Source: Candidatus Staskawiczbacteria bacterium RIFOXYB1_FULL_38_37 (lineage in GTDB: Bacteria; Patescibacteriota; Minisyncoccia; Minisyncoccales; Staskawiczbacteraceae). From it: 64,000 nt of DNA. The notes below the pieces were generated by a model that saw only the letters and a list, made by a program, of their open reading frames with translations, was not told the origin of the DNA and made no database searches. Shown piece after piece: positions 1-64,000 of this stretch. The translations under genes and the position numbers were made by a program. Within the stretch, counting starts at the first letter, position 1, and each line of letters begins with the position of its first letter. Where the stretch lies: positions 9,437 to 73,436 of the forward strand of contig MHPK01000003.1 of assembly GCA_001822075.1 (NCBI GenBank), written 5' to 3'.

Positions 1-405
1 CCTTGTGGTAATTCCAGACGGCTTTCGGACTATCATATGATAGTTTTCAAGTTAAATCAAGCCAAAATTAGCCAGCTCTCGCACGCTGAATGGGTTGCGA
101 GCAAAGGGATTTAGGGTTAACTTCTACGGGCGAGTTCTTCAAAAACTCAACGCCCGTGGAAGACCTGTTTAAGCAGGACAAAGGGATTTATATTATTCGG
201 AGATTTTCAAAAAACAGAGAATAGTAAATAAAATCGGCAAAAAATTAAAAAAACAAAAATATGACAAGTAAAAACAAGCCAAGAATTTATTGGGACGAGT
301 ACAGGCAATGCTACTACGTCACATTTTTTGAGGACACAGAATGCGATGAGATAGTATCTGCCTGGGAAAGGTTCAAAGGTCGTCCGTCAAAACAAAAAAG
401 AAAAC

Positions 406-621
406 ATGATACACATACCAATTAAAACAAAAGACGATGCTATGAAATTATTTAACTTGTTTAAGAAAAAAGAGTTAGAGGGTTTGGACAAGGCCTTGGC
501 GATGGGCATGATCACAGAAGAAGAAAAATTGAGAATCGCAGCCGCGAGGGCCACTGAAACATTGGATAAGTTTTTGGAGAAAAAAGGTCGACCAAAACAC
601 CAAACTGCGAGAAAATTGTGA
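406..621 (+). CDS. hypothetical small protein (71 aa)
   Basis: ORF track; charged helical sequence, no motif recognised; first of a run of short same-strand ORFs. Confidence 0.3.
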   Translation: MIHIPIKTKDDAMKLFNLFKKKELEGLDKALAMGMITEEEKLRIAAARATETLDKFLEKKGRPKHQTARKL

Positions 622-635
622 TTTCGCCTTGACTT

Positions 636-803
636 ATGAAAAGCTTTCGCACACCCTTTGACAGACGATTGAAAAATGGCAAGCGTGGGTTCAAAATGGG
701 GCAGTCCGATGAAAGAAGGTATCTGGTTGATTACCGCAAAGGAAAATACGTGATCATAGACTTAACATTAAAAAAACGAGGACACTCTCAAAAATTCAAA
801 TGA
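636..803 (+). CDS. hypothetical small basic protein (55 aa)
   Basis: Own reading: ATG 636, TGA 801-803; stop overlaps next ATG (800) as ATGA; below ORF-track length cutoff. Confidence 0.3.
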   Translation: MKSFRTPFDRRLKNGKRGFKMGQSDERRYLVDYRKGKYVIIDLTLKKRGHSQKFK

Positions 804-892
804 CTTACGAATTTTTTGTTGGTTTCATCGACGGGGTAGCTGCCGCAATAATATTATTCATATTTTTAACCTCAATACACAATGAATTGTAA
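800..892 (+). CDS. hydrophobic micro-protein (30 aa)
   Basis: Own reading: MTYEFFVGFIDGVAAAIILFIFLTSIHNEL, one TM helix; ATGA-coupled upstream, overlaps next ATG at 882. Confidence 0.3.
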   Translation: MTYEFFVGFIDGVAAAIILFIFLTSIHNEL

Positions 893-1151
893 TTTTTTAC
901 AGCCAGTAAATTATTTAGGCTTGCCTCCAGAAAAAGGTGACCCTTTTGCTTTCTCTCAAATGGTTTGTGACGGCACAATAGGCGAGGGATCAACAATAGA
1001 GCAGATTAATGGCACAGGCAATTTTTGGATCGCCAAACAGCTAGATTACGGGCAAGTTCTTATATTAACCTTTTTACTAATTTTCTTTGTCGGGTTTGTT
1101 GTAAAATTCCTTTGGAATTTCAACAAGCAGGACAGCGACCAAAAACTATGA
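882..1151 (+). CDS. small membrane protein (89 aa, C-terminal TM helix)
   Basis: ORF track; hydrophobic VLILTFLLIFFVGFVV; stop overlaps next ATG (1148) as ATGA. Confidence 0.4.
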   Translation: MNCNFLQPVNYLGLPPEKGDPFAFSQMVCDGTIGEGSTIEQINGTGNFWIAKQLDYGQVLILTFLLIFFVGFVVKFLWNFNKQDSDQKL

Positions 1152-1306
1152 CTTTTACAGATTCTAGTGTCAGCGAATTTTTAGGAATGATATTTTTCTA
1201 CCCGTTTGTTTTCTACACGCTGTTTTTACTTTTTACAGGCATTGAGGACGCAATCATTTTCTGGTTTCGCCGGAAGGATTACCCCTCAAAGCCATCTGAT
1301 TTATGA
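1148..1306 (+). CDS. small membrane protein (52 aa)
   Basis: In-frame ATG inside track ORF 1025..1306 (MTFTDSSVSEFLGMIFFYPFVFYTLFLLFTG...); ATGA coupling at both ends. Confidence 0.4.
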   Translation: MTFTDSSVSEFLGMIFFYPFVFYTLFLLFTGIEDAIIFWFRRKDYPSKPSDL

Positions 1307-1446
1307 TAACCACAGACGAAATTTTAATAAACGCCTTCTTTGCCTTTTTCTATTGCCTAGGCAGTGTAGTCGATTATATTTGGGCAGGGGCTTTTGCCGG
1401 ATCAATAGTTTTAACGATAACGAGGCTATTGGCCAAAAAAGATTAA
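1303..1446 (+). CDS. small membrane protein (47 aa)
   Basis: Own reading: MITTDEILINAFFAFFYCLGSVVDYIWAGAFAGSIVLTITRLLAKKD; ends 5 nt before the methylase ATG. Confidence 0.35.
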   Translation: MITTDEILINAFFAFFYCLGSVVDYIWAGAFAGSIVLTITRLLAKKD

Positions 1447-1451
1447 ATTAT

Positions 1452-2876
1452 ATGAAAACAACAAAGAAACTAATTTGGCATACTGAGAAGCGGAAAGTGG
1501 GCGAGCTAATCCCGTTTGAGCAGAACCCTAGGACAATGAGCGACAAGCAATTAGAAGATTTGAAGAAAAGTGTTTCAAAGTTTGATTTAGTTGAGATTCC
1601 GGCGATAGATACAGACAATAAGATTGTCGCCGGACACCAGCGGCTAAAAATTATGCAGCTGTTGGGCCGGAGCGAAGAAGAGATTGATGTCAGGATGCCG
1701 AACAGAAAATTAACTGAGGCGGAATTCAAGGAATACAATCTTCGCAGCAACAAAAATACCGGCGAGTGGAACTTCGACGAGCTGGCCAATTTTGATGAAG
1801 AACTTTTAAAAGAATTCGGTTTTAACGAAAATGAGTTGGACAACATTTTTGGATTAGAAAAAGCAGATGATTTTGATTCGGCAAAGGAAACAGAAAAAGC
1901 AATACAACATCCTCACGGCGTAAAAGCAGGGGACTTGTGGCAGTTGGGCGAGCATAAACTAATTGTGGGCAACGCAACAGATCCGAAAGCGTGGAAAAAG
2001 CTGATGGGCCAAGAAAAGTTTGATTTTATGTTTACGGATCCGCCGTATCGGTTGGCTTACTGCAAGAAACGAGTCCGCAAGGTGAAAACAAAAGACGGAT
2101 GGAAAATTAAAGCTGAAAGGGAATATGAAAGCGTTGGCCAAACAGACGCGATGGGTAAAGGATTCGGATATAAAGGCAACAGAAAATACGAAGGCGTTAT
2201 CCAAGCCGGCGGTGTTCCGGAGTTTGATGAATGGCTTTCAATAGCCAACCAGTTTAAGAACGAAAAAGGCTCAAACGTCATGGTGTTCGAGAATTGGAGA
2301 AACACTCCCGACCTTTGGGGAGCCATAGAAAAATACTGGGTGATTCAAAATATGGCTATATGGCACACGCCAAACAGGACACAGGGATTCTCGGCAAAGT
2401 ATAAATTCTTCAACAGGTTTGATGTCGCTCCGATTGCCGGTGACGGAGTTAATAATGAAATTGATGAGGAAGGATTTCAGGAATATTTGGAAAACAAAGG
2501 ACAAAAATTGTTAGACACTTACGAAATATCGCTTTACGGCAAACAGGGCAAACCGGACTGGAATAAAGGCAAAGGCACAAAGTTTTGGGTTATGGGCGAC
2601 CACATAACACATGCAACAGATTCGGCTTCTCAATCCGGACAGAACTTAATCTTTGGCACAAAGCCAATTCCAGTGCTTGTGCCGTACGTAAAAATACTTT
2701 CTCCAAGAAATGGAATTGTGATGGAGCCATTTGGCGGATCGGGTTCAACAATAATCGCATCTGAAATTATGAAAAGGAAGTGTAGGGCAATTGAATTGTC
2801 GCCTTTATACGCAGAAGTGATAATCGCGAGGTTTGAAAGGTTTACCGGTCAAAGGGCAATAAAAGCAACAAAGTAG
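1452..2876 (+). CDS. ParB-like nuclease domain fused to DNA N6-adenine/N4-cytosine methyltransferase
   Basis: N-terminal ParB/Srx-type segment (...EIPAIDTDNKIVAGHQRLKIM), motif IV FTDPPY, C-terminal AdoMet motif EPFGGSGST; start moved to ATG 1452 (aa 83 of track ORF 1206..2876). Confidence 0.85.
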   Translation: MKTTKKLIWHTEKRKVGELIPFEQNPRTMSDKQLEDLKKSVSKFDLVEIPAIDTDNKIVAGHQRLKIMQLLGRSEEEIDVRMPNRKLTEAEFKEYNLRSNKNTGEWNFDELANFDEELLKEFGFNENELDNIFGLEKADDFDSAKETEKAIQHPHGVKAGDLWQLGEHKLIVGNATDPKAWKKLMGQEKFDFMFTDPPYRLAYCKKRVRKVKTKDGWKIKAEREYESVGQTDAMGKGFGYKGNRKYEGVIQAGGVPEFDEWLSIANQFKNEKGSNVMVFENWRNTPDLWGAIEKYWVIQNMAIWHTPNRTQGFSAKYKFFNRFDVAPIAGDGVNNEIDEEGFQEYLENKGQKLLDTYEISLYGKQGKPDWNKGKGTKFWVMGDHITHATDSASQSGQNLIFGTKPIPVLVPYVKILSPRNGIVMEPFGGSGSTIIASEIMKRKCRAIELSPLYAEVIIARFERFTGQRAIKATK

Positions 2877-2937
2877 GGGATTTTGAGCAACCACAGAGGC
2901 TCCAAACAAGAGATTCGTGGTTGAGTGGGGTAAATAT

Positions 2938-3330
2938 ATGGGTCAGGAACAAATAACAAAAACACCTGATATATCAGGTAATAACAGGGAAAAAAGGGAT
3001 GATAATGGCAGGTTCAGGCCAGGGTTGAGCGGAAATCCAATCGGAAGGCCAACCGGCTGTGTTTCGATTACAGCAGAAATCAAAAAGAAGCTTCAAGAGG
3101 TGCCTGACGGCCAGCAGAAATCATACCTGGAATTACTAATCAACAGAATTTTAAAACAGGCAGTCGTTGACGGAAATGAGCAGATGATAAAACAAATTTG
3201 GAACTACATAGACGGCCCACCAAGGCAAGCTGATGATCCGGAACTAGTCGCCCCGATTGTGCATATTAGTCTTTTAAATAAAAACGGTATGGAAGTTCGG
3301 GAAGAGAGTAACGAAAAATTTTTAGCTTAA
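2938..3330 (+). CDS. phage-type small protein with GNPxGRPxG motif (DUF5681-like)
   Basis: NGRFRPGLSGNPIGRPTG motif typical of phage/plasmid small proteins; ATG 2938 preferred over GTG 2917. Confidence 0.45.
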   Translation: MGQEQITKTPDISGNNREKRDDNGRFRPGLSGNPIGRPTGCVSITAEIKKKLQEVPDGQQKSYLELLINRILKQAVVDGNEQMIKQIWNYIDGPPRQADDPELVAPIVHISLLNKNGMEVREESNEKFLA

Positions 3331-3501
3331 ATTTAGTTGCTTCCAACAAAAGAATAGTGTAAAATTAAGCAAGATTAAATAGGTGTTTTGATCTATCTAA
3401 TTTATGTTGGACGCAACAATGCTAAATAAAAATAAAAAAGTTAGTGGAGTAAAATCTGATGAGGATTTTGTTGTCTGTTCAGATAAATTATTGAATATTA
3501 T

Positions 3502-3891
3502 ATGTTTATAGATAAAAAAATTATCTTATCACCGTTAATAATTTTGTCCTTTTTGGCTATACTTATTTTGCCAAGTTTTTTTAATATGTGTATTCCAGAC
3601 GGCTGTACTTTCAGCCCGAATGTTTGTAGTGACGGTGCTTGCATTAATGAGACTATAGGACAACACCTAGGCGAAAAATCACAATTATTTAGCGCCATCA
3701 TTAAACTGCAGATGTTTGTTCTCATTAATTTTTTTGTTTTATCTTTTATTGCCAATAAATACTTAGAAGATAAAAAACTGGTTTATGCAAAATCGTACGC
3801 AAAACAATGGCCAACATCATATTCATTTAACGGGATTAATTATTTAATTGAGGCTTTTTCTAGGGGCATTGTAAATCCTAAAATTTTTTAA
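3502..3891 (+). CDS. membrane protein with Cys-rich loop
   Basis: ORF track; two hydrophobic helices flanking CIPDGCTFSPNVCSDGAC. Confidence 0.45.
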   Translation: MFIDKKIILSPLIILSFLAILILPSFFNMCIPDGCTFSPNVCSDGACINETIGQHLGEKSQLFSAIIKLQMFVLINFFVLSFIANKYLEDKKLVYAKSYAKQWPTSYSFNGINYLIEAFSRGIVNPKIF

Positions 3892-3972
3892 TACCTAAAA
3901 ACCGTCTTTGCTTACTTTATAGTAATCTCATAGGCGGTTTTTTATTAGAAGTAATTATAATTAAAATAATTT

Positions 3973-5013
3973 ATGAAAAATATAATAAACACAATCAAGA
4001 AGCTAAATAAAAACACAATAATCGTAGCAATTGCCGTAATAGGAATAATTGTTGTCGGCGTATTAATCGCAAAACCAAACTTTTCTAATCTAATCGGTTC
4101 TGGGGTGTCTGCAAAGGAGGTTGCGCAAAAATCATTAGATTATATAAATAACAATGGACTTAGTCAGACGCCAGCAACATTATCAGGAGAAGTGAGCGAA
4201 GAATCAGGATTAATAAAATTCAAGGTTAAAATGGGCGCCAACGAGTTTGACTCATATGCGACCAGAGACGGAAAATTGTTATTTCCACAGGTATTCAATA
4301 TGGGTGATAAAAAAGCAGAAACAGCAAGCAATCAGCCATCAGGTGAGCAAAAACAACAGGTAGCTTCTTCTGTAACAAAGTCTGACAACCCCGTTCTTGA
4401 ATCATATATAGTTGCAAGATGTCCGTATGGCTTGCAGATGCAAAGAGCGATGAGCGAGGCAATTAAGAGTATGCCCGATTTAGGCAAATATATGAAAGTT
4501 AGATATATTGGATCTGTTACAAACGATGGGAAGAATATAACCGCTATGCACGGGGAGGCTGAAGCAAAAGAAAATTTGAGGCAAATTTGCATAAGAGAAG
4601 AGCAACCTGAAAAATATTGGAATTATGCCGCTTGTCAAATGAAATCATCGGGTCAGGAAGTAGCCTGTGAAAAATCTACAGGAGTTGATTCTTCAAAACT
4701 TAATTCTTGTATGTCGGACTCGAACAGGGGCGTAGCTTACGCAAAGAAAGATTTTGAGGGGCAAGATAAATATAGTGTTTCTGGCTCGCCAACAATGGTT
4801 TTAGGAAATGCAGTAATATCTGAAGATAGTTTTGGGGGAAGGTCTGCTGACGGAATAAAATCGATGATTTGCTCTGGATTTAATAATCAGCCAAGCTTTT
4901 GCACAACAAAATTAAGCACAAGTCCGGCGGCAACAAGTTTTTCTGAAAGTGTAACATCGGGTTCCGCAGCTCCAGCTTCCAATAGCGGATCTGGTTGCCA
5001 CGCAGCACAGTAA
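3973..5013 (+). CDS. membrane-anchored thioredoxin-fold protein (monothiol CPYG)
   Basis: N-terminal TM helix; ARCPYG active-site-like motif and cis-Pro-type SGSPTMVLGN; Ser/Ala-rich tail. Confidence 0.55.
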   Translation: MKNIINTIKKLNKNTIIVAIAVIGIIVVGVLIAKPNFSNLIGSGVSAKEVAQKSLDYINNNGLSQTPATLSGEVSEESGLIKFKVKMGANEFDSYATRDGKLLFPQVFNMGDKKAETASNQPSGEQKQQVASSVTKSDNPVLESYIVARCPYGLQMQRAMSEAIKSMPDLGKYMKVRYIGSVTNDGKNITAMHGEAEAKENLRQICIREEQPEKYWNYAACQMKSSGQEVACEKSTGVDSSKLNSCMSDSNRGVAYAKKDFEGQDKYSVSGSPTMVLGNAVISEDSFGGRSADGIKSMICSGFNNQPSFCTTKLSTSPAATSFSESVTSGSAAPASNSGSGCHAAQ

Positions 5014-5017
5014 ATAG

Positions 5018-6229
5018 ATGATAGATGAAGTAAAAATAAGAAAAGATTTCCCGATATTTGATAAAAATATAAATGGCAAACCCGTTGTGTATTTCGATTC
5101 AGCCTGCATGAGTCTAAAGCCCAGACAGGTTGTTGAGGCGATGAGTGAATACTATTTTGACTACCCTGCGTGTGCAGGGAGAAGCTCTCATCGCCTCGGA
5201 GAAATGGCGACTAAAAAAATTAAAGAAACACGCCAGTCTGTAGCTCAATTCATAAACGCCAAGAGCGAAAAGGAGATTGTTTTTACCAGAAATACGACAG
5301 AGTCAATAAATTTAGTCGCCAACTCCTTTGATTTGAAGGCAGGGGATTTAGTCCTTACTACTGATAAAGAACATAATTCAAATCTTATTCCTTGGCAACT
5401 GTTATCAAAACGAAAATCAATAAGACATGAAATTGTAAAATCGAAAGAGGATGGCGAGTTTGATGTGGAATTGTTTAAGGAGATGGTTAAGGGAGCAAAA
5501 CTGGTTTCAATGGTACATAGGTCTAATCTGGATGGAACCGCCATTCCCGCCAAGGAAATTATTAAGATTGCACACGAGAATGGTGCGCTGGTTTTATTAG
5601 ATGCCGCTCAAAGCATTCCTCATCAAAAGGTTGACGTGAAAGATTTGGATGTTGATTTTCTTGCTTTTTCTGGGCATAAGATGCTGGGGCCGACCGGAAC
5701 AGGTGTTCTGTATGGAAAATATAAATTATTGGAGGAACTTGAGCCGTTTTTGGTTGGCGGAGATACAGTGGAATATTCCACATATAAAGAATACAAAATG
5801 CTTTTGCCTCCGGAAAAATTTGAGGCGGGGCTTCAGGATTACGCAGGGATCATCGGGCTGGGAGTGGCTGTAAAATACTTACAGTTAGTGGGGTTTGATG
5901 ATATCCAAGATCACGAGTTTAAGTTAAATAGATATATAACAGAAGAGTTAATTAAAATTCCCAGGATTAAGATTATTGGCCCTACTAATTCTGCCTTGAG
6001 ATCTGGTATTATTTCTTTTTATATAGAAGGCTTAAATATGAATCAGTTTGCTGTGATGTTAGATAGCATGTCTAATGTGATGATTCGCTCGGGGAGGCAC
6101 TGCGTGCATTCATGGTTTGATGCGAGGGGAATAATAAATTCAGCAAGAGTTTCCTTGTATTTTTACAATACAATGAAAGAAGCTAAAATTTTTGTTGAAA
6201 GCATTAACAAAATAATTAAAATTATATAA
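5018..6229 (+). CDS. sufS: cysteine desulfurase, class V aminotransferase (SufS/CsdA-like)
   Basis: PLP-lysine motif FSGHKMLGPTGTGVLY and catalytic-Cys motif RSGRHC. Confidence 0.9.
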   Translation: MIDEVKIRKDFPIFDKNINGKPVVYFDSACMSLKPRQVVEAMSEYYFDYPACAGRSSHRLGEMATKKIKETRQSVAQFINAKSEKEIVFTRNTTESINLVANSFDLKAGDLVLTTDKEHNSNLIPWQLLSKRKSIRHEIVKSKEDGEFDVELFKEMVKGAKLVSMVHRSNLDGTAIPAKEIIKIAHENGALVLLDAAQSIPHQKVDVKDLDVDFLAFSGHKMLGPTGTGVLYGKYKLLEELEPFLVGGDTVEYSTYKEYKMLLPPEKFEAGLQDYAGIIGLGVAVKYLQLVGFDDIQDHEFKLNRYITEELIKIPRIKIIGPTNSALRSGIISFYIEGLNMNQFAVMLDSMSNVMIRSGRHCVHSWFDARGIINSARVSLYFYNTMKEAKIFVESINKIIKII

Positions 6230-6233
6230 TTCA

Positions 6234-7166
6234 ATGATATGTATTATAGCCCTAGTGGTTTTTTCCATTGTGGGAATATTCAGCGCAACGCATAGGGCTT
6301 TGGCAAAAGAAGCTCTTGATTGCGTTCTACGCAGAGTAACTTTCCGACCGTGCAATACGGGATTCGATGAGAAGATGAAGGGAATGATTGTTGGTAGACT
6401 GCTAAATAGGTCTGTCTTCGCAGCTCGTTTTGTAAAAAAATACTTTGAGTTCATTTCTTGGGGATTTATTGTTTTGACACTAGTTAGCGGTTTTTATACA
6501 ATTCAGGGAGGATACAACTTCTATCTTTACGGAAGTTGCAATGGATTAAACCAAAGCGGATTTTGCGCTTTCGATCCAAAGGGAGAGAACAATAAGGTTA
6601 CCGACATAAGCCAGACGTGCGGCACTGAGGAAAAATCAGAAAAAAATGTTTCATTAAGTGGCGTTGATTTATCATCTTTTCCCTCAAAGAATGTCGGTTC
6701 TAAAGATACAGTAGTTCTAATTGGGTGTTATGAATGCGACTATACTAGAAAGGCATATCCTGATATTCAAAAACTAGTTCGAGAGAAAAAAACTAACTAT
6801 ATTTTTGCTCACTATCCGGCTAAAGAAAATACCAATTTTCTGTCTGAAGTCGGCTATTGCGTATACAAAGAGTACGGAGAAAGATTTTGGCCATTTAACG
6901 ATTATTTATTTACAGTCGATAAAGTGCAAATTTATCAACCCTCATATGTTGAGATGATATTGAGAAACTTTGATTTTGATGTTAATAAAATAAATGAATG
7001 CGTTGAGAATCCTGTAACTAAACAATTGGTTAGTGAACAGGTCGGTGAGTTAAGAAAAACTCATTTGTATGGAACACCCACAGTCTTTATAAATGGTAAG
7101 GCGTTTGTCGGGCCTAAACCTTATAGAGTGTATAAAAGTGTGCTTAATAAATTTATTATCTTTTAA
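6234..7166 (+). CDS. membrane-anchored DsbA/thioredoxin-like thiol:disulfide oxidoreductase
   Basis: N-terminal TM segments with paired Cys; CxxC (GCYECDY) and cis-Pro motif YGTPTVFINGK. Confidence 0.6.
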   Translation: MICIIALVVFSIVGIFSATHRALAKEALDCVLRRVTFRPCNTGFDEKMKGMIVGRLLNRSVFAARFVKKYFEFISWGFIVLTLVSGFYTIQGGYNFYLYGSCNGLNQSGFCAFDPKGENNKVTDISQTCGTEEKSEKNVSLSGVDLSSFPSKNVGSKDTVVLIGCYECDYTRKAYPDIQKLVREKKTNYIFAHYPAKENTNFLSEVGYCVYKEYGERFWPFNDYLFTVDKVQIYQPSYVEMILRNFDFDVNKINECVENPVTKQLVSEQVGELRKTHLYGTPTVFINGKAFVGPKPYRVYKSVLNKFIIF

Positions 7167-7170
7167 AAAT

Positions 7171-9105
7171 ATGGATGATTGCGATAGCTGTAAAAATATA
7201 GACCAAAATAAAATAAAACCAGCACATAGTAAAATTTGGTGGCTGGTGTTTGCGTTGTTGCTGATTGTTCCCCTGGAAATCCTTTCATTCTTTTCGGTTG
7301 ATTTAGGTTTGTGGCTCAAGCTGCCATTTTTCATTGCCATAATATTTATTTTTGGCAGAAAAATAATGGTGAGCGGATTTAAAAACCTGCTAAAGTTTAA
7401 TTTTTCTGATATTAATCTTTTAATGTCGATTGCCATTATCGGAGCGATAGTTTTGCAGAAATTTGAAGAAGCTTCTATTATCGTGGTTCTATTCGGTTTG
7501 GGCGAGGCTTTGGAAGAATATGGCATAAAACGCAGCCATTTAGCCTTGGAGAAATTAATTAATAATTCCCCAAAAACCGCCGAGCTCAAATCGGGCAATA
7601 TTAAAGTAGCCATAGAAAAGGTTAAAGTAGGAGAAATAATAATTATTCGTCCGGGAGATAAAATCGGCCTTGATGGCGAAGTGGTTTATGGCGACAGCTT
7701 GGTTGACCAATCAATGATCACGGGTGAGCCGCTACCGAAAAGTAAAATGATAGGCGACAAAGTATATGCTGGTTCAATCAACAATGGCGGCTATTTAGAA
7801 GTGAAAGTATTGAAAGAAGCTAAAAATTCTACATTAAATAAAATTGTTCAGCTAACCAGTGAAGCTGCCAAAAAAAAGGCAGACTCTCAAAAGTTTATTG
7901 AAAAATTTGCCCGTTATTACACGCCAGCGGTAACCTTTATAGCTTTAGCGTTATTTATTATACCAGTATTATTTTTTAACGGCTCGGCTCAATTCTGGCT
8001 AATACAATCCTTGACTCTGCTTCTTATTTCTTGCCCGTGTGCCTTAGTGATATCAACGCCGATTTCAGTCTTTTCAGCGCTTGGAAACGCAAGCCAGAAA
8101 GGAGTCTTGATTAAGGGTGGCAAAGTTATTGAAAATTTATCTCAAATAAAAGAGATTGGGTTTGATAAAACTAAAACGCTGACAGTCGGCAAGCCCGAAG
8201 TAACAAATATTATCCCATTTAATGGTTTTACCAAAGAAGAGGTGTTAAGTTGCTCTGCCGGCCTTGGAGAATTTTCCGAGCATCCGTTATCGCAAAGCGT
8301 CGTTGAAATGGCAAAAGAGGAAGGAATTGATATTCACAAATTTAATAATTTTGAATCAATCCAAGGGCAAGGAGTTTTAGGAGATTGCACTGTTTGCACA
8401 GATACCCGCCATTGTTTGGGAAAAATAGGAATGCTCGAAAATCAGTTTAACGGCGTTAATTTTAACAAGTTAATGGAAAATGAAAAAAATGAACTGGAAG
8501 GAGAGGGCAAAACAGTGATATTTTTAGGAGATAGCAAGCAAATAAAAGGGATGATTGCTTTGTCAGATAAAATTAAAAGCGATTCTAAACTAGTTATAGA
8601 TAAACTTCAAAAGTTAAATATTGGCTGTTATATGGTAACCGGTGATAACGACGGAGCGGCTCAATATGTCGCCAAAGCATTGAACATATCCGAAATATAT
8701 TCGGAAAAATTACCGGAGGATAAAGCCGACATCATCGTCGATAAATCAAAACAAAATATTAAGGTGGCAATGGTAGGTGATGGCATTAATGATGCACCAT
8801 CTTTGGCTAGCGCTAATGTTGGAATTGCCATGGGATCTCTCGGTTCTGATGTAGCCATTGAAAGCGCTGATGTAGCTTTAATGAATGACGATCTTAAAAT
8901 GATTCCGTATTTAATTGAATTGAGCAGAAAAACGGTAGCTAAAATAAAATTTAATACCTACTTTGCATTAAGCACAAAATTTGTCTTCTTGGCTCTAGCT
9001 GTCGCCGGTTTAAGCAACTTATCGCTAGCTATTTTTGCAGATGTCGGAGTTACATTATTGGTTGTTTTGAATGGTTTGAGTTTGTATAGATTTAAGGCTA
9101 GTTAA
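7171..9105 (+). CDS. heavy-metal translocating P1B-type ATPase
   Basis: TGEP, SCPC (CPC) membrane motif, SEHPL, TGDN, GDGINDAP; phosphorylation motif reads DKTKT; N-terminal CDSC; ATG 7171 is aa 27 of the track ORF, whose upstream part overlaps the previous gene. Confidence 0.9.
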   Translation: MDDCDSCKNIDQNKIKPAHSKIWWLVFALLLIVPLEILSFFSVDLGLWLKLPFFIAIIFIFGRKIMVSGFKNLLKFNFSDINLLMSIAIIGAIVLQKFEEASIIVVLFGLGEALEEYGIKRSHLALEKLINNSPKTAELKSGNIKVAIEKVKVGEIIIIRPGDKIGLDGEVVYGDSLVDQSMITGEPLPKSKMIGDKVYAGSINNGGYLEVKVLKEAKNSTLNKIVQLTSEAAKKKADSQKFIEKFARYYTPAVTFIALALFIIPVLFFNGSAQFWLIQSLTLLLISCPCALVISTPISVFSALGNASQKGVLIKGGKVIENLSQIKEIGFDKTKTLTVGKPEVTNIIPFNGFTKEEVLSCSAGLGEFSEHPLSQSVVEMAKEEGIDIHKFNNFESIQGQGVLGDCTVCTDTRHCLGKIGMLENQFNGVNFNKLMENEKNELEGEGKTVIFLGDSKQIKGMIALSDKIKSDSKLVIDKLQKLNIGCYMVTGDNDGAAQYVAKALNISEIYSEKLPEDKADIIVDKSKQNIKVAMVGDGINDAPSLASANVGIAMGSLGSDVAIESADVALMNDDLKMIPYLIELSRKTVAKIKFNTYFALSTKFVFLALAVAGLSNLSLAIFADVGVTLLVVLNGLSLYRFKAS

Positions 9106-9252
9106 TGCGGGTTTTTACAGAAAAATTAAAGTTTGAGTTAGTTAGAGTTAACTTGACTTTTGTGGAGGGGTCTGGTAGTGTCAAAAATAAGAGAAAATTA
9201 ATCAAATATTAACCATTTCCCCTAGGGGAGCGTGTGGCAGGTAGAAAACCTG

Positions 9253-9279
9253 TTGACATGGCTGCATGAGTGGTATAAT
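9253..9279 (+). promoter_or_regulatory. sigma70-type promoter (TTGACA / TGgTATAAT)
   Basis: TTGACA 9253-9258, 15-nt spacer, extended -10 TGGTATAAT ending 9279. Confidence 0.6.
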
Positions 9280-9285
9280 AAATAG

Positions 9286-9516
9286 CAAGAGGAGTAATCC
9301 TCGTGTCGTTAATTAAAACGACAAACTACTTACGCCACTAGCATGCAGCCGGTGGCGTTTGTGGTTTATGAAACTAGCAAATGCAAAAATTGAATGGATT
9401 GCATGGATTATTAGCAACCAATTTGGTTGCTTGAAGGACTTTTGTATCGAGTGGGAAAAGATTCAAATTAATAGGTTGGTTGTGCCGCCGATTCCGAAAG
9501 GATCGGCGGTTTTGTT
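9286..9516 (+). ncRNA. candidate structured transcript (or mRNA of a 54-aa ORF 9368..9532) upstream of the recombinase
   Basis: Follows a strong promoter. Hairpins: GAGGA-GTAA-TCCTC, GTCGTT/AACGAC, CGCCAC/GTGGCG, ATGCAA/TTGCAT, AGCAACC/GGTTGCT. Ends in a GAAA-looped hairpin plus T-run. Confidence 0.3.
9485..9516 (+). terminator. intrinsic terminator/attenuator hairpin
   Basis: CCGCCGAT(T)CC-GAAA-GGATCGGCGG followed by TTTTGTT; ends 3 nt before the recombinase ATG. Confidence 0.55.
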
Positions 9517-9518
9517 AT

Positions 9519-10421
9519 ATGAAACTATATGATGGGATAAAACAATTTAATCAGTGGCGGGCGCTAAAGGTGAAACGCATAGACGGATATGACCTTGATT
9601 TGAGGCAGTTTTGCATATTCGTAGGCAACAAGGAAATTGAGGACGTAACAATTCAAGAGATAGTGGCTTGGCTTGGCTGGTATAAAAAACTGGATTTTGC
9701 CGCTTGGACTGTGCTGAAAAAGGCAATGGCTCTGCGTAAATTCTTTGAGTACTATGGCAGAATGAAATTTGATGTTGTGGATTACTGGTTAATTCCAATG
9801 CCACGGAAGGAGTTTACAATGCCCCGTGTCTGCACAGAGCAGACGTATAGGCAACTATTAAGCGTTATACCAAAGAAAAGCACGACCTATTATCATCTAC
9901 GAAATAGGTGTTTGATAAATCTTGTTTGGGACACCGGAGCAAGGCTGGGTGAAATTGTCGCCTTGAACACGGGTGACTTGGATCTAAAAAATCATTCAAT
10001 AGTTATTAAAACGGAAAAGAGCCGAGGAATGCGACCATTCAGAAAAATACCTTACGGAAAAGAAAGTGCGGTTTCGATGAGAAAATGGATGAGAAAACGA
10101 ACGGAAATTGCGAAAGAGCGGGATTTGCCACAACCGGAAGCTTTGTTTATTGGACTGAAAGGCGGCAGTGGCATCGCCGGCAGAAGATTGGCAATGTGTG
10201 CGGCCGGAGAAATATTTAGAAAATATTCAAACAAAGCCGGCCTGCCGTACGTGAATGCACACTCGCTTAGGCATCACTTCGGCACGGATCTGGCCAAAAG
10301 GGGATTCAATAATTCGTTAATTTCAGAGGCACTGGGCCACAGCCAGCTGTCGTCATCATTCCAGTATACGCAAGTAAATAATGAGGATCTTGAGTTCGCA
10401 TTGCGAAAAAGGTTGAATTAA
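9519..10421 (+). CDS. tyrosine site-specific recombinase / integrase (XerC/D-like)
   Basis: N-terminal SAM-like domain; catalytic pattern ARLGEI (R), HSLRHHF (HxxR), LGHS (H), FQYTQ (Y); ATG 9519 used because the TTG 9480 extension lies in the hairpin. Confidence 0.85.
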   Translation: MKLYDGIKQFNQWRALKVKRIDGYDLDLRQFCIFVGNKEIEDVTIQEIVAWLGWYKKLDFAAWTVLKKAMALRKFFEYYGRMKFDVVDYWLIPMPRKEFTMPRVCTEQTYRQLLSVIPKKSTTYYHLRNRCLINLVWDTGARLGEIVALNTGDLDLKNHSIVIKTEKSRGMRPFRKIPYGKESAVSMRKWMRKRTEIAKERDLPQPEALFIGLKGGSGIAGRRLAMCAAGEIFRKYSNKAGLPYVNAHSLRHHFGTDLAKRGFNNSLISEALGHSQLSSSFQYTQVNNEDLEFALRKRLN

Positions 10422-10424
10422 AAT

Positions 10425-10452
10425 TTGACACGCGGTCTTGGCGGAGTATAAT
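10425..10452 (+). promoter_or_regulatory. sigma70-type promoter (TTGACA-16-TATAAT)
   Basis: TTGACA 10425-10430, TATAAT 10447-10452. Confidence 0.55.
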
Positions 10453-10480
10453 TATATAAAAGACGAAGGAGTTTGATAAT

Positions 10481-10561
10481 TTGGGTAGAAATTCTCTTTC
10501 GGTGTGTCTAAAATTTATTTCGTGGACTGCGAGAAATATGGGCATAGAAATTAAGGAATAA
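10481..10561 (+). CDS. possible 26-aa micro-ORF
   Basis: AAGGAG 10466-10471, 9-nt spacer, TTG start; (M)GRNSLSVCLKFISWTARNMGIEIKE; bounded by promoter and terminator. Confidence 0.2.
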   Translation: MGRNSLSVCLKFISWTARNMGIEIKE

Positions 10562-10580
10562 ACATAATAAATTACACTAA

Positions 10581-10607
10581 AACCGAGATTCAAATCTCGG
10601 TTTTTGG
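10581..10607 (+). terminator. intrinsic terminator
   Basis: AACCGAGAT-TCAA-ATCTCGGTT followed by T-run. Confidence 0.7.
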
Positions 10608-10671
10608 TTGTGTTAATGCTCAATTGAATTTTTATAGGATATTATGGTATACTAAAAATGAACCTAAAATT

Positions 10672-10965
10672 ATGAATGTAAACGAGATAAAAAATAAAAT
10701 AAAGAGCGAGGAGCCATTTTTAAGAGAAAACTTCCGAGTCAAAAAAATCGGCATTTTTGGCTCGTACTCGCGAGGCGAACAAAGGAAATCCAGCGACATT
10801 GATGTCTTGGTTGAATATTATGAAGCTCCCAGTATGTTTGAATATTTGGATTTGGAGGAATTTTTAAGCAAGATTTTGAATGGGATTAAGGTTGACCTGG
10901 TAATGAAAAATTCCTTGAAGCGCTACATTGGCGAACGCATATTAAGCGAAGTTATTTACATATGA
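10672..10965 (+). CDS. mntA: MNT-type nucleotidyltransferase (antitoxin of HEPN/MNT pair)
   Basis: GIFGSYSRGEQRKSSDIDVLV (GSxxRG...SDxD) motif; 4-nt ATGA overlap with downstream HEPN gene. Confidence 0.85.
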   Translation: MNVNEIKNKIKSEEPFLRENFRVKKIGIFGSYSRGEQRKSSDIDVLVEYYEAPSMFEYLDLEEFLSKILNGIKVDLVMKNSLKRYIGERILSEVIYI

Positions 10966-11339
10966 GAAAATCTTCACCAAAGAGAAGTTATAAGGATTAT
11001 TTGCTGGATATGGAAGACGCACTAAATAAAATTGAGAAATTTTCTGAAGGATTTGATTTTGAAAAATTTTGTGAAGATGAAAAAACTCAAGAAGCTATTA
11101 TTAGAAAGTTTGAAATAGTTGGCGAGGCTGTCGGAAAGGTTCCAGTAAAAGTCAAAAAAGAACATGCAAGTATTCCGTGGAAAAAAATATCAAACATGAG
11201 GAATAAGCTAATCCATGAGTATTTTGGAATTAATAAAGAAGTTGTTTGGAAAACAATAAAAGAAGATATTCCCACTCTCAAAGGCGAGATGCTAAAATTG
11301 ATGAAAAATTTGGATATTGAAAATAGTCGATTGGTTTGA
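10962..11339 (+). CDS. hepT: HEPN/DUF86 RNase toxin (HepT-like)
   Basis: Rx4H motif RNKLIHEY near the C-terminus; size and pairing with MNT. Confidence 0.85.
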   Translation: MRKSSPKRSYKDYLLDMEDALNKIEKFSEGFDFEKFCEDEKTQEAIIRKFEIVGEAVGKVPVKVKKEHASIPWKKISNMRNKLIHEYFGINKEVVWKTIKEDIPTLKGEMLKLMKNLDIENSRLV

Positions 11340-11410
11340 AATATAGCCTGCGAGGGCGTCAGTCTCTATCGGCATAGAAGTGAAAGATTAAAACGCAATA
11401 GATTTTGTAA

Positions 11411-11444
11411 AAATCAACCTTGAAATGGGGTTGATTTTTATTTT
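11411..11444 (+). terminator. intrinsic terminator
   Basis: AAATCAACC ... GGTTGATTT followed by T-run. Confidence 0.65.
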
Positions 11445-11504
11445 ACTAAGGTGGTAGAATGACTATACTAAATTATTAAATGTTCGCCGAGTGGCGGAAA
11501 CAAT

Positions 11505-12122
11505 ATGGAAAACCAAAAATATATTCGGCCGTCATGGGATGACTATTTTTTAAATTTAGTGGAGCCTGTAGGCAGCAGGGGAACTTGCGATAGGGGAAGA
11601 AGCGGAGCTATAATTGTTGGGCCGGGCCACACAATAATAGCAACAGGATATGTGGGGGCTGCCCCGGGCCAGCCTCATTGCGATGAAGTTGGACATTTGA
11701 TACGTACGATAATCGATGAAAACGGAAATCAATCTCAGCACTGCGTAAGAACTTTGCACGCTGAAGAAAATGCAATTCTACAATGCGCAAAAGACGGCAT
11801 CAACGTTCAGGGAGCTACTATTTATTGCAAAATGGTGCCTTGCTATAATTGCGCAATGAGAATTGTAAGGGTGGGAATCAAAAGGGTTGTAGCCCAAAAA
11901 AGGTATCACGCAGACCAAATGACAATAAAATTATTTAGGGATGCAGAAGTTAACTTGGTTGTTATGGATAACTCTGTTGAAGATTACAGCAATCAGGGCG
12001 TTAAACTGGAAAAAATAAAACCGGCAATAGACGAAGATGGATTTGTTTCAATTAAAGAAGTTTTAATGCAAGAAGGCAAAGTAGAAGATATAAATAACAA
12101 AGAAATAAGAGGATTTAATTAA
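11505..12122 (+). CDS. dCMP deaminase (cytidine/deoxycytidylate deaminase family) with C-terminal extension
   Basis: Zinc motifs HAEENA and PCYNCA. Confidence 0.85.
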   Translation: MENQKYIRPSWDDYFLNLVEPVGSRGTCDRGRSGAIIVGPGHTIIATGYVGAAPGQPHCDEVGHLIRTIIDENGNQSQHCVRTLHAEENAILQCAKDGINVQGATIYCKMVPCYNCAMRIVRVGIKRVVAQKRYHADQMTIKLFRDAEVNLVVMDNSVEDYSNQGVKLEKIKPAIDEDGFVSIKEVLMQEGKVEDINNKEIRGFN

Positions 12123-12123
12123 T

Positions 12124-12729
12124 ATGAATAAAGATAACGAACTTATTTTAGTTGTCCCGAGCAAAATAATTTTTAAAAATGGTGTTTGGCAGGGATTAAA
12201 AAAAGACAATTTGGATTATTATATTGATTTAATAAAAAATAATTGCCAATTCAAAAGAAGAGGGGACGTTGAAACAGACCCCTCTTTTCAGCAGATAATT
12301 CCATATATTGTTTTTAACTATCAAGATAAATATTTTTTGTATAAATATCTTCCGAAAGCTGGCGAAAAGAGATTGGTTGACACTTATCAGCTTGGAGTTG
12401 GAGGGCATATAAATCCAGAGGATGGAGACGAGAATAAAGATATTTTAGAAGTTGGCATGATGAGAGAATGGTCAGAAGAAGTGGATTTTAAAGGAAATTT
12501 TTTAAGCAAAAAATTAGTGGGAATTTTAAACGATGATTCGGCTCCGGTAGAACAAGTGCATTTGGGTTTAGTTTATAACTTTGAAGGTGATAGTCCCGAA
12601 ATTTCAATAAAAGAAACAGACAAAATGCAGGGCGAGCTAGTTGATATAAAAAGTGTGGGGGAGTATATAAAAGGCAACCCGGGCATTTGGGTGCGCATAG
12701 TTTATAACGAGTATTTAAGAAAATTATAA
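12124..12729 (+). CDS. divergent Nudix-like hydrolase (tentative)
   Basis: GGHINPE...REWSEEV resembles a Nudix box with an insertion; sits in the dTTP-synthesis gene block. Confidence 0.4.
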   Translation: MNKDNELILVVPSKIIFKNGVWQGLKKDNLDYYIDLIKNNCQFKRRGDVETDPSFQQIIPYIVFNYQDKYFLYKYLPKAGEKRLVDTYQLGVGGHINPEDGDENKDILEVGMMREWSEEVDFKGNFLSKKLVGILNDDSAPVEQVHLGLVYNFEGDSPEISIKETDKMQGELVDIKSVGEYIKGNPGIWVRIVYNEYLRKL

Positions 12730-13346
12730 TGATAAAAAATAATTATCCGGGAAAATTTATTGTTATTGAAGGATTGGACGGCTCTGGCAAGTCAGCCCAG
12801 GTTGATTTGGTAATTGATTATTTAAAACAAAACGAAAAAGATGTTGTTGTCACAAAAGAGCCGACTGTTGATTCAGAAGCCGGCAAAAAAGTAAAACAAG
12901 CTTTAAGACATGAAATTTCGGTAGAGCCCCTGGAATTGCAGGGTTTGTATGTGCAGGACAGAAAAGAGCATTTAGAAAATAAAGTTATTCCGGCCTTAAA
13001 AGACGGAAAATTTGTAGTTTCAAGCCGTTATGCTTTTTCAACTTTTGCTTACGGGTATTCTGACGGATTGGACGTTGATTTATTAATAAAAATGAACGAT
13101 AATTTTTTATTGCCAGACTTAACTATAATTGTGGATGTATCTCCGGAATCTTGCGTGCAAAGAATTGAAGGCAGGGGGGAGCCGAAAGAACTTTTTGAAA
13201 AATTGGAAAAACTTACAAAAGTGGGTGAGATTTATAAAAAATTGCCGAATATGTTTGAAAATGTTGTTATGGTTAACGGAGAAAGGCCTATTCCGGAAGT
13301 TTCTGAAGATATTAAAAAAACAATTAATTCTGAAATTTTAAAATAA
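12729..13346 (+). CDS. tmk: thymidylate kinase
   Basis: P-loop IEGLDGSGKS; size; context. Confidence 0.9.
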   Translation: MIKNNYPGKFIVIEGLDGSGKSAQVDLVIDYLKQNEKDVVVTKEPTVDSEAGKKVKQALRHEISVEPLELQGLYVQDRKEHLENKVIPALKDGKFVVSSRYAFSTFAYGYSDGLDVDLLIKMNDNFLLPDLTIIVDVSPESCVQRIEGRGEPKELFEKLEKLTKVGEIYKKLPNMFENVVMVNGERPIPEVSEDIKKTINSEILK

Positions 13347-13347
13347 T

Positions 13348-14811
13348 ATGAACGAGCAGAGAAGAATTTATACATTGCCGAATAGTTTAATGCCGGAAGT
13401 AAAAGCGGTTACTTTTGCAAAATGTTCAAGGTCTGCCGAACCTTTTGATAAAATTGCCCAAGAGCTCACAGATGAAAAATCAGCAGAGTTCCACGATAAG
13501 TGGGTTGTTGGCTTCGGCCATTCTTCAATTGCAGAGCACGCTGTAATTTCTCTGGCCGTTGAAAATGTTTCTAATATAGCAACAAAAATTATAGAAGATT
13601 CAAGGCTGGCATCTTTTACGGAAAAATCTTCAAGATACCAGATTTTTAATAAAGATAAGCTTTATATGCCAGAAAATGTTATAAATTCAGAGCTAAAAGA
13701 TGTTTATTTGGATGCTGTAAATTCATTAATGGATGTTTATGAAGTTTTAACAGAGCCAATGTCAGCTTTTATCAAGCAAAAATATCCCCGCCCCCAAGAG
13801 CAGGATGAAAAGCTTTATAACATGGTTTCAAAAGCCAGAACCTGCGATAATTTAAGGTATTTATTGCCCACAGCCGCTTTAACAAATCTTGGCATAACTA
13901 TTAACACAAGAGAGTTAGAGCACTTGATTAAAAAATTGCTTTCCCATCCATTAAAAGAAATGCAGGACATAGGAAAAGAAATAAAAGAAAAAACAATGGA
14001 GCAGGTTCCGACATTGATAAAATTTGCCGATAAAAATTTGTATATTGAAAAAACAAAACAGGAGTTGAAAAAAATTGCAGATTGGGAGCTGGGCAAAGAT
14101 GCCGGCCAGAATCAGGCAGTGACCATTGTTGGCTACGACCCTAAAGCTCAAAATAAATTAATTATAGCTTTACTTTATCCGTATTCTAATTTATCTTACA
14201 ACGAAATTTCAGAAAAAGTTTTGCGTTTGCCTGAAGAAAAAAAAGAAAGAATAATAGACGAAGCATTAAAGCGCAGAGATAAATTTGATGCTCCTTTAAG
14301 AGAATTAGAGCATGTTTATTACACTTTTGATATTTTATTAGATTACGGAGCTTTTAGAGACGTCCAGCGCCACAGAATGTGCACGCAATCTAACCAGCCG
14401 GTAACAGTGGCGCACGGATATGACTTGCCGCCGGAAATCAGGGAAGCAGGTTTTGAAAATAAGTTTAAAGAGGTGGCAGAAAAAGCAGTTGAGGCTTATA
14501 ATAAAATATATGAGGAGTTTCCCGAGGAGGCCCAATACGTTGTGCCGTTCTGTTTTAGAAAAAGAGTTTTAATAACATGGAACTTAAGAGAGCTTCATCA
14601 TTTTATATCTTTAAGGTCCGGCAAAAAAGGCCATGCCTCATACAGAAGAATTGCCCAGCAGTGCTGGAGAGAGTTAAATAAAATCCAGCCCTTATTGGCA
14701 AAATATATAAGAGTGGATATGGATGATATGAATGTTTCATGGGCAGCTTCATTAGAAAACAAAGATTTTTATTATAACCCATACGCAGCAAGGCAAAATC
14801 AAAATAAATAA
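13348..14811 (+). CDS. thyX: flavin-dependent thymidylate synthase, double-length (tandem) ThyX
   Basis: C-terminal half carries QRHRMCTQS (RHR motif); N-terminal half carries degenerate DSRLASFTEKSSRY (SxRY part); 487 aa, about two ThyX units. Confidence 0.85.
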   Translation: MNEQRRIYTLPNSLMPEVKAVTFAKCSRSAEPFDKIAQELTDEKSAEFHDKWVVGFGHSSIAEHAVISLAVENVSNIATKIIEDSRLASFTEKSSRYQIFNKDKLYMPENVINSELKDVYLDAVNSLMDVYEVLTEPMSAFIKQKYPRPQEQDEKLYNMVSKARTCDNLRYLLPTAALTNLGITINTRELEHLIKKLLSHPLKEMQDIGKEIKEKTMEQVPTLIKFADKNLYIEKTKQELKKIADWELGKDAGQNQAVTIVGYDPKAQNKLIIALLYPYSNLSYNEISEKVLRLPEEKKERIIDEALKRRDKFDAPLRELEHVYYTFDILLDYGAFRDVQRHRMCTQSNQPVTVAHGYDLPPEIREAGFENKFKEVAEKAVEAYNKIYEEFPEEAQYVVPFCFRKRVLITWNLRELHHFISLRSGKKGHASYRRIAQQCWRELNKIQPLLAKYIRVDMDDMNVSWAASLENKDFYYNPYAARQNQNK

Positions 14812-14814
14812 ATT

Positions 14815-16269
14815 ATGGCGTATAAAGCAACAATTGGATTAGAAATACACGCAGAGCTAAAAACAAATTCAAAAATGTTTTGCTCTTGTAAAAATGACCC
14901 GGATGAAAAACGGCCTAATTTTAATATCTGCCCGGTTTGTACTGCCCAGCCCGGAACCTTGCCTGTGGCCAACGAAGAAGCAATAAAAAAAGTTATAAAA
15001 ACCGGACTGGCTTTAAATTGCAAAATAGCCGAAGATTCAAAATTTGACCGCAAAAATTATTTTTATCCGGATCTTCCAAAAGGCTACCAGATTTCGCAAT
15101 ACGACCAGCCGTTATGCGAGGGAGGTTATTTAGAAGTTGAGGGACGGAAAATAAGAATTACAAGAATACACTTAGAAGAAGATACAGGGAGTTTGGTTCA
15201 CCCGGAAGGAGCAGATTATTCTTTGGTTAATTTAAATAGGGCTGGAATTCCTTTAATGGAACTGGTTACAGAACCCGACATAACATTTGGCAGAGAGGCA
15301 AGGTTATTTGCCCAAGAGTTCCAGTTTATTTTAAGGTACTTGGGAGTTTCTTCAGCTGATATGGAAAAGGGCCAAATGAGGGTGGAGGTTAATATAAGCA
15401 TAAGCAAAAATGATAAACTTGGAACGAAGGTTGAAATTAAGAATTTGAACTCTTTTAAAGTTGTTGAAAAAGCAGTTGATTTTGAAATTCAAAGGCAGAA
15501 AGAGCTTTTAGAAAATAAAGAAAAAATTATTCAGGAAACAAGAGGCTGGCATGATAAAAAAGAAATTACTTTTTCCCAGCGGGAAAAAGAAGGAGCGCAC
15601 GACTACAGATATTTTCCAGAGCCTGATTTACCGCCGATGCATTTTGACAAAGAATATATAAATGAGATAAAATTAAGTATGATAGAATTACCCGAACAAA
15701 GAAGAGAGAGATTCAAAAAAGAGTATGGTTTAGACGACCCCTCTGTTGAATTTTTTGTTGCAAACAAGGATTTGGGAGAATATTATGAAAAAGTTGTCTC
15801 TGAATTTGAAGAGTGGACTGAAGAGCAGGAAAATGATAAGGCTCACAAAAAGGCCGCCAAGCTTGTGGCAAATTATTTAATAACAGACATATTGGGGCTT
15901 TTGTCGGGCGCGCAATTTGTTGAGGCTGATTTTAAGATTACAGCAGAAAATTTTGCTGAATTTATAAAAATGATTTACAGGGATGAAGTTTCAAGCAAGA
16001 CAGCCAAAATGGTTTTAGCTGAAATGTTTAATACAGGGGGAGACCCCTCATCAATTGTTGACGAAAACAACTGGAGGCAGATGTCTGACGATTCAGAGCT
16101 GGAAAAAATTATAAAAGAAGTTATTGAAAAAAATCCAAACGCAGTTGAGGATTATAAGTCAGGCAAACAAAATTCTTTGCAATTTTTAGCAGGACAGGTT
16201 ATGAAAGAAACAAGGGGTACGGCAAAACCAGATAAAGTGCAAAAATTACTTTTAGAATTGCTGAATTAA
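14815..16269 (+). CDS. gatB: Asp/Glu-tRNA amidotransferase subunit B
   Basis: GLEIHAEL, CPVCTAQPGTLPV, C-terminal YqeY-like tail. Confidence 0.95.
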   Translation: MAYKATIGLEIHAELKTNSKMFCSCKNDPDEKRPNFNICPVCTAQPGTLPVANEEAIKKVIKTGLALNCKIAEDSKFDRKNYFYPDLPKGYQISQYDQPLCEGGYLEVEGRKIRITRIHLEEDTGSLVHPEGADYSLVNLNRAGIPLMELVTEPDITFGREARLFAQEFQFILRYLGVSSADMEKGQMRVEVNISISKNDKLGTKVEIKNLNSFKVVEKAVDFEIQRQKELLENKEKIIQETRGWHDKKEITFSQREKEGAHDYRYFPEPDLPPMHFDKEYINEIKLSMIELPEQRRERFKKEYGLDDPSVEFFVANKDLGEYYEKVVSEFEEWTEEQENDKAHKKAAKLVANYLITDILGLLSGAQFVEADFKITAENFAEFIKMIYRDEVSSKTAKMVLAEMFNTGGDPSSIVDENNWRQMSDDSELEKIIKEVIEKNPNAVEDYKSGKQNSLQFLAGQVMKETRGTAKPDKVQKLLLELLN

Positions 16270-16279
16270 TTACATAATC

Positions 16280-16303
16280 AAATACGTATTTAAATACGTA
16301 TTT
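16280..16303. repeat. tandem pair of a palindromic dodecamer AAATACGTATTT
   Basis: AAATACGTATTT at 16280-16291 and 16292-16303, each self-complementary. Confidence 0.8.
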
Positions 16304-16313
16304 CAAAAAAAGT

Positions 16314-16355
16314 AGCCCCGAATTTGCATCGTTGCAACGATGCAAATTCGGGGCT
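16314..16355. terminator. 42-nt perfect palindrome, likely bidirectional terminator
   Basis: AGCCCCGAATTTGCATCGT-TGCA-ACGATGCAAATTCGGGGCT between convergent gatB and 16372..16767; A-run upstream, T-rich downstream. Confidence 0.7.
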
Positions 16356-16371
16356 TTGTGTTGTGGGAGGG

Positions 16372-16767
16372 TCAGAACGGCCGGGGAATGGGGTCGCCGA
16401 AAGTCGGGCTGTACGCGTTGTTCGCCCTGTCCAAAATATGCAAACTATCAATGACGAACGCGTCCGGAAGATTGGTTACAGCTCCCGAACCTTTTGGGCA
16501 TATTTTCCGCAAAAAATGGCTAAAAGCCGGGTCAATCTCGCCATAACGTATCCTGACTTCGCCGTTTTCAAGAACGGCGACTGTAATGCGATTGCTATGC
16601 GACCATCGGCATAACGTTTTCCGGCTGGCATGGACAAACCCTTCCTCACCGTGCATGGTTTCGACCCATTGCAAGCCAGTGATGTTTACGAGCCCGAAGG
16701 AACGTAAATGGCGCTTAAGCTCGTGGAAAATGTGCCCTTCTTTTTTGTGGGCGAGGGTGTTGCGCAT
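16372..16767 (-). CDS. hypothetical protein (131 aa) in a GC-richer patch
   Basis: Longest ORF of the patch; strong SD (AAGGAG, 7-nt spacer) before ATG 16767; no motif recognised. Confidence 0.6.
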   Translation of the reverse strand: MRNTLAHKKEGHIFHELKRHLRSFGLVNITGLQWVETMHGEEGFVHASRKTLCRWSHSNRITVAVLENGEVRIRYGEIDPAFSHFLRKICPKGSGAVTNLPDAFVIDSLHILDRANNAYSPTFGDPIPRPF

Positions 16768-16824
16768 TATCTTTCTCCTTGTTTTGGAAGTTCTGAATGC
16801 CCCTTGTGTACTGAATTTAGTTTA

Positions 16825-17778
16825 TCATTTTTCAACAAATTTGTCAATAAGCCGTACTGCTTCCTCGCTGTTTCCAATCCAATTTATTTGTTTATCTTTT
16901 TTAAACCAAGTCATCTGACGTTTTGCAAAATGCCATGTGTTTGTTTTTATATTTTCTAAAGCTTTGTCTAATGTTATTTTTTTGGCCGCCCCGTTTTTTT
17001 CGGGGTTCAAAAAATTAATTATTTCCCGGTATCCTATAGCGTCAAAAGCCTGCTGTCCTGACCCAAATTTTTTTACTAATTTTTCTACTTCTCCAACTAA
17101 TCCTTGATTTGCCATTTGGTAAACGCGGATATTTATTATTTCCTTTAGTTTTTCTGGAGGTAAAGATATCCCAATTTCCAAGACGTCAAACAAGGGCTTG
17201 CCGGCTTTTCTTTGTTTAGAAAATGGTTTTTTGGTTAAACGGCAGACCTCTAAAGCCCTTACAACTCTTCTTGGGTTTTTAGAGTCAACAATATAAGCTG
17301 CCTCCGGGTCTAATTTTACTAATTTTTTAAAAACATAATCTAATCCGCGCTTTTCTATTTCTTTTTCAATTTTTTGGCGCAAAAGCAGATTGGTCTTTAC
17401 CTTTGGTATATTTAAATTTTCAACAACTGCTTTTATGTAAAGCCCTGTTCCGCCGGCCAAAATGGGCAGTTTGCCTTTTTTTTGTATATTTTTTATGGCT
17501 TTGACAGCATCTTTTTTGTATTCAGCTGCAGTGTAATTTTGGCTGGGATTTTTAATGTCTAAAAGCCAATGGGGTACGCCTTCCAAATCCAAGGGCTTGG
17601 CAGTTCCAATGTTCATGCCTTTATAAACCTGCCTTGAGTCAGCCGAAACCACCTCGCCATTATATTTTCTGGCAAGTTTAATAGCCAAATCAGTTTTCCC
17701 CGAAGCCGTCGGCCCCAAAATCACAATAAGCTTGTTATTTTTCACCCCGTTAGAAATTTTTTTATTTTTTATACTCAT
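16825..17778 (-). CDS. miaA: tRNA dimethylallyltransferase
   Basis: P-loop GPTASGKT and MiaA-wide similarity. Confidence 0.95.
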   Translation of the reverse strand: MSIKNKKISNGVKNNKLIVILGPTASGKTDLAIKLARKYNGEVVSADSRQVYKGMNIGTAKPLDLEGVPHWLLDIKNPSQNYTAAEYKKDAVKAIKNIQKKGKLPILAGGTGLYIKAVVENLNIPKVKTNLLLRQKIEKEIEKRGLDYVFKKLVKLDPEAAYIVDSKNPRRVVRALEVCRLTKKPFSKQRKAGKPLFDVLEIGISLPPEKLKEIINIRVYQMANQGLVGEVEKLVKKFGSGQQAFDAIGYREIINFLNPEKNGAAKKITLDKALENIKTNTWHFAKRQMTWFKKDKQINWIGNSEEAVRLIDKFVEK

Positions 17779-17798
17779 AGCTCAAATTCCCTTTATTT

Positions 17799-18881
17799 CT
17801 AACGGGGTTCATTAACTAATTCTATTAATATTTTTTCTCGACGTTTTTTTTCAGCCCAGGGCACGTTATCTTTCATTTTTGATGCAGCGGTGCCAGCGCG
17901 AGGGGAGTATTTATTTACAAAAGCCATATCAAAGCCGATTTCTTTTAATGTTTTTACAGTGTTCTGGAATTGTTTTTTTGTTTCGCCGGGAAACCCGACA
18001 ATTATATCAGTTGAAAGAGAAATATCGGGAATTGCCTTTCTAATTTTTTTAACCAAGGCCTTATATTGCGCGACAGTATACGGCCGGTTCATTTTTTTTA
18101 AAATTTCATCGTCTCCCGATTGAATTGGCAGGTTTAATCTTTTTGACAGCTTTTTGCAATTTTTCATTGTTTTTATCAATTCATCTGAAAAATCCTTTGG
18201 ATGGCTTGTTATAAAACAAAGCTTAAAATCGCCGGGAATATTGTTTGCCATTTTTAAAAGTTTTGGAAAGTTAGTTTTGCCGTCTTTATAGCTGTTTACA
18301 TTTTGGCCTAAAAGCCATATCTCTTTGTAATTTTTTTTTGATAAAATTTTTATTTCAGAAATTATTTCTTTAGCCTGTCTTGAAACTTCTCTGCCCCTGG
18401 TGTAGGGGACAACGCAGTACGAGCAAAAATTGTTGCACCCTGTCATTATGGGAACTGCTGCTGAAAATTCATTTGAGTATTTTGGAGTTATATCTAAATA
18501 GTTGCTATGCGCAAAAATTACGTTATCGCGTAATTTTTGCGCTTGGCGCGTTGGGCTTATTTTTAAAATTTCCGGCAGTTTTTTAATATCTTTTATATCA
18601 ATAACATAGTCAAAACTGTTTATAAATTTTTTTCTGTCTTTTTCTAATATGCAGCCGGTCAGAATAGTTTTTATTTTAGGGTTTAGTTTTTTGAATTTTT
18701 GAACAAGTCCGTGCACCCGGTCAACGGCCGACTGCCTTACAGAGCACATTGTAACTGCAATTAAATTCGCTTCATTTATATTTGAAGTTTTTTTGAAATT
18801 TATGCCCTCTAAAACCCCTGCAATCCTTTCAGAGTCCGATACATTCATTTGGCATCCGAAAGTAATGATGTGGTATTTCAT
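17799..18881 (-). CDS. MiaB/RimO-family radical-SAM methylthiotransferase, apparently without TRAM domain
   Basis: UPF0004 N-domain (ITFGCQMN), CNNFCSYC radical-SAM cluster; ends right after the radical-SAM core; ATG 18881 used because the TTG 18917 extension lies in the upstream terminator. Confidence 0.85.
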   Translation of the reverse strand: MKYHIITFGCQMNVSDSERIAGVLEGINFKKTSNINEANLIAVTMCSVRQSAVDRVHGLVQKFKKLNPKIKTILTGCILEKDRKKFINSFDYVIDIKDIKKLPEILKISPTRQAQKLRDNVIFAHSNYLDITPKYSNEFSAAVPIMTGCNNFCSYCVVPYTRGREVSRQAKEIISEIKILSKKNYKEIWLLGQNVNSYKDGKTNFPKLLKMANNIPGDFKLCFITSHPKDFSDELIKTMKNCKKLSKRLNLPIQSGDDEILKKMNRPYTVAQYKALVKKIRKAIPDISLSTDIIVGFPGETKKQFQNTVKTLKEIGFDMAFVNKYSPRAGTAASKMKDNVPWAEKKRREKILIELVNEPR

Positions 18882-18896
18882 CTTGTCTATTATGCA

Positions 18897-18922
18897 ATAA
18901 AAAACAGCTTTTTTCAAGCTGT
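18897..18922 (-). terminator. intrinsic terminator of 18935..19726
   Basis: Minus strand ACAGCTT-GAAAA-AAGCTGT followed by TTTTT. Confidence 0.7.
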
Positions 18923-18934
18923 CTTTTGTTCAAA

Positions 18935-19726
18935 TTATTGAGAAAGATTTTCTGTCTCTACAGAATTGTTATTTTGGATTTTTTGTTGTATTTTCCGCTG
19001 GATTCTTTCTTGAATTTTATTTTTAACATTAGCCCTTATGCTTTCTATTTTTCCTTTTATGTCTTCTGGCATTTTTTCTTTTATCCTGTCTAAAATTTCA
19101 GAATTGATTTCATCTCCGTTTTGAAGGGCATTTTTTACCCTTTCTGCAATTTTCTCTTTGTTATTTTCAAGCTTTTGCATTACCTGGCCGAATCTCTCCA
19201 AATGCCTTTCTCTCGCCTCTTCAATTTTTTCAAAAACTTGTTCTGGAACTTGTCCTTCTAATTTTTGCAATATTTTTTCGTGCAACACCTGTTGGTTTGT
19301 AAATTTTTCTAAAAATTTGCTTACATCTTCATTTTCTGAAGCTTTTTCTTTTATTTTTTCTGCCCTTTCCTTTATTTTATCTACCGCATTTTGATATTTT
19401 TCTGTGGCTTTTTCTATTATTGCCGGGTCAGAAGAATTATCAATAATCTTTTTTAACTCCACTAATTTTTCATTAGTAAATTTATTTTCCAGCTCTAACT
19501 TTTTAACATTATTAAAAATAAAAGTCAGCCTGATTTGCCTGCCCCATTCCTTTAAAAAATAAAAGGGGCTGTCGGGCAGCAGGGTGGGGTCAGATACCCC
19601 GAGGTCTTCAGCTGATGCGTCTTGTGTCTCGGCTGCCGTATTTTCCTGGGCCAAGGCTGTAACAGCCGGCATTAAAACAAAAAACAATACATAAAATATC
19701 AATATAAATTTTGCTGTTTTTGTCAT
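18935..19726 (-). CDS. secreted coiled-coil protein (DUF5667-like)
   Basis: Signal peptide ...AVTALAQE; SPFYFLKEWGR motif; Lys/Glu-rich helical remainder. Confidence 0.6.
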   Translation of the reverse strand: MTKTAKFILIFYVLFFVLMPAVTALAQENTAAETQDASAEDLGVSDPTLLPDSPFYFLKEWGRQIRLTFIFNNVKKLELENKFTNEKLVELKKIIDNSSDPAIIEKATEKYQNAVDKIKERAEKIKEKASENEDVSKFLEKFTNQQVLHEKILQKLEGQVPEQVFEKIEEARERHLERFGQVMQKLENNKEKIAERVKNALQNGDEINSEILDRIKEKMPEDIKGKIESIRANVKNKIQERIQRKIQQKIQNNNSVETENLSQ

Positions 19727-19801
19727 TTTATTTGATTGTTTGCTTAAACATTTAAGTAAACAATTATTAATAATTTTGCTATATATTATATTCTACCATA
19801 T

Positions 19802-21421
19802 TTAACGTATTTCGTCTTTTCTTTCTTTTATAAAATACCTCCATTTTTCCAAAAATTCCACAAGAGCTGAAAAAGGCATGTCTATTAAAACGTTAAAAAA
19901 CGCAGCTACGGCGTTATATTTTTTCCATTTGTTGGAAATCCATTTGCCAAGCCCCTGTATTGGCAGAAAAAACACATCTGATAAAAAGCTCACAAAATCT
20001 TCTTTTTCTTCTTCTATGGTAAGCTCTTGGGCCCTTTTTGAAACAGTGGTTCCCGCAAACAATATTAATGCAATAAATATTATGTTTATAATAATTGAGC
20101 TCAAAGGAAACCCAAAATAATCAAATATAAAATATATAGCTCCAAAAGAAGCAAGAGTTGATAAAGCATATATAAAAGAAATTACCATTCTTGTAATAAC
20201 CCCCCGTTTTTTTTTGGCTTTTATCTCATATATGTCACGTTCCTTCTTTTTATAAACTATTTTCATAGTTTCCATTACGGCAATATTCAAGTTATTTTTT
20301 GAAGGCCTTTTTATAGTCGAGACAATTAAAAACATTAAAAGAGTGGGAACTAAAACATCAGCCATCAATGTTATAGGGCTTACATGGCCTATGAATATTT
20401 TTGCAAGCAAAATTTCTAAAATTACTAAAGAAAGTATTTTGGTGGCAAAAATTGATATTGTAGAATAAAAGGCTGCCCGCTGCATTCTTTGTTTTAAGGT
20501 GGACAGCCTTTTTGAATAAGCTGATTTGATAAGCGGCTCTAAAAAAGACGGATCTGATATTTCATTAAGTTTTTCTGATTCGATTTGCGAGAGAATATCT
20601 CCAAGCAAAAGGTAAGGAGTATCATATTTTTCGCAAATTGCATAAAATTTTGCGCCAAAATGGTTTGCAAGGTCTTTTTCTATGCCGCGCCAGATTTTAT
20701 ATATATTTTGGGATATTTTAAGCAAAAATTGCTCGTCAGTTTTTTTCCATTGAGGATATTTATATTTTATTAAATTGTAGCTTATTATCGGCTTGTCTAA
20801 TTTAAAAAGCGCCAATTGCACAGCAATATAAATTTGTACGTCAACGTTTTCTTTTTTTAAAAAATTTGTTTCATAAACTTTTTCTGAAACATTTATTCTT
20901 TTTTTCATTTTAGAAAACATATATTCAATCAAGGACATCTCTCTTATGGAGGGGCAGAGGGCTTCTTCAATTTCGCAAGAACAAACTTCTATTAGCCAAT
21001 TATAAAATTGCAGGCCTGCCCGGCCCGCCTTGTTTTCTGGGTTATTTTTTAATATAAAAATATACTTGTCTATTATGTTTTGGACTTCCTGTATTTTTGA
21101 TTCTTCAATTTTATCATTGGGAAAATGGCCTCCTCTTATAAACTCTAAAAGCAGGGATTCTGCTGTATCTTCGGTTTTTGTAAAATCATTGAGCTCTAAA
21201 TCCAAAAATTTTCTTTTCAGTTTTCTTATTATTGCGGCTCTCCTCATTAAATGCTCTTCTTTCCAGTCTACGATGGTTCTTATTTGTTCATAAAAAGCGG
21301 CCACTTTTTGAGCGACTTCATCAACGTGTATTCTGGGTGTGTTTGCAACCAACTGCTCTGTGAGCTTGGCTAATTTATACTGCTGTATCAATTTTTTTGT
21401 TGATTCTGATAATTCAGCCAT
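19802..21421 (-). CDS. hypothetical multi-pass membrane protein (539 aa)
   Basis: ORF track; soluble N-terminal half, several TM helices in the C-terminal half. Confidence 0.6.
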   Translation of the reverse strand: MAELSESTKKLIQQYKLAKLTEQLVANTPRIHVDEVAQKVAAFYEQIRTIVDWKEEHLMRRAAIIRKLKRKFLDLELNDFTKTEDTAESLLLEFIRGGHFPNDKIEESKIQEVQNIIDKYIFILKNNPENKAGRAGLQFYNWLIEVCSCEIEEALCPSIREMSLIEYMFSKMKKRINVSEKVYETNFLKKENVDVQIYIAVQLALFKLDKPIISYNLIKYKYPQWKKTDEQFLLKISQNIYKIWRGIEKDLANHFGAKFYAICEKYDTPYLLLGDILSQIESEKLNEISDPSFLEPLIKSAYSKRLSTLKQRMQRAAFYSTISIFATKILSLVILEILLAKIFIGHVSPITLMADVLVPTLLMFLIVSTIKRPSKNNLNIAVMETMKIVYKKKERDIYEIKAKKKRGVITRMVISFIYALSTLASFGAIYFIFDYFGFPLSSIIINIIFIALILFAGTTVSKRAQELTIEEEKEDFVSFLSDVFFLPIQGLGKWISNKWKKYNAVAAFFNVLIDMPFSALVEFLEKWRYFIKERKDEIR

Positions 21422-21430
21422 TTTTTAAAA

Positions 21431-23245
21431 TTACTTTTTTTCTTGGATTTCTTTTTTAATTTTTTCAATAAATTTTTCTAAAGGCATTTGACCATCGTCT
21501 CCTTTTCCGCGGGCTCTTACAGAAACAGCAGAAGCTGAAATTTCTTTATCGCCCAAAATCAAAAGATAGGGGATTTTTTGCATTTCAGCTTCCCTGATTT
21601 TTTTACCCAAAGTTTCATTTTCATCTCTTAACTCAACGCGCAAATTATTATCTTTTAATTTTTTAATAATTTCTTTGGCATAGTCTGCGTGCTTTTCAGA
21701 AATAGGTATTACAGAAACCTGAATGGGGGACAGCCACAAAGGAAACGCCCCTTCGTATTTTTCAATCAAAAATGCCATTGTTCTTTCAACAGCCCCTATT
21801 GAAGAGCGGTGTATCACGATTGCTTCTTTTTCTTTGCCGTCTGAATCTGTGTAAACTAAATTAAATCTTTTTGGACCCACAAAATCATATTGCACAGTAA
21901 AGGCTGTATCTTCTTTGCCAGAAAAATTTTTCATTTGGATATCTATTTTTGGCCCGTAAAAAGCAGCCTCATTTTCTGCCTCAAAAAACGGGGCGTTCTT
22001 TTCTTTCAAAACTTTTCTTAAGATATTTTCTGCAAAATCCCATGCCCTATCATCTTTGTAATATTTTTTTGAATCTCTTTTATCTCCCAAAGACAATCTG
22101 TATCTGTAATCAACTCCGGATTTTAATTCAAATATGCCGGCCATATCTTCTATTAATTTAAGAGCCAAGTTTATTTCTTTTTCTGCCTGGTCTTTTTGGC
22201 AAATTATGTGAGAGTCGGCAAGGCAAAAACATCTTACCCTTGCCAGGCCGGTCAGTTCTCCAGATTTTTCATACCTGTATTGTTTAGCTAATTCTGCAAT
22301 TCTAAATGGCAGTTCTCTGTAAGACCTTGGTTTTGCCAAATAAAGCTGGTAGTGGTGGGGGCAGGTCATAGGCCTTAAAATAAGTTCTTCTTCGTCAACT
22401 TTCATCACAGGATACATGGTGTCTTTATAATAAGGATAGTGGCCGGATTTTTTAAATAAATCAACTTTTGCCAAATCCGGAGTGCATACATGTTTGTATC
22501 CTCTTTTTATTTCTTCGTCAACAATCAATCTTTCCAGCTCTCTTCTTATGGCAGTGCCCTTTTCTGTATATAGGGGTAATCCTTTTCCAACAATATCAGA
22601 AAATATGAACAGGTCTAGTTTTTTTCCTAAAACTCTATGGTCGCGTTTTTCTGCCTCCTCCTGCATTTTTACATAATCTGAAAGCTCTTTTTCAGTTGTA
22701 AAAGCCAAACCATAAATGCGGGTTAACATTTTATTTTTTTCAGAGCTCTTCCAGTAAGCCCCTGCAATTCTTGTGAGCTTAAAAGCTTTTGGGTTTATTT
22801 CTGAAGTGTTTTTTACATGAGGCCCTTTGCACAAATCTGTAAAAGCTGGTGGGATGTCCGACATCCCACCACTGGTGGGATGTCGGACATCCTTTAAAAC
22901 TATCGTGGTTATGTAAACAGAAACATTTTTGCCGGGCAGTTCTTTTATCAGTTCTAATTTGTATGGCTGGTCTTTAAATAATTTTTTGGCCGCCAGTTTT
23001 GTGATATCTTTTTTGATAAATTTTTGGTCTTGTAAAATCAGCTCTTTCATGCGAGCTTCAACTTTTTTGATAAACTCGTCTTGTCCGCCTTCGCTAATGG
23101 CTTGGGCGGGTAATAAAAAGTCGTAGTAAAATCCGTTTTCAATTGCCGGGCCCATTCCTAATTTTGCTTTTGGGTGCAATTCAAGCACAGCTTGCGCCAT
23201 TATATGCGATAGGGAATGACGAATGTTTTCAATATTTTCTGCCAT
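21431..23245 (-). CDS. thrS: threonyl-tRNA synthetase (no TGS domain)
   Basis: Editing-domain start HSLSHIMAQAV, DLCKGPH, class II core and anticodon-binding domain. Confidence 0.95.
   Translation of the reverse strand: MAENIENIRHSLSHIMAQAVLELHPKAKLGMGPAIENGFYYDFLLPAQAISEGGQDEFIKKVEARMKELILQDQKFIKKDITKLAAKKLFKDQPYKLELIKELPGKNVSVYITTIVLKDVRHPTSGGMSDIPPAFTDLCKGPHVKNTSEINPKAFKLTRIAGAYWKSSEKNKMLTRIYGLAFTTEKELSDYVKMQEEAEKRDHRVLGKKLDLFIFSDIVGKGLPLYTEKGTAIRRELERLIVDEEIKRGYKHVCTPDLAKVDLFKKSGHYPYYKDTMYPVMKVDEEELILRPMTCPHHYQLYLAKPRSYRELPFRIAELAKQYRYEKSGELTGLARVRCFCLADSHIICQKDQAEKEINLALKLIEDMAGIFELKSGVDYRYRLSLGDKRDSKKYYKDDRAWDFAENILRKVLKEKNAPFFEAENEAAFYGPKIDIQMKNFSGKEDTAFTVQYDFVGPKRFNLVYTDSDGKEKEAIVIHRSSIGAVERTMAFLIEKYEGAFPLWLSPIQVSVIPISEKHADYAKEIIKKLKDNNLRVELRDENETLGKKIREAEMQKIPYLLILGDKEISASAVSVRARGKGDDGQMPLEKFIEKIKKEIQEKK
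22848..22892. repeat. GC-rich palindrome GGTGGGATGTCCGACATCCCACC plus a partial second copy, in frame in thrS
   Basis: Read directly; translates on the minus strand as HPTSGGMSDIPPA, inserted before the conserved FTDLCKGPH. Confidence 0.85.
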
Positions 23246-23308
23246 ATTTTTTTATATTTAATAAGTATATTTTCTAATATTACCACCTTTATCAGCAAGC
23301 TTAAAGAC

Positions 23309-23337
23309 TTGACAATGGTGTTGTAATATGCTATGAT
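23309..23337 (+). promoter_or_regulatory. sigma70-type promoter (TTGACA-17-TATGAT)
   Basis: TTGACA 23309-23314; TATGAT 23332-23337. Confidence 0.6.
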
Positions 23338-23403
23338 TAATATAGTACACCAAAGCTCGATCCGAGCTGAAACAAACTGGTCATTTGAATGGAGGATACG
23401 GTT

Positions 23404-23679
23404 GTGAAAAAGAAGCAGAAGAAGCAGACCGTTTTGGAACATGTTATCGAGGTGGTTGCCGAACAGCTCCATATCAAAAAAAGTGACATTGCCCCTGATG
23501 ATGACATTGTCTATGATATGGGTGCCGAGTCTATCGACGTAGTAGAGATTCCAATGTATCTTGAGGAGGATTTTGACATCGATATCTCCTCAGACGAGTT
23601 CGATGGTGCGAGGAAAGTTAATGCCCTTGCCGATTTGGTTCAGCGGAAGTTGGATGAAAAGGTTAAGAGTAAAAAATAA
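23404..23679 (+). CDS. acyl carrier protein-like
   Basis: DMGAESIDVVEI matches the ACP LGxDSLDxVEL helix-II motif (Ser retained); GTG 23404 follows GGAGGA by 7 nt (track ATG 23389 lies inside the SD). Confidence 0.65.
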   Translation: MKKKQKKQTVLEHVIEVVAEQLHIKKSDIAPDDDIVYDMGAESIDVVEIPMYLEEDFDIDISSDEFDGARKVNALADLVQRKLDEKVKSKK

Positions 23680-23707
23680 TAGTTGGGACTGAGCAGGCCT
23701 ACTGCTT

Positions 23708-23745
23708 CCCGATATGTCTTTATGACCTCTATCGGGCTTTTTTTG
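23708..23745 (+). terminator. intrinsic terminator
   Basis: CCCGATA ... TATCGGG followed by CTTTTTTT. Confidence 0.6.
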
Positions 23746-23754
23746 TATAAAAAC

Positions 23755-23785
23755 AACGGCTCAACCTGTTTAAGAATGAGCCGTT
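23755..23785 (-). terminator. intrinsic terminator of dnaE
   Basis: Minus strand AACGGCTCA ... TGAGCCGTT followed by GTTTTT. Confidence 0.6.
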
Positions 23786-23801
23786 AAAATTTGTTAGAAT
23801 T

Positions 23802-26800
23802 TTATGCCTCGCGAGGAATAAGTATTTCCTGGACGTCGTCGGCAACTATTTTAATTTCGCCGTTGCGGTCGTCAACACGGCCGGCAACAAATACAATTTT
23901 GTTTTCCTGCAAGGCAACAGGATTTCTTTCCAACAAATTCGGGAAAATCACAACTTCTGTTTTTCCTGTTAAATCTTCCAGCTTAATAAATAACATAGGC
24001 TGGCCCTTTTTAGTGATAATTTTTTTAACAGAAGAGATTAATCCCCCCACAATAATTTTTTTGTTTACAAAAGCGCCGTCAATTTTTGAAATAGCAGTTG
24101 TTTTTGTTTCAAAAAGTTTTTTAAAATCGTTTAAAGGGTGCGAACTTACATAAAGCCCAAGCAGTTCTTTTTCCCAGCCAAGTTTTTCAAAATTAGTGGC
24201 GGCAGGGGAGGGCTCAAGTTTTATATCGTGGTTAATTTCCACATTTGTGTTTGCAAAAAGCCCCATTTGGTTTGTATTTTGTTTTTTATTGTTTTCTCTG
24301 GCTATCTCAAGCATTTTTTCTAAATTTTGTAGAAGCTGGTTTCTTTCTGCAAACTGGTCAAAAGCTCCGGCTTTAATTAAAGCCTCCATTGATTTTTTAT
24401 TAAGGTCTTTTGTTTTTATTCTGTTTATAAAGTCGCCAATTGATTTAAAGGGCCCGTTAGCTTTTTTTTCTTCCACAACTGCGTCAATTATATTTACGCC
24501 GACATTTTTAACTGCCAAAAGCCCGAAACGTATTTGGCTTTTGCCTTCCACAACCGTAAAGTTTTTTAAAGACTCATTTATGTTTGGCGGCAAAACTTCA
24601 ACATTCATTTTTTGGCATTCATCAATTAGAAATGCAATTCTTTCAACGTCGGCTTTTTCTGAAGTTAAAACAGACGCCATAAATTCAATAGGATAATGGG
24701 CTTTTAAATAAGCTGTCTGGTAGGCAATGGTGGCATAGGCCGCTGAATGCGACTTGTTAAACCCGTACGATGCAAAAGGCAAAATCCATTGCCATAATTC
24801 TTCTGCCACTTTTTTTGACGCGCCGTTTTTGACAGCTCCTTCAACAAATTTATGCTCTTGGGCATCTAAAAGTTCTTTTATTTTTTTACCAACTGCTTTT
24901 CTTAAAACATCAGCTTCTCCTAAAGTAAACCCGCACACCTCCTGGGCAATTTTCATTAATTGCTCCTGGTAAATACAAATGCCCTGGGTTTCTTTTAAAA
25001 TGGGCTCTAATTTTGGATGCAAATATTCTATTTTTTGGCGGGCATGCTTTCTTTCAATATAATCTGGTATAAACTGCATAGGCCCCGGCCGGTATAAAGC
25101 CACCATGGCTGTGATGTCTTCAAAGGTTGTGGGGTGAAGTTCTTTTAAATATCTTTTCATTCCATCGCTTTCAAGTTGGAATATCGATGTTGTAATGGCG
25201 CTTTGCAAAAGCTCAAAAGTTTTAGGGTCGTCTTCTGGAATTTTGTCCATATCAATTTTTAAATTATTATGCAAAACATAAATGCGAGCCAACGTGTCTT
25301 CTATTATTGTAAGGTTTTTTAAACCCAAAAAATCCATTTTCAAAAGCCCCAAGTCTTCAATGCTGTGCATTTCATATTGGGAAATAATATTTCCGTCTTC
25401 TTGGGTTGGCCGCTGCAGAGGCACAGAATCGGTTAGGGGGTCGGCTGATATCACAACTCCGCAGGCGTGCGTTGAAGCGTGGCGGGCAACGCCCTCCAAT
25501 TTTTTTCCCAGGTCAATCAGCCTTTTTGCCTGCTCGTCTGTCTGGTATTTTTCTTTGAATTCATCTACTTTTTCAAGAGTTTCAGCCAGATCCATTCCGA
25601 AAGGTATCATTTTTGCCAGCTGGTCGCAGTAAGAATATGTGTATTGCAAAGCCCTGCCTACATCTCTTACAACAGCTCTGGCAGCCATTGTTCCAAAAGT
25701 TATAATTTGAGCCACATGGTCTTGGCCGTATTTTTCTGCCACATATTTTATTACCTCGTCCCTTCTTCTGTCTGCAAAATCCAAATCAATATCTGGCATA
25801 GAAATTCTTTCTGGATTTAAAAATCTTTCAAAAAGCAGATTGTGCTTTAAGGGGTCAACGTTGGTAATATTTGTTAAGTAGGCAACCAATGAGCCGCCAG
25901 CTGACCCTCGGCCAGGGCCCACAATAATTCTGTTTTGCTTTGCCCAGTTTACAAAGTCCTGAACAATTAAAAAGTATCCGGCAAATCCGGTTTTTTCTAT
26001 AATAGATAATTCGTAATTTAATCTTTTTAAAACTTCAGGAGGGGGGTTTTTATCATACCTTTTTTCAAGGCCATGCTGGCACAATTCTTCTAAATATTTT
26101 TCTGCTGTTTTGCCTTCGGGCAGCGGGAAAACCGGAAGTTTTGTTCTGCCCAGCTCAAAATTAAAATTGCAGGCATCTGCAATTTTTTGGGTGTTTTCAA
26201 CAGCCTCGGGAATTTCCTTAAAAAATTCCGCCATTTCTTCAGGGCTTTTCATTGAAAAATCATCTTGCGTCATAGTCAATCTTTCCGGGTCATTCAAGTC
26301 AGACCCCGTGTTTATCAGCATTAAAACATCTTGGGCTTCTGAGTCATCTTTTTTTAAATAATGAATGTCGTTTGTGCAAACCAGAGGAATGCCGGTTTTT
26401 TTTGAAAGCTCAATAAGCTTTTTATTTAAAACTGCCTGGTCTGGAATGCTGGCATGATGCTGGAGCTCTAAATAAAAATTTCCTTTGCCAAAAAAAGATT
26501 CATATTTTTTTGCCAAAGCTTCTGCTTCCTCGTTTCTGTTAGATAATAAAAGGCGGGGGATTTTGCCTTGCAAGCAGGCAGACATTCCAATTAATCCTTC
26601 TGCGTGTTTTTCTAAAAGCTCGTCGTCAATTCTGGGCTTGTAATAAAATCCGTCTAAATGCGCTTTTGTAACAAGCTGGACCAAATTTTTGTATCCTTTT
26701 TCATTTTTTGCAAGCAAAATTAAGTGGTATCTCGGGCTGTCAATTCCAGGCCTTTTGTCTGAGCGCTTCTCAAAAGCGCAATAAACCTCGCATCCGATTA

Positions 26801-26984
26801 TAGGCTTTATTTTTTTTGACTTTGCTTTTTTAAAAAATTCAACAGCCCCGTACATTACTCCGTGGTCGGTTATTGCCACAGAATCCATTCCCAATTCTTT
26901 CACGTAATCTAAAAGCTCGTCGATTTTTGGCAAACCATCAAGCAGGGAATAGTGCGAGTGAACATGTAAATGAGTAAACTTCAT
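23802..26984 (-). CDS. dnaE: DNA polymerase III alpha subunit
   Basis: N-terminal PHP domain HLHVHSHYSLLDG; full-length DnaE architecture with C-terminal OB fold. Confidence 0.95.
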   Translation of the reverse strand: MKFTHLHVHSHYSLLDGLPKIDELLDYVKELGMDSVAITDHGVMYGAVEFFKKAKSKKIKPIIGCEVYCAFEKRSDKRPGIDSPRYHLILLAKNEKGYKNLVQLVTKAHLDGFYYKPRIDDELLEKHAEGLIGMSACLQGKIPRLLLSNRNEEAEALAKKYESFFGKGNFYLELQHHASIPDQAVLNKKLIELSKKTGIPLVCTNDIHYLKKDDSEAQDVLMLINTGSDLNDPERLTMTQDDFSMKSPEEMAEFFKEIPEAVENTQKIADACNFNFELGRTKLPVFPLPEGKTAEKYLEELCQHGLEKRYDKNPPPEVLKRLNYELSIIEKTGFAGYFLIVQDFVNWAKQNRIIVGPGRGSAGGSLVAYLTNITNVDPLKHNLLFERFLNPERISMPDIDLDFADRRRDEVIKYVAEKYGQDHVAQIITFGTMAARAVVRDVGRALQYTYSYCDQLAKMIPFGMDLAETLEKVDEFKEKYQTDEQAKRLIDLGKKLEGVARHASTHACGVVISADPLTDSVPLQRPTQEDGNIISQYEMHSIEDLGLLKMDFLGLKNLTIIEDTLARIYVLHNNLKIDMDKIPEDDPKTFELLQSAITTSIFQLESDGMKRYLKELHPTTFEDITAMVALYRPGPMQFIPDYIERKHARQKIEYLHPKLEPILKETQGICIYQEQLMKIAQEVCGFTLGEADVLRKAVGKKIKELLDAQEHKFVEGAVKNGASKKVAEELWQWILPFASYGFNKSHSAAYATIAYQTAYLKAHYPIEFMASVLTSEKADVERIAFLIDECQKMNVEVLPPNINESLKNFTVVEGKSQIRFGLLAVKNVGVNIIDAVVEEKKANGPFKSIGDFINRIKTKDLNKKSMEALIKAGAFDQFAERNQLLQNLEKMLEIARENNKKQNTNQMGLFANTNVEINHDIKLEPSPAATNFEKLGWEKELLGLYVSSHPLNDFKKLFETKTTAISKIDGAFVNKKIIVGGLISSVKKIITKKGQPMLFIKLEDLTGKTEVVIFPNLLERNPVALQENKIVFVAGRVDDRNGEIKIVADDVQEILIPREA

Positions 26985-27033
26985 ATTTTTGTCTAATATA
27001 CCATTTTACCTTTTGTAATGCTAAAATCAAGTA

Positions 27034-27669
27034 ATGATTTATCCGAATTTTAGTGAAGAAAAAAAGTTGTGGAAAAAGGGATATAAGTTGGTTGCAGGAT
27101 TAGATGAAGCCGGCAGAGGCCCTTTGGCTGGGCCAGTTGTGGCTGCGGCCGTAATTTTTAATTTTAAATTTCCAAATAAATTTTTAATTAAACAATTTCC
27201 AATGATAAAAGATTCCAAAAAAATGACAGTTAAACAACGGGAAGCTACGTATGAATTTTTGACTAATCACCCGGATATAAAGTGGGGAGTGGGCATAGTT
27301 TCAGAAAAAGTTATAGATAAAATAAATATTTTAGAAGCCACAAAACTGGCAATGAAAAAAGCAGTCGGTGGGGTGTCGGACACCCCACCGGACTTTTTGC
27401 TTTTAGACGGGAATTTTAAATTAGAGAATATTAATTTGCCGCAAAAAAGCATTATAAAAGGGGATTCAAAAGTTTTTTCAATTTCTGCCGCTTCCATTAT
27501 AGCAAAGGTGACGCGGGACAGAATAATGCAGAAATACCATAAAAAATATCCTGAATATAATTTTTTAAAACATAAGGGATATGGCACAAAAGCTCATTTT
27601 GCCAGCTTGCAAAAATTCGGGCCGTGTAAAATACACAGAAAAAGTTTTTACCCCGTTAAATTTTGTTGA
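27034..27669 (+). CDS. rnhB: ribonuclease HII
   Basis: GLDEAGRGPLAGPVV and LLLDGN motifs. Confidence 0.9.
   Translation: MIYPNFSEEKKLWKKGYKLVAGLDEAGRGPLAGPVVAAAVIFNFKFPNKFLIKQFPMIKDSKKMTVKQREATYEFLTNHPDIKWGVGIVSEKVIDKINILEATKLAMKKAVGGVSDTPPDFLLLDGNFKLENINLPQKSIIKGDSKVFSISAASIIAKVTRDRIMQKYHKKYPEYNFLKHKGYGTKAHFASLQKFGPCKIHRKSFYPVKFC
27366..27391. repeat. 26-nt GC-rich palindrome CGGTGGGGTGTCGGACACCCCACCGG, in frame in rnhB
   Basis: 12-bp arms; codon-checked translation GGVSDTPP; identical copy at 33897-33922. Confidence 0.9.
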
Positions 27670-27752
27670 GTTATCCACAGGCGCAAAAAATTGACAGGTT
27701 GTTTTGATAATCTAAAAGATATAAAATAAAGAAATATAATCAAAAATAAAAT

Positions 27753-28160
27753 ATGGATAAAAAAATATTGCTTTCAACGGTTCCCATAATTATAGCCTTA
27801 ATAGCGGGCGGAGTAATTGGAATGTATTTTCAGTTTCAGAAAGATTCTTTTGAAATTGACAAAGGCAAAAAAATGGCGGCTGTTTTAAATTCTTTGTCTT
27901 CAAGGGCAGTTCCGTCTGTTGTGGCTTTTGGCAGTGTTTCAAAAATAGACGGCAGAAGCATTACCTTAACCTATGGCGGAGAAAACATAACAATAAATAT
28001 TTCAGATGACGTTAAAATATATTCTTCTTCCGGAAACGAGCAGGCTATTGCGCCGTTTGAAATAATTAAAGTTGGAGATAATTTAAGCATTAACATAAAA
28101 GTTATTCCCGAAGGCCAATTGCAAGGCCAGTCTATTATTATACTAAGCGTTGCAAATTAA
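27753..28160 (+). CDS. small membrane-anchored protein (paralog A)
   Basis: N-terminal TM helix; shares AFGSVSKIDGRSITLTYGGE...I.I..D..IY core with 28184..28633. Confidence 0.6.
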   Translation: MDKKILLSTVPIIIALIAGGVIGMYFQFQKDSFEIDKGKKMAAVLNSLSSRAVPSVVAFGSVSKIDGRSITLTYGGENITINISDDVKIYSSSGNEQAIAPFEIIKVGDNLSINIKVIPEGQLQGQSIIILSVAN

Positions 28161-28183
28161 AATTAAAATCAAAAATTAATATT

Positions 28184-28633
28184 ATGAGCAGAACAATAGC
28201 AATTACTTTAATAGCAATAACAATTTTAATTTCTTTGGCTTTGGGCACGGGCATTGGAATTTTTTACCAAATGCAAAAAACCGCCCCGCAATTGGTTGTA
28301 GCTGAAAAGAACGCTGTAGCCGTAAAGGGTTTAAGCTCGGCCTTGGTTCTTTCAGCTGTGGCCTATGGCCAGGTTTCAGCTATTGACGGAAGAAAGATTA
28401 CTTTGACCTATAAAGGCGAAACTATGCAGATAGAAATTGCCAAAGATGCTTTGATTTATTACTTGCCAACTACCGGCGGGAGCCTCAAATTGACCGAAGC
28501 TAATGTTCAAAAAGCAAAAATTAGCGATATCAAAAAAGGAGACTTGTTAAACATTACAATAACAGTTTCTTCAGACGGGGTTTTGACAGGGAACAATGTC
28601 AGCATTGTAAGCTCTGCCGCAGAAATTAAATAA
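28184..28633 (+). CDS. small membrane-anchored protein (paralog B)
   Basis: N-terminal TM helix; AYGQVSAIDGRKITLTYKGE core shared with 27753..28160. Confidence 0.6.
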   Translation: MSRTIAITLIAITILISLALGTGIGIFYQMQKTAPQLVVAEKNAVAVKGLSSALVLSAVAYGQVSAIDGRKITLTYKGETMQIEIAKDALIYYLPTTGGSLKLTEANVQKAKISDIKKGDLLNITITVSSDGVLTGNNVSIVSSAAEIK

Positions 28634-28659
28634 TTTTTAAACTTTTAAAGTCATCACCT

Positions 28660-31600
28660 ATGAAAAAAAACTCATTGGTAATAATTATAGGTATACTATT
28701 TTTTTTGGCAGCCGCAGGAATAGGAGTTTTTTATTACACACATAATAATTTTGCAAAAGCTGCTATGCTCGGCGAACAATGTGGTAAGGGACTAGGAGCC
28801 GTAGAAAATTGTAGCACTTTGCCTCCGCCGGAAAATGTTTGCGCGCCAGGTTATACTTTAGTATATTATGGTTGCTCGAACAATGAAATATGCGATCCAT
28901 CTGGTTACAATTGTACGTGTTCGTCTAGGTGTGACCAAACACCACCATGTTCTTTTCTTGGATGTATGACGAGTTGGGCAAATTCAATAACGCTTTGCGA
29001 TACCTATTGTCTTGAAGGTGACTGTTGCTGGAGAGCAACTCCGGAAAGTCCGTGGGATTGTAGTACAGAAGTTTTTAATGATACTTCTAAGGTTAAAATG
29101 TGTGTGGATACCACTCCCGTAGAATGTGCAACTGATGATGATTGTCCAGCCGACGAGCAGACATGTGTTAATAATGACGTACAGACAACTACATATAGTT
29201 GTATTTTTAATGTTTGCCAACCCAATACAACTACAACAGATTGCCTTGAAGATGTTTGGTATGATAACTATCCATGCAGTTGTGAAGATTCTGTGTGTAA
29301 GATTTATCAAACAGGGCGAGATAGAGGTTGTCGTGTAATTGCAAGCGGGGGATCGTTTGCTGAATGTTTTGACGATCCTTTGGAGCAGTGGATCCATACA
29401 TGTAATGCCCCATATTCAACTGCTGATTATTGTAAGGACAACAGCGTCTATTATGATGTGGTGTCTGAAGTTTGCCCGCCCTTAAGGACAGACACGTCTT
29501 GTTATGTGCAAACCAATGACCACAAAAAACAAACCTGTGGCGCTTGTAGCCCAACAGGCAACAAAAGATGCGGGTCATTTACACCCCCTATTTGTGATGA
29601 CCCAATACTCCAACAGCAATGTATGGCTTTTCCCAATGGTCCGTTGTGCGACACTTGCGCGACCCCGTCTTCTGGCATACAAGGAGAATATATTTGTACA
29701 ATATGTTCCGGCGGCGATTGCGTGCCTGGACCGACTCAATGGAAAAACGAATTAAGCTGTGGCACTCCGAGCGATGTTGAATTTACATGGTGCGCAAAGT
29801 CACAGCCGGCAGCTCCTGGTATTAAATGCACCCTTACAGCAAGTTATTCTGCTCAATGCGTTGAAGAACCTAATCCTATTTGCCAGGCGCCGACAATAGA
29901 TATTCAATGCAGCGGCGAATGCAATGATAACTCTGGCGCTCCAGGCGGTGATGGGGGTGGTGGGCTCGGCGGCGAAGATGGAGAAGATGGCGATGATGGC
30001 GGTGAAGGTTATTGGGGCGGACCGGATGAACCGGGCGGTCCAGGTGGCGATGGCGGTGCCGGCGGCGGTGGCGGAGGCGGTACAGGAGACCCTCCTGGTC
30101 CTGGTGGTGATGGCGGCGGTGGAGGCGACGGCGGAGGCGGCGGTCCAGGAAACCCTCCTGGTCCTGGTGGTGATGGTGGCAATGGCGGTCCTCCTGGGCC
30201 CGGTTTCCCTCCCGGAGATCCTGGCCCTCCAGGCCAACCAGGCCCTCCAGGCCCGATAATTCCTGTAGTTGATTACCATACTGAATGTTTTGGGGACAAA
30301 TGTTTATATATTCCAGGCATTGGTGTTAATGATTGCAATAAAAACGCTGATTGCCAAAATAGTTCGCATTATAAATGCAATACTCAAAAGCAGTGCGAGT
30401 TGAAGCCAGAGCCTGGCGTTAGCAACTGTACAACTAATGAAGACTGCGAAAATTATACCCATAATGACTGCAATGACCAAAATCAATGCGAAGTTGCGCC
30501 TGGCATAGGCAGGGACCGCTGTTTTGTTGATGCTAATTGCTTGAATACACAATATAATGCATGCACCATATTTGGAACCTGCATGCCAGTGTATAGGCCG
30601 GGAATTGGCGATTGCGCTTCAGCATCAGAATGTCTTATTGGAGTAGACATCCACACAGACTGCAGTACAGAAAAACAGTGCGTTGTTCTTGATGGCCCCG
30701 GAGATATTGTGTGCCAAGACAATGCATTTTGCCAAAATAATTTTATTGTTCATAACGAATGCATTGATGGTCAATGCGTGGTTGTAGACGGCCCGGGCAT
30801 AGATTTGTGCCAACAGCCGTGTGATTGCAATCCTCTTATTGATAGCCATACAACATGCACAGTGCAAAAATTTTGCCAGTCAGTGCCCGGCCCGGGGTTT
30901 AACATTTGCCCCGACTCTTCGTGGTGCCGCGCCAACACCCACAATATATGCAGCGGGGTTGATGGAAATACTTGCACGGTTGTGCCAGGGGCTGGTTCAG
31001 ACGCATGTTATGGCGACACCCCCGATGATTTCTGTATAGATGACATGGATAACCAGCGCGCTGTATGCACAATAGATGACAGATGCGAGTATTCATACGA
31101 GTCAGGAGGAATTAATGAGTGTCTGACTCCAAATGGATTATATTCTCAAAATTGCGCAGACAATTATCATAATGAATGCCTCGGAGAAACCTGCGTGCCT
31201 ATAAAAAATTCAGTTCCTGGTGTTGACGAGCAAAATGAATGTCTTGATGATGCATTTTGTATAAGCCAAGACAATCCTCCTGAAGCTAGCCAGCTGCAAA
31301 TTTTACAATACGATTACTGTATAGGTGTGCCCGGAGCAAGAATGCTTTCATTTGCTTGGCAATATAAAGACAATGATGTACCTCTTGAGCCCGAAACATA
31401 TTTTGTACTTGAAATAGATACTAATAGCGGATTTGATTCTTCTGATAAAGTTACGTATTTGCAAAACGTAAATGGATTGTTGTCAGGGTCAATAAATCAG
31501 GCGCAAATTTATATGGTGTCTCCCGGGGGTTCAGTGAAGGGAGATTATATTTATTACGGAGTTAATTATTATTGGAGGGTAATGGTTTTCAATGCAAAGG

Positions 31601-32031
31601 GAAACTCTGACTGGACCTATTACGACGGTTCTGTCGGGACTATAATTCAAAACGATGCGCAAACTTTTGTATATAACGGGCATTCTGCCCCATGGCCAGC
31701 TTATACAATTGACCTTGACCCTGCCACAGGCGAGGCCACATTTGCAGACAATAATTCAAAGTGCTACGACGGCGCAAATCCTCTTGGTTATTTTTGCAGA
31801 GAAAACAAAGGCGGCTATAGCTGGTGGTATGGCGATCCAAATCTTCCGCCTGCTTCAGCTGACGATACAGATTATTTAGGCACATCTCATACTTATACAT
31901 CGGGAACATACCAAACATGGCTTCGGGTTTGCGACCCAGATGGCATGTGCTGTTCAGTGTCAAAGGATGTAATACTAAGAGAGCCTGGAACTTCTAACTT
32001 GCCAGACTGGAAGGAAATTTCTCCATTTTAA
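28660..32031 (+). CDS. giant Cys-rich surface/secreted protein with G/P/D low-complexity linker, about ten 4-Cys modules and a PKD-like C-terminus
   Basis: N-terminal anchor IIIGILFFLAAAGIGVFYY; Cys-rich N-domain; GGDGGG/PPGPGG linker; repeated H..C...C..PG.G...C....C units; C-terminal SHTYTSGTYQTWLRVCDPDG (PKD-type). Confidence 0.8.
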   Translation: MKKNSLVIIIGILFFLAAAGIGVFYYTHNNFAKAAMLGEQCGKGLGAVENCSTLPPPENVCAPGYTLVYYGCSNNEICDPSGYNCTCSSRCDQTPPCSFLGCMTSWANSITLCDTYCLEGDCCWRATPESPWDCSTEVFNDTSKVKMCVDTTPVECATDDDCPADEQTCVNNDVQTTTYSCIFNVCQPNTTTTDCLEDVWYDNYPCSCEDSVCKIYQTGRDRGCRVIASGGSFAECFDDPLEQWIHTCNAPYSTADYCKDNSVYYDVVSEVCPPLRTDTSCYVQTNDHKKQTCGACSPTGNKRCGSFTPPICDDPILQQQCMAFPNGPLCDTCATPSSGIQGEYICTICSGGDCVPGPTQWKNELSCGTPSDVEFTWCAKSQPAAPGIKCTLTASYSAQCVEEPNPICQAPTIDIQCSGECNDNSGAPGGDGGGGLGGEDGEDGDDGGEGYWGGPDEPGGPGGDGGAGGGGGGGTGDPPGPGGDGGGGGDGGGGGPGNPPGPGGDGGNGGPPGPGFPPGDPGPPGQPGPPGPIIPVVDYHTECFGDKCLYIPGIGVNDCNKNADCQNSSHYKCNTQKQCELKPEPGVSNCTTNEDCENYTHNDCNDQNQCEVAPGIGRDRCFVDANCLNTQYNACTIFGTCMPVYRPGIGDCASASECLIGVDIHTDCSTEKQCVVLDGPGDIVCQDNAFCQNNFIVHNECIDGQCVVVDGPGIDLCQQPCDCNPLIDSHTTCTVQKFCQSVPGPGFNICPDSSWCRANTHNICSGVDGNTCTVVPGAGSDACYGDTPDDFCIDDMDNQRAVCTIDDRCEYSYESGGINECLTPNGLYSQNCADNYHNECLGETCVPIKNSVPGVDEQNECLDDAFCISQDNPPEASQLQILQYDYCIGVPGARMLSFAWQYKDNDVPLEPETYFVLEIDTNSGFDSSDKVTYLQNVNGLLSGSINQAQIYMVSPGGSVKGDYIYYGVNYYWRVMVFNAKGNSDWTYYDGSVGTIIQNDAQTFVYNGHSAPWPAYTIDLDPATGEATFADNNSKCYDGANPLGYFCRENKGGYSWWYGDPNLPPASADDTDYLGTSHTYTSGTYQTWLRVCDPDGMCCSVSKDVILREPGTSNLPDWKEISPF
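29935..30255 (+). repeat. GC-rich Gly/Pro/Asp low-complexity coding repeat
   Basis: Includes a 60-nt period: CCCTCCTGGTCCTGGTGGTGATGG occurs near 30089 and 30151. Confidence 0.8.
30271..31272 (+). repeat. about ten tandem ~31-33-aa four-cysteine modules (coding)
   Basis: e.g. HTECFGDKCLYIPGIGVNDCNKNADCQN / HYKCNTQKQCELKPEPGVSNCTTNEDCEN / HNDCNDQNQCEVAPGIGRDRCFVDANCLN. Confidence 0.75.
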
Positions 32032-32046
32032 GAAATTGTAAAAATA

Positions 32047-32078
32047 ACGCCCCAGACAACGTCTGGGGCGTTTGCTAT
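32047..32078 (+). terminator. intrinsic terminator
   Basis: ACGCCCCAGAC-AAC-GTCTGGGGCGT followed by TTGCTATT. Confidence 0.75.
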
Positions 32079-32106
32079 TGCAAAAAAAGATATTTTTTGT
32101 TATACT
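32078..32106 (+). promoter_or_regulatory. sigma70-type promoter (TTGCAA-17-TATACT)
   Basis: TTGCAA 32078-32083; TATACT 32101-32106; 8 nt before the rpmF ATG. Confidence 0.5.
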
Positions 32107-32114
32107 ATATTTAT

Positions 32115-32402
32115 ATGGCAGTTCCAAGACACAGTCACACAAGGTCAAAAGTGGGCAAGACCCGCATGCATAAACACATAAAACGTGTGCTTTTAAATGT
32201 TTGTCCAAAATGCAAAAAACCTATTTTATCTCACACAGTTTGCAAAAATTGCGGATATTACAAGGGCGCCCAGATAATTGATGTTTTGTCAGACCTTACA
32301 AAAAAAGAAAAAAAGATAAAAGAAAAAGAATTTAAGCAGGCAGAACAGGAAGCCAGCCAGGATAGGCCATTGACAATGGAAGAATTATCAAAAAAATCTT
32401 AA
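32115..32402 (+). CDS. rpmF: ribosomal protein L32 with C-terminal extension
   Basis: MAVPRHSHTRSKVGKTRMH..., zinc ribbon CPKC...CKNCGYYKG; ATG 32115 is aa 7 of the track ORF. Confidence 0.9.
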   Translation: MAVPRHSHTRSKVGKTRMHKHIKRVLLNVCPKCKKPILSHTVCKNCGYYKGAQIIDVLSDLTKKEKKIKEKEFKQAEQEASQDRPLTMEELSKKS

Positions 32403-32419
32403 TTAGAATAATTTAGTTT

Positions 32420-32845
32420 ATGGCAAGCCGGCACCTATCACGTTCAATCGTAATGCAGTCTTTATATGAATGGGATTTTTATGGTAAACAGCATGATTTA
32501 AAGAAAATTGCTGAAAGAAATATCAAAGATTTTGGACCCGGCTTGGAAGATGTAAGCTTTATTTTTGAGCTTGTTGAAGGTGTGAAAGAGCACATGGTTT
32601 CCATTGATAAAATAATTGAAAAAGCAGCTCCCGAGTGGCCGATTGCCCAAATACCAATTGTTGACAGAAATGTTTTAAGAATAGGCCTGTGCGAGCTTTT
32701 ATACGCAGACAAAGAAGAGGTTCCGCCAAAAGTTGCAATAAATGAGGCAATTGAGCTTGCTAAAACATTTTCTGGCCAAACCTCTGGAAAATTTGTTAAC
32801 GGAGTTTTGGGAACAGTATATAAACAACTAAGCGAAGAAAAATAA
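32420..32845 (+). CDS. nusB: transcription antitermination factor NusB
   Basis: [14 protein letters not shown] start and NusB-length helical protein; context before rnc. Confidence 0.85.
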
Positions 32846-33538
32846 ATGAAGGAGTTTGAAAAACTTGAAAAAAAATTAGGATTGGATTTTAAAAATAAAA
32901 AGCTTTTAATGCAGGCATTTGTCCACAGGTCTTATCTTAACGAAAATCCAAGTTTTGAGTTAGAGCACAATGAAAGGCTGGAATTTTTGGGAGACGCCGT
33001 AATGGAGCTTATTGTAACAGAAAACCTTTATAAAAAGCATCCAGAAAAAGCAGAAGGGGAGCTGACCAATTGGCGGGCAGCTTTAGTTAATGCAAAAATG
33101 CTGACTTCTGTGGCAGAAGGGCTGGGTTTTAATGATTTTCTTTTGTTATCAAGAGGAGAAACCAAAGAAACAGGCAAAGCAAGAGCATATATTTTAGCCA
33201 ATACTTTTGAGGCCTTGGTGGGAGCTCTATATCTTGATTCAGGATATGATATTACAGCAAAATTTCTTAAAAAATATTTACTTGTGAATTTGGCAGAAAT
33301 TATAAAAACCGGCTCTTATAAAGATTCAAAATCGCATTTTCAGGAGTTGGCGCAGGAAAAAGCGGGTATTACACCTTCATATAAAGTTGCAAAAGAGTCG
33401 GGTCCCGACCACGAGAAAAAATTTATAGTAGGAATTTTTCTGCAAGACGAAATGGTGGCTGAAGGAGAGGGCTCTTCAAAGCAGGAGGCAGAAGAAGCAG
33501 CGGCAACAGAGGCGTTAAAAGTAAAAAAGTGGAAATAA
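32846..33538 (+). CDS. rnc: ribonuclease III
   Basis: Signature NERLEFLGDAV; C-terminal dsRBD. Confidence 0.95.
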   Translation: MKEFEKLEKKLGLDFKNKKLLMQAFVHRSYLNENPSFELEHNERLEFLGDAVMELIVTENLYKKHPEKAEGELTNWRAALVNAKMLTSVAEGLGFNDFLLLSRGETKETGKARAYILANTFEALVGALYLDSGYDITAKFLKKYLLVNLAEIIKTGSYKDSKSHFQELAQEKAGITPSYKVAKESGPDHEKKFIVGIFLQDEMVAEGEGSSKQEAEEAAATEALKVKKWK

Positions 33539-33549
33539 AATAAAATAAA

Positions 33550-34095
33550 ATGCTTACAATAAGATTAACAAGAAAAGGTAAAAAAAATCAGCCGTTTTTC
33601 AGGGTGGTTTTAATAGACAAAAGGAGGTCTGCCAAAGGCGGAAGGGCTGTTGAGGCGCTTGGAAATGTTGACCCTCTTACAAAAAGAAAAAATTTAAAAA
33701 AAGACAGAATTTTATACTGGATTTCAAAGGGAGCGCAAACTTCAGACACAGTGCATAATTTGTTGATTTCTGAAAAAATTATAGAAGGCAAGAAAATTCA
33801 TGTTTCAAAATTAAGCAAGAAGAAACAGGCAGACCTGGCTGCGCAGGCAGGTCTGGCTGCGCAGGCAGGAATAGCCAAAGAAAAATCCGCAAAAAGCGGT
33901 GGGGTGTCGGACACCCCACCGGCTAAAGAGTCAAAAACAGCAGAAGCAAAAGCCCTAGAAACCGGAGCTCCGGTTGAAATACTGCCAGCCCCAGTTGAAC
34001 CAGCCGCGGCTGAAACTCCAGCAGAACCCGAAAAACCGGCAGAACCCGCCTCCGCTGAAAGCTCCGGCGAGGCAAAGCAGCCCCCAACAGCATAA
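33550..34095 (+). CDS. rpsP: ribosomal protein S16 with ~100-aa repeat-built C-terminal extension
   Basis: MLTIRLTRKGKKNQPFFRVV start; Ala/Glu/Pro-rich tail. Confidence 0.9.
   Translation: MLTIRLTRKGKKNQPFFRVVLIDKRRSAKGGRAVEALGNVDPLTKRKNLKKDRILYWISKGAQTSDTVHNLLISEKIIEGKKIHVSKLSKKKQADLAAQAGLAAQAGIAKEKSAKSGGVSDTPPAKESKTAEAKALETGAPVEILPAPVEPAAAETPAEPEKPAEPASAESSGEAKQPPTA
33827..33871 (+). repeat. 18-nt direct repeat x2.5 (CAGGCAGRYCTGGCTGCG) in the rpsP tail
   Basis: Codon-checked: encodes QADLAAQAGLAAQAG; CAGACCTG and CAGGTCTG are reverse complements. Confidence 0.85.
33897..33922. repeat. second copy of the 26-nt palindrome, in frame in rpsP
   Basis: Identical to 27366-27391; translates GGVSDTPP. 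Confidence 0.9.
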
Positions 34096-34120
34096 GAGAA
34101 TAAGCTAAAACAGCTAAAAT

Positions 34121-34141
34121 TCTCCTTTAAGGAGAGTTTTT
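34121..34141 (+). terminator. short hairpin plus T-run after rpsP
   Basis: TCTCC-TTTAA-GGAGA followed by GTTTTT. Confidence 0.5.
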
Positions 34142-34170
34142 AGTTTAGTGTCTAAAAAGGGCGCAGACAC

Positions 34171-34199
34171 TTGACAAGGTGTCTTAAATATGCTATTAT
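34171..34199 (+). promoter_or_regulatory. sigma70-type promoter (TTGACA-17-TATTAT)
   Basis: TTGACA 34171-34176; TATTAT 34194-34199; -35 embedded in GTGTCT/AGACAC/GTGTCT alternative hairpins. Confidence 0.55.
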
Positions 34200-34205
34200 T
34201 AAAAT

Positions 34206-34362
34206 ATAGGGTGAAATAAGGCTTTTGGGAGATTTCTCTTTCATAATCGGTTTAGCAGCTCCGGCTTCTGAATGCGAGAATGAGGTTCAATAAAAAGTTC
34301 AATAACTTTTTAAGAGAACAAAGAGAAATCCCCCAAGCGCCTTGAAATTTTTTCCTTTTTTT
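34206..34362 (+). ncRNA. candidate ~155-nt structured RNA, unassigned
   Basis: Long closing helix GGCTTTTGGGAGATTTCTCTTT (34220-34241) / AAAGAGAAATCCCCCAAGCGCC (34320-34341); internal AAAAAGTT-CAAT-AACTTTTT hairpin; T-runs after the helix. Confidence 0.35.
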
Positions 34363-34406
34363 CAAATCATTAGTTCAATACAGGAAACAACAGAACATCA
34401 GATTCA

Positions 34407-34461
34407 CCCAGTTAAATAATCCTGCTTCGGCAGGATTAGCGCGGAGCGCTATTTAACCGGG
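34407..34461 (+). ncRNA. candidate compact three-way-junction RNA motif
   Basis: Outer stem CCCAGTTAAATA/TATTTAACCGGG (11 of 12 pairs) enclosing ATCCTGC-TTCG-GCAGGAT and AGCGC-GGA-GCGCT. Confidence 0.35.
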
Positions 34462-34540
34462 GTAAATTCTTGATTTTCCAGAAGTTATAATTTTTCTGTC
34501 CTGAGTTTATCAAAGGGTTTAGTGGTTTGAAAAAAGGGAA

Positions 34541-34568
34541 TTGACAAGTTTTTATAAGAGAGTATAAT
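34541..34568 (+). promoter_or_regulatory. sigma70-type promoter (TTGACA-16-TATAAT) for the KH gene
   Basis: TTGACA 34541-34546; TATAAT 34563-34568. Confidence 0.55.
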
Positions 34569-34645
34569 ATAAATATATCGCTACGCTAATTGCGATTATA
34601 ACCTAAAGGTCGTAAAGAATAATGAATAAATGAACACAAGAAATT

Positions 34646-34960
34646 ATGGCAAAAGAAAATGATAAAGAATTTCTTGAGTACATTGTCAAAGAGTTAGTTG
34701 ACCACCCAAAAGACGTCAAAGTTGACAGAAAAGTTGACGAAATGGGAGTATTGCTTTCTTTGAAAGTAAACCCAGAAGATATGGGTCAAATCATTGGAAG
34801 AGAAGGCTCAACTGCCAAGGCAATCAGGAACTTAGTCCGAATTGTCGGATTAAAGAACCACGCCAGAGTGAACCTCAAAATTGAGGAACCAGAAGGCGGA
34901 CGTGCTCCAAGGCCTGAAAGAAAAGAAGTTTCTTCAGACATAGATAACATTTCTCTGTAA
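34646..34960 (+). CDS. KH-domain RNA-binding protein (YlqC/UPF0109-like)
   Basis: GQIIGREGSTAKAIRNLV (GxxG KH motif); position between rpsP and trmD. Confidence 0.85.
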   Translation: MAKENDKEFLEYIVKELVDHPKDVKVDRKVDEMGVLLSLKVNPEDMGQIIGREGSTAKAIRNLVRIVGLKNHARVNLKIEEPEGGRAPRPERKEVSSDIDNISL

Positions 34961-34978
34961 TTTACAGAAAAACAAAAA

Positions 34979-35008
34979 AGCGTTATTATAAATCAACGCT
35001 TTTTGTTT
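34979..35008 (+). terminator. intrinsic terminator
   Basis: AGCGTT ... AACGCT followed by TTTTTG. Confidence 0.6.
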
Positions 35009-35013
35009 TCTGG

Positions 35014-35087
35014 CATAACACATAACATAGAACACATAACAAAAAACTCCGTCGTTTTGTTCCATGTTTTATGTTCCATGTTCCATG
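35014..35087 (+). repeat. heptad-repeat element copy A (CATAACA-type arm, spacer, ATGTTCC-type arm)
   Basis: CATAACACATAACATAGAACACATAACA ... TTTTGTTCCATGTTTTATGTTCCATGTTCCATG; its last ATG is the trmD start. Confidence 0.85.
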
Positions 35088-35825
35088 ATAAAGTTTGATA
35101 TTATTACAATTTTTCCGGAAATTTTTAAGTCCTATTTAGGCGAGAGTTTAATTGCGCGGGCGCAGAAAAAAAAGCTTATAAAAATAAATATTCATAATTT
35201 AAGAAAATGGACAAATGACAGCCATAAAACTGTTGATGACAGGCCGTTTGGCGGGGGATTGGGAATGGTTCTAAAAGTAGAACCAATTTTTAAAGCAGTA
35301 AAACAAATAAAAAAAAGTCCCGCCGCAGCGGGATCCCGCTATGGCGGGACAAAAGTAATTTTATTTACTCCGCGCGGAAAAAAGTTTGACCAAAAATTAG
35401 CTAATAAGCTTTCTAAATTAGACCAAATAATTTTTATTTGCGGAAGATACGAGGGCGTTGATGAAAGGGTGGCAAAAAAAATAGCTGACATGGAAATTTC
35501 AATTGGAGACTACGACTTAATGGGCGGGGAATTGCCAGCTATGGTGGCAATAGAAACAATTTCCAGATTAATTCCAGGAGTTTTGGGCAAGCCCCAATTA
35601 TTAAAAGAGAGAATAACAAAATCCGGCGGATTTATTGAATATGCCCAATACACCCGCCCGCCAAAATTTTTTGTTAACCTGCCAAAATTTCAAAAGAAAT
35701 TTAGAGGGGCAAAAAAATTTAGGCGGGCGAAGCCCGAAGTTTGGTCTGTCCCTAGAGTGCTCTTGTCTGGAGACCACAAAAAAATAGAGGAATGGAAAAA
35801 AAAGCATAACAAAATCATTGAATAA
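35085..35825 (+). CDS. trmD: tRNA (guanine37-N1)-methyltransferase
   Basis: FDIITIFPEIF, GRYEGVDERV, GGELPAMV motifs; ATG 35085 is aa 8 of the track ORF. Confidence 0.95.
   Translation: MIKFDIITIFPEIFKSYLGESLIARAQKKKLIKINIHNLRKWTNDSHKTVDDRPFGGGLGMVLKVEPIFKAVKQIKKSPAAAGSRYGGTKVILFTPRGKKFDQKLANKLSKLDQIIFICGRYEGVDERVAKKIADMEISIGDYDLMGGELPAMVAIETISRLIPGVLGKPQLLKERITKSGGFIEYAQYTRPPKFFVNLPKFQKKFRGAKKFRRAKPEVWSVPRVLLSGDHKKIEEWKKKHNKIIE
35317..35350. repeat. 34-nt GC-rich nested palindrome in frame in trmD
   Basis: GTCCCGCC-GC-AGCGGGATCCCGCT-AT-GGCGGGAC; codon-checked translation SPAAAGSRYGGT in the variable loop before KVILFTPRG. Confidence 0.85.
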
Positions 35826-35857
35826 CATTAATTTTTGTGTTATAAATTTAAATGTGG

Positions 35858-35940
35858 GGGCGTGTGGCTGAGCAGCAAAGGCATCAGACTGTAAATCTGA
35901 CGAGGTCTCCTCTTCGCAGGTGCAAGTCCTGCCGCGCCCA
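35858..35940 (+). tRNA. tRNA-Tyr (GTA), long variable arm, no encoded CCA
   Basis: Acceptor GGGCGTG/CGCGCCC, anticodon arm TCAGA-CTGTAAA-TCTGA, variable-arm stem GAGG/CCTC, T-arm GCAGG-TGCAAGT-CCTGC (G at position 55 is non-canonical). Confidence 0.8.
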
Positions 35941-35984
35941 CTTTGCAAAGCAAAGTGTCCTGAGCTTGTCGAAGGGCACAGAGT

Positions 35985-36056
35985 GCCGATGTAGCTCAGT
36001 GGCAGAGCAACTCCATGGTAAGGAGTAGGTCGCCGGTTCAAATCCGGCCATCGGCT
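35985..36056 (+). tRNA. tRNA-Thr (GGT)
   Basis: Acceptor GCCGATG/CATCGGC, D-arm GCTC-AGTGGCA-GAGC, anticodon arm ACTCC-ATGGTAA-GGAGT, T-arm GCCGG-TTCAAAT-CCGGC. Confidence 0.9.
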
Positions 36057-36063
36057 CAAAATA

Positions 36064-36138
36064 CATAACACATAACATAGAACATATAACAGCACGATTT
36101 TTTCGTTTTGTTCCATGTTCCATGTTTCATGTTCCATG
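36064..36138 (+). repeat. heptad-repeat element copy B
   Basis: CATAACACATAACATAGAACATATAACA ... TTTTGTTCCATGTTCCATGTTTCATGTTCCATG; ends 5 nt before the rpmG ATG. Confidence 0.85.
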
Positions 36139-36142
36139 ATGG

Positions 36143-36304
36143 ATGGCGGCAAAAAAACCATTTTTAAAGATGCAATGCTCTGTTTGCAAAACAACAAACT
36201 ATTTTACAAAAAAGAGCAAAGCAACAGCAGAAAAAAAACTTGAGCTTAAAAAGTTTTGCAAAAAGTGCAAAAAACACACCATGCACAAAGAAGGCAAGAG
36301 ATAA
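36143..36304 (+). CDS. rpmG: ribosomal protein L33
   Basis: Own reading (53 aa, below track cutoff): MAAKKPFLKMQCSVCKTTNYFTKKSKATAEKKLELKKFCKKCKKHTMHKEGKR; two CxxC pairs, LELKKFC..C.KHT.HKE signature. Confidence 0.85.
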   Translation: MAAKKPFLKMQCSVCKTTNYFTKKSKATAEKKLELKKFCKKCKKHTMHKEGKR

Positions 36305-36340
36305 TTAAATAACTCAACAGCCTGTTGAGTTATTCAGAAA

Positions 36341-36370
36341 ACCTGGGTGTTCAACCCGGGTTTTTGTTTT
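36341..36370 (+). terminator. intrinsic terminator
   Basis: ACCTGGGT-GTTCA-ACCCGGGT followed by TTTTTGTTTTT. Confidence 0.75.
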
Positions 36371-36401
36371 TGTGATATAATAGAATAATGTTTTAAAAAT
36401 A

Positions 36402-38111
36402 ATGTTAACTGAAATTATAATTGTAATTGTATTTATAATATTGGCTGTTATTTTGGCAGTTGAGCTTTTTATTTTCTTTAAAAACAAAAAACTGGCGCAG
36501 GATTTGCAAAATAGGGAAGAGTCAGCAAAGTATAAAATGTATGAAATTGAAATTTTAAACAGGCTTTCAGAAAAAACAGGCTATTCTTTAAGCGCGCAGA
36601 ATGTTGTTGAAGTTATAATAGAGTCTTTGCCTGATTTGATTGACTATAGTTGCGCCTCATATATGCTTTTTTTGCCCGAAAAAATAAATTTTAGGGTTTA
36701 TCTCAAAAATTCTGTTTCCGGAGAATTTGTGGAAGAAGTAAAGTTAAAAATGTTAGAATCCTCGCCGGTTGATTTTAAAAATAAAAAAGTAGACCAGATG
36801 CTTTGGGGCGCTGATATGAGCGCAGAAATAGAAGATTCTGTTGGCTCTTTTTTAAATATTCCCTTGGTAATATCTGGAAAAACCGTGGGCTATTTTTCTC
36901 TAGCTGACGCAAGGCCTAATTTTTTCAAAGAAAAAGAGATTTTAGCTGTAACCGAGATAGCAAAAAGAGCAACGGATGCATTTACAAAGCTCCAAGATGC
37001 TGTTGAATCTGAAAACAACAAAATGAATTCTTTGGTTTCAAGCATGACAGACGGCGTGCTCATGACAGACATGGATTACAGGCTTCTTGTGGTAAATTCA
37101 GCCGCCCGCAGGGCGGCCGGCCTTGAAAATAAGGCAGACTTGTCAGTGCTGGATTTTGCAGAAAGCTTGAAAGAAAAGTTTGATTTAAAAGATAAAATTG
37201 AAGAAAGCATCAGGCTTGATAAAGTTTTTACGTCAGAAGAGTTTTCAAGAAACGTTGGCTTTTTTAAAGTTTTGGTGTCTTCTGTAAGAGACAAGTACAA
37301 ACCCTTAGGTTGCGTGGTTGTTTTCCGCGACATTACAAAAGAAAAAGAAATAGAACAAATTAAAGAAGATTTTATCTCTATGATAGTGCACGAACTCCGC
37401 TCTCCGTTAGATTCAATTAAAAAAATGATAGAATTAATGAGGGCTGCAGAAATGAAAAAAGCAAAAAGGCAAGAGTGCTATCAGATGATACACAGCAGCT
37501 CTTCTGATATGTTAGAGCTTGTTAACAATCTTTTGGACATGGCCAAAATTGAAGCTGGCAAGTTTGAGCTTAAAAAACAAACGTCTAATATTGCAGAAAT
37601 AATTAAGACCCGCGTTTTGTTTTTTGACATATCAGCTAAAGATGCTAAAGTTAAAATAACAAGCCAACTTGGAGCTGGCATTCCAGACAAAGTTGAGTTT
37701 GACCCGCACACAATTTCGCAAGTTTTGAACAATCTTATTTCCAACGCTATAAAATTTAACAAAGAAAACGGCGCAATCCAAATTCAAGCATTATTTCATA
37801 AAAAAGGAGCCAGTCTACAAAAAGAAGCAGTGGACTCTGGCATTGACTGGTTTATTAAAAAAGACATAAATATTCCAGACTCATTGTTTGTGGCAGTAAC
37901 AAACACAGGCGAGGGCATAGCCGAAGAGCAGATAAACAAGCTTTTTAACAAATTTGTTCAGGTAAAAACCGTTTTTGCCAAAAAAGGAGGAACAGGACTT
38001 GGCCTGGCAATTACAAAAAGCATTATTGAATCTCACGGAGGCGTTGTTGGGGCAGATTCTGTTGAAGGCCATGGAGCAACATTTTATTTTACGTTGCCTG
38101 TAAAACAATAA
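36402..38111 (+). CDS. sensor histidine kinase (TM, GAF/PAS-like, HisKA, HATPase)
   Basis: N-terminal TM helix; H-box HELRSPL; N/G boxes NLISNAIKFN, GTGLGLAI. Confidence 0.9.
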   Translation: MLTEIIIVIVFIILAVILAVELFIFFKNKKLAQDLQNREESAKYKMYEIEILNRLSEKTGYSLSAQNVVEVIIESLPDLIDYSCASYMLFLPEKINFRVYLKNSVSGEFVEEVKLKMLESSPVDFKNKKVDQMLWGADMSAEIEDSVGSFLNIPLVISGKTVGYFSLADARPNFFKEKEILAVTEIAKRATDAFTKLQDAVESENNKMNSLVSSMTDGVLMTDMDYRLLVVNSAARRAAGLENKADLSVLDFAESLKEKFDLKDKIEESIRLDKVFTSEEFSRNVGFFKVLVSSVRDKYKPLGCVVVFRDITKEKEIEQIKEDFISMIVHELRSPLDSIKKMIELMRAAEMKKAKRQECYQMIHSSSSDMLELVNNLLDMAKIEAGKFELKKQTSNIAEIIKTRVLFFDISAKDAKVKITSQLGAGIPDKVEFDPHTISQVLNNLISNAIKFNKENGAIQIQALFHKKGASLQKEAVDSGIDWFIKKDINIPDSLFVAVTNTGEGIAEEQINKLFNKFVQVKTVFAKKGGTGLGLAITKSIIESHGGVVGADSVEGHGATFYFTLPVKQ

Positions 38112-38129
38112 TCTTAATTTTTTAAAAAA

Positions 38130-38504
38130 ATGCCAAATATAGATAAAAAAATTTTAGTTGTGGAAGACACGAAAAATTATCTTTGGCTTATTTCCCAAAA
38201 GCTTACGTTGGAGGGCTTTAATGTTATAACAGCCGAAGACGGCCAAGAGGGATTGGATGCCGCAAAAAAAGAAAAGCCAGATTTAATGCTTTTAGATATT
38301 GAAATGCCAAAAATGACTGGCATTGAAATGGCGAAAAAATTAAAAGAAGAGGGTATAATCATTCCAACTATTTTTTTAACAAATATGAGCGATATGAAGC
38401 ATATGAGCCAGGCAATGGAAAACGCTTCAGATTATATAATTAAGTCTGACATGGATATAGACAGCCTTGTTGCCAGAGTCAAGGAAAGGCTTCGCATAAA
38501 GTAG
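38130..38504 (+). CDS. single-domain response regulator (receiver only)
   Basis: LVVED..., LMLLDIEMPKMTG phospho-acceptor region; no output domain. Confidence 0.85.
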   Translation: MPNIDKKILVVEDTKNYLWLISQKLTLEGFNVITAEDGQEGLDAAKKEKPDLMLLDIEMPKMTGIEMAKKLKEEGIIIPTIFLTNMSDMKHMSQAMENASDYIIKSDMDIDSLVARVKERLRIK

Positions 38505-38587
38505 GGCACGGGCTTCTCTATTGACCTCTTGTTTTGCAGGTATAAAATAAAGCAATAGGGTTAATTACAAGTAAATAATGAAATTTT

Positions 38588-38971
38588 ATGCAAAAAATAA
38601 ATAAAAAAGTTTTAATCGTAGATGACGAGGATAGTGTTTTAGTTCCTCTCAAAGACGCTTTTTCTGAAGCTGGATTTGATGTAGTTTTAGCCAAAGACGG
38701 CCAAGAGGGGTTGGATGCCGCAAAAAAAGAAAAGCCGAATATAATGATTGTAGATATTAAAATGCCAAAAATGGATGGCATAGAAATGACAAAAAAATTG
38801 AAGGAAGCAGGCATAAGCATCCCGACTATATTTTTGACCGCCCTAAAAGACACAACCCATATTGCCGACGCCATGGAAGCCTATAGGCCTGATTCAGATT
38901 ACATTATAAAAACAGAAATAAGTTTAGACGAAATAGTCCGCAGGGCAAAAGCAAAATTGGGCTTGGAATAA
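38588..38971 (+). CDS. single-domain response regulator (paralog)
   Basis: LIVDDE..., IMIVDIKMPKMDG; shares DGQEGLDAAKKEKP with 38130..38504, with near-identical DNA. Confidence 0.85.
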   Translation: MQKINKKVLIVDDEDSVLVPLKDAFSEAGFDVVLAKDGQEGLDAAKKEKPNIMIVDIKMPKMDGIEMTKKLKEAGISIPTIFLTALKDTTHIADAMEAYRPDSDYIIKTEISLDEIVRRAKAKLGLE

Positions 38972-38977
38972 TTATTT

Positions 38978-39730
38978 ATGAAAGGAGGAGAGCCGATTTT
39001 TATAGACAAAAAATCAAAAATAGGAATCTTGATGCTCCATGGTTTTTCAAGCACTCCCAACCAGTTTAAAGAACTGGCTGATTTTATTTCAAAAAAAGAG
39101 TTTAATGTTTCAGCGCCGCTTATTGCGGGCCATGGCACATGTCCTGACGACTTGGCAAAAACTTCCGGCGAAGACTGGAAAAAATCAGCGGAAGAAGCTT
39201 ATTTAAAATTAAAAAAAATTTCTGAAAAAGTTTTTATAATAGGCAACTCTTTCGGCTCAAACCTGGGGCTCTGGCTTGTCCAAAAATTTAACAACGAGCA
39301 AGAGGGCATTGTCACTTTGGGCGCGCCTGTTTTTTTAAGGTTCCATAAAATATTGATTTTGCGCATTTACACTTACGGCTGGTTTAAAAAATATTATGGA
39401 AAGCCCGCCAGAATTTATGAAACAGATAACATAGATTTGTCAGATGAGGTTACGTATCCTGTAATTCCCATAAAGTCTTTGCGCGATTTTTTCAGGTTTA
39501 TAAAAAAAGATACCATTCCGATTCTGCCAAAAATAAAAATACCAGCTTTAATATGCAATTCTGTTTCAGATAAAGTGGTGCACCCGAGAAGCGCAACACA
39601 TATTTACAAACGCATATCATCTGCGTCAAAAAAGATTTATCTGTATCCCTCAGACGCCCACACAATAATGTCTGGCGCGCACAAAGAAGACTTGTTCCAA
39701 AAAATACAAGAATTTATCAAACATGTATAA
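38978..39730 (+). CDS. alpha/beta hydrolase (esterase/lipase-like)
   Basis: Nucleophile elbow GNSFGS; HGFSSTP oxyanion region; C-terminal D/H positions. Confidence 0.75.
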   Translation: MKGGEPIFIDKKSKIGILMLHGFSSTPNQFKELADFISKKEFNVSAPLIAGHGTCPDDLAKTSGEDWKKSAEEAYLKLKKISEKVFIIGNSFGSNLGLWLVQKFNNEQEGIVTLGAPVFLRFHKILILRIYTYGWFKKYYGKPARIYETDNIDLSDEVTYPVIPIKSLRDFFRFIKKDTIPILPKIKIPALICNSVSDKVVHPRSATHIYKRISSASKKIYLYPSDAHTIMSGAHKEDLFQKIQEFIKHV

Positions 39731-41462
39731 AACAATACCCGAGCTTTTTTTTGAAACAGCAGAAAAATACCATTCAAAGCCAGCCCTTTTATATAAAAAA
39801 GAAAGTGTTTATTTTCCAATTTTATACAAAGAGCTTTCAACCAAAGTGCAAATTTTTGCTTCAGCCTTGCAGAAGTTGGGAATTGTGGAAGGCGACAAAG
39901 TGGCCATTTTTTCAGAAAACAGGCCAGAATGGGCAGTGTCAGATTTGGCAATAATGTCTTTGGGGGCTATATCGGTTCCCCTGCACACAACCTTCAGCCC
40001 AAAAGCTGTATGCACTGTCTTGAACCACTCACAAGCAAAAGTTCTTATTGTTTCAAACAGCGATTTTTTAAACAGGGTTTTGCTGGGCCAGAAACAGTTA
40101 AAGCACTTGAAAAAAATCATAGTCATAGATAATTTAGCATCAGCTCAAACAGAGACTTTTTCAGGAAAAGTTTTGAGCTACAAGGCGCTTTTCAGGATGC
40201 ACCGCAACGACGACTATGAAAAAACATTTCTTGACCCAGATAACGTTTGCAGCATAATTTACACTTCCGGCACCACGGGAAAACCCAAAGGCGTGCTTTT
40301 AACCCATAGAAATTTTTTGAGCAATGTGGAGGCTGTCAATGAAATAATTCCAGTAAAAGAGAATGATGTGTTTTTGTCTTTTTTGCCATTATCCCATGTT
40401 TTAGAAAGAATGGCGGGCTATTATATGGCTCTTTTCCATGGGGCTTCAATAGCTTATGCAGAAAGCATAAAACAGCTGCCCCTGAACTTAAAAGAAGTAA
40501 AGCCCACTATTTTAATTTCAGTGCCGCGTATTTTTGACAAGTTTCACGACGTTGTTTGGGACAAGGTAAACTCGTCTTCCGGCTTTCAAAAAAAAGTTTT
40601 CAAATGGGCTTTAAAGCAAAAAAAACAGAGTTTGAGGTATAGGCTGGCTGACTTTTTGGCTTTTAAAAAAATAAAAAAGCAAATGGGCGGAAGGTTAAGA
40701 TTGGCAATTTCCGGCGGAGCTTCATTAAACGAAAAAATCGGCAGATTTTTTGCAAAAATTGGAATTATGATTTTAGAAGGTTACGGCTTAACAGAAACCT
40801 CTCCTGTAATTTCAGCTAACAGGGAATCAGATTGCATTTTTGGCACAGTGGGCAAAATAGTGCCCGGGGTAAAAGTTAAAATTGCAGATAACAAAGAAAT
40901 TTTAGTTAAGGGCCCCAATGTCACACAGGGCTATTATAAAAATAAAAAAGCAACAAAACAGGCTTTTGACAGAGACGGCTGGTTTTGCACAGGAGATTTG
41001 GGCTTTGTAGACAGGCAGGGGCATTTGACTGTAATTGGCAGGGCAAAAGAAATGATTGTAACTTCGGGCGGCAAAAACGTGTGGCCGGAAGCCGTTGAAA
41101 ACTTGCTTAATGACGACAAATTTATTGCCCAGTCAATTATAATTGGAAACAAAAGAAAATTCATTTCTGCTTTAATAGCGCCCGACTGGCAGGAAGTTGA
41201 AATTTATATGAAAGAAAACAATATGCGCCTGTTTAGCCATGAAAGAATGGTAAGAAGCTTGGAGCTTTTGGCAATATTTCAAAAAAGAATTGACGAAAAA
41301 ATAAACCCCAAGCTTTCCCATCACGAAAAAATCCAGAAATTCAGGCTGGCGCCGCAGGAATTTACCCAAGAGCAAGACGAACTCACCCCAACCTTAAAAT
41401 TGCGCAGGCACATTATAGAAAAACACAATCACAAAGGCATTGAGAAGATGTACAACAGCTAA
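39723..41462 (+). CDS. long-chain acyl-CoA synthetase (AMP-forming)
   Basis: AMP-binding motif YTSGTTGKPKGV, GYGLTE, TGD. Confidence 0.9.
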   Translation: MYKTIPELFFETAEKYHSKPALLYKKESVYFPILYKELSTKVQIFASALQKLGIVEGDKVAIFSENRPEWAVSDLAIMSLGAISVPLHTTFSPKAVCTVLNHSQAKVLIVSNSDFLNRVLLGQKQLKHLKKIIVIDNLASAQTETFSGKVLSYKALFRMHRNDDYEKTFLDPDNVCSIIYTSGTTGKPKGVLLTHRNFLSNVEAVNEIIPVKENDVFLSFLPLSHVLERMAGYYMALFHGASIAYAESIKQLPLNLKEVKPTILISVPRIFDKFHDVVWDKVNSSSGFQKKVFKWALKQKKQSLRYRLADFLAFKKIKKQMGGRLRLAISGGASLNEKIGRFFAKIGIMILEGYGLTETSPVISANRESDCIFGTVGKIVPGVKVKIADNKEILVKGPNVTQGYYKNKKATKQAFDRDGWFCTGDLGFVDRQGHLTVIGRAKEMIVTSGGKNVWPEAVENLLNDDKFIAQSIIIGNKRKFISALIAPDWQEVEIYMKENNMRLFSHERMVRSLELLAIFQKRIDEKINPKLSHHEKIQKFRLAPQEFTQEQDELTPTLKLRRHIIEKHNHKGIEKMYNS

Positions 41463-41510
41463 TAATAAGTGTTATTAAAAACCTAAGCCTAACATAAAAC
41501 ACTATAAATT

Positions 41511-41720
41511 ATGGAAGAGAAAAAACCTATAGATCTTTTAGCAGCAGCGCCGTTTCTTTTTTTATTTGCTTTAGCGGCATTTTTAGTTGATAACGGCAAA
41601 TGGATAAGAGAATTTTTATCTTTGCCGCCAAAGCATATTTTTACTTATTTGGGAGTATTATTTGTGGTTTTAGTGGCAATTGCAGTTAAAGTTTTTTTGT
41701 CGTTCATGAACTCCGCTTAA
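41511..41720 (+). CDS. small membrane protein (69 aa, two TM helices)
   Basis: ORF track; hydrophobic profile. Confidence 0.45.
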   Translation: MEEKKPIDLLAAAPFLFLFALAAFLVDNGKWIREFLSLPPKHIFTYLGVLFVVLVAIAVKVFLSFMNSA

Positions 41721-41786
41721 TGGCTGGCTGGCTGTTGCATGTTACGTGACTTTGACTTTTTTGAAAGTTGAGGGCAAACTAAAATA

Positions 41787-44700
41787 ATGGAAAAAGATAA
41801 GTTGAACGTCGCTAAAAGAATCTTTGTAAAGCTCAATGTTTTGCTGCTGATTTTTGGTTTCTTGTTTCAGCCGCCAGCTGGCGTTTTTGCGCAAAACGAA
41901 ACAAATGAAAAGCCGCCCACTTCTATACAAATAAGCGATAAGGCCGACAAAACAAAAACCCAGCTTGATAAAGCGCTTGAAGAGGTTCAGCCTAAAGACG
42001 AAAATAAAAATTTTGAGAAAGAGCAGAGCCAAGAAGATTCTTCAGCCGCAGAGCCTGTAGAGCAAGCCTCTGCCGTCGAGGACGAAAAAACTTCTAATTC
42101 AAACCGCATAACTATTGATGTTGATTATGCGACAGGCGCTTTTTCATATAAATATAAGCTTGACATTCCTGCTGGGCGCAATAGCTTAAACCCTATAATA
42201 GATTTAAAATATAATTCCGAAGATAAAAACAATGCCTCGGAAATAGGTTTTGGGTGGTCTTTGTCTATTCCAAAAATTAAAAGGCTCAATAAAAGGGGAG
42301 TTAATTTGCTGTATGAAAGCAACGATTTTTATTCATCGCTCTCTGGCGAACTCGAAAAAATATCCGAAAGCGCTTTTGGCGCAAAAATTGATGATGGCTC
42401 AATGTTGGATTACCAATTAAACAATAATGTTTGGACAGTTACAGCAAAGGATGGAACAAAATATATATTTGGCGGAGAGACGTCTGCCATGCTTGAAGAC
42501 CCTTCTGATTTGTCAAAGGTTTACGAATGGTATTTAAGCAGAATTGAAGACACAAACGGAAATTTTATTTCATACAATTATTATGATGACACAGCCAACA
42601 ACGTTGTTTACCCCGATTCGATTACTTACACAAATTATGGCGGAAGCGCAGGTATTTATGAAATTGATTTTATAAAAGAGGCAAGGCCAGATGAATATTT
42701 TAGTTATGCTCCCGGATTTTTAACAAAGACAACAAAAAGAACTGCCCAAATTCAAGTTTTAACCAATGGATTATGGACTAGAAAATATGTATTAGGATAT
42801 GAACAGGGCGATAATGGTTACCGCTCCATGCTCAATTCTGTAACTGAATACGGCAGAGATGAAGCGGGTGCAATAACCGCTTTGCCCGAAATGAGCATGT
42901 TATACAGCGCAGGAGAAAACAGCTTAGTTAATAACAGCAATAATAATTTTCCATGGCCCGAATCTCAAAACCAGCCGGCCTCTCCTTTTTCTCTTGCCGA
43001 CGGATATCTGCGCGTAATGGATTTAAACGGCGACGGATTAAAAGACATCGCCAAATCATACAATATCCAGATAAACGGAATTGATAAGCCGGTATTTTGG
43101 GTTTTGGTTAACACCGGCCACGGCTGGGCGCAAGACACCAGCTGGACCCAGCCTATTTACTCTTTTGTTGATGGACAGGGCAGAACCATTGAAGGAAAAT
43201 TTGTTTTTTCAGGAATTGACACAGGAGATTGGAATGGAGACGGTAAAGATGACTTAATCAGGTTTTGGAGAGAAGACTTGGGCGGAGGCAGGGATTTGCA
43301 GCACGTTGTGGTTCTTTTGAATAATGGCTCTGGTTGGACGCAAGATAAAAATGTTTCAATTGATAATATTACATATTCTAATGCTTGTACTGGCGGCAGC
43401 ATATATATTATGTCTGGAAATTCGGGCGGACGTTTTGTTGATTTAAACGGCGATGGTTTTTTAGATTATGTTTATGCTTATAATATACAAATCAATGGCG
43501 TACACTGTCCGATATTTGCAGTGCTTTACAATGAAGGAGGAAACTTAAAATGGGACCAAAGCGTTACTGTGCCCTGGGTAAATAATGGCTCTGGCAGCGC
43601 CCCGCTTTCCCTAAACGACAGCATAAAAGCTCTTGATTTAAACGGCGATGGTTTGCTTGATTTTATATGGGCCTTGGATAACTCCAATCCTTATTTTTGG
43701 GTTTTGATAAACACCGGCCACGGCTGGGCGCAAGACACCAGCTGGACCCAGCCCACATACACATATTTAAGTCCATCAGGGGCTCCTCAAAATGGATACT
43801 TCATAACTTCGTCTGGAGCTGGCTGGCGGCCCATGGAAATAAATGGGGATAATTTGGTTGATTTTGTGAGACTTTGGACCATTGACATCGGAGGCGGGCA
43901 TTCAGTTGGCCGAAGCGCTGTTTTGGTTAACACCGGCCACGGCTGGGCGCAAAACGATTCTCTGCTTGCTGTTGGCAATTATACGGCCAGCAATAACGCA
44001 ACTGGCTATCCTATAACAACTAAAATGTCAGCAACCATAATTTTTGATGCTAATGGCGATGGAATGGACGACATAATGCATACAGCAGTTTCGCAGACAA
44101 ACGGAGTTTATGATGTAACAGACTGGCTTATGCAAAATACAGGGCATTCTGCCAATCTTGTAGAAAAAATAACTCTTCCTGAAGGCGGAAACTTTTCGTT
44201 TGATTATAAGGCAAGCACAAGCTACACAGACCAATCTGGCAATCTTTTAAACCCAAATCTTCCAATAACCTATAACACATTAAAATCTGTAACAAGTAAC
44301 GATGGCTTTGGAAATCAGGCAGTTACAACTTACGAATATGCAGATGGAAGCTATTTTTATAATAACGTCTATGACCGCAGGTTTGCCGGATACGGAAAAA
44401 TTACAGTTCAAGACCCTGTTGGCAATAAAACTATAATTTATAATCATTTAGGCAATGGCTTGCAGGCGGGAGAAACGGGTTCTGACCCGGCTGACGGAAG
44501 CTTAATAGGCAAAGCTTACAAAACGCAACGTTATGATGCTTCAGGAAACCTGTTTTCTGAAGCATATACAGATTGGGTGAGTTATGATTTAGGAAATAAT
44601 AGAGATTTTACGTATAAGGCAAAAGAAGTGTCCAATGAATCCGGAAAACAGAGCGCTGTTGAATATATTTATAATACAACCACAGGAAATTTAACAAACC

Positions 44701-47700
44701 AAACCAATTATGGCAAAGTATTGGCTTTGGCTGGCAATTTTACTGACATAGAAGCAGACAAGCGCGCAGCAAACTACACCTATACAGCAGCAGGCCCCAT
44801 ATTGCCCTCAACATTAGAAATTCTTAACCATACAGGCAACAAAGTCAGCCAGAAAAAATTTTATTATGATAACCAGCCGCTCGGCGCAGCTGTTAAGGGA
44901 AACCAGACAAAAATTGAATTTTGGCTATCGGGCGGCGCATACATTAACTCTCAAAAAACCTATACCAACAATGGTCTGGTGAAAACAGAAACCGACCCAA
45001 TGGGCAACGTCACAGAATACTTTTATGATGCTTATGATATGTATCCTGAAGTTGTTACCAATCCGTTATCTCAAAGCGCTTATTATGTTTATGATTATGG
45101 CATTGGAAAACCAAAACAAATCACGGACGCCAACGGGAATATATTTAAAAATTATTTTGACGGCTTGGGCAGAATTTTAAGGGCAGAACAGCCGGACGAA
45201 ACTAACCCTGCAGTTTTAGTTATTAAAACATCTTATATTTATAATAATGCCTCGCAAGCCGTGAGCATCCAAAAAACAGATTATCTGGATTCCTCAAATT
45301 TTGTTTCCAGTTATAATTATTACGACGGCTTGGGCAGAATTATCCAAACAAAAAAATCTGCTGAAAATAATAATTTTTCAACAAAAGATTTTGTTTATGA
45401 TAACCGTGGAAATTTGCAAAAAGAATCTTTGCCGTATTTCTCAAATATTTCAGCAAGAACAGCATCCAGCTCAACGTCGCAGCTTTATACAACTTATGTT
45501 TACGATGCTTTAAATCGTAAAATCAGCGAAACAAACGCAGTTGGTGCAACTTCTTTTGCATACCAAAACTGGCAGACAACAATTACAGACGCAAACAACA
45601 AACAAAAAGATTATGTTTATGACGCATATAATAATTTAATCCAGGTAAAAGAGCATAAAAGAGCTTACACATATATAACCTCTTATGTTTATGATGCAGC
45701 CGGAAATTTAATAAACATCACAGATGCTTTGGGAAATGTGCGCAATTTTAGCTATGACAAATTAGGCAGAAGGTTAACATCCCAAGATTTGCGCAGCCCG
45801 GCGGATTCTGTTTTTGGCGCGTGGAGATATTTTTATGACCGCAACGGAAATTTAATCAGTTCAATTAATCCTGAAAGGCAGATAATTGTTTATACCTACG
45901 ACGCATTAAACCGCAAAACTAGCGAAAACGATACTAGCCAAACAGGCGCAGAGTTAGTTTTGAGATATGACGATTGCAAAAATGGCGCAGGAAAGCTTTG
46001 TTATGCAGCTCCATTCGGGCTAAAAGAAAATTTTGAATATTCGCCAACGGGAAACACAACTAAAGACACAAAAAGAATTGCTGATACGTTTGTAGCCAGA
46101 ATTTTTGCAACAGAATATGCTTACGACCGCCAGGGCAATCAAACTTTAATTACAAACCCTGATTTATCGCAAATAAAATACCAATATAATATGGGAGGCT
46201 ATCCGGAAAAAGTTTTGTATAAAGAATCGAGCGGCGCAGATTTTGCAGAAATTGTAAGCAACTTTGATTATACGTCTGCAGGCCAAATTTCAGACATTTA
46301 TTATGCCACCGGCGCCCACACAACAAACACTTATGACGCAAACAAGCTTTATAGATTAACAAAAAAATTATCTGTTTCCGGAGACGTTAATCTGCAGGAT
46401 ATTTCTTACCAATATGACAATGTTGGAAATATAAAACAGATAATTGATAATTCCAGCACAGATGCCAGAAAAACCGTGGTTTATGTTTACGACGATTTAT
46501 ACAGATTAACTTCAGCTTCGGCAACCAACACAGCCAACAGCCAGAATTATACTGAAAGTTTTGTTTACGACGCAATAGGAAATATATTGTCAAAAAAAAT
46601 AAATGGAGAAAAAATAAATTACAGATACAAAGGAAATTTAAACAATACTGGCTCTGATTATGCAAACCCTGACGCCGCGACAGAAATAGCAGGAGATGTT
46701 TCAACCAGCTATAAATACGACCGCAACGGGAATATGACCGGCCAAGGATTGAATATATACAAGTATGACTATAACAATCGGCTGTTATCTTTTACTGCGC
46801 CGGGCGACCCCGCCCCTTATGATGGAAGAATAGATTATGCCTATGACCACACAGGTCAGAGAATAAAAACAAGAAAATTCGCCAGCGATGGAATTTTTGT
46901 GACATATTATCCAACTATGTATTACAACAAATTGCGGGACGAAATCACAAAGCATATTTTTGCAAACGGCTTAAATCTTGCTACAATAGAAGTAACAGGG
47001 GACACAGCAAAAACATATTTTAACTTTTCAGACTCCCTTCAAAGCTCAAGTGTGATGACCGACCAAACCGGAGCTGTTGTGGAAACAATGGATTACTACC
47101 CGTTTGGCGAAATACGGCTAGACAGCAAAACAGCAGATTTTGCAGAACAGCGCAAATACATAGGTCAGGAATACGACGAGGACACAGGGCTCAACTACCT
47201 TAATGCCAGATACTACAACTCCGCCATAGCAAGGTTCGTGACCCAAGACCCGATGTTTTGGAACTTTGACAGTTCATGGCTGGCAGACCCCCAAAACCAA
47301 AATGCGTACGCATACGCGCGGAACAACCCGATAACATTGTCAGACCCCTCTGGCGAAAAAGCATGGATAGAGTCTAAGTCAGTTTTTGATGTAAGGGGAA
47401 ATGCTGTTGGAATTCATACTTATTTTAAAGCAGTTCCAAATCATCCCGACGAAATTAATATTCAGGGTTTGCCCAAAGGAGCAGAGGGATTTACTATGGG
47501 CGGATATAACAGCAGTAATTTTGGTCCGACTAACAAGTTGATAAAAAATATGGGAACCACTGAAACGAGCTGGGATAAAGATACAGCTTTTGGTGATGGG
47601 GTGAAAATAAATAGCATGGAGATTAATCCGCCCGAAGGTCAAAATGACACTCAATTTATTAATAATCTCGGAAAGATTTATAATGAAACTGACTTGTCGG

Positions 47701-47975
47701 GAATGAATTATTTTAGTCTTGGTAATGTTAGAATAGGGAACACAAGTCTCTTTTATGATGCAAACTGCAACAATTTTTCTTACACACTAGGCGTAAAGGC
47801 AGGAGTAAAAGACCAAATGGATTCATTTGATCCAGGTCCTGGCGTATCTAGATCTATAGGTGAATATGGTTATAAGACAACCCTACCAACGACAAGTGTG
47901 TATAGAGAAATTAAGAATCAAATAAACTCATTAAAAGAAAGAGTTGGTAGTTTTATTAGTTCATTAAATAAATAA
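41787..47975 (+). CDS. SpvB/FG-GAP(VCBS)/RHS-repeat polymorphic toxin (2062 aa)
   Basis: Signal peptide; SpvB-type GFGWSLSIP; six DxNGDGxxD repeats; many YD repeats (YxYDxxGN); RHS core ...YLNARYYNSAIARFVTQDP...NNPITLSDPSGE; ~205-aa unassigned C-terminal domain. Confidence 0.9.
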   Translation: MEKDKLNVAKRIFVKLNVLLLIFGFLFQPPAGVFAQNETNEKPPTSIQISDKADKTKTQLDKALEEVQPKDENKNFEKEQSQEDSSAAEPVEQASAVEDEKTSNSNRITIDVDYATGAFSYKYKLDIPAGRNSLNPIIDLKYNSEDKNNASEIGFGWSLSIPKIKRLNKRGVNLLYESNDFYSSLSGELEKISESAFGAKIDDGSMLDYQLNNNVWTVTAKDGTKYIFGGETSAMLEDPSDLSKVYEWYLSRIEDTNGNFISYNYYDDTANNVVYPDSITYTNYGGSAGIYEIDFIKEARPDEYFSYAPGFLTKTTKRTAQIQVLTNGLWTRKYVLGYEQGDNGYRSMLNSVTEYGRDEAGAITALPEMSMLYSAGENSLVNNSNNNFPWPESQNQPASPFSLADGYLRVMDLNGDGLKDIAKSYNIQINGIDKPVFWVLVNTGHGWAQDTSWTQPIYSFVDGQGRTIEGKFVFSGIDTGDWNGDGKDDLIRFWREDLGGGRDLQHVVVLLNNGSGWTQDKNVSIDNITYSNACTGGSIYIMSGNSGGRFVDLNGDGFLDYVYAYNIQINGVHCPIFAVLYNEGGNLKWDQSVTVPWVNNGSGSAPLSLNDSIKALDLNGDGLLDFIWALDNSNPYFWVLINTGHGWAQDTSWTQPTYTYLSPSGAPQNGYFITSSGAGWRPMEINGDNLVDFVRLWTIDIGGGHSVGRSAVLVNTGHGWAQNDSLLAVGNYTASNNATGYPITTKMSATIIFDANGDGMDDIMHTAVSQTNGVYDVTDWLMQNTGHSANLVEKITLPEGGNFSFDYKASTSYTDQSGNLLNPNLPITYNTLKSVTSNDGFGNQAVTTYEYADGSYFYNNVYDRRFAGYGKITVQDPVGNKTIIYNHLGNGLQAGETGSDPADGSLIGKAYKTQRYDASGNLFSEAYTDWVSYDLGNNRDFTYKAKEVSNESGKQSAVEYIYNTTTGNLTNQTNYGKVLALAGNFTDIEADKRAANYTYTAAGPILPSTLEILNHTGNKVSQKKFYYDNQPLGAAVKGNQTKIEFWLSGGAYINSQKTYTNNGLVKTETDPMGNVTEYFYDAYDMYPEVVTNPLSQSAYYVYDYGIGKPKQITDANGNIFKNYFDGLGRILRAEQPDETNPAVLVIKTSYIYNNASQAVSIQKTDYLDSSNFVSSYNYYDGLGRIIQTKKSAENNNFSTKDFVYDNRGNLQKESLPYFSNISARTASSSTSQLYTTYVYDALNRKISETNAVGATSFAYQNWQTTITDANNKQKDYVYDAYNNLIQVKEHKRAYTYITSYVYDAAGNLINITDALGNVRNFSYDKLGRRLTSQDLRSPADSVFGAWRYFYDRNGNLISSINPERQIIVYTYDALNRKTSENDTSQTGAELVLRYDDCKNGAGKLCYAAPFGLKENFEYSPTGNTTKDTKRIADTFVARIFATEYAYDRQGNQTLITNPDLSQIKYQYNMGGYPEKVLYKESSGADFAEIVSNFDYTSAGQISDIYYATGAHTTNTYDANKLYRLTKKLSVSGDVNLQDISYQYDNVGNIKQIIDNSSTDARKTVVYVYDDLYRLTSASATNTANSQNYTESFVYDAIGNILSKKINGEKINYRYKGNLNNTGSDYANPDAATEIAGDVSTSYKYDRNGNMTGQGLNIYKYDYNNRLLSFTAPGDPAPYDGRIDYAYDHTGQRIKTRKFASDGIFVTYYPTMYYNKLRDEITKHIFANGLNLATIEVTGDTAKTYFNFSDSLQSSSVMTDQTGAVVETMDYYPFGEIRLDSKTADFAEQRKYIGQEYDEDTGLNYLNARYYNSAIARFVTQDPMFWNFDSSWLADPQNQNAYAYARNNPITLSDPSGEKAWIESKSVFDVRGNAVGIHTYFKAVPNHPDEINIQGLPKGAEGFTMGGYNSSNFGPTNKLIKNMGTTETSWDKDTAFGDGVKINSMEINPPEGQNDTQFINNLGKIYNETDLSGMNYFSLGNVRIGNTSLFYDANCNNFSYTLGVKAGVKDQMDSFDPGPGVSRSIGEYGYKTTLPTTSVYREIKNQINSLKERVGSFISSLNK

Positions 47976-47984
47976 AAATAAAAT

Positions 47985-48278
47985 ATGAGAGAGAAATTTA
48001 ACAATTTAATAAATCAAATTAGAAAATTGTTTTTTGGAATATTGTTCGGTTTTGGTATAGAGCTTTTTTTTGGAGTGGGATTGTCCTATTTCTTAGAAAA
48101 ATTTATCACAAATGATTTTGATCAACAATTGTTTGTGATACATTATCCATTATCGGCAATTTTAATTTTGAGTACGTATCTTATCTTTTGGAAAAAACAA
48201 TATACAATAGTTGCCGGCATTTTTTTAGGTGCCATTCTTTTTATTTTTTTATTGGCATTTTTGCTTACGGGTGTTTAG
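47985..48278 (+). CDS. small 3-TM membrane protein, candidate immunity protein
   Basis: Starts 9 nt after the toxin stop; three hydrophobic helices; position typical of Rhs immunity genes. Confidence 0.5.
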   Translation: MREKFNNLINQIRKLFFGILFGFGIELFFGVGLSYFLEKFITNDFDQQLFVIHYPLSAILILSTYLIFWKKQYTIVAGIFLGAILFIFLLAFLLTGV

Positions 48279-48412
48279 TTCGTGGCATAAATGGGGTCAT
48301 GTGATAAATGGGGACAATAAATGAATAAATGGGGACAGCCACCATTTATTTGCTACAATATGTGGTAATTGTGTGGTAATTGGTAATTGGGACAGCCACC
48401 ATTTCAGTCAGA

Positions 48413-48578
48413 GTTAAAGGGGTCAGGTACCTTTGATTGTCATTCTAATCGTGATACACTTAATTAATGCCAAGGGTTTTACGAGTATAAGGGTTAAGGG
48501 GAGGGTTAAGGGGTCAGGTACCTTTGATTGTCATTCTAATCGTGATACACTTAATTAATGCCAAGGGTTTTACGAGTA
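48413..48578 (+). repeat. tandem duplication (75 + 74 nt, ~92-nt period) of the RayT left end
   Basis: GTTAA(A)GGGGTCAGGTACCTTTGATTGTCATTCTAATCGTGATACACTTAATTAATGCCAAGGGTTTTACGAGTA occurs twice. Copy 2 carries the real ATG (48558). In copy 1 the same ATG is followed by a stop after 7 codons. Confidence 0.9.
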
Positions 48579-49245
48579 GATATTGGAAATCAAATTTACC
48601 ATGTCCTTAATCGGGCAAATGCCCGTTTGCCGATTTTTTTTAAAGAACAAGATTATCAGTTGTTTGAGAACATTCTTGAAAATGGCCGTGAAAAGTTTGA
48701 TATGCGTATTTTAGCTTACTGCTTGATGCCGAATCATTTTCACTTAGTCTTGCAACCTAAGGAAGATGGCGGTTTGCAAAGGTTTATGCAGTGGGCGACC
48801 TTAACACACACGCAACGTTGGCACAGCCAAAACAAAACCATAGGCTCGGGGCACCTGTATCAGGGCAGATACAAATCGTTTATCATACAAGAAGACAACC
48901 ACTTATTGGCAGTCATCAGATATGTGGAGCGCAACCCGCTCCGAGTTAATATTGTCAAACAAGCAGAAGATTGGCGCTTTTCAAGTTTGTACCGCAGGAT
49001 GTTTCCAAAAGAATTTAAAATGCATAAAAGAATTTTGTCAGACCTGCCGATTGATATGCCCAAAGATTATCTCGCTTTTGTTAACCAACCGCAAACAAAC
49101 GAAGAAATCGCGGCTATACGTTATTCGGTTAACCGCGGCAGACCTTTTGGCAATTGTGAGTGGGCTGATAAAATTATTAAGGCGTTCGGGCTTGAATCAA
49201 CCGTACGGAGCAGGGGCAGGCAAATCAAAGGTACCTGACCCCTTT
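48416..49245 (+). mobile_element. RayT gene bracketed by 23-bp inverted repeats
   Basis: AAAGGGGTCAGGTACCTTTGATT (48416-48438, and one A shorter at ~48508-48529) versus its exact reverse complement AATCAAAGGTACCTGACCCCTTT (49223-49245); each holds the AGGTACCT palindrome. Confidence 0.65.
48558..49238 (+). CDS. REP-associated / IS200-like Y1 (HUH) tyrosine transposase (RayT-like)
   Basis: YHVLNRANARLPIF, HUH motif LMPNHFHLVL, catalytic-Tyr region IRYVERNPL. Confidence 0.85.
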   Translation: MPRVLRVDIGNQIYHVLNRANARLPIFFKEQDYQLFENILENGREKFDMRILAYCLMPNHFHLVLQPKEDGGLQRFMQWATLTHTQRWHSQNKTIGSGHLYQGRYKSFIIQEDNHLLAVIRYVERNPLRVNIVKQAEDWRFSSLYRRMFPKEFKMHKRILSDLPIDMPKDYLAFVNQPQTNEEIAAIRYSVNRGRPFGNCEWADKIIKAFGLESTVRSRGRQIKGT

Positions 49246-49336
49246 GTTTGACCCCTTTGTTCGACCCCCCCTTTGTTCGACCCCTTTGTTCCTTTGTTCT
49301 TTGTTCCCTTCTTTGTTCCCTTTGTTCCTTTGTTCA
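49238..49336 (+). repeat. degenerate pyrimidine-rich short tandem repeats (GACCCCTTTGTT decaying to CCTTTGTT)
   Basis: Read directly; directly upstream of the 49340 promoter. Confidence 0.8.
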
Positions 49337-49339
49337 CAT

Positions 49340-49367
49340 TTGACGTGCTTGTATGAAAAAGTATAAT
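49340..49367 (+). promoter_or_regulatory. sigma70-type promoter (TTGACG-16-TATAAT), near-leaderless
   Basis: TATAAT ends 49367, ATG at 49375, no SD. Confidence 0.6.
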
Positions 49368-49374
49368 TAAATAT

Positions 49375-49611
49375 ATGAAAGAAGATTTTACAGAATTAGT
49401 TGAATATTTGGATGAGAAATTTGGCAAAGTTGCAGAAGATTTTAAGGAATTAAAAGATAATTTTAATTTACTGCAAAATTCTGTTGATGCTTACGCAGTA
49501 AAAGCCGATACATATTTTCAGGAGATGACCATGCTGTCTGAAAAGGTTAACCGCCACGATAAGTGGCTTTTACAAATTGCTGAAAAATTAGGCATTAAAT
49601 TAGAATACTAA
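49375..49611 (+). CDS. small coiled-coil protein, twin paralog 1 (78 aa)
   Basis: MKEDFTELVEYLDEKF... ...QIAEKLGIKLEY; both ends identical to 51372..51626. Confidence 0.65.
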   Translation: MKEDFTELVEYLDEKFGKVAEDFKELKDNFNLLQNSVDAYAVKADTYFQEMTMLSEKVNRHDKWLLQIAEKLGIKLEY

Positions 49612-49653
49612 GTAAAAAAGGGATCAGGGGACTTTAATAACAAACAATTTTTA

Positions 49654-49690
49654 ACGGCTCAACCCTATTTAGGTTGAGCCGTTGGCGTTT
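49654..49690 (+). terminator. intrinsic terminator
   Basis: ACGGCTCAACC-CTATTTA-GGTTGAGCCGT followed by TGGCGTTTT. Confidence 0.55.
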
Positions 49691-49793
49691 TGGGGCTGGT
49701 TTTGCGCTTGCTGAAAATTTGACTAATTGTGATTATTCTGGCAGAATAAAATACAAATCATTCAATCAGTATAAAATTATAAAAGCAGTAAAA

Positions 49794-50177
49794 ATGAAAG
49801 TAAATGAACTTATGGCATCAAATCAAAAAAAGTCAGCCATAGACGTAAAATACATTAAATGGTGCCGGAAGATTGCTAAAACAAACAATGAAGTTGAACT
49901 TATATCTCATTTTAGAGAACACGCTTATAAGCACTTCAATCGGCATAAACACGAAGGAGAACTTGGTTTAAGAATTTGGTTAATTGGAGTTTTTAATTTT
50001 ATGTATATCCTAAGAGAAAAATACCCAAAAATTACCACAGACGATATGCTGTTTAAGCTTTGTTCATACTATAAAGATTATAAAAGAGGGTCTAAGCCAT
50101 CTTTTAATATTGATAAATTTATGAGAAAATACAAGGGAGACATTAAAGATTATTATTATGAATATCAGGCAAAATAA
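49794..50177 (+). CDS. hypothetical protein (127 aa)
   Basis: In-frame ATG (aa 41) of track ORF 49674..50177, whose upstream part lies in the terminator; no motif recognised. Confidence 0.5.
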   Translation: MKVNELMASNQKKSAIDVKYIKWCRKIAKTNNEVELISHFREHAYKHFNRHKHEGELGLRIWLIGVFNFMYILREKYPKITTDDMLFKLCSYYKDYKRGSKPSFNIDKFMRKYKGDIKDYYYEYQAK

Positions 50178-50622
50178 GAAAATTTTGTATATAGATATGG
50201 ATGGCGTGTTGGCTGACTTTGATTCTGAAATCGCAAAAATTGATGCTGGCACGCTTAAAAAATATAACGGTAATTTTTGCAGTATTCCGGGTATTTTTTC
50301 AAAAATGTCCCCGATGCCCGGCGCAATTGAAGCCTATGAAAAATTATCACAAAAATTTGATACATATATTTTATCAGCTGCGCCATGGGATAATTCTTCC
50401 GCCTGGTCTGATAAACTGCAATGGGTAAAAAAGCATTTGGGAGAGGCAGCATATAAACGGTTAATAATTACTTGCCATAAAAACTTAAATAAAGGAGATT
50501 ATTTAATAGATGATACAAACAAAAACGGCGCTGGAAAATTTGCAGGCGAACTTATTTTATTTGGTTCGGCAAAATTTTTAAATTGGAAAAGCGTTTTAGA
50601 ATATTTGTTGAAAAAGGAATAG
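50158..50622 (+). CDS. 5'(3')-deoxyribonucleotidase (HAD, NT5C-like)
   Basis: YIDMDGVLADF (DxDxV/T HAD motif I), later K and DD motifs; size. Confidence 0.75.
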   Translation: MNIRQNKKILYIDMDGVLADFDSEIAKIDAGTLKKYNGNFCSIPGIFSKMSPMPGAIEAYEKLSQKFDTYILSAAPWDNSSAWSDKLQWVKKHLGEAAYKRLIITCHKNLNKGDYLIDDTNKNGAGKFAGELILFGSAKFLNWKSVLEYLLKKE

Positions 50623-50652
50623 TTCTTTAACTAACAAGAAAGGCGGTGGCAA

Positions 50653-51201
50653 ATGCCAACACGCATAGTTGTGGGAGGGGTAGCAAATTGTGGTAAATCT
50701 ACACTTACGGCATCTATTTACAGAGAGATGCAAGCCAGAGGCATTAATGTGGGCATTCACGAGTTGGATGTTTTTGAAAATACCATTCCTTATATTCTTG
50801 GCATTGAAAGCTGGGGACAGAGGATAAAAGTAAAGTCGGGCGATTGGGCAAACCCATGCATTAGCCAGGCAATCGCCACTTTTACAAGAGACAAACGTCA
50901 TTTTGTTTTAGGAGACCTTACGGGCATAATAGACGGTCTTTTAGAAAAAATGGTTGAAAAGGCAGATTTGGCCATTGCTATTGGAAAAGACCAGCAAAGT
51001 CTTCAAGATTGGCTTGATTTTTTTAAATCTCAAAAAATTCCGGTAATAATAAAAGTTATTTCTTATGTTGGCGACACCTTGCCCCAGTGTTCTTTTGAGG
51101 ATGTAATTTTTGTTGGAAACTTAAAAAGGAAAGTCTTAAAAAACGATGAGATTTATCGGGTCGTTAATCAGTTACTCATAGTGTGTAATCATGCGGATTG
51201 A
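50653..51201 (+). CDS. P-loop NTPase, unassigned
   Basis: Walker A GGVANCGKST, Walker-B-like FVLGDLTG. Confidence 0.55.
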   Translation: MPTRIVVGGVANCGKSTLTASIYREMQARGINVGIHELDVFENTIPYILGIESWGQRIKVKSGDWANPCISQAIATFTRDKRHFVLGDLTGIIDGLLEKMVEKADLAIAIGKDQQSLQDWLDFFKSQKIPVIIKVISYVGDTLPQCSFEDVIFVGNLKRKVLKNDEIYRVVNQLLIVCNHAD

Positions 51202-51237
51202 TGTTAAAATATCATCCGCTTTTTTTATTTTGTTTAG
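51193..51237 (+). terminator. intrinsic terminator
   Basis: GCGGAT ... ATCCGC followed by TTTTTTTATTTT; 5' arm overlaps the stop codon. Confidence 0.6.
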
Positions 51238-51254
51238 ATTGATATAATAAAAAA

Positions 51255-51335
51255 ATGGTGGCTGACCCCCATTTCATTTCACATTTCCCATTTCCCCCAT
51301 TCTTTTCACATTATTCACTCACCCCATTATTCGCT
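51255..51335 (+). repeat. degenerate pyrimidine-rich repeats (CCCATTT-type) starting with ATGGTGGCTGACCCCCATTT
   Basis: Read directly; the first 20 nt are the near reverse complement of AAATGGGGACAGCCACCAT at 48328-48346. Confidence 0.7.
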
Positions 51336-51336
51336 A

Positions 51337-51364
51337 TTGACCTGTCCATAGGAAGAAGTATAAT
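51337..51364 (+). promoter_or_regulatory. sigma70-type promoter (TTGACC-16-TATAAT), near-leaderless
   Basis: TATAAT ends 51364, ATG at 51372; same geometry as 49340-49375. Confidence 0.6.
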
Positions 51365-51371
51365 CAAATAT

Positions 51372-51626
51372 ATGAAAGAAGATTTTACAGAATTAGTTGA
51401 ATATTTGGATGAGAAATTTTCTAATATAGACAGACAATTAGAAAATTTGAAAGAGAATAAAACAGATAAGTCTGATATGAATACTTTGTTCAATGCGGTT
51501 GACGCTTACGCCCAAAAAGCCGATGCGTTTTTTCAGGAATTAGTGATGCTTTCTCACCAAATAAACCGTCACGAAAAATGGCTACACCAAATTGCCGAAA
51601 AATTAGGCATTAAACTGGAATATTAA
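51372..51626 (+). CDS. small coiled-coil protein, twin paralog 2 (84 aa)
   Basis: In-frame ATG (aa 40) of track ORF 51255..51626; the upstream part is the repeat/promoter region. Confidence 0.65.
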   Translation: MKEDFTELVEYLDEKFSNIDRQLENLKENKTDKSDMNTLFNAVDAYAQKADAFFQELVMLSHQINRHEKWLHQIAEKLGIKLEY

Positions 51627-51640
51627 GAGGAAAAGAATCA

Positions 51641-51667
51641 AAAAGCCCGCATTTCGCGGGCTTTTTG
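51641..51667 (+). terminator. intrinsic terminator
   Basis: GCCCGC-ATTTC-GCGGGC followed by TTTTT, A-run upstream. Confidence 0.75.
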
Positions 51668-51717
51668 GTTGTTGCAAAATACCCGAATCAGTGGTTTAAT
51701 AAATAAAAATATAAAAT

Positions 51718-52266
51718 ATGGCAACAGAAATAGAATTTAGGGGACCGTTAACAAAAAATGAATTTCAAAAATTGTTAAACTTCTTTAAAAAAGAGGCCAA
51801 GTTTGTTAAGAAAATGAAAAGAAAAACATTTGTGTTTGAAAATAAAGATAAAACATTAGACCTTAAAGTAAGAACAACCGACGGAATTCTGGAGATAGTT
51901 CTTAAAAAAGGTTTTATGGGAGCCGTAAGAAGAGAAGAAATAATTTTACCGCTTAAAACAGATTTTATAAAAGAGGCAGTAAGATTATTTTCTCTTTTGG
52001 GACATAATAAAGGGATAATCGCCACAAGAGACAATTATATTTTTAACTATAAAAATATAGAGTTTGCCTTGGTAAAGTGCCCTGGCGGATATTGTTTTTA
52101 CGAAGCCGAATTGATTAATAACAAAAAAATAAAAAATCCGGAAAAACATATTAAAGAAGTTTTGAAATCATTAAATCTTAAAGCGTGGTCGGAAAAAGAA
52201 GTTTACGAATTTATGATGTATTGCAAAAAAAATATTGACGAACACTTTGAGTATAAAAATAAATAA
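51718..52266 (+). CDS. CYTH-like domain protein (tentative)
   Basis: N-terminal EIEFRG (ExExK-like), later ...CPGGYCFYEAEL resembling the CYTH C-terminal strand. Confidence 0.45.
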   Translation: MATEIEFRGPLTKNEFQKLLNFFKKEAKFVKKMKRKTFVFENKDKTLDLKVRTTDGILEIVLKKGFMGAVRREEIILPLKTDFIKEAVRLFSLLGHNKGIIATRDNYIFNYKNIEFALVKCPGGYCFYEAELINNKKIKNPEKHIKEVLKSLNLKAWSEKEVYEFMMYCKKNIDEHFEYKNK

Positions 52267-52271
52267 AAATT

Positions 52272-52874
52272 ATGGAGATAGAATATGAGGCGACATTTTT
52301 GGATATAAATAAGGAAGAAATAAAGGAAAAATTAGAATCAGCTGGCGCGAAACTTGTGAAGCCCGAGTTTATGCAAAAGAGGGTTGTTTTTAATTTACCT
52401 GCTGGCCACGAAAAAGCGCATGCTTGGCTAAGGGTTAGAGACGAACAAGACAAAATAACAATGAGCTATAAAGAAACGGGTACAAGCAAAATAGACGACC
52501 AAAAAGAAATATGTTTAGAGATAAACGATTTTAAAGCTGGCGAAGAATTTTTAAAATCAATCGGTTGTGAAAAAAAATCATATCAAGAAACAAAAAGAGA
52601 AATTTGGGAATTAGATGGCGTTGAAATTTGTATTGACGAATGGCCATTTTTGGAACCATTTGTGGAAGTAGAAGGAAAATCAGAAAAAGAGGTAAAAACG
52701 GTTTCTGAAAAAATCGGGTTTGATTATTCTAAGACATTATTTTGCGGAGTCACACCTATTTATGCAATGAAATATGATATTAAATTCGAAGTGATTAATA
52801 ATCAAACCCCAAGAATAACTTTTGATATGGAAAACCCGTTTCTGAAATTAAACAAGAAAAAGCATGACAGATAA
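52272..52874 (+). CDS. CYTH-domain protein (class IV adenylate cyclase / triphosphatase family)
   Basis: MEIEYEATF, WLRVRDE..ITMSYK, CIDEWPFLEPFVEVEG pattern. Confidence 0.65.
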   Translation: MEIEYEATFLDINKEEIKEKLESAGAKLVKPEFMQKRVVFNLPAGHEKAHAWLRVRDEQDKITMSYKETGTSKIDDQKEICLEINDFKAGEEFLKSIGCEKKSYQETKREIWELDGVEICIDEWPFLEPFVEVEGKSEKEVKTVSEKIGFDYSKTLFCGVTPIYAMKYDIKFEVINNQTPRITFDMENPFLKLNKKKHDR

Positions 52875-53397
52875 AAAAATAAAGATAGAAAGTTTTTATA
52901 AAAAATACTTTGGCTCAAATAAGGAAGTTGTTGAGCTTCCTTTGAAGGCATTGCGAGGACTGAAAAAAGAGGGTGTCAGTATTGAACAGTTTTTGGATTA
53001 TTTATGTCAAAAACAAGGATTACTGCTTCACGGTTCAATTCATCAAGCAAAAAATGGCAAATTAACCTCAAAGAGTAATAAGATTTTTGCATCAAATAAA
53101 TCTGCAATCGCCATAATGAGGTCTTTATATTCTAATGCAGATGTAAATTTGCAGTATTCATATTTCATTGACGATAGAAATCCGTTGACATTAAAAATAC
53201 ATACGCCGGCGAATGGAAAATTTACAAAAAAAGATTCAGGGTTTGTTTATATTGTAAAGAGTGAGGGATTCAAAAATGAGCCAAAAGGTTCTTGGCAATT
53301 TGTTAAAGAAACTGAAGAAATTGATTTTATTGCAGTTGTTGAAACAGAAAATGATGATTTCACCTATTCCGTAGAAATTTTTAATGACTTTGATTAA
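52864..53397 (+). CDS. hypothetical protein (177 aa)
   Basis: ORF track; 11-nt overlap with the upstream CYTH gene; no motif recognised. Confidence 0.5.
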   Translation: MTDKKIKIESFYKKYFGSNKEVVELPLKALRGLKKEGVSIEQFLDYLCQKQGLLLHGSIHQAKNGKLTSKSNKIFASNKSAIAIMRSLYSNADVNLQYSYFIDDRNPLTLKIHTPANGKFTKKDSGFVYIVKSEGFKNEPKGSWQFVKETEEIDFIAVVETENDDFTYSVEIFNDFD

Positions 53398-53416
53398 AAA
53401 TAATGTAAATAAAAAT

Positions 53417-54406
53417 ATGGAAAAAATTTATCCGCAAAAGTTAAGAATAGGGGATGAGGTAAGAATTATTGCGCCGTCGCGTTCCATGGCAATAATTTCA
53501 AAAGAAACAAGAGAAATAGCCAACAAACGTTTTGCTGATTTGGGTTTGAAATTAAGTTTTGGCAAACACATAGAAGAAAGCGACGAATTTATTTCTTCAA
53601 GCATAAAATCCCGCATAGAAGATTTTCATGATGCGTTTTCTAATAAAAACGTAAAAGCAGTTATCACGGCAATAGGCGGCTTTAACAGCAATCAACTTTT
53701 AAGGTATTTGGACTGGGATTTGATTAAAGAGAATCCTAAGATTTTTTGCGGATATTCGGATATAACTGCTTTAAATAACGCAATATTGGCTAAAACAGGT
53801 TTAGTTTCTTATTCCGGTCCACATTACTCAACATTCGGCCAGGAGCTCTATTTTGACTATACTTTGGAATATTTCAAAAAATGTTTATTTTCTGATGAGC
53901 TGTTTGAGATAGAACCAAGCGAGGAATGGAGCGATGATATGTGGTATAAAAATCAAAAAGAAAGGAATCTCATTAAAAATGACGGATTTTTAGTCATCAA
54001 CGAGGGCAAGGCATTGGGCACATTGCTTGGAGCAAACCTTTGCACGTTTAATTTATTGCAAGGCACGGAATATTTTCCGGAATTTCCCGAGAACACAATT
54101 CTTTTTGTAGAAGACGATGAAATGTCTAACGCAGTTACCTTTGACCGTGATTTGCAATCTCTTATACATCTACCCGAGTTCGAAAGTGTAAAAGGCATTG
54201 TAATTGGCAGGTTTCAAAACGCAAGTCAAATGACAAATGAACTTTTGATTAAAATTATTAAAACTAAAAAAGAATTAAATAATTTGCCGGTAATAGCAAA
54301 TGTTGATTTTGGCCATACAGACCCAAAAATTACTTTCCCAGTAGGCGGAGAAGTTAGTCTAGAAGTTAGAAATGGAGAAATAAAGTTAAGTATATCAAAA
54401 CATTAG
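53417..54406 (+). CDS. ldcA: LD-carboxypeptidase (peptidase S66, LdcA-like)
   Basis: Nucleophile motif CGYSDITAL, C-terminal VDFGHTDP; ATG 53417 is aa 12 of the track ORF. Confidence 0.8.
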   Translation: MEKIYPQKLRIGDEVRIIAPSRSMAIISKETREIANKRFADLGLKLSFGKHIEESDEFISSSIKSRIEDFHDAFSNKNVKAVITAIGGFNSNQLLRYLDWDLIKENPKIFCGYSDITALNNAILAKTGLVSYSGPHYSTFGQELYFDYTLEYFKKCLFSDELFEIEPSEEWSDDMWYKNQKERNLIKNDGFLVINEGKALGTLLGANLCTFNLLQGTEYFPEFPENTILFVEDDEMSNAVTFDRDLQSLIHLPEFESVKGIVIGRFQNASQMTNELLIKIIKTKKELNNLPVIANVDFGHTDPKITFPVGGEVSLEVRNGEIKLSISKH

Positions 54407-54414
54407 ATAATAAA

Positions 54415-54990
54415 ATGCAAAAAATAATTTTAGCGTCGCAGTCGCCGAGAAGGAGAGACCTGCTTAAACAAATTGGCTTGGAGTTTGAAATAGACCCAAG
54501 TAACTACGAGGAAGATATGACTTTAGACATGGAGCCGAGAAAATTGGCGGAGTATTTATCTTTAGGAAAGACAAAAGATGTGGCACAAAGGCACAAGGAT
54601 TCAATTATTATTTCGGCAGATACAATTATTGCTGTTGATAATGAGGTGTTTGGAAAACCGAAGACTCCGGAAAAAGCAAAATATATGTTGCAGAAACTTA
54701 GCGGGAGAGCTCATTCTGTTATAACTGGTTTTACTATAATTAATACAGAAATAAACAAACAAATTTCAAAATCAGTTGAGACCAAAGTTTATTTTAAAAA
54801 TATTTCAGAAGAAGAAATGGATGCATATATTGCTACGGGTGAACCATTGGATAAGGGGGGAGGTTATGCTATACAAGGCATGGCAGCTTTATTTGTGGAA
54901 AAAATAGAAGGAGATTATTTTAATATTGTAGGTCTTCCCATTATTGCGATAGTTGACGAGCTGAAAAATTTCGGTATTAAAATTTTATAA
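54415..54990 (+). CDS. maf: Maf-family nucleoside triphosphate pyrophosphatase
   Basis: ILASQSPRRRDLL, SADT, GGYAIQG motifs. Confidence 0.9.
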   Translation: MQKIILASQSPRRRDLLKQIGLEFEIDPSNYEEDMTLDMEPRKLAEYLSLGKTKDVAQRHKDSIIISADTIIAVDNEVFGKPKTPEKAKYMLQKLSGRAHSVITGFTIINTEINKQISKSVETKVYFKNISEEEMDAYIATGEPLDKGGGYAIQGMAALFVEKIEGDYFNIVGLPIIAIVDELKNFGIKIL

Positions 54991-54992
54991 AC

Positions 54993-55499
54993 ATGGAAAA
55001 AATATTACTTAAGGTAAAACCCTTTCAGGAAACGCTGCAAGCAGATATGTGCGGGCCGGCTTCGCTTAAAATAGTTTTGGATTATTACGGAATAGAAAAA
55101 TTAGAAAAAGAACTCGCAAAATTATGCAAAATAAAAAAAGGTTTGGGTTGGAATGATAAAGACATTAAAAAAGTAGCTGAAAAGCTTGGATTTAAAGTTG
55201 AAATAAAAAATAATAGCAGTTTTAAAGATATTGAAAAATGGCTTAAAAAAGGGGCGCCGGTTATAGTTGACTGGTTTACGCGGGGCAGGAATGATTATCC
55301 GGAATCAGAAACAGCCGACGGACATTATTCGGTTGTTTGCGGTCTAGACGATAAATTTATTTATCTGCAAGACCCGGAAATCGGAAAAATAAGGAAAATT
55401 AAAAGAGATGATTTTATGAGAGTTTGGTTTGATTTTAGCGGGGAATATATAAAGGTGGAAGAACTTATTGTGCGACAGATTATCGCAATATATAAGTAA
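54993..55499 (+). CDS. C39-like papain-fold cysteine peptidase domain protein
   Basis: ADMCGPASLKIVLDYYG (Cys) and DGHYSVVCG (His). Confidence 0.65.
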   Translation: MEKILLKVKPFQETLQADMCGPASLKIVLDYYGIEKLEKELAKLCKIKKGLGWNDKDIKKVAEKLGFKVEIKNNSSFKDIEKWLKKGAPVIVDWFTRGRNDYPESETADGHYSVVCGLDDKFIYLQDPEIGKIRKIKRDDFMRVWFDFSGEYIKVEELIVRQIIAIYK

Positions 55500-55509
55500 A
55501 ATTTATTGA

Positions 55510-55558
55510 GGCATTGACAGGGCAGTTTAATGTGATAAGATAAATTATCATTGAAAAT
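55510..55558 (+). promoter_or_regulatory. promoter/operator block, copy 1
   Basis: GGCATTGACA..., extended -10 TGATAAGAT, near-palindrome TGATAAGATAAATTATCA, ...ATCATTGAAAAT; 49-nt block repeated at 56306-56354. Confidence 0.6.
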
Positions 55559-55742
55559 ATGATACAAAAAATCGTCCAATCAATTTTGCAATCAACCAGC
55601 ACCTCTGCTGTGTCTTATTATTATTCACGCCCTTCCACGAGGTTAGTTTTAAGGTGCCGAAATAATAGTATGGACAATCTATAAACACTATCTACTAAAA
55701 TTTCGACTTTTAAAACTGGTCTCGCGTGAGACCAGTTTTTTG
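55548..55742 (+). ncRNA. ~195-nt promoter-to-terminator transcript (sRNA or mRNA of a 43-aa ORF from ATG 55559)
   Basis: Bounded by block copy 1 and a strong terminator; possible peptide MIQKIVQSILQSTSTSAVSYYYSRPSTRLVLRCRNNSMDNL has no SD. Confidence 0.3.
55714..55742 (+). terminator. intrinsic terminator
   Basis: AACTGGTCTC-GCGT-GAGACCAGTT followed by TTTTT. Confidence 0.8.
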
Positions 55743-55803
55743 TTCTTTGACAAAGTCCTCGTAAGAGGCAAACTCCGGCTATGCCGGGAAAGGTTGGTGT
55801 AGG

Positions 55804-56193
55804 ATGTCACAGTGTGAAAGAATCAGTGGTGGGCCCGATAAGTTTGATCTGGTGGTTGCTTTGTTCACAGGAAGAAGGGTTTGGTTTAGGTTGGAATCAA
55901 AACCAGATGGAGAGAAATTGGCAGTCATAATAACCTCAATAATGCTGGAAGAGGCTCTGCCAGAAGTGCATATGGTGCCGATGGAGGGTAGGTATGACCA
56001 CCTTATTATCGGCGGATACTTTGTGCTTCCTTGCAAGGAGGGCGAAGCCTTCAAATATCAGGACTTTAAGGGATTTTATAATCCCGGGCCTGCATATAAG
56101 AATGGTTATCTCGACATCGAAGATTCCGTCACTGTTGGGGACCTCACCGGCACCAGTAATGATGGTGGTTTTAGTTCTTACCTTGGCGAGTGA
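55804..56193 (+). CDS. hypothetical protein (129 aa), GC-richer island
   Basis: ORF track; followed by a terminator; no motif recognised. Confidence 0.55.
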   Translation: MSQCERISGGPDKFDLVVALFTGRRVWFRLESKPDGEKLAVIITSIMLEEALPEVHMVPMEGRYDHLIIGGYFVLPCKEGEAFKYQDFKGFYNPGPAYKNGYLDIEDSVTVGDLTGTSNDGGFSSYLGE

Positions 56194-56210
56194 CTCGTCG
56201 CTTTTACCCA

Positions 56211-56240
56211 GCCCGCATCACAAGATGCGGGCCTTTTTTA
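56211..56240 (+). terminator. intrinsic terminator
   Basis: GCCCGCAT-CACAAG-ATGCGGGC followed by CTTTTTTA. Confidence 0.8.
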
Positions 56241-56305
56241 TTCCAGCTACTAAGTGCAACACACAACCCATCACGGATCAAACGCATATTTTATTGTGCG
56301 ACAAA

Positions 56306-56354
56306 GGCATTGACAATGCCTTCTGATGTGATAAGCTAAATAATCATTGAAAAT
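56306..56354 (+). promoter_or_regulatory. promoter/operator block, copy 2
   Basis: GGCATTGACA (TTGACA 56310-56315), TGATAAGCT extended -10, ...TAAATAATCATTGAAAAT; same length and geometry as copy 1. Confidence 0.6.
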
Positions 56355-56695
56355 TATTAAAACCATTGATTCATGTCCCTGAGGCGTCAGCCGAAGGGGT
56401 GGGCATGATTCGCCCCGTCATTCGACAGGGCAAGGTGGCTTATGCATTAGTGTAAGCCCGGCTTCCTCCGTAATCATAGGATAATCGTTGGAGTCCGCCT
56501 CCGCTAAAGCTATGGCGCGACAAAGTCGATGAGAGTGTCCGTAAATTTTATTTGCGGAAACAAAGGTGGTACCGCGAGATAACCTCTCGTCCTTTGAGCA
56601 TAATTTATTTATGCCTAAAGGATGGGAGGTTTTTTGTTTTTGGGAGCATCCCAAGAGAACTTTCCAATAGCTCTTTTCCAATAAGGGGAAAAGCC
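56345..56695 (+). ncRNA. ~350-nt GC-rich structured leader / RNA element, unassigned
   Basis: Hairpins GGGGTG...CGCCCC (56396-56416), GGCTTA...TAAGCC (56437-56458), GGAG-TCCGC-CTCC, CGAGA-TAACC-TCTCG; no convincing ORF. Confidence 0.35.
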
Positions 56696-57184
56696 ATGAG
56701 TACCGTTTCTTCTGACAGGTTTCGGGTTTGGAAGATCATTGTGGCCGGACCAGGAATTAGAGAGTGTTTCCGTAGGGTGCTTAGCGAGGCCGGGCGCGCT
56801 GTAATTCCCGAGGAAACTCAATTTGATCTGGTCAAGGTTACGGTTGCTGACCTCGGATTTAAAGAGGGCGCACAACTTAATCAAATTTATGTTCGTGCTG
56901 AGAAGTTAGGGTTGGAATTATGTCCGCCTGAAGTTGGCGAGCAGCTGGAGTTTCAGTATGATGGGCAGTGTATAAAGCAATCCGAAGGCGCGTCGATTCT
57001 TATTGCCATGGAGGCCATCTATCTTGCGAATGTCCCCGGATACGCTGGTCACTATGTCGTATTCTTCTTGGCCGACGAGTCGACCGACCAGTATGCCAAG
57101 GCTCAACTTTTCCGCAAATTCATTAATCCAGGCCATGTTTGGGCTCCAGATGATGAATGGGTGTTTGTCCTTCCGCACAAATAG
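56696..57184 (+). CDS. hypothetical protein (162 aa), GC-richer island
   Basis: In-frame ATG (aa 49) of track ORF 56552..57184, preceded by AAGGGGA; the upstream part runs through the structured leader. Confidence 0.55.
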   Translation: MSTVSSDRFRVWKIIVAGPGIRECFRRVLSEAGRAVIPEETQFDLVKVTVADLGFKEGAQLNQIYVRAEKLGLELCPPEVGEQLEFQYDGQCIKQSEGASILIAMEAIYLANVPGYAGHYVVFFLADESTDQYAKAQLFRKFINPGHVWAPDDEWVFVLPHK

Positions 57185-57202
57185 CGAGTAGTTGCAAAAG
57201 GT

Positions 57203-57234
57203 TGGGAGTAATCCTTTAAAACTCCCATTTTTTT
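57203..57234 (+). terminator. intrinsic terminator
   Basis: TGGGAGT ... ACTCCCA followed by TTTTTTT. Confidence 0.7.
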
Positions 57235-57268
57235 CAACAGTCCCCTTTATGTTCAATGGAGGTGTGTT

Positions 57269-57472
57269 ATGTCTCGCGATCGAAAAGTGTCAGTTCGTTT
57301 TGCCACGGTTGTCTCGCAGAATTTGCCCGACATTTCTGTTGAAAAGATGGAATGGCTCATGAAACATCCCAAGATTTTGCGCATATTCTTGGCGCCAATT
57401 TCGTCTCGGAGATTTTTTAGGGAGACAAGAGAAAAATTGGCAAAAAAGAGATGTGAAAATGGAAGAGAGTGA
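57269..57472 (+). CDS. hypothetical small protein (67 aa)
   Basis: Strong SD GGAGGT 7 nt before the ATG. Confidence 0.5.
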   Translation: MSRDRKVSVRFATVVSQNLPDISVEKMEWLMKHPKILRIFLAPISSRRFFRETREKLAKKRCENGRE

Positions 57473-57680
57473 AAAATTACCGGAATATAATCCGGAGCAG
57501 ACGTGTAAAAAGTGTGGCAAATCTCTTCCTATTTGGCGGCTCCATCTTTTTTCGGGGGAGAAAAGGAAAAGACTGGCGCACAACTTCTGCCCGTCAAGCG
57601 AAGCTATCAAAGGCAGGATTGTGGAAATTTGCATGAAGTGCAAAATGGATGAGATTGTTAAAAAATGGGAAAACCCATAA
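57453..57680 (+). CDS. small zinc-ribbon protein (75 aa)
   Basis: CKKCGK ... CMKCK (two CxxC pairs); GTG 57453 or ATG 57459; overlaps the upstream ORF. Confidence 0.45.
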   Translation: MKMEESEKLPEYNPEQTCKKCGKSLPIWRLHLFSGEKRKRLAHNFCPSSEAIKGRIVEICMKCKMDEIVKKWENP

Positions 57681-57683
57681 CGC

Positions 57684-57715
57684 GAGCGCTGGCCCAATAA
57701 CCAGCGCTCTTTTTT
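57684..57715 (+). terminator. intrinsic terminator
   Basis: GAGCGCTGG-CCCAATAA-CCAGCGCTC followed by TTTTTT. Confidence 0.8.
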
Positions 57716-57750
57716 GTGTTTGCGACGGCTAGACCTGCATAAGATGAGAT

Positions 57751-58863
57751 ACATAGGTAACACCCCCATTTTACCAAAAACTGGTAAGATTAGGACAAAT
57801 GTTAACTTATCTCATCAACATGGTATATGAAACCTATTGGGCCGCCCTCAAACGGGCACAAGCCCCTTTTGATAAAGCAGTTCACTGGCGCAAAGTCGCC
57901 AAAGCATTAAAGCTAAGCCAAAAAGCCTGCGGTCGTCTTGAATGGATGATATTTTATCAATTCACAGCAGAGAACAACGCCTCTTTAACCTGTCGTCATT
58001 TCGGCATCAACCGCAAGCTCTTTTACACATGGCTTAGCCGTTTCGACGATTCTAATTTAAAAACCCTGGAAGACAAAGACAAAGCTCCAAAACATGTCAG
58101 GCAAAAAGAAATTACGCAGACAGAAGAGAGCAGGATAATTGAATTAAGAAAGAAATATATCCGTTGGGGTAAAATCAAACTGAAAACTCTTTACAAAAAC
58201 ATTTATTCAGAAGAAATCTCTTCGTGGAAAATCCAATACACAATTAAGAAATACAAGTTGTATTACCACCCGATAAAAAACGAAAAGATGCAAAAGAAAA
58301 GGAAGCGAAACCAAAAGAAGAAACGCATTACCGAACTTGCAAAGAAACAACAGCCGGGCTTCCTCATCAGTTTTGATACCATTGTGATATACTGGAATGG
58401 GATAAAGAGATATATATTCACCGGCATTGATTCCGTCTCCAAAGTTGCTTTTGCCAGGATGTACACAACCAAATCTTCTTACAACGCTCGAGATTTCCTT
58501 CAAAGAATGCATTATCTGCTTGAAGGGAAGATGTTGAATGCCGGACACGATAACGGATCTGAATTCTGCAAGCTGTTTCAACAACAACTAAAAGAACTTG
58601 ACATTACCCAGTATCTTTCCAGGCCGCACACTCCGACAGACAATCCGGTTTGCGAGAAATTCAACCAAACCTTGCAACAAGAATTCATTGACCTCGGCAA
58701 CTTCACGCCCGACTGCGCAGAATTCAACCGTTTGCTTACCGAGTGGTTGATAGAATACAACTTTGTCAGACCCCACCAAGCGCTCGGATATTCAACGCCA
58801 ATACAATTTACCGAGAAAACATTAAAAGTGTTACCTATGTGGCCGTCTCGTGCAAGACCTTGA
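57751..58863 (+). mobile_element. IS481-like insertion sequence
   Basis: 13-bp terminal inverted repeat ACATAGGTAACAC (57751-57763) / GTGTTACCTATGT (58828-58840) around a DDE transposase whose stop lies just beyond the right repeat; no target duplication seen. Confidence 0.6.
57799..58863 (+). CDS. DDE transposase, integrase-core (rve) type, IS481-like
   Basis: N-terminal HTH; DTIVIYW..., HDNGSEF, NPVCEKFNQTLQQEF (D, D, E), YNFVRPHQALGYSTP. Confidence 0.85.
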   Translation: MLTYLINMVYETYWAALKRAQAPFDKAVHWRKVAKALKLSQKACGRLEWMIFYQFTAENNASLTCRHFGINRKLFYTWLSRFDDSNLKTLEDKDKAPKHVRQKEITQTEESRIIELRKKYIRWGKIKLKTLYKNIYSEEISSWKIQYTIKKYKLYYHPIKNEKMQKKRKRNQKKKRITELAKKQQPGFLISFDTIVIYWNGIKRYIFTGIDSVSKVAFARMYTTKSSYNARDFLQRMHYLLEGKMLNAGHDNGSEFCKLFQQQLKELDITQYLSRPHTPTDNPVCEKFNQTLQQEFIDLGNFTPDCAEFNRLLTEWLIEYNFVRPHQALGYSTPIQFTEKTLKVLPMWPSRARP

Positions 58864-58909
58864 CATGGTTTTATAATCTGCTATACTTACTTTAGTTAAG
58901 TAAAGTGAT

Positions 58910-59236
58910 ATGACTACTAAAAAAGATAACAAAAAAATAAAGGAGTTAACGGAAGCTGTTTTAGCATTAAAAACTCGCAATGAAGCGAGGAGATTTTTTC
59001 GTGATTTGCTTACAGAAAAAGAGCTTATTGAATTTGGCAACAGATGGAAAGCCGCGAAAATGTTATCAAAAAATATTAAATATACAGAAATAGAAAAAGA
59101 GACAGGCTTAAGTTCAACAACAGTCGCCCGTGTTTCAAAATGGCTAAATTCCGGCAAGGGTGGCTATAAGCTGATGTTAAAAAGATTAAATCATCAACAC
59201 AACTTTCTCTTGCGAGAAGAGAATGGTTGTGGTTAG
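58910..59236 (+). CDS. TrpR-related YerC/YecD-family DNA-binding protein
   Basis: FFRDLLTEKELIEFGNRW...YTEIEKETGLSSTTVARVSKWL. Confidence 0.75.
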   Translation: MTTKKDNKKIKELTEAVLALKTRNEARRFFRDLLTEKELIEFGNRWKAAKMLSKNIKYTEIEKETGLSSTTVARVSKWLNSGKGGYKLMLKRLNHQHNFLLREENGCG

Positions 59237-59272
59237 TTTTTAATAGAATTATTTTATTTATCCACGCCCGTT

Positions 59273-59295
59273 CCCTTCTCAGAAGGGATTTTTTA
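59273..59295 (+). terminator. intrinsic terminator
   Basis: CCCTTC-TCA-GAAGGG followed by ATTTTTT. Confidence 0.65.
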
Positions 59296-59336
59296 TTCCC
59301 TGGAAGGAAATGTTCTTTTACAAAAGGAGAAACGCT

Positions 59337-59693
59337 ATGGTGCCAAAGTTTAGGAGGGTTATGTTTTACTACGACCCGGTAAAAAACGGGATGGCGTATA
59401 TGGAAATTATCGCCGCCAATATTTTTGATGCCAAAACCAGGGAACACCTGATTGCAGCGTCAATGAATTTTCAAGCATGGGGGCTGACTATGCGGACGAG
59501 AATTCTTCATCTTTGGTCAACCCAAAGGAATGAGTTGTGGCACAAGGGAGCGACTTCCGGAAACGAAATGGAAGTTGTCGAGGCATTCCTTGACTGCGAC
59601 CGTGATGCAGTTGACGTTTACGTCAATGTCAAAGGCGATGGCATCGCTTGCCACACAGGGGAAAGAAGTTGTTTTTACAATAAAGTCTCATAA
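59337..59693 (+). CDS. hisI: phosphoribosyl-AMP cyclohydrolase-like (HisI family)
   Basis: LWHKGATSGN, DCDRDA, ACHTGERSCFY motifs; AAGGAG 7 nt before ATG 59337. Confidence 0.8.
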   Translation: MVPKFRRVMFYYDPVKNGMAYMEIIAANIFDAKTREHLIAASMNFQAWGLTMRTRILHLWSTQRNELWHKGATSGNEMEVVEAFLDCDRDAVDVYVNVKGDGIACHTGERSCFYNKVS

Positions 59694-59701
59694 GATATTC
59701 A

Positions 59702-59733
59702 AGTCCCTTAGCTAATGTTAGGGGACTTTTTTT
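59702..59733 (+). terminator. intrinsic terminator
   Basis: AGTCCCTT ... AGGGGACT followed by TTTTTT. Confidence 0.65.
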
Positions 59734-59803
59734 GTTTGACATTTTTGTTTATTTGTTTTAGTATAAAGCATTGGCGGTTTATCACTTTGTTCTTTGAAAG
59801 GAA

Positions 59804-60358
59804 ATGGCGATGGCAAGGTATCGAATAGTCAAAAAGTTCCGTTCAAACGGAGAAGAGGTCATAATTCGCTATCCTAAGATTAGTGATGGCGACGACTTGC
59901 TTCGCAATATCAATTCTCTTGTTGAGGAACGCGCATTTATCGCTCTTGAAAAGAAGCAGACAAAAGCCGGCGAAAAAAAATGGCTGGCCACTCTGTTAAA
60001 AAATGTAAGGGGCAAAAAGATTGTAGCCTTAGTTGCAGAAATCAACGGAAAAGTGGTTGGCCTATCGCAGGTTGAAAAGAACTCAAAAGATGCCTTTTCT
60101 CATGTCGGAGGCTTTGGAATCAGTTTGATTAAAGAAGCAAGAGGCAGGCATATCGGGGAACGTTTGGCTAAAGCCGTTATTGCAGAGGCGAAAAGGGTTC
60201 TTAAGGTCAGAATTGTTACCCTCGGCGCTTATGCATGTAATCGGCCTGCAGTCGACTGTTATCGCAAATGCGGATTTGTAAAAACCGAAATTATGAAAGG
60301 AGGTATAAAATATCACGGAAAGTTTTTGGACCGCATTCGCATGGTAAAATACCTTTGA
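59804..60358 (+). CDS. GNAT-family N-acetyltransferase
   Basis: Acetyl-CoA-binding-type segment RGRHIGERLAKAVIAEAK; size. Confidence 0.7.
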   Translation: MAMARYRIVKKFRSNGEEVIIRYPKISDGDDLLRNINSLVEERAFIALEKKQTKAGEKKWLATLLKNVRGKKIVALVAEINGKVVGLSQVEKNSKDAFSHVGGFGISLIKEARGRHIGERLAKAVIAEAKRVLKVRIVTLGAYACNRPAVDCYRKCGFVKTEIMKGGIKYHGKFLDRIRMVKYL

Positions 60359-60377
60359 AAAAGCCCTCTTCTGAGGC

Positions 60378-60400
60378 CCGAGCATCTGCTCGGTTTTTTT
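60378..60400. terminator. hairpin between convergent genes
   Basis: CCGAGC-ATCT-GCTCGG followed by TTTTTTT. Confidence 0.7.
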
Positions 60401-60409
60401 ATTATGCGA

Positions 60410-61825
60410 CTAAACAACATCCTTTGCGCAGCGAAAACCGAGATTGTCGTATTTTTTGTCGGCGAGTTCGAACTGCTTGTAAAAACATTGGGCAGTTTTT
60501 TCGTTGTCTGACCATGAGCCGCCCTTTATAATATAGGATTTTTTTTCATCGTCTGGGGTATCTGTCCATTCCCAAACATTTCCCGCCATATCGTATAAAC
60601 CATAATAACTTCTGCCCAAAAGATATTTTTCAACAGGGGTAGCGCCCTTATTTTTTCTCAATATATTGCAAAAATTAACGTCAAAATTATTGCCCCATGG
60701 ATATAATCTTTTGTCGGTTCCTCTTGCCGCCTTTTCCCATTCTTCCTCTGTGGGCAATCTTTTGCCGGCCCATAAGGCATAGGCTTCAGCATCGTACCAT
60801 GAAATATTATAAACCGGATGCTTTTCTTCGCCTTTTCGCGGACTTCCATTTTTCCAATGCTCCGGAAAATGATATCCGCTTGCTTTGATAAATTTTTGGT
60901 AATCTCCGTTAGTTACTGGCGTTTTATCTATTAAAAACGAATCCAAAAATATTTTTTTAGCGTTCGGTTCTTCACCAGAATAAAAATATCCACCTGGAAT
61001 TAACTGCATGTCAGCTGGAAATATTTTTTTATCGTTATTGTTTTTTTGTTCTGAATAAATGGTTTTTTCCCAAAGAAGCAGAAAGAGAGATAAATACGTT
61101 TGTCTTATTGTTTCATCGGAAATCATAAGACCTTTTTGATCCTGGGAATTCCATGAAAACATAAATAAAAATTTGTCAGAAATCAAAAGTCCGTTTGAAA
61201 AGGGATAATCACTTTTTTCTAAAAATTTTACTTTTATTGACTGTCGGTTCCACGCATTATTTTTTGCAGGATTTTCGTCTTTTGGAACCAATGTGTACAG
61301 GGTTATTTTTCTTTTCGCCAATTCTTTTAAAAAAGAATTAAAGAATTTTTTCCCGTAAATATTATACGGGTCGTCAACGCTGGCTATTAAATACATTTTT
61401 GATTTTGAACTATCAATGGCTTTATACATCATTTGCCTTAAAGATAGGGAAGTGCTGAGAGTTTCCACAGAAAGAAGATTGTCATCCGGTTGTATTTTTT
61501 TATTAAGCGAGAGCCCTTGAAGCTGTTTTTGTATCTCGGATATTTGTTTTTGTTTTTCCATAAGCATTCCGTTTATTTCCTCTAAGGACACGGAATTAAA
61601 CAGTTGCTTCTTTCCAGAAATATTTTCTTTTTGCAGAACATTTTTTTCTATCAGCTGGTTTATAATTTGATAGACAGCAGCCCTGTTTATATTTAGCTCC
61701 TTGGCAATGGTTGAAGCGGGAAGCGGGCCATCAAAAAAACAGAGAGCATAAACATCTCTTTCCTTTCCGCGCAGGCCAAGAATATTTGAAAGATTTTCTA
61801 ATTGTTGGTTTTTATTAACTGCCAT
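60410..61825 (-). CDS. TrmB-like winged-HTH regulator fused to a formylglycine-generating-enzyme (FGE/SUMF1) domain
   Basis: N-terminal ASTIAKELNINRAAVYQIINQLIEKNVL; C-terminal PVTNGDYQKF, RLPTEEEWEKAARG, GNVWEWT, FRC. Confidence 0.75.
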   Translation of the reverse strand: MAVNKNQQLENLSNILGLRGKERDVYALCFFDGPLPASTIAKELNINRAAVYQIINQLIEKNVLQKENISGKKQLFNSVSLEEINGMLMEKQKQISEIQKQLQGLSLNKKIQPDDNLLSVETLSTSLSLRQMMYKAIDSSKSKMYLIASVDDPYNIYGKKFFNSFLKELAKRKITLYTLVPKDENPAKNNAWNRQSIKVKFLEKSDYPFSNGLLISDKFLFMFSWNSQDQKGLMISDETIRQTYLSLFLLLWEKTIYSEQKNNNDKKIFPADMQLIPGGYFYSGEEPNAKKIFLDSFLIDKTPVTNGDYQKFIKASGYHFPEHWKNGSPRKGEEKHPVYNISWYDAEAYALWAGKRLPTEEEWEKAARGTDKRLYPWGNNFDVNFCNILRKNKGATPVEKYLLGRSYYGLYDMAGNVWEWTDTPDDEKKSYIIKGGSWSDNEKTAQCFYKQFELADKKYDNLGFRCAKDVV

Positions 61826-61942
61826 AAAGCAATTCTATTCTTTATTATAATATATACCTTATTTTTTGGCTAGTGTCAAGAAAGTCAAGATTGTTGTCGC
61901 AACTCTTGACAACACTTTATATTTAATATAACCTTAAATAAT

Positions 61943-62332
61943 ATGAAGCGAGGGGTTAATATTATTATAACCAATAATCAGGGGAAAATTCTTATTTTAA
62001 GAAGAAGCCCAAAAGAAAAGTTTTTTCCGGGGCTTTGGGATTTGCCTGGGGGCAAGGTAGAAAATGGCGAAACTTTAGGGGAAGCCGCAGAAAGAGAGAC
62101 AAAAGAAGAAAGCGGGTTGGCGATAAGTCTAGAACAAAAATATTTTTATATTTTTCACTGCCAAGACAGAGAACTTAATATCTACGGATTCAAAGCGCGC
62201 TCAACTTTTGGCGACATATCACTAAGCAACGAACATTCAGATTTTAAATGGATTTTTAAAGACGAATATAAAAGTTTTGAATATACTCCGAGCGTAAAGA
62301 CAACAATTGAAGAATTCTTTTTTAAAAAATAA
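61943..62332 (+). CDS. Nudix hydrolase
   Basis: Nudix box GGKVENGETLGEAAERETKEESGL. Confidence 0.85.
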   Translation: MKRGVNIIITNNQGKILILRRSPKEKFFPGLWDLPGGKVENGETLGEAAERETKEESGLAISLEQKYFYIFHCQDRELNIYGFKARSTFGDISLSNEHSDFKWIFKDEYKSFEYTPSVKTTIEEFFFKK

Positions 62333-62363
62333 TTGATAAATTAGTAAACGCAAAAAATATAAA

Positions 62364-62921
62364 ATGGAGAACAATAACATAGAAACTGAATTGAAATTCC
62401 TTCTTTTGGAATTTCCGGAATTATTTCTTAATAAATTCAACGGCTCGGGAAAAAGAGTTTATCAAAAAACTGTTATGTTTGATAATAAACAAGAATTAAT
62501 GCAAAAAACCAATGGAAGGATAAGATTACGACAAGATGATGACATAACTACTTTATCGTATAAATTACCAATACCCTCCGATACTGTTAAAAAAGAGATT
62601 GAATGGGAGACTAAAATTGATAATTGGCAAGTGGGGGAAGAACTACTTAAAGCAATGGGTTTTGAAGAATCCACTTCTTATGAAAAATATAGGACAAGTT
62701 TTAGATATAAGGATTCGAAAATAGAAGTTGACGAATATCCGTTTGCTAATTTTGTTGAAATTGAAGGCGATGAAGATAGTGTTAAAAAAATCGCGTTAGA
62801 TTTAGGATTTGATCTTGCAAAGGCGCTTATTAAACCATGCGACACACTATTTAATGAATGGAGGGCAAAAAAAGGTCTTTTGTCAACTAATAAAATGTTT
62901 TTTTCAAATTATGACAAATAA
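62364..62921 (+). CDS. CYTH-domain protein
   Basis: ETELKF (ExExK), RIRLRQ...TLSYK, VDEYPFANFVEIEG. Confidence 0.7.
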   Translation: MENNNIETELKFLLLEFPELFLNKFNGSGKRVYQKTVMFDNKQELMQKTNGRIRLRQDDDITTLSYKLPIPSDTVKKEIEWETKIDNWQVGEELLKAMGFEESTSYEKYRTSFRYKDSKIEVDEYPFANFVEIEGDEDSVKKIALDLGFDLAKALIKPCDTLFNEWRAKKGLLSTNKMFFSNYDK

Positions 62922-63507
62922 AGAACAAGCAATTAACAAAATTTCTGAAATTCTTTATGGCTATTTAAAAATACCATTAAGCGATGAATTTAAAGATACT
63001 CCTAAGAGAATTATTTCTGCTTGGGAAGAGTTTTGTTCTCTTGAGCCAGACAAAATTGATAAAGAGATAGAAAAAATTACTGAAACTGTTTTTAAGACAG
63101 ATAATGGTGGAATGATAATTGTTTCGCCACTAACCGTCACTGCCTTGTGCGCCCATCATCTTTTTCCCATCTCTTACCAGATATCATTTGGCTATATACC
63201 GAGAAAAAATAAAAATACATTTATAGCAATTGGATTAAGCAAAATTTTGGAAGTCATTCAGTTAATAGCTAGAAAAAGGCCTCATGGACAGGAGAATTTT
63301 ACAAAATCAATTGTAAATGTTTTTGAAAAAGCTCTTAATCCTCAAGGAATGGGTATTATTGTTTTAGGAGTTCATGAATGCATTCGTTGTCGAAAAAATA
63401 ATGGCTTTAAAACAATAACGACTTCAATGCAAGGAAGTTTTACAAACCTAAAAACAAGGATGGAATTTTTAGAATTATTGAAAAAAAATGACGTGGGCAT
63501 TGTCTAA
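62911..63507 (+). CDS. folE: GTP cyclohydrolase I-like (tunnel-fold, FolE family)
   Basis: DTPKRI, ALCAHHLFP (CEHH variant), GLSKI, GVHECIRCR; ATG 62911 is aa 35 of the track ORF and overlaps the CYTH gene by 11 nt. Confidence 0.7.
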   Translation: MTNKEQAINKISEILYGYLKIPLSDEFKDTPKRIISAWEEFCSLEPDKIDKEIEKITETVFKTDNGGMIIVSPLTVTALCAHHLFPISYQISFGYIPRKNKNTFIAIGLSKILEVIQLIARKRPHGQENFTKSIVNVFEKALNPQGMGIIVLGVHECIRCRKNNGFKTITTSMQGSFTNLKTRMEFLELLKKNDVGIV

Positions 63508-63564
63508 TAGGTAAGATGCCAACTTTCCAAGTTGGAGATGGAGGTTCAAGTCCTCTTGCCCGCT
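63493..63564 (+). tRNA. tRNA-Gly (TCC)
   Basis: Acceptor GTGGGCA/TGCCCGC, D-arm GTCT-AATAGGTA-AGAT, anticodon arm CCAAC-TTTCCAA-GTTGG, T-arm GGAGG-TTCAAGT-CCTCT, discriminator T. Confidence 0.85.
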
Positions 63565-63571
63565 CTTTCTT

Positions 63572-64000
63572 ATGAATAATCTTTGGATGAAAATTGAACC
63601 CAACTTGGCGAAAAATTGGCATACGAGATATACTATTAAGGCCTTAACTTATGGAGACTATGATACTGCAATAGCTGTTTTTTGTCCTTCATATAAAAAG
63701 GATGGAGAAATTGGTTTTAGACGGAAAATTGGAGAAAGTACAAAAGAATGGCTTACTTTTATGAGAGGTTTGTCCGTAGAGAATAAAATTTTGCTTTATT
63801 GGGATTTATGTTTAGAGAATTGGGAAAAATTGACAGATAACGACATGGAATATCTTGATGATTGTTGGCAAGATTTCAAAAAGAACAGTGGAGATTTTTT
63901 AACAGTTTTTCGATTATCTGATTTCGAAGAATTTGTTGAAAAAATCACACAAGAAGGGAAAATAGCAAAAATTCCTGAAAAATATGAAAAATCACTAATG
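63572..64000 (+). CDS. hypothetical protein, 3'-truncated by the window end
   Basis: Own reading: ATG 63572, open to the window edge (143 codons): MNNLWMKIEPNLAKNWHTRYTIKALTYGDYDTAIAVF... Confidence 0.45.
   Translation, partial: MNNLWMKIEPNLAKNWHTRYTIKALTYGDYDTAIAVFCPSYKKDGEIGFRRKIGESTKEWLTFMRGLSVENKILLYWDLCLENWEKLTDNDMEYLDDCWQDFKKNSGDFLTVFRLSDFEEFVEKITQEGKIAKIPEKYEKSLM

Follow-up and report, generated by a model that had tools for sequence, protein, structure and literature searches.

A probable TIRtron cassette with duplicated and stuttered ends in a candidate-phyla-radiation bacterium

Known TIRtron and RayT-like systems

TIRtrons are cassettes in which a RAYT-like Y1 gene, the TIRYT gene, lies between long terminal inverted repeats (TIRs) instead of GTAG REPs (Di Nocera, De Gregorio & Rocco 2013, BMC Genomics 14:522). 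According to the accessible part of that description, the majority TIR type shares the motif GGGGWSAS, one TIR overlaps the gene’s 3′ end, and families of TIRs occur in dimers and clusters. In some members the TIRs are also moderately abundant solo repeats, and the phyla covered include Planctomycetes and Acidobacteria. TIRYTs constitute subclass 2.1, the largest RayT-like group reported (Quentin 2018, Bertels 2017). This subclass is characterized by the HuH motif NHVH or NH[YF]H, the tyrosine motif YIELNP or Y[IV]HLNP and an SS in the tail (Quentin 2018, Table 1). It additionally carries a conserved C-terminal extension with HTH similarity (Bac_DnaA_C, HTH_23 or HTH_28), and no REPs were found for it (Quentin 2018). 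In RAYT group 1 the flanking 16-mers reach ~12 copies, compared to 57-140 in the true REP groups, and, leaving aside group 6, which clusters with IS200, no RAYT group is more IS-like than group 1 (Bertels 2017).

The locus described here lies in a 64,000-nt stretch of DNA (the window) and is in all likelihood a TIRtron/TIRYT cassette, in which a low-copy TIRYT gene is placed between 23-bp TIRs. The TIRtron type is already described; what is added is a member in a candidate-phyla-radiation (CPR) bacterium, and the small cassette is probably mobile. Measured against the accessible part of the 2013 description, the window’s gene resembles the published TIRtrons in its 23-nt TIRs, the absence of GTAG, the GGGGWSAS match and the overlap with the 3′ end. 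It differs in that the host belongs to the Patescibacteria and in that an 18-bp core is near-invariant across phyla. No mention of TIRtron-type elements in Patescibacteria was found in the literature searched. When the window’s TIR sequence was looked up as literature text, only chance primer matches were returned, and it is absent as text from the supplements of Di Nocera et al.

Transposase gene and protein

The TIRYT gene (48558..49238, plus strand) encodes a Y1 HUH nuclease/transposase of 226 aa that was identified through its ORF call and through profile, PDB and fold matches. The HuH motif is formed by N59-H60-F61-H62 (at 48735-48743), and the catalytic tyrosine is Y122 inside RYVERNP (codon 48921-48923). 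HuH 60-62 and Y122 are invariant in an alignment of 27 homologues. The protein matches Pfam Y1_Tnp (E 1.1e-16), and the nearest NCBIfam model is REP_Tyr_transpos (NF047646) with 73.2 bits, ~7 below the 80-bit equivalog cutoff. E. coli TnpA_REP (4ER8) is the sole match in a PDB sequence search and also the best fold match of the predicted structure (TM 0.72, normalised to target; model pLDDT 88.6). The IS200-family NCBIfam models and the IS608 and ISDra2 PDB chains did not match the protein by sequence, and it does not cluster with ordinary IS200 enzymes, as the initial annotation had considered it might. Because the tyrosine motif is Y---NP (YVERNP, with FSS143 after the core) instead of Y---Q, the protein is not an IS200 TnpA; it is a RayT-like class-2 Y1 enzyme. 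The initial annotation had pointed to HUH and catalytic-tyrosine motifs, both of which are present, and had called the gene RayT/IS200-like, a label that keeps its first half, given the 4ER8 matches, and loses its second.

The C-terminal tail of ~80 aa is conserved, helical and confidently modelled. No Pfam family, HTH models included, was matched by it even at E <= 10, a difference to the HTH similarity published for subclass 2.1. Judged by motifs and architecture, the TIRYT nevertheless appears to correspond to TnpA_Y1 subclass 2.1 and RAYT group 1. Shared traits are the NHFH and Y---NP (Y[IV]xxNP) motifs, the SS, a length of ~226-238 aa with C-terminal extension, the lack of canonical REPs, the low copy number and the rare plasmid members. 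The protein is 60-83% identical across CPR classes and falls into thousands of 90%-identity clusters. There is one copy of the gene in the window. No tnpB lies beside it; its neighbours are small unrelated ORFs, in which Pfam finds nothing above curated cutoffs.

Terminal inverted repeats, left-end duplication and promoter

The left TIR is present in two copies. Copy 1, the outer and duplicated one (AAAGGGGTCAGGTACCTTTGATT, 48416..48438, plus strand), is the exact reverse complement of the right TIR (49223..49245, minus strand), and copy 2, the gene-proximal one (TAAGGGGTCAGGTACCTTTGATT, 48507..48529, plus strand), has 1 mismatch. The arms at 48416-48438 and 49223-49245 are 100% complementary over 23 nt, and 0 of 100 shuffles gave any match. 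The right TIR extends over codons K224-G225-T226 and the TGA stop (AAA GGT ACC TGA). The conserved TIR core is GGGGTCAG, which fits GGGGWSAS, and a GT[AG]G foot is absent from the flanking repeats. The left end is duplicated in tandem (48417..48578, plus strand), with exact 71-nt copies at 48417-48487 and 48508-48578 and a period of 91. Each copy contains the TIR, the promoter-like boxes and the first seven codons, and in copy 1 an abortive ORF results (ATGCCAAGGGTTTTACGAGTATAA, 48467..48490, plus strand) that reads MPRVLRV and then TAA. Exact 23-bp inverted repeats around the gene, a right repeat within the last codons (here K-G-T plus stop) and a tandemly duplicated left end that includes the first 21 nt of the ORF and an abortive 7-codon start had all been noted before from the letters of the window, and all three are borne out, the duplication over 71 exact nucleotides.

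The repeats had also been described as hairpin-bearing, a term that the window’s TIR does not live up to. As ssDNA it folds weakly (-2.3 kcal/mol, z -1.0) and no better than shuffles, and the complementarity of the flanks past the 18-mer is in small excess at offsets 1-2 only. Therefore, no strong hairpin is claimed for it. Known RNA families do not account for the repeats, as an Rfam search of 47500-50500 at E <= 1 returned just two chance-level matches, both away from the element.

Promoter-like boxes were read from the sequence at 48524..48551 (plus strand). The -35 box TTGATT (48524-48529) is the inner end of the TIR and is followed by a 16-nt spacer and by TGn plus the -10 box TACACT (48546-48551). 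The -10 box ends only 6 nt ahead of the ATG, and a leaderless mRNA is therefore implied. A -10-like box 6 nt ahead of the ATG also occurs in most of the inspected homologues (for example L003, L005, L007, L009, L082, L132 and L133). A generic promoter scan did not call the gene’s own promoter (8/12 matches, below threshold). Based on the sequence and its conservation in the homologues, we infer that the TIRYT gene has its own short promoter. As the left TIR overlaps the -35 box, binding of the protein to the repeat probably also represses the TIRYT gene, which would amount to autoregulation.

Relatives and dispersed repeats

The same layout with a near-identical repeat is found in all relatives with readable flanks, which belong to the Patescibacteria, Planctomycetota and Acidobacteriota. 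In homologues with 42-81% identity from Kaiserbacteria, Paceibacteria, Saccharibacteria, Nitrospirales and Planctomycetota, the same TIR is located ~25-45 nt before the ATG, and its complement usually lies across the stop. On a plasmid of P. aeruginosa, a relative with 33% identity is flanked at the same positions by perfect 32-nt TIRs that start AAAGGGGACAG. Among contigs encoding the exact same protein, some of them 0.2-1 Mb long, ~19 of the 22 that were read share mostly the same neighbouring genes, so nothing points to recent movement. The context of the cassette differs in related genomes (L131, L091), and in L129 another TIRtron truncates a diverged 5′ fragment of the gene. A search of 2.9 M viral contigs with the 18-mer gave 0 matches and hence no sign of a phage vehicle. 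Cassettes of the TIRtron type are widespread in reduced CPR genomes.

The repeat itself is more widely distributed than the gene. In species-representative genomes the exact 18-mer is found in at least 119 blocks from several phyla. Of the 176 TIRs among the matches listed, 125 lack a Y1 gene within 800 nt, and inverted dimers account for 33 of these gene-less TIRs; copy numbers per genome are lower bounds, and 21 TIRs are unclassifiable owing to the 8-kb blocks. One Planctomycete MAG contains at least 20 TIR copies. At four CPR homologue loci, no gene-less copies of the first repeat type were found within +/-10 kb. The initial annotation had named a repeat unique to this locus among the findings that would speak against its RayT reading. 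This is true of the 64-kb window, in which copies of the exact core are confined to the gene, and untrue of other genomes, in which the same repeat forms dispersed families of gene-less copies.

End duplications and stutters

Duplicated ends recur independently in the family. They are present at 9 of 19 full-gene loci inspected (18 listed and the window) and additionally at the truncated locus L091, and the left-end duplications of L132 and L091 are similar to that of the window. A protein-based scan of metagenomes yielded 12 loci, which are too few alone for a frequency of end duplication. Between L003 and L004 there are 0 mismatches over 13 kb, yet one 49-nt end duplication differs; this difference could stem from an assembler collapsing the repeat.

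Shorter arrays, or stutters, adjoin the outer sides of the TIRs. In the window, two units of AGGGTTAAGGGG (flank and first 6 nt of the TIR) lead into TIR copy 2 (48490..48513, plus strand). At the right end, the minus strand reads eight partial units AACAAAGG(GGTC[A/G]) and then the full TIR (49237..49335). Across genomes, exact arrays of flank and partial TIR occur outside 15% of TIRs compared to 1.2% of random anchors, and stutters are not enriched on the inner side (1%). The lengths of the partial copies are bimodal, with 6 nt (n = 18) and 10-11 nt (n = 27), and the two breaks coincide with the two edges of a TCAG tetranucleotide. Junction microhomology is lacking in 16 of 34 arrays and is by our estimate near chance expectation overall. 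The outer boundary of the stutter units is variable (4 to 12 nt outside the TIR) and is not predicted by a single pair of fixed cleavage sites. Recurrent end duplications and outer-side stutters with breaks flanking TCAG do not appear in the accessible text of Di Nocera et al. (2013).

Across the TIRtron family, these duplicated and stuttered ends look like scars of the enzyme’s own activity. That the duplication in the window might be a footprint of activity had been suggested beforehand, and its recurrence at 9 of 19 full-gene loci and L091 lends backing to this idea. From the positions of the breaks we tentatively suggest that the enzyme nicks site-specifically beside TCAG. Beyond this, it is conceivable, if doubtful, that the outer-side stutters are in-vivo footprints of TIRYT, whose nicks would fall at either edge of the loop TCAG in the manner of a Rep-like loop nick. 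Such a nick would be unlike the cut of the IS608 and REP enzymes, which is guide-defined and lies outside the hairpin.

The most serious alternative, which we still regard as rather unlikely, is that duplications and stutters arise when replication slips or switches template at a site that is structured or bound by protein, and not from enzymatic cutting and joining. The tandem arrays are short and local and adjoin palindromic sequence, the outer boundary of their units varies, and if a tightly bound protein stalled forks at fixed positions, fixed inner break points could result. Slippage normally requires microhomology, however, and the junctions show none above the chance level estimated by us. 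Further, the break positions form two clusters, spaced by 4 nt, around a conserved tetranucleotide and not at the base of the stem, and the strong asymmetry between the outer and the inner side is a better fit to a directional reaction. The TIRs act as local hot spots at which tandem duplications arise, and such duplications are able to copy promoters and the starts of genes, as happened here.

Proposed mechanism

Since no TIRYT biochemistry was found in the literature searched, where the term TIRYT itself is scarce, the entire mechanism is modelled on E. coli TnpA_REP and IS608 TnpA. By analogy with these two enzymes, the protein would bind the repeat as ssDNA, and cutting and rejoining of ssDNA would proceed through Tyr122 and the HuH metal site. 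The repeat may fold into an A/T-rich stem with a loop that presents TCAG (ACAG in the second repeat type described below). The left-end duplication and the arrays of partial copies outside both ends would then be local side products of a cutting and rejoining reaction that recurs next to TCAG, and the same enzyme would spread or maintain the gene-less copies, solo TIRs and inverted dimers alike, elsewhere in genomes. The TIRYT locus and its relatives offer a compact conserved enzyme, a defined substrate of 18-23 bp that hardly varies between distant phyla, and natural stutter scars from which concrete cut positions, the two edges of TCAG, can be predicted. If the enzymatic reading is correct, abortive reactions build tandem duplications beside every site that TIRYT visits, and TIRYT cleavage sites would have been mapped from comparative genomics alone. 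The near-invariant 18-bp AAGGKGTCAGGTACCTTT and the enzyme would in that case constitute one system across the CPR, Planctomycetota and Acidobacteriota.

A palindromic variant, GGTGTCAGACACC, is the left TIR in L034 and L099, which together with L115 belong to the Planctomycete and Acidobacteria relatives; it was considered as a possible excision donor joint from two outer halves, a reading on which nothing here depends. Under an excision scheme, the joined inner halves would read like GGTACCTG followed by GTACC, and donor joints would read GGKGTCAG followed by ACMCC.

Identity of the element

It is improbable that the locus is a canonical REPtron, that is, a domesticated RayT between REP hairpins that belong to a large genomic REP/REPIN family of GGGGWCAGNNACC. 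The E. coli TnpA_REP/REPtron (4ER8; Ton-Hoang 2012, Messing 2012) is the closest system in sequence and fold, at 18% identity. Both comprise a single-copy gene that lies between inverted copies of a sequence found in gene-less form as well, and both enzymes are presumed to cleave and rejoin ssDNA. In other genomes the repeat is, among the matches listed, mostly gene-less and often arranged in inverted dimers that resemble REPINs. The E. coli enzyme has 165 aa and lacks the C-terminal tail of the TIRYT, however, and REPs are hairpins rich in GC that carry a GTAG guide at their foot and number in the hundreds, whereas the TIR has an A/T-rich stem, no GTAG, a conserved tetranucleotide in the loop and few copies. 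The classic RayT arrangement named in the initial annotation therefore does not describe the locus: the repeat has no GT[AG]G at its foot and a poor hairpin, the protein misses the NF047646 cutoff, and the window contains no exact copies away from the gene. The published groups in which we place the protein point the same way, subclass 2.1 being without REPs (Quentin) and group 1 having ~12 copies (Bertels).

Still less probable is an ordinary autonomous IS of the IS200/IS605 type that moves as a unit and whose end duplication is incidental. This reading shares with the TIRtron assignment the Y1_Tnp domain, and like the TnpA of IS608 and ISDra2 the TIRYT has a Y1 HUH fold and would recognize its ends via DNA secondary structure. 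The differing contexts in related genomes, the nested or truncated copy, the IS-like character of RAYT group 1 (Bertels) and the rare plasmid relatives would also suit it. IS608 and ISDra2 are class 1 (Y---Q), though, with unlike left and right subterminal hairpins, often a tnpB and multiple copies, none of which applies here. Instead, the tyrosine motif is Y---NP, IS200-type models and chains find no match, the gene is alone in the window and its ends are true TIRs. The conservation of the protein over CPR classes and its thousands of clusters argue against an ordinary IS as well.

An assembly artefact as the source of the tandem duplication is scarcely credible: although short-read assemblers can mishandle tandem repeats and such a repeat is the sole difference between the otherwise identical assemblies L003 and L004, the duplication is real, because two independent assemblies, each from a different sample (ENA L001, L002), contain the identical locus with its 91-nt period, and analogous duplications occur in many unrelated assemblies, among them the closed genome CP060229.1.

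Second repeat type around the locus

Directly outside the left end of the TIRtron lies a pair of TIR/hairpins of a second type (48280..48404, plus strand). The two copies, AA(T)TGGGGACAGCCACCATTT, are located at 48328-48347 and 48385-48404, and each is preceded by its own stutter. This type carries a motif of the GGGGWSAS kind, GGGGACAG, and as ssDNA its first copy is a strong hairpin with the loop ACAG (-7.0 kcal/mol, z -3.6). A solo TIR of the second type, AAATGGGGGTCAGCCACCATTT, is found on the minus strand downstream of a ParA-like gene (51253..51325), with the repeat at 51253-51272 and an outer-side stutter at 51265-51325. At the position of this solo TIR, the related contig L131 carries a complete TIRtron.

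Element structure and terminal repeats

The element centers on a 226-aa ORF (48558..49238, + strand) in which both motifs named in the initial annotation can be read from the sequence, the HuH motif NHFH (H60 and H62, 48735-48743, +) and the catalytic-Tyr motif RYVERNP (Y122, 48921-48923, +). The repeats that had been reported around the gene are equally present: left terminal inverted repeat (TIR) copy 1, AAAGGGGTCAGGTACCTTTGATT, at 48416-48438 has its exact reverse complement at 49223-49245, a match that occurs in 0 of 100 shuffles. As previously noted, the right arm lies inside the end of the gene, where it takes in the stop and the three codons before it (AAA GGT ACC TGA). A third TIR copy with one mismatch is located at 48507-48529. 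The proposed tandem duplication of the left end is an exact 71-nt repeat with a period of 91 (48417-48487 and 48508-48578), each duplicate consisting of the TIR, promoter-like boxes, and the opening seven codons. Because these codons are included, copy 1 contains the abortive start already recognized, a dead ORF MPRVLRV* (48467-48490). Independent assemblies from other samples carry the identical locus sequence including the left-end duplication, which rules out an assembly artefact as its source.

Both element ends additionally carry a “stutter,” an array of partial repeat copies immediately outside the repeat that had gone unseen in the initial annotation. The left stutter is formed by two units of AGGGTTAAGGGG that run into TIR copy 2 (48490-48513). 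The right one, read on the − strand, comprises eight partial units AACAAAGG(GGTC[A/G]) ahead of the full repeat (49237-49335). A second repeat type, AA(T)TGGGGACAGCCACCATTT (GGGGACAGCCACC/GGGGGTCAGCCACC), is related to the TIR of the gene. Two copies lie just upstream of the element (48328-48347 and 48385-48404, +), and a single solo copy in the opposite orientation lies 2 kb downstream (51253-51272, −). Every second-type copy has a stutter of its own, and the copies face one another across a 2.9-kb segment that includes the element along with four small genes. The window contains no gene cognate to the second-type TIR.

Protein family and classification

The protein matches Pfam Y1_Tnp (E 1.1e-16), and its sole NCBIfam match is REP_Tyr_transpos (73.2 bits versus a cutoff of 80). 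Escherichia coli TnpA_REP (4ER8) is the sole matching PDB chain by sequence and also the closest fold to the AlphaFold model (pLDDT 88.6; E 4.9e-9, TM 0.72 normalised to target), followed by ISDra2 TnpA and IS608 TnpA. The Tyr motif Y---NP is the signature of class 2 (RayT-like) enzymes, with Y---Q marking class 1 (IS200) (Quentin et al. 2018). The family is very large: 7979 of the 8000 word-sharing candidates scored reach E ≤ 1e-5, and among 50%-identity representatives, searched exhaustively, the clusters number 530 with E ≤ 1e-30 and 12,137 with E ≤ 1e-10. The best 120 candidates are all full-length with 60-83% identity; few of them have a source name, and those are Patescibacteria.

The element is a TIRtron and its enzyme a TIRYT in the sense of Di Nocera et al. 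(2013, BMC Genomics 14:522), who described RAYT-like genes with long flanking TIRs that share GGGGWSAS. Some of these TIRs overlap the gene end, and some form moderately abundant families in dimers or clusters (Di Nocera et al. 2013). Most TIRYTs belong to TnpA_Y1 subclass 2.1, which is characterized by NH[YF]H, Y[IV]xxNP, an SS motif, ~238 aa with a C-terminal extension, and the lack of REPs (Quentin et al. 2018). This subclass corresponds to RAYT group 1, whose flanking 16-mers number ~12 per replicon (Bertels et al. 2017). The window protein has all motif features of the subclass; the HTH similarity reported for the subclass 2.1 tail was not detected in its tail with Pfam. An IS200/IS605 insertion sequence is rejected, as the element does not fit the definition. 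The “classic RayT” arrangement of the initial annotation stands as far as the RayT-like enzyme (4ER8 match, Y---NP) and the inverted repeats are concerned, but the element is not a canonical REPtron: the repeat lacks the GT[AG]G foot and is a weak hairpin, and the protein falls below the REP_Tyr_transpos equivalog cutoff. That reading therefore needs sharpening to TIRtron/TIRYT. The kind is already known; no description of TIRtrons in Patescibacteria, the phylum of the host, was found in the literature searched.

Architecture in relatives

Homologues with 42-81% identity were inspected in a closed Kaiserbacteria genome, Paceibacteria, Saccharibacteria, Nitrospirales, and Planctomycetota. Four features are common to all those with readable flanks. 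The repeat core GG[G/T]GTCAGGTACC lies ~25-45 nt 5′ of the ATG in most loci, its complement usually covers the K-G-T-stop codons, the inner end of the repeat overlaps the −35 region, and most loci have a −10-like box 6 nt ahead of the ATG (e.g., L003, L005, L007, L009, L082, L132, and L133, all from other assemblies). On the P. aeruginosa plasmid NZ_CP116719.1 (L141, 16138-17615), which has three matching places, a 33%-identical “transposase” sits between perfect 32-nt TIRs (AAAGGGGACAGATTTATTTTCCCTACTCTAAT) that begin AAAGGGGACAG and are positioned as in the window's element. An additional left TIR copy (81% identical) 65 nt further out is another left-end duplication. In two Planctomycete TIRtrons (L034, ~7088; L099, ~2933), the left TIR is a perfect palindrome, AAAAGGTGTCAGACACCTTTT, composed of two outer halves joined at TCAG; their right TIR is of the usual type, GGTACCTGACACC. 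Such a palindrome might represent a target form or a donor joint.

Repeat copies elsewhere

A scan for AWGGKGTCAGGTACCTTT with one genome per species matched at least 119 blocks, and those listed come from Planctomycetota, Acidobacteriota, Patescibacteria/Saccharibacteria, and a few other groups. Among the matches listed, 125 of 176 exact copies lack a Y1 gene in the 800 nt on their inner side, 17 flank a full gene, 13 flank a gene fragment, and 21 are too near a block edge to classify; 33 of the 125 gene-less copies are paired as inverted dimers with a spacing of 23-93 nt. At least 20 copies are present in one Planctomycete MAG. Given the gene-less copies, the dimers, and this MAG, the repeat forms dispersed families in other genomes. 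In the 64-kb window, however, and within ±10 kb of four CPR homologues, the exact type was not found away from the gene. No match was obtained in 2.9 M viral contigs scanned.

End duplications and proposed origin of the stutters

Complete end duplications occur in 9 of 19 full-gene loci inspected. These are the window (left ×2), L003, L005, and L009 (right ×2 each), L116 (right ×5), L120 (left ×3, right ×2), L130 (left ×3), L132 (left ×2 with ~11 codons, like the window, and right ×4), and L093 (right, partial). Outside this count, the truncated locus L091 has a left-end duplication with 49 codons. The Kaiserbacteria loci L003 (10654-10770) and L004 (6224-6300) have 0 mismatches over 13 kb and are one 49-nt right-TIR-end duplication apart, reflecting either recent duplication or the collapse of a repeat in one of the assemblies; elsewhere their lengths differ by 21 nt and by 2 nt.

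At 30 of 199 TIRs (15%), an exact tandem array composed of flank and partial TIR ends inside the TIR, versus 1.2% of random anchors, and inner-side arrays starting inside the TIR show no enrichment (1%). A seeded search finds at least one partial outer copy at 41 of 220 TIRs. The partial-copy lengths are bimodal, with 6 nt (AAGGKG/, n = 18; slash marks the break) and 10-11 nt (...TCAG/G, n = 27) prevailing and other lengths in 0-7 cases each. The better-folding repeat variants have an A/T-rich stem and the loop TCAG(G) or ACAG, so the two break points lie on either side of the loop tetranucleotide, the one that corresponds to WSAS in GGGGWSAS. As ssDNA, the GGTG-type repeat folds at −4.8 kcal/mol (z −3.0), and the second type forms a strong hairpin with the loop ACAG (−7.0 kcal/mol, z −3.6).

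We infer that the TIRYT binds the repeat as single-stranded DNA and nicks it beside TCAG. The stutters and end duplications would then have arisen as the enzyme repeatedly cut and rejoined the DNA, in part abortively. The left TIR overlaps the −35 box, so its binding probably also represses the gene. The main rival explanation invokes stalled forks and slippage where the DNA is bound or structured. It is favored by the outer boundary of the units, which varies (4-12 nt), whereas the two sharp break positions, the one-sidedness of the stutters, and the lack of microhomology at the junctions argue against it. Junction microhomology of 0/1/2/3/4 nt is found in 16/11/4/2/1 of 34 arrays, which we estimate to be about the chance expectation. 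Under repeated cutting and rejoining, the stutter signature becomes a testable prediction of the cleavage site in a substrate repeat that is nearly invariant across phyla.

Mobility of the cassette

Recent movement is not seen, because ~19 of the 22 contigs read that encode the exact protein largely share their gene neighbourhood. Comparison with related contigs indicates that the cassette position changes over longer times. In L131, a complete TIRtron directly follows a homologue (83% aa identity) of the ParA-like gene at 50750-51234, exactly where the window has only the solo second-type TIR (51253). In L091, the genes preceding the cassette are homologues of genes located 13 kb away in the window. 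L129 carries a diverged TIRYT 5′ fragment (20-160, 61% aa identity) that has a −10 box of its own; the end of the fragment coincides exactly with the stuttered left TIR of a complete TIRtron (212-889, 81% identical to the window's). Insertion of one cassette into another, or recombination between the two, appears to have taken place here.

Neighboring genes

Two paralogous small genes, 49375-49611 (78 aa) and 51375-51626 (83 aa), encode coiled-coil-like proteins without a Pfam family, and each immediately follows a right-orientation TIR with its stutter. Over ~80 nt, the two genes are near-identical in promoter (TTGACG-16-TATAAT, 11/12 matches) and first 18 codons, and identity is only ~70% beyond, a pattern that points to gene conversion or to partial duplication in the recent past. 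A degenerate TIR-like sequence, AAAAGGGATCAGGGGACTTT (49615-49636, +), directly follows the 78-aa gene, which is thus placed between a right TIR and a decayed TIR. GGGGTCAGATACC at 19586-19598, within GGGTGGGGTCAGATACCCCGAGG inside a 263-aa minus-strand ORF (18935..19726), could have matched by chance or could be a repeat inserted within the gene. Upstream, a 2062-aa SpvB/RHS/YD-repeat toxin-like protein (41787-47975) is followed by a 97-aa hydrophobic ORF (47985-48278) immediately before the TIR cluster. Further downstream, an rve-family integrase (IS-type DDE transposase) with an N-terminal HTH (57799-58863) marks the region where L001, an assembly with the identical locus, begins to diverge from the window.

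Follow-up and report, generated by a model that had tools for sequence, protein, structure and literature searches.

In the REPtrons of E. coli and Pseudomonas, a RAYT/TnpA_REP gene lies between inverted REP hairpins; the stem of canonical REPs has the 5' tetranucleotide GT[AG]G at its foot, 'atypical' structures have been reported for RAYT subclasses 2.6 and 3, and Patescibacteria fall outside this 2018 RAYT classification (PMC6006769). Leaderless genes have been described in Actinobacteria and Deinococcus, for example in Mycobacterium (PMC3898074, PMC4633059).

We analyzed a window (the whole stretch of DNA under study, 64,000 nt) from Candidatus Staskawiczbacteria bacterium RIFOXYB1_FULL_38_37, contig MHPK01000003.1, in which two small paralogous genes, copy A and copy B, stand on either side of three other genes, each preceded by pyrimidine-rich repeats. 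The original prediction had taken repeat, promoter and small gene together as a duplicated boundary or regulatory module. The best joint explanation, which we consider probable, is that the locus holds two self-contained small genes, one of them resident and the other a chimera, and that the repeats are the ends of a transposase element. Three independent and individually ordinary phenomena are superimposed here, and the layout is, for the most part, the product of commonplace reshuffling of the genome and not a novel device for marking boundaries. The same gene arrangement is present in independent assemblies from other samples, and so is not an assembly artefact; all 22 contigs compared, which came from many samples, show it, and no empty site was seen in this strain.

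The transposase gene and its repeats are located as follows (window coordinates; strand where one applies):

48280-48351, no strand: left end of REP type 1, AAATGGGG reiterations followed by the hairpin AAATGGGGACAGCCACCATTT (48326-48347)
48388-48404, no strand: incomplete second copy of the core of REP type 1, TGGGACAGCCACCATTT, found by pattern search with 1 mismatch; forms inverted repeat I25 with 51253-51268
48416-48438 and 48508-48529: left copies of REP type 2, with AGGGTTAAGGGG x2 ahead of the second copy (TRF array 48490-48513)
48417-48578, plus strand: tandem duplication with a period of 91 nt, comprising REP type 2 hairpin, Y1 leader and first Y1 codons; contains the 71-nt perfect direct repeat D4
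48558-49238, plus strand: Y1 (HUH-Tyr) transposase gene, RAYT-like, 226 aa; PF01797, E 1.1e-16
49223-49245, no strand: right copy of REP type 2, AATCAAAGGTACCTGACCCCTTT, including the Y1 stop TGA (49236-49238)
49237-49335, plus strand: array before copy A, read as the distal arm of REP type 2 repeated outward, GACCCCTTTGTTC x4 and CCTTTGTT x7 (TRF)
51249-51336, plus strand: right end of REP type 1, hairpin AAATGGTGGCTGACCCCCATTT followed by CCCATTT-type reiterations; the array ahead of copy B

The Y1 protein matched PF01797 with 61.5 bits (cut-off 23), and both the HFH motif and the tyrosine of RYVERNP are visible in its translation; its best and only match in NCBIfam was NF047646 (REP-associated tyrosine transposase, E 1.9e-20), with a score of 73.2 bits that lies below the equivalog cut-off of 80. 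Two nested inverted pairs surround the gene, one of type 2 (48416-48529/49223-49335) and one of type 1 (48280-48404/51249-51336). The right type 2 copy and 48416-48438 form a perfect 23-nt inverted repeat (I1, I3), the right type 1 end forms inverted repeat I7 with 48331-48351, and the reverse complement of the left type 1 end gave a 77% alignment with 51249-51336, reiterations included. A folding energy of -7.4 kcal/mol (z = -6) was obtained for the left type 1 hairpin; those of type 2 are weak, having 5-6 bp and a z of about -1. Six REP copies were counted in the 64-kb window, to which the count is confined, all of them within 3 kb (48.3-51.3 kb).

Comparable arrangements were found elsewhere. 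A near-identical strain (L229, 99.97% identical) carries one extra unit of REP plus Y1 start, ~100 nt long; the type 1 motif lies on both flanks of the Y1 gene in L004, and analogous GGGGAC-type hairpins adjoin the Y1 genes of L055, L065 and L080. Flanking of the Y1 gene by inverted REPs was also seen in L004, L065, L148 and L192, and metagenome loci likewise have a Y1 stop codon that overlaps the REP type 2 motif. Metagenome contigs of low GC content show the motif directly beside Y1 genes, with 1-3 reiterated half-sites after it, and also as dispersed copies or inverted doublets; one different low-GC contig held six REP copies in 9 kb.

The RAYT-like Y1 gene with its flanking REP-like hairpins would constitute a REPtron-like layout, the repeats being its outer ends. 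As in REPtrons, the Y1 HUH-Tyr protein has an extension at its C-terminus, its gene lies between short imperfect palindromes that are inverted relative to each other, a single locus holds more than one subtype of REP, other contigs carry the motif as solo copies and as inverted doublets, and copy number varies between near-identical strains. Unlike in REPtrons, the hairpins are short and the foot GT[AG]G is absent, neither AAAGGGGTCAGGTACCTTT nor AAATGGGGACAGCCACCATTT having GTAG or GTGG, a trait in which they resemble the 'atypical' structures of RAYT subclasses 2.6 and 3; in addition, the stop codon of the transposase gene lies inside the right REP copy, the distal arm recurs outward as many as ~10 times, giving degenerate ends of 60-110 nt, and the host is a Patescibacterium. 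Elements of the IS200/IS605 type share the Y1 domain (PF01797) and the dependence on hairpins near the ends, but their protein has ~150 aa (TnpA about 140-160 aa) whereas that of the window has 226 aa including the extension; moreover, the element ends are inverted repeats here, and a single copy of the whole unit was found in the 64 kb.

Decaying short repeats do precede both small genes, as had been claimed, TRF placing them at 49237-49335 and, with CATTTCC-type units, at 51265-51325. From their sequence, these pyrimidine repeats appear to be the distal arm of a REP-like hairpin, repeated outward, and not part of the small genes. The array of copy A aligns with the left REP type 2 copies, purine-rich mirror-image arrays lie to the left of the Y1 gene, and in unrelated contigs 1-3 TGACCCCWTT reiterations follow the type 2 motif. 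Tandem repeats were present upstream of 6 of 79 family genes, as compared with 59 of 667 control genes (p = 0.84), and five of these six family genes belong to loci with a Y1 transposase gene; repeats associate with the presence of Y1 (Fisher p = 5e-6), not with the family. With no enrichment at family genes and mirror images across Y1, the assignment of the repeats to a small-gene module did not hold.

The small genes, their signals and the genes between them are the following:

49340-49367, plus strand: promoter of copy A, TTGACG-16-TATAAT, 11/12 matches
49369-49422 (= 51366-51419), plus strand: identical tract of 54 nt, a putative conversion or crossover tract
49375-49611, plus strand: copy A, 78 aa, chimera with codons 1-16 of resident-locus (B) type and codons 17-78 of A type
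49652-49695, plus strand: intrinsic terminator after copy A, 13-bp stem, then a U-rich tail
49794-51201, plus strand: operon of a hypothetical gene (127 aa), NT5C deoxyribonucleotidase and P-loop NTPase (Pfam)
49794-50177, plus strand: hypothetical gene, 127 aa
50158-50622, plus strand: NT5C 5'(3')-deoxyribonucleotidase, PF06941, E 1e-18
50653-51201, plus strand: P-loop NTPase, weak ParA/Mrp-like match
~51189-51232: hairpin and T7 terminator of the operon, read from the sequence
51337-51364, plus strand: promoter of copy B, TTGACC-16-TATAAT, 11/12 matches; left edge of synteny with relatives
51372-51626, plus strand: copy B, 84 aa, probable resident ortholog
51639-51672, no strand: terminator after copy B, 15-bp stem, -25.4 kcal/mol, z = -4.8, then UUUUU

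The two predicted ORFs, of 78 and 84 aa, exist and are paralogs (64% identical, BLASTP E 6e-37) having the same N-terminus (MKEDFTELVEYLDEKF) and the same C-terminus (QIAEKLGIKLEY); the stretch formed by their first 48 coding nt has exactly two occurrences in the window, against 0 expected from shuffles. The DNA had been described as identical from the -10 region through codon 16, which is correct for an unbroken run of 54 nt, but one base between the -10 box and the ATG differs: right after TATAAT, copy A has T (49368) and copy B has C (51365). The TTGACS-16-TATAAT promoters were recovered as described, their -10 boxes ending at 49367 and 51364, 7 nt ahead of each ATG, and an SD-like motif is indeed absent ahead of both copies; by this combination both have the sequence signature of a leaderless gene, the AUG lying at, or no more than ~2 nt from, the predicted transcript start. 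Each small gene would form its own transcription unit, made of a near-consensus sigma-70 promoter, an AUG, an ORF of 78 or 84 codons and an intrinsic terminator, and may be highly expressed.

The promoter context was then compared over the family. At least 10 of the 12 promoter positions were matched in 75/81 family genes, and the -10 box ended 6-9 nt before the ATG in 51/81, against 21/541 control genes (p = 1e-36). An SD-like motif was found in 1/81 family genes; among the controls it was found in 70/541, such motifs thus being generally rare in these Patescibacteria. From the conserved promoter-to-ATG spacing we infer that the leaderless layout is a trait of the whole family; in this respect the original prediction is supported. 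Like the leaderless genes of Actinobacteria and Deinococcus, these genes have a -10 box 6-9 nt from the ATG, no SD and, often, a small product; unlike there, the layout is deduced from sequence only.

The family itself is large, widespread, often multi-copy and restricted to Patescibacteria, and consists of acidic single-helix proteins with heptad repeats. It comprises 259 clusters at 90% identity and 1021 representatives at 50% identity, with 156 matches in GTDB species genomes; all kept records that name a lineage are Patescibacteria/CPR, some others being titled just 'bacterium'. No relative was found among IMG/VR viral contigs, and for the 78- and 84-aa proteins neither Pfam, NCBIfam, PHROGs, PADLOC nor PDB sequences gave a match above threshold, generic coiled-coil matches being sub-threshold only. 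The proposed coiled coil agrees with the AlphaFold2 model of the protein, a single helix over residues 6-72 with a pLDDT of 94, and with the heptad register of copy A, which is unbroken and has 82% hydrophobic residues at its a/d positions; the small protein is acidic (pI 4.7). ZapB-like proteins are small single-helix coiled coils as well, and the analogy with them is functional only (~80 aa, one continuous heptad helix, acidic, likely oligomerising); no sequence relationship to them was detected, nor any link of the family to cell-division genes. Conserved termini around a variable middle are the pattern of the whole family, and hence the identical ends and diverged middles of copies A and B are no sign of a module. 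Tabulation of neighbours at 80 other family loci revealed no conserved neighbour and no bracketing of cassettes, so the expected association with cassette boundaries was not found there; family genes often lie among housekeeping genes, e.g. fusA and tuf or hpf and secA.

In relatives L083-L091, the same 182-aa, CYTH, S66 and C39 genes are preceded by just one small gene, of 84 aa. Homology to L083 and L089 by blastn starts at 51334-51336, i.e. at the -35 box of copy B, which confirms that the copy B promoter stands exactly at a synteny breakpoint, and the body of copy B is 95-97% identical to the lone gene that L083 and L089 carry at this locus. Because synteny with the relatives begins at its -35 box, copy B (84 aa) is best read as the resident gene of the locus. 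The body of copy A, on the other hand, is 80-83% identical to A-type orthologs (78 aa), which are found at unrelated loci with another promoter, versus 68% to copy B; its codons 1-16 match copy B at 48/48 positions versus 37-42/48 for the A-type orthologs, and its promoter is identical from the -35 box to the ATG (35/35) to that of the resident-locus gene in L083. A Thr codon, ACA, is common to both window copies and occurs in no ortholog compared. These alignments show copy A to be a chimera, in which a promoter and first 16 codons of resident-locus type are set on a body of another-locus lineage.

The likeliest mechanism would be homologous recombination via the strongly conserved 5' segment, either by unequal or Campbell-type crossover or by gene conversion. 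Such recombination would have put a foreign body, together with a mobile three-gene operon, upstream of the resident gene, and later conversion inside the genome would make the 54 nt identical; we infer this order of events. Two differing resident-locus promoter alleles are present within one genome, and more than one course of recombination would fit. Dispersed paralogs such as tufA/tufB in enterobacteria are known to undergo concerted evolution or gene conversion, and with that case the locus shares a sharply bounded identical tract in diverged paralogs and a shared derived substitution; unlike there, the tract has just 54 nt and is joined to a promoter allele matching another strain's locus.

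The genes between the copies are, as described, a hypothetical gene, a deoxyribonucleotidase and a P-loop NTPase. The same triad recurs in three further settings (L098-L108), where family genes and REPs are absent nearby; the three genes form a conserved operon that is sited elsewhere in other genomes.

That array, leaderless promoter and small gene make up one duplicated module marking or regulating cassette boundaries was suggested by their same order at both copies, and would agree with the synteny breakpoint at the copy B promoter and with L065, where two family genes also flank a Y1-containing segment; we nevertheless hold it to be highly improbable, considering that 73/79 family genes lack an upstream array, a rate as in controls, that the arrays are of different REP types, each with its mirror-image partner across the Y1 gene, and that neither a conserved neighbour or cassette at the 80 loci nor family genes beside the triad elsewhere were found. 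The module is unsupported because the arrays follow Y1 genes, the identical termini are family-wide and the identical 5' DNA represents a recombination or conversion tract, and by the original prediction's own test, repeats and cassette association among homologs, it is largely refuted. A plain tandem duplication in place, with the middle of a resident gene diverging and the operon inserted afterwards, could account for two same-strand paralogs 2 kb apart with identical ends; it is scarcely credible given a copy A body closer to the 78-aa orthologs of other loci (80-83%) than to copy B (68%), one gene at the locus in relatives, and a divergence that is sharply mosaic and not graded. It is decidedly unlikely that the 54-nt segment is an att-like core at which the 1997-bp unit 49423-51419 inserts and excises as a circle. 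Perfect direct repeats do flank a discrete unit with its own terminators, and L083 resembles an 'empty' product with a copy A-type promoter fused to a B-type gene, but the only recombinase/integrase-type gene present is Y1, and Y1 enzymes work on ssDNA hairpins; furthermore, the repeat is simply the family's most conserved coding stretch, the 22 contigs are alike with the empty site unseen in the strain, and RecA-type recombination on 54 nt suffices. A very unlikely extension of the recombination history would have the promoter and 16-codon segment, common to every family member, serve as a portable homology site by which Patescibacteria capture, excise and shuffle operons from one small-gene locus to another in Campbell-type events at a ~50-nt repeat, RAYT nicking of the neighbouring REP hairpins perhaps stimulating them and REP arrays perhaps tuning leaderless promoters; if this were true, the 'boundary module' would be real in a recombinational sense.

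Regarding the arrays, their co-option as control elements upstream of promoters, where the Y1 protein, a regulator or sigma region 4 might bind them and so tune the leaderless genes next to them, is unlikely. Their units reiterate a TTGAC(C/A) half, e.g. TTTGACCCC, that resembles a -35 box, they stop short of the -35 box by 4 nt in copy A and by about 3 nt in copy B, and L065 shows the same juxtaposition before two different genes; against this, a promoter is lacking beside most of the REP copies of other contigs, and most family promoters occur without arrays. Guide-RNA arrays of the TIGR class, known from CPR bacteria, consist of 36-nt units with two alternating 8-12-nt repeats and 9-nt variable spacers, and adjoin a Tas gene with a Nop domain (PMC12045711). 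There is virtually no chance that the short tandem repeats of this CPR genome belong to that class, which is refuted on unit structure, the periods here being 7, 8, 12, 13, 16 and 28 nt with contiguous units and no unique spacers; no Nop domain was present in the ten ORFs scanned from 47985 to 53394. Reading the arrays as the ends of a transposase element leaves one observation, namely that a family promoter begins only a few nt beyond both right REP ends and beyond one REP end of L065, which might reflect a functional coupling. Since L065 has a REP end before an unrelated gene too, we treat this adjacency as chance or as a general preference of these ends for sites immediately upstream of strong promoters.

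Two small genes, copy A (49375..49611, 78 aa) and copy B (51372..51626, 84 aa), were found at the coordinates claimed for them, sharing identical termini and separated by three genes that encode a 127-aa hypothetical protein, an NT5C deoxyribonucleotidase and a P-loop NTPase. The two proteins are 64% identical, in agreement with the proposed paralogy, and the first 48 coding nucleotides, the same in both genes, occur at these two places only. In either promoter, 11 of 12 consensus positions agree, the spacer is 16 nt and the -10 box ends 7 nt before the ATG, as had been described, and the repeats reported before both genes were recovered as TRF arrays at 49237-49335 and 51265-51325. The DNA identity said to run from the -10 region through codon 16 stands as a 54-nt run (49369-49422 = 51366-51419), while the position directly after the -10 box carries a T/C mismatch (49368 vs 51365). 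Independent assemblies from other samples repeat the twin arrangement, and misassembly at the 54-nt repeat was therefore rejected.

The arrays belong to hairpin motifs (REP types 1 and 2) placed around a RAYT-like Y1 transposase gene; the parts of this element are laid out as follows.

Features of the REP/RAYT element (window positions)
48326-48347: left REP type 1, AAATGGGGACAGCCACCATTT, preceded by AAATGGGG reiterations
48417-48578: two copies, 91-100 nt, of a unit made of type 2 hairpin, Y1 leader and first Y1 codons
48558-49238: Y1 (HUH-Tyr) transposase gene, 226 aa, PF01797, directly upstream of copy A
Flanking the Y1 gene: REP type 2 AAAGGGGTCAGGTACCTTTGATT, a 23-nt inverted repeat without mismatch; complementary AGGGTTAAGGGG x2 stands before the left copy, the right copy holds the Y1 stop codon
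49237-49335: copy-A array, GACCCCTTTGTTC x4 and CCTTTGTT x7 (TRF), an outward reiteration of the right type 2 distal arm
51249-51269: right REP type 1, inverted partner of the left one, followed by the copy-B array
51265-51325: copy-B array, CATTTCC-type units (TRF)

The arrays are inverted, mirror-image structures linked to Y1 genes; the left and right type 1 ends align at 77% over ~90 nt, reiterations included, and the best NCBIfam match of the Y1 protein is the REP-associated tyrosine transposase, below cut-off. A 99.97%-identical strain holds three copies of the hairpin-leader unit (L229 2943-3188) where the window holds two, which indicates that the left end of the Y1 gene is expanding or contracting; a similar partial duplication of the Y1 start was seen in another Staskawiczbacterium (L004). 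The Y1 protein would generate or maintain the reiterated REP ends. Some public gene calls (L081, L229 and the protein record P0114) extend copy B to 123 aa, with an ATG at 51255 and a reading through the REP array; the 84-aa start is favoured by where the promoter lies and by the alignment of the family, so that this kind of element is able to mislead gene callers.

The features match those of a REPtron as defined in PMC6006769, although the window motifs have no GT[AG]G foot, hairpins of type 2 are weak, and REP copies of this organism were surveyed over the 64-kb window. Reiterated half-site ends characterize this Patescibacteria variant of REP/RAYT. TIGR arrays were also considered for the window arrays and rejected. 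In L004, too, type 1 motifs stand on both sides of the Y1 gene, and L055, L065 and L080 have analogous GGGGAC-type hairpins, their halves reiterated, on the flanks of their Y1 genes. A metagenome scan with a degenerate REP pattern gave 120 hits, the informative subset being low-GC contigs, on which the motif abuts Y1 genes, overlaps the Y1 stop codon and is followed by 1-3 TGACCCCWTT units, with copies also dispersed or paired as inverted doublets. The majority of the 120, on high-GC contigs with no Y1 match, were set aside as unrelated or chance. Two human-gut contigs (GC 0.61; L113 1863-4821 and L120 7504-10466) carry inverted pairs ~960 and 405 nt apart; tblastn found no Y1 match in these contigs, and their pattern may be an unrelated repeat family sharing the core by chance.

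The original prediction took the twin genes and their repeats for a duplicated boundary or regulatory module, which would tie the repeats to the small genes and these in turn to the cassette between them. Upstream tandem repeats were no more frequent at genes of this small-protein family (6/79) than at controls (59/667; p = 0.84); among the family genes they followed the presence of a Y1 gene in the locus (5/7 with Y1, 1/72 without, p = 5e-6). Each right-hand REP end in the window comes to within 3-4 nt of a family promoter, as does one in L065, where a REP end also lies just before an unrelated gene; for this reason we do not read the placement as a link to the family. REP ends may favour sites just upstream of strong promoters, or may supply -35-like sequence. 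As for the cassette, the three genes form a conserved operon that recurs in L098-L108, in at least three contexts other than this one, with no family gene or REP motif near it there, and in the genome of L083, a related strain, operon (L101) and small gene are on different contigs; the operon is independent of the family genes. The expected association with cassette boundaries did not appear when all ORFs of 80 family loci were clustered, as no neighbour family was conserved over the 80 loci. Recurrent neighbours were housekeeping genes in lineage-specific synteny, such as the order EF-G, small gene, EF-Tu, S10, L4, L2 (four loci, three labelled Staskawiczbacteria) or hpf, small gene, secA in Azambacteria. 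With arrays that follow Y1 genes and an operon found elsewhere alone, the module is unsupported, and the apparent boundary device is better described as a REP/RAYT element combined with the effects of recombination between the paralogs, closing a false lead.

Some features of the operon and its surroundings are recorded here as well. For the P-loop protein (50653-51201), PADLOC gives the 'Csx3' model PDLC01515 (E 1.6e-9) and, at lower strength, 'Csx3-AAA' (PDLC01045), the protein's other matches being just weak ones to ParA/Mrp; one relative of the first operon gene carries the UniRef label DUF1722. Nucleotide 'house-cleaning' genes (NT5C, CYTH, Maf, NUDIX, MazG, inorganic pyrophosphatase, HAM1-like) are abundant in window 50158-54990 and in L083, L089, L102 and L004, with strain-dependent content.

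Related strains (L083-L091) have one 84-aa gene, upstream of the block that also follows copy B, encoding a 182-aa protein, CYTH, peptidase S66 and C39. Nucleotide homology with these strains starts at the -35 box of copy B (51334-51336), a synteny edge in keeping with the original interpretation; upstream of this box the sequence is different in each strain. The single-gene relatives and the start of homology identify copy B as the resident ortholog; the variable region that it borders lies downstream of an RHS toxin gene. Orthologs of 78-aa type occupy unrelated loci (L092-L097, L230, L231) with a different promoter (...GAATATAATAAAAACATATG).

Identity of copy A to other family genes (codons 1-16; then the body, codon 17 onward)
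Copy B: 48/48; 68%
B-type alleles (L083, L089): 45-46/48; 66-67%
A-type orthologs (L092, L001, L002): 37-42/48; 80-83%

Moreover, copy A is identical at 35/35 positions to the L083 resident-locus promoter from the -35 box to the ATG. At the sequence level, this match and the identity pattern make copy A a chimera, its junctions falling where the conserved 5' segment begins and ends. A Thr codon, ACA, is common to both window copies and absent from all orthologs compared. We infer both mechanism and order of events: homologous recombination through the conserved 5' segment would be the simplest mechanism, and a recent within-genome conversion would have homogenised the 54 nt of copies A and B. 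In L083 (~6750-6840) a truncated flavoprotein/CoaBC-like gene start (MKNKKILVGVTGGIAAYKTCSLVN and a stop) has a solo type 1-like REP on one side and the small-gene promoter on the other, which again points to rearrangement at this locus in relatives. Window 41787-48278 encodes a 2062-aa RHS/YD-repeat toxin-like protein and then its probable immunity partner, a hydrophobic protein of 97 aa; in L004 (124-1862) the same C-terminal tip and 97-aa protein precede a Y1 gene, which places the start of the variable region upstream of copy B at the RHS locus.

The promoter layout of the twin genes is family-wide. A promoter of at least 10/12 positions within 80 nt was present at 75/81 family genes vs 60/541 same-locus control genes, and a -10 box ending 6-9 nt before the ATG at 51/81 vs 21/541 (p = 1e-36); an SD-like motif was found at 1/81 vs 70/541. 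Since strong terminators follow both window genes, each one appears as an autonomous promoter-ORF-terminator unit. The near-leaderless layout noted earlier therefore extends to the family as regards spacing, from which leaderless mRNA is predicted. A motif GTTC(G/T)AA..CGTCC...GC(G)CA ends just before the -35 box at 7/81 homolog loci (0.25 expected), among them L018 5932-5968, L045 5932-5968, L052, L046, L075 and L015, upstream of family genes. It resembles a tRNA 3' half, yet the T-arm fit fails, and it gave no consensus structure with RNAalifold and no Rfam match. The idea of tRNA fragments or att sites in the upstream DNA of homologs was also discarded, with a tRNA within ~160 nt upstream in just 3/81 genes (Aragorn). 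Neither the arrays nor the upstream regions of homologs gave an Rfam match (gathering threshold for the window and 14 loci, E-value for 6 loci); Rfam matches elsewhere were tRNAs and one LOOT RNA only (RF03000, 79.7 bits; L018 8856-8973, a Patescibacteria contig, 2.6 kb downstream of a family gene).

The family comprises 259 clusters at 90% identity and 1021 representatives at 50% identity, with 156 matches in GTDB species genomes; all kept GTDB records that name a lineage are Patescibacteria/CPR, the others being titled just 'bacterium'. Relatives were absent from the 2.9 million viral contigs searched. No curated family or solved structure matched the small proteins in Pfam, NCBIfam, PHROGs, PADLOC or PDB; PDB profile matches were tropomyosin- and HA2-type coiled-coil noise, and Pfam per-member matches were sub-threshold coiled-coil families only. 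Public records inspected always label them 'hypothetical' or generic coiled coil. Members are 77-133 aa long, with the consensus N-terminus MxEDFSELIxYLDEKF, a middle of variable length and the conserved C-terminal half VDAYAxKADTYFQEMVMLSHKVDRHEKWLxQIAEKLGIKLEY, so that identical termini around a diverged middle are a pattern of the whole family. AlphaFold2 gave a single helix (residues 6-72, pLDDT 94), in line with the coiled coil anticipated; in copy A the heptad register is unbroken, a/d positions are 82% hydrophobic and the pI is 4.7. The protein is likely a rod-like coiled-coil oligomer, and our best guess, held with low confidence, is a structural or scaffolding coiled coil present in abundance. 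What is new here is modest: an atypical Patescibacteria REP/RAYT variant and an uncharacterised, very widespread small-protein family. Large, restricted to a phylum of tiny genomes and apparently strongly expressed, the family is a reasonable target for proteomics and structural studies.

At least two family copies occur in several genomes, sometimes adjacent (L015, L031, L065, L067), and seven assemblies have two family loci each. Unlike small coiled-coil genes stand in tandem in L231 402-1331, L015 112-841 and L031 250-1217, where MKEDF... family members adjoin ML..EDIQ... types, L231 having a 99-aa type too; related small helical proteins may thus make up a wider set, maintained in clusters. 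Finally, another kind of short-period repeat at gene starts was observed in this genome: two copies of an 80-nt module (window 35013-35090 and 36060-36140) consist of CATAACA-type x4, a spacer and TGTTCCA-type x4 7-mer repeats, and the last unit abuts the ATG of trmD and of rpmG (L33), with no space for an SD.

Follow-up and report, generated by a model that had tools for sequence, protein, structure and literature searches.

T-boxes are regarded as Gram-positive devices—known mainly from Firmicutes and Actinobacteria—for the control of aminoacyl-tRNA synthetases and amino-acid supply genes. Class I transcriptional T-boxes (Rfam family RF00230), exemplified by Bacillus subtilis tyrS and glyQS, begin with a Stem I that carries a K-turn at its base and continue through Stem II, the Stem IIA/B pseudoknot including the F-box, and Stem III to a T-box sequence of 14 nt, in which the bulge UGGN-ACC takes up 7 nt; a weak antiterminator competes with a strong intrinsic terminator, behind which a U-tract is located. 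The rtpA (anti-TRAP) operon of B. subtilis has a T-box that responds to tRNA-Trp. In the translational ileS T-boxes of Actinobacteria, Stem I is short and lacks the elbow contact, and Stems II and IIA/B compensate for this at the anticodon pocket (PMC11297988). TBDB models such short-Stem-I translational T-boxes as 'class II' (PMC7778990).

The element described here occupies an untranslated leader in an ultrasmall Patescibacterium, at positions 56345–56695 of the window—the whole stretch of 64 kb that was analyzed—and precedes a gene referred to as X. It is confidently identified as a T-box element, and the leader is very probably a T-box riboswitch that would bind tRNA and work by transcription attenuation, a mechanism of a known kind. 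With the class I T-boxes it shares all of the elements listed above, from the K-turn at the base of Stem I to the U-tract of the terminator. It differs from them in that the distal half of Stem I and the S-turn are missing, the codon is displayed from a 4–5-nt bulge, an extra linker hairpin is present, the host is a Patescibacterium, the Rfam score stays below the cut-off, and the target is not a gene of an aminoacyl-tRNA synthetase, of biosynthesis, or of a transporter. With the translational short-Stem-I T-boxes, e.g., that of Mycobacterium tuberculosis ileS, it has in common the lack of the elbow platform and the strong conservation of Stems II and IIA/B. Unlike these, it keeps the K-turn and a small hairpin above the specifier, and it carries a classical terminator 55 to 60 nt upstream of the start codon, whereas translational T-boxes sequester the Shine-Dalgarno sequence. 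The element combines features of both T-box classes, namely, a short Stem I and an intrinsic terminator. A further parallel may be drawn to the rtpA T-box, since both have a small nonenzymatic protein as their target instead of a synthetase and the present element is possibly Trp-specific, too; X has, however, no sequence relationship to anti-TRAP, and the Trp assignment is only the most likely of several. The novelty lies in the host phylum, the hybrid architecture, and the target, which comes from a family of variable proteins of diversity-generating retroelements (DGRs); a literature search found no paper linking T-boxes with Patescibacteria or with DGRs.

Boundaries, Rfam match, and orthologous loci

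The promoter, all elements of the leader, and gene X lie on the + strand. The leader has a length of ~350 nt and ends before the ATG at 56696. The promoter, termed block 2 (56310–56337), is sigma-70-like as judged by its sequence and features a −35 element TTGACA (56310–56315), a 16-nt spacer, and an extended −10 element TGaTAAGCT (56329–56337); transcription probably starts at ~56344 to 56347. The ORFs overlapping the leader are an antisense ORF of 87 aa, an ORF of 34 aa, and an extended form of the downstream gene that starts with TTG, none with a significant match in Pfam (best E = 0.15), and the first-pass annotation was right in finding no convincing ORF between promoter and ATG. The same annotation had called the leader structured, which is borne out by its minimum free energy of −132.9 kcal/mol, compared with −98.5 ± 5.8 kcal/mol in shuffled sequences (z = −5.98; 0 of 100 shuffles as good). 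Its remark that the GC content is out of character holds in part: the leader has 46.2% GC compared with 37.6% in the whole window and ranks in the top 6% of 351-nt windows, which is elevated but not extreme, and the entire segment from 55.7 to 58.9 kb is richer in GC than its surroundings.

An Rfam scan at gathering thresholds yields nothing in the leader region. With E-value thresholds, RF00230 matches positions 56357–56597 along the full model (positions 1–219) with 52.7 bits, at an E-value of 4.4e-10 in a 2.4-kb scan and of 1.2e-8 across the full 64-kb window. The gathering cut-off of this family is 93 bits, and standard annotation misses the leader because the score lies below this curated value; the low score in turn stems from the absence of the distal Stem I platform and of the S-turn. 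RF00230 is the only significant non-tRNA match in the window, and no other Rfam family matches the leader. That the leader binds a protein or a small molecule and merely resembles a T-box is very improbable: it would fit the sub-threshold score and a downstream gene outside the usual T-box targets, but the whole Rfam model is matched, including the highly specific T-box sequence, and the architecture is T-box-like element by element. The first-pass annotation had proposed, among others, a riboswitch-like or protein-binding leader, which was right in kind as far as a cis-acting element is concerned; the T-box sequence and the terminator/antiterminator switch, which make it specifically a T-box with tRNA as the predicted ligand, had gone unrecognized. 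The checks suggested in that annotation turned out in favor of this option, with the full-length Rfam match, covariation among homologous loci, and no indication of a pseudogene. The ThrRS gene of the same window has no T-box; hence, T-boxes are not a general habit of this genome.

The same T-box is found directly upstream of the orthologous gene in four further loci, designated L001, L002, L006, and L007, which adds two lineages to the one formed by the window and L001. Assemblies with the element are GCA_001821875.1, GCA_964500625.1, and JGI 3300009285 and 3300025317. The X proteins of these loci are 91% (L001), 55% (L002), and 73% (L006 and L007) identical to that of the window. The RF00230 scores amount to 53 bits in L001, 66.4 bits in L002, and 67 bits in L006 and L007, all below 93 bits; including the window, the E-values range from 1e-8 to 1e-13, with the full model being covered in the window match. 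In the three closest relatives, the gene order is a C39-like peptidase, a gap of ~350 nt, X, small ORFs, and a TrpR-related gene of the YerC/YecD type. The T-box lies on the same strand as X at each ortholog locus, with the terminator ~55 to 60 nt before the start codon. A T-box motif scan, strict and relaxed, of 167 loci with X homologs, together with the core TGGNACC in L172 and L173, finds the T-box only in the three close lineages; a motif match in L058 was rejected, as it sits within an ABC-ATPase gene.

This arrangement bears on an alternative that the first-pass annotation had also raised, namely, an independent RNA. A trans-acting small RNA of ~290 nt ending at the terminator (56641) would have its own promoter and a strong terminator, and terminated T-box leaders do accumulate as by-products. 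The element is, however, always immediately 5' of gene X, on the same strand and ~55 to 60 nt from the start codon, and the antiterminator alternative makes sense for control in cis only, so an independent small RNA is most unlikely. The orthologous leaders also argue against a frameshifted remnant of a protein-coding gene, the decayed gene of the first-pass annotation. Gene callers do put antisense ORFs of 76 to 83 aa on the leader in L006 and L007, comparable to the 87-aa ORF in the window, but these ORFs fare no better against Pfam, the indels between orthologous leaders measure 22, 7, and 16 nt—none of them a multiple of three—and substitutions occur as compensating pairs. Since the conservation is explained by the Rfam match and no sign of a pseudogene was found, this origin is scarcely conceivable.

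Stem I and the specifier

Stem I of the T-box (56362–56436) is truncated, as judged by folds of three variants, the RNAalifold consensus, and pair counts. It consists of the C-helix ACC/GGU, the K-turn (a bulge AUU followed by GA), the helices UCAUGU/GCAUGA and CCCU/AGGG, and a small apical hairpin. The helix 56371–56376/56403–56408 features two compensatory pairs. The length of Stem I varies from ~45 to 75 nt, with 46 nt in L006 and 75 nt in the window, and 62 nt of the window are aligned in the Rfam alignment of Stem I compared with 86 in the model. Only a hairpin of 3 to 5 bp is found above the specifier, i.e., the stem ends a few base pairs beyond it, and the AG bulge and the distal-loop platform responsible for docking onto the tRNA elbow are absent from Stem I. 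The S-turn (GAA) that usually presents the codon is also absent, and the specifier bulge is atypical in having hardly any 5' strand. The RNAalifold consensus contains in addition a long-range helix between 56364–56370 and 56524–56530, which was neither adopted in the model nor rejected.

The K-turn occurs in two forms. In L002 and L006, ACC-AUU-GA... on the 5' side and ...U-GA-GGU on the 3' side fit the K-turn consensus at the sequence level. In the window and L001, a G-to-A change gives AA in the 3' strand, and this strand is interrupted by a lineage-specific insertion of 22 nt (56410–56431) that folds into a small hairpin of its own according to the orthologous leaders and the folds; this insertion is missing from L002 and L006. 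From the sequence, the K-turn of the window and L001 would be a variant or three-way form, and in the folding model the insertion converts it to a three-way junction. The AA-type K-turn with its extra hairpin may resemble A-A 2b-2n K-turns and 'k-junctions'. The insertion also bears on one of the hairpins named in the first-pass annotation, GGGGTG/CGCCCC, which is not borne out: its 3' arm lies inside the 22 nt missing from two orthologous lineages, and the G residues are paired elsewhere in the ensemble.

The specifier bulge G-UGG-(G) (56399–56403) lies at the expected position above the K-turn helix, and GGGGUGGGC is invariant in all orthologous leaders. Across the three variants of Stem I, the bulged U pairs with a probability of 0.0 and the G residues beside it with one of 0.1 to 0.4. 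The bulge GUGG(G) comprises 4 to 5 nt and can be read in the frame UGG + G or GUG + G; the candidate specifier is UGG (Trp) at 56400–56402, with GUG (Val) at 56399–56401 as the alternative frame. The choice depends on the last G of the bulge, which is located opposite U56376: taking this G as the conserved purine gives UGG, and counting the U–G pair within the helix gives GUG as the default frame of TBDB. A further pairing register, with a GGG or GGU specifier, makes up ~20 to 30% of the ensemble. UGG is the sole codon for Trp, and GUG is an unusual specifier choice in published T-box surveys.

The variable nucleotide of the T-box is a U. A Patescibacteria tRNA-Val(CAC) in L111 carries A73, which would form a Watson–Crick pair with this U, and a Patescibacteria tRNA-Trp in L138 carries G73, which would form a wobble pair, each of the two tRNAs being from another species. 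As 46% of Trp T-boxes carry a U at the variable position according to TBDB (PMC7778990), both the Trp and the Val candidate fit. Neither the window nor the syntenic loci contain a gene for tRNA-Trp or tRNA-Val. A Gly specifier, i.e., GGG in the alternative register after GAA, was tried and is disfavored by the mismatch with U73 of the tRNA-Gly of the window, by the loss of GAA in L006, and by the ensemble. The neighboring gene labeled 'TrpR' was rejected as evidence for Trp because it belongs to the YerC/YecD family. Taken together, tRNA-Trp is the foremost candidate, although its assignment stays tentative; tRNA-Val is possible with somewhat less confidence, tRNA-Gly is unlikely, and some other tRNA is unlikely to the same degree.

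From Stem II to the terminator

Stem II, GGCUUAUGC-AUUA-GUGUAAGCC (56437–56458), has nine base pairs, one of which shows a compensatory change from A–U to G–C in L006. It is followed by Stem IIA (CGG/CCG), the F-box CCGUAA, and the IIB pseudoknot formed by the loop UCCU with the downstream AGGA (56459–56481), as can be appreciated from the Rfam alignment to the CGguuauuucCGUUA element. Stem IIA/B is nearly invariant in all leaders—the spacer contains one U/C difference—and all of its pairs are standard. Within the leader, conservation is highest in Stems II and IIA/B. The linker helix AUCG/CGAU around a variable hairpin (56484–56530) is an insertion relative to the Rfam consensus; it features one compensatory pair (C–G to U–A) and one change from A–U to G–U, and the inner hairpin is kept in L002 and L006 with a different sequence. 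Stem III, UCCGUAAAU-UUU-AUUUGCGGA (56538–56558), was obtained from the folds. Its sequence differs by lineage with the pairing being kept, namely, ACCUGC/GCAGGU in L002 and CUGACUU/AAGUUGG in L006.

The antiterminator (56562–56595) carries the canonical T-box sequence AAAGGUGGUACCGCGAGA and reads AAAGG-UGGUACC-GCGAGA...UCUCGU-CCUUU. Helix A1 (AAAGG/CCUUU) and helix A2 (GCGAGA/UCUCGU) flank the 7-nt T-box bulge UGGUACC (56567–56573), which equals the canonical AAAGGUGGUACCGCG. The antiterminator is invariant in the orthologs except for compensated pairs in A1, where two compensatory pairs occur. The intrinsic terminator (56581–56641) consists of a hairpin (56581–56631) with 23 positions, 22 of which are paired, followed by UUUUUUGUUUUU. 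Because the 5' arm of this hairpin shares its sequence in part with the 3' half of the antiterminator, the two structures are mutually exclusive. In the window, the antiterminator has a stability of −8.3 kcal/mol compared with −36.3 kcal/mol for the terminator, and across all four sequence variants the values are −8 to −11 kcal/mol and −32 to −36 kcal/mol, respectively. The terminator is conserved in the window, L001, L002, and L006; a position-by-position manual comparison of the window and L002 reveals five pairs changed on both sides. Between the terminator and the start codon, the minimum free energy fold contains a small hairpin, CUUUUCC-AAUAA-GGGGAAAAG (56671–56693), which holds the Shine-Dalgarno-like AAGGGG right before the ATG and the sequence of which is conserved in L001 and L006.

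The complementary pairs of all four hairpins named in the first-pass annotation are present in the sequence, with roles other than those assumed: apart from GGGGTG/CGCCCC discussed above, GGCTTA/TAAGCC corresponds to Stem II, CGAGA/TCTCG to helix A2 of the antiterminator, and GGAG/CTCC to a lineage-specific variable hairpin. The U-rich tract described there as flanked by GGATG/CATCC before the Shine-Dalgarno sequence exists as well; GGATG forms the terminator's 3' arm, and the tract is the terminator's U-tail.

For the covariation analysis, the databases searched provide only four different leaders, which represent three close lineages. The T-box-style structure with its 44 pairs has standard pairs in 175 of 175 pair cells, and six pairs show compensatory changes; neither the standard-pair nor the compensatory value was reached by any of 500 shuffles. 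In slid controls, in which the 3' partners were moved by one to three columns, 36 to 51% of the cells are paired and no compensatory pairs occur. The statistics are thin because of the small set of leaders from close lineages, and the support that covariation lends to the T-box structure may be rated as good but not overwhelming.

These data are also relevant to the question of a decaying or 'fossil' T-box that was acquired with its cassette, has ceased to sense tRNA, and would act as a constitutive attenuator or as a stable 5' UTR. Such decay would fit the scores below the Rfam cut-off, the truncated Stem I, the interruption of the K-turn by the 22-nt insertion in the window and L001, a target gene unrelated to amino acids, and the location in a recombination hot spot with 85.6% identity to L001 compared with 99.5% in the flanks. 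However, the specifier bulge, the F-box with the pseudoknot, the UGGUACC bulge, and the overlap of antiterminator and terminator are intact in three lineages, compensatory changes keep the helices with no pair broken, and Stems II and IIA/B are almost invariant, as expected of a decoder with a short Stem I. A fossil is, hence, improbable, and a working T-box is the preferred reading.

As a working T-box, the leader would be transcribed from ~56345, and the nascent RNA would fold into a decoding module consisting of the short Stem I with its K-turn and 4–5-nt specifier bulge, Stem II, and Stem IIA/B. After the linker hairpin and Stem III, a choice would arise between the weak antiterminator and the very stable terminator. 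By analogy with the T-box mechanism, the anticodon of the cognate tRNA would pair with the specifier—most likely UGG and tRNA-Trp, otherwise GUG and tRNA-Val. If this tRNA is uncharged, its 3' NCCA would pair with UGGU of the T-box bulge and stabilize the antiterminator, allowing for readthrough into X; if it is charged, the terminator would form and transcription would stop at the U-tract at ~56641. Because Stem I lacks the platform for docking onto the elbow, the affinity for tRNA would presumably come from Stem II together with the IIA/B pseudoknot, in the manner of the translational short-Stem-I T-boxes.

Gene X and the history of the locus

Gene X (56696–57184) encodes a protein of 162 aa and belongs to a Patescibacteria-specific family with the motif GLELCPPEVG..LRLQY; homologs were found by homology search in Patescibacteria only. 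Behind gene X, the sequence shows its probable terminator, GGGAGU...ACUCCC with an adjoining U7 (57204–57234, + strand). Neither Pfam nor NCBIfam has a match for X, and nothing connects the gene with amino-acid metabolism, i.e., to aminoacylation, synthesis, or transport of amino acids. A profile search of PDB sequences with X gives no significant match (best E = 0.53). The AlphaFold model of X is confident, with a pLDDT of 85, and a structure search with this model likewise yields no significant match, the best one in the PDB being the CRD of mincle, a C-type lectin domain, at E = 0.47; a C-type-lectin fold of X is only weakly suggested by this comparison.

The family, which carries the motif GLELCPPEVGPQLRLQY, is large: it yields 230 confirmed stretches among the species representatives of GTDB and over 580 among the metagenomes of JGI, nearly all of them labeled Patescibacteria. 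The homologs in L168 and L171 have bAvd and RVT_1 genes behind them, and their last ~135 nt are repeated ~400 nt downstream, with the mismatches falling on adenines of the downstream copy in 9 of 10 and 9 of 9 cases. Such a repeat of the 3' end of the X-family gene is present in 58 of 171 loci, ~56 of which feature clear VR/TR pairs, the other two being of low identity and without adenine bias. The mismatches between VR and TR occur almost only at TR adenines, e.g., 24 of 24 in L013 and 23 of 23 and 21 of 21 in other loci. The VR is C-terminal with a length of 130 to 140 nt, and the TR is located 350 to 500 nt downstream. These adenine-specific VR/TR pairs identify the family as DGR variable proteins. 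DGRs are abundant in Patescibacteria and include a phylum-restricted DGR clade (PMC8144416).

X resembles the DGR variable proteins in that it aligns over its full length with VR/TR-bearing members of the family. The T-box-linked copies differ from them in having neither a TR, Avd, or RT nearby nor an N-terminal module, and they feature an insertion of eight residues in the VR-equivalent region. A repeat of the 3' end of X is absent from the 64 kb of the window as well as from L001 to L007 and L088, and tblastn with RT and Avd queries from L171 finds neither protein in the window or the T-box loci. A retroelement acting on X in cis was therefore rejected, the window and the syntenic loci being devoid of TR, RT, and Avd. 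Most economically, these sequence comparisons may be read in terms of a DGR-type binding protein that has lost its retroelement and come under what would be tRNA-dependent control. The region downstream of X was also considered as a decayed second X and dismissed, as a profile search of its three forward frames was negative. A small ORF downstream of X is the only part there that resembles the N-terminal module of the family.

What X would contribute under starvation is a matter of speculation; a role in scavenging or host interaction in an episymbiont, or a regulatory role similar to that of anti-TRAP, may be envisaged. A broader scenario is possible but held with reserve: a narrow lineage of Patescibacteria would have recruited a T-box of new architecture—with a truncated Stem I, a bulge-displayed specifier, a three-way K-turn in one lineage, and a classical terminator—and thereby tied a formerly hypervariable, lectin-like ligand-binding protein to the charging of one tRNA. 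In an episymbiont unable to make amino acids, this would provide a starvation signal for a host-interaction, scavenging, or regulatory protein, and the element would be the first T-box described in the candidate phyla radiation. If functional, the leader extends the host range of the T-box class and adds a structural subtype with short Stem I and terminator that links the two known classes. It would furthermore connect tRNA charging to a family known, apart from this case, only for being hypermutated by retroelements and hint at the purpose of at least one of its members. Patescibacteria genetics lacks tools for inducible expression, and riboswitches have been suggested as candidates to fill this gap (PMC11665869); a native one would also be of use in this respect.

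The locus has diverged markedly between the window and L001. The identity is 99.5 to 99.6% in the flanks, 94.5% across the C39 gene, and 85.6% at 56305–57717, i.e., over the T-box, X, and the region downstream. Within X, 37 of the 44 nucleotide differences fall into the final 200 nt, many being synonymous, a pattern that favors recombination with a diverged allele over mutagenesis by a DGR. At the transcription start of the leader, the window carries an insertion of 796 bp relative to L001, which contains an orphan ORF of 129 aa and leaves two copies of the promoter. Block 2 is an 84%-identical copy of the upstream block at 55509–55558, which in turn shows no difference from the only promoter ahead of the T-box in L001. 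L001 also lacks an IS that occupies 57799–58863 in the window and carries an rve transposase.

Apparent recombination and rearrangement around the T-box leader and gene X

The region comprising the T-box leader, gene X and the sequence downstream of X has the appearance of a hot spot for recombination and rearrangement. Window positions 56305–57717 share 85.6% identity with positions 3695–5149 of L001, the nearest of the relatives' loci with the same T-box upstream of an X ortholog, whereas the flanks of both genomes are 99.5% identical. The neighboring C39 gene has an identity of 94.5% in the same comparison, and in L001 an additional pyrophosphatase gene separates maf from C39. Between the small ORFs 3′ of X and the YerC/YecD gene, the window carries an IS element (57799–58863) with an HTH plus rve integrase-type transposase of 354 aa; this element is missing in L001 and in L002 and L006, two further loci with the T-box upstream of an X ortholog.

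Compared with the otherwise near-identical L001, the window carries an extra 796 bp where the T-box leader begins (55509–56354). On either side of this insertion stands a copy of the promoter block (55509–55558 and 56305–56354; 84% identity between the two), and part of the C39 gene's 3′ end likewise occurs twice. Inside the insertion lies an orphan ORF of 129 aa (55804–56193) with its own terminator at 56211–56232—its one database match in all is a protein of 99% identity. The stretch of approximately 190 nt that follows promoter block 1 (55550–55745) ends in a strong terminator (55712–55739) and folds more stably than its shuffles (z = −3.3). It contains a single ORF, of 41 aa, and has no match in Rfam; the 796-bp insertion may have delivered a small RNA here, or else a gene for a small protein.

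A possible alternative leader conformer, a hairpin before the ATG and small ORFs downstream of X

RNAalifold predicts a long-range helix of 7 bp, CAUUGAU/GUCGAUG, in which the 5′ strand of the K-turn (56364–56370) pairs with the linker (56524–56530). This helix fits all four leader sequences but competes with the K-turn as well as with the linker's own local helix; it may constitute an alternative conformer. Just 5′ of the ATG, a small conserved hairpin (56671–56693) contains the Shine–Dalgarno-like AAGGGG and might add a translational layer or stabilize the mRNA.

Two overlapping putative ORFs are located downstream of X: a conserved one of 67 aa (57269–57472) and one of 75 aa with a CxxC...CxxC pattern (57453–57680). 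Across 57269–57680, the frame picked by gene callers varies among relatives. The predicted 67-aa product resembles the N-terminal module of long homologs that are targets of diversity-generating retroelements (DGRs), as judged by BLASTP against one of them, P0045 (E = 5e-6).

A predicted C-type-lectin-like protein, tRNA genes and repeats

Elsewhere in the window, the minus strand encodes a protein of 471 aa (60410–61825). Its annotation is taken from the L001 stretch of 99.6% nucleotide identity, where the counterpart features a TrmB HTH and an FGE-sulfatase domain; the latter is a C-type-lectin-like domain, as is typical of DGR targets. Neither a reverse transcriptase nor a template repeat was found in the window.

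In L138, a locus of another Patescibacterium, a tRNA-Trp(CCA) gene (2146–2220) lies approximately 280 nt 5′ of an X homolog, which may be a coincidence. L002 and L003 (7735–8228) carry a tight tandem array of five tRNA-Arg genes with five anticodons (TCG, CCT, CCG, TCT and ACG). On a contig labeled uncultured Saccharibacteria bacterium (L025, 172–245, minus strand), ARAGORN predicts a tRNA whose UUA anticodon would decode the stop codon UAA.

Within the window, a tRNA-Tyr/tRNA-Thr pair is flanked by 77-nt repeats of 84% identity. They belong to a set of internal repeats located at 38130–38878, 49327–51635, 48417–48578 and 35014–36140; the others are two diverged duplications of approximately 290 nt (approximately 72% identical) and an exact tandem repeat of 71 nt.
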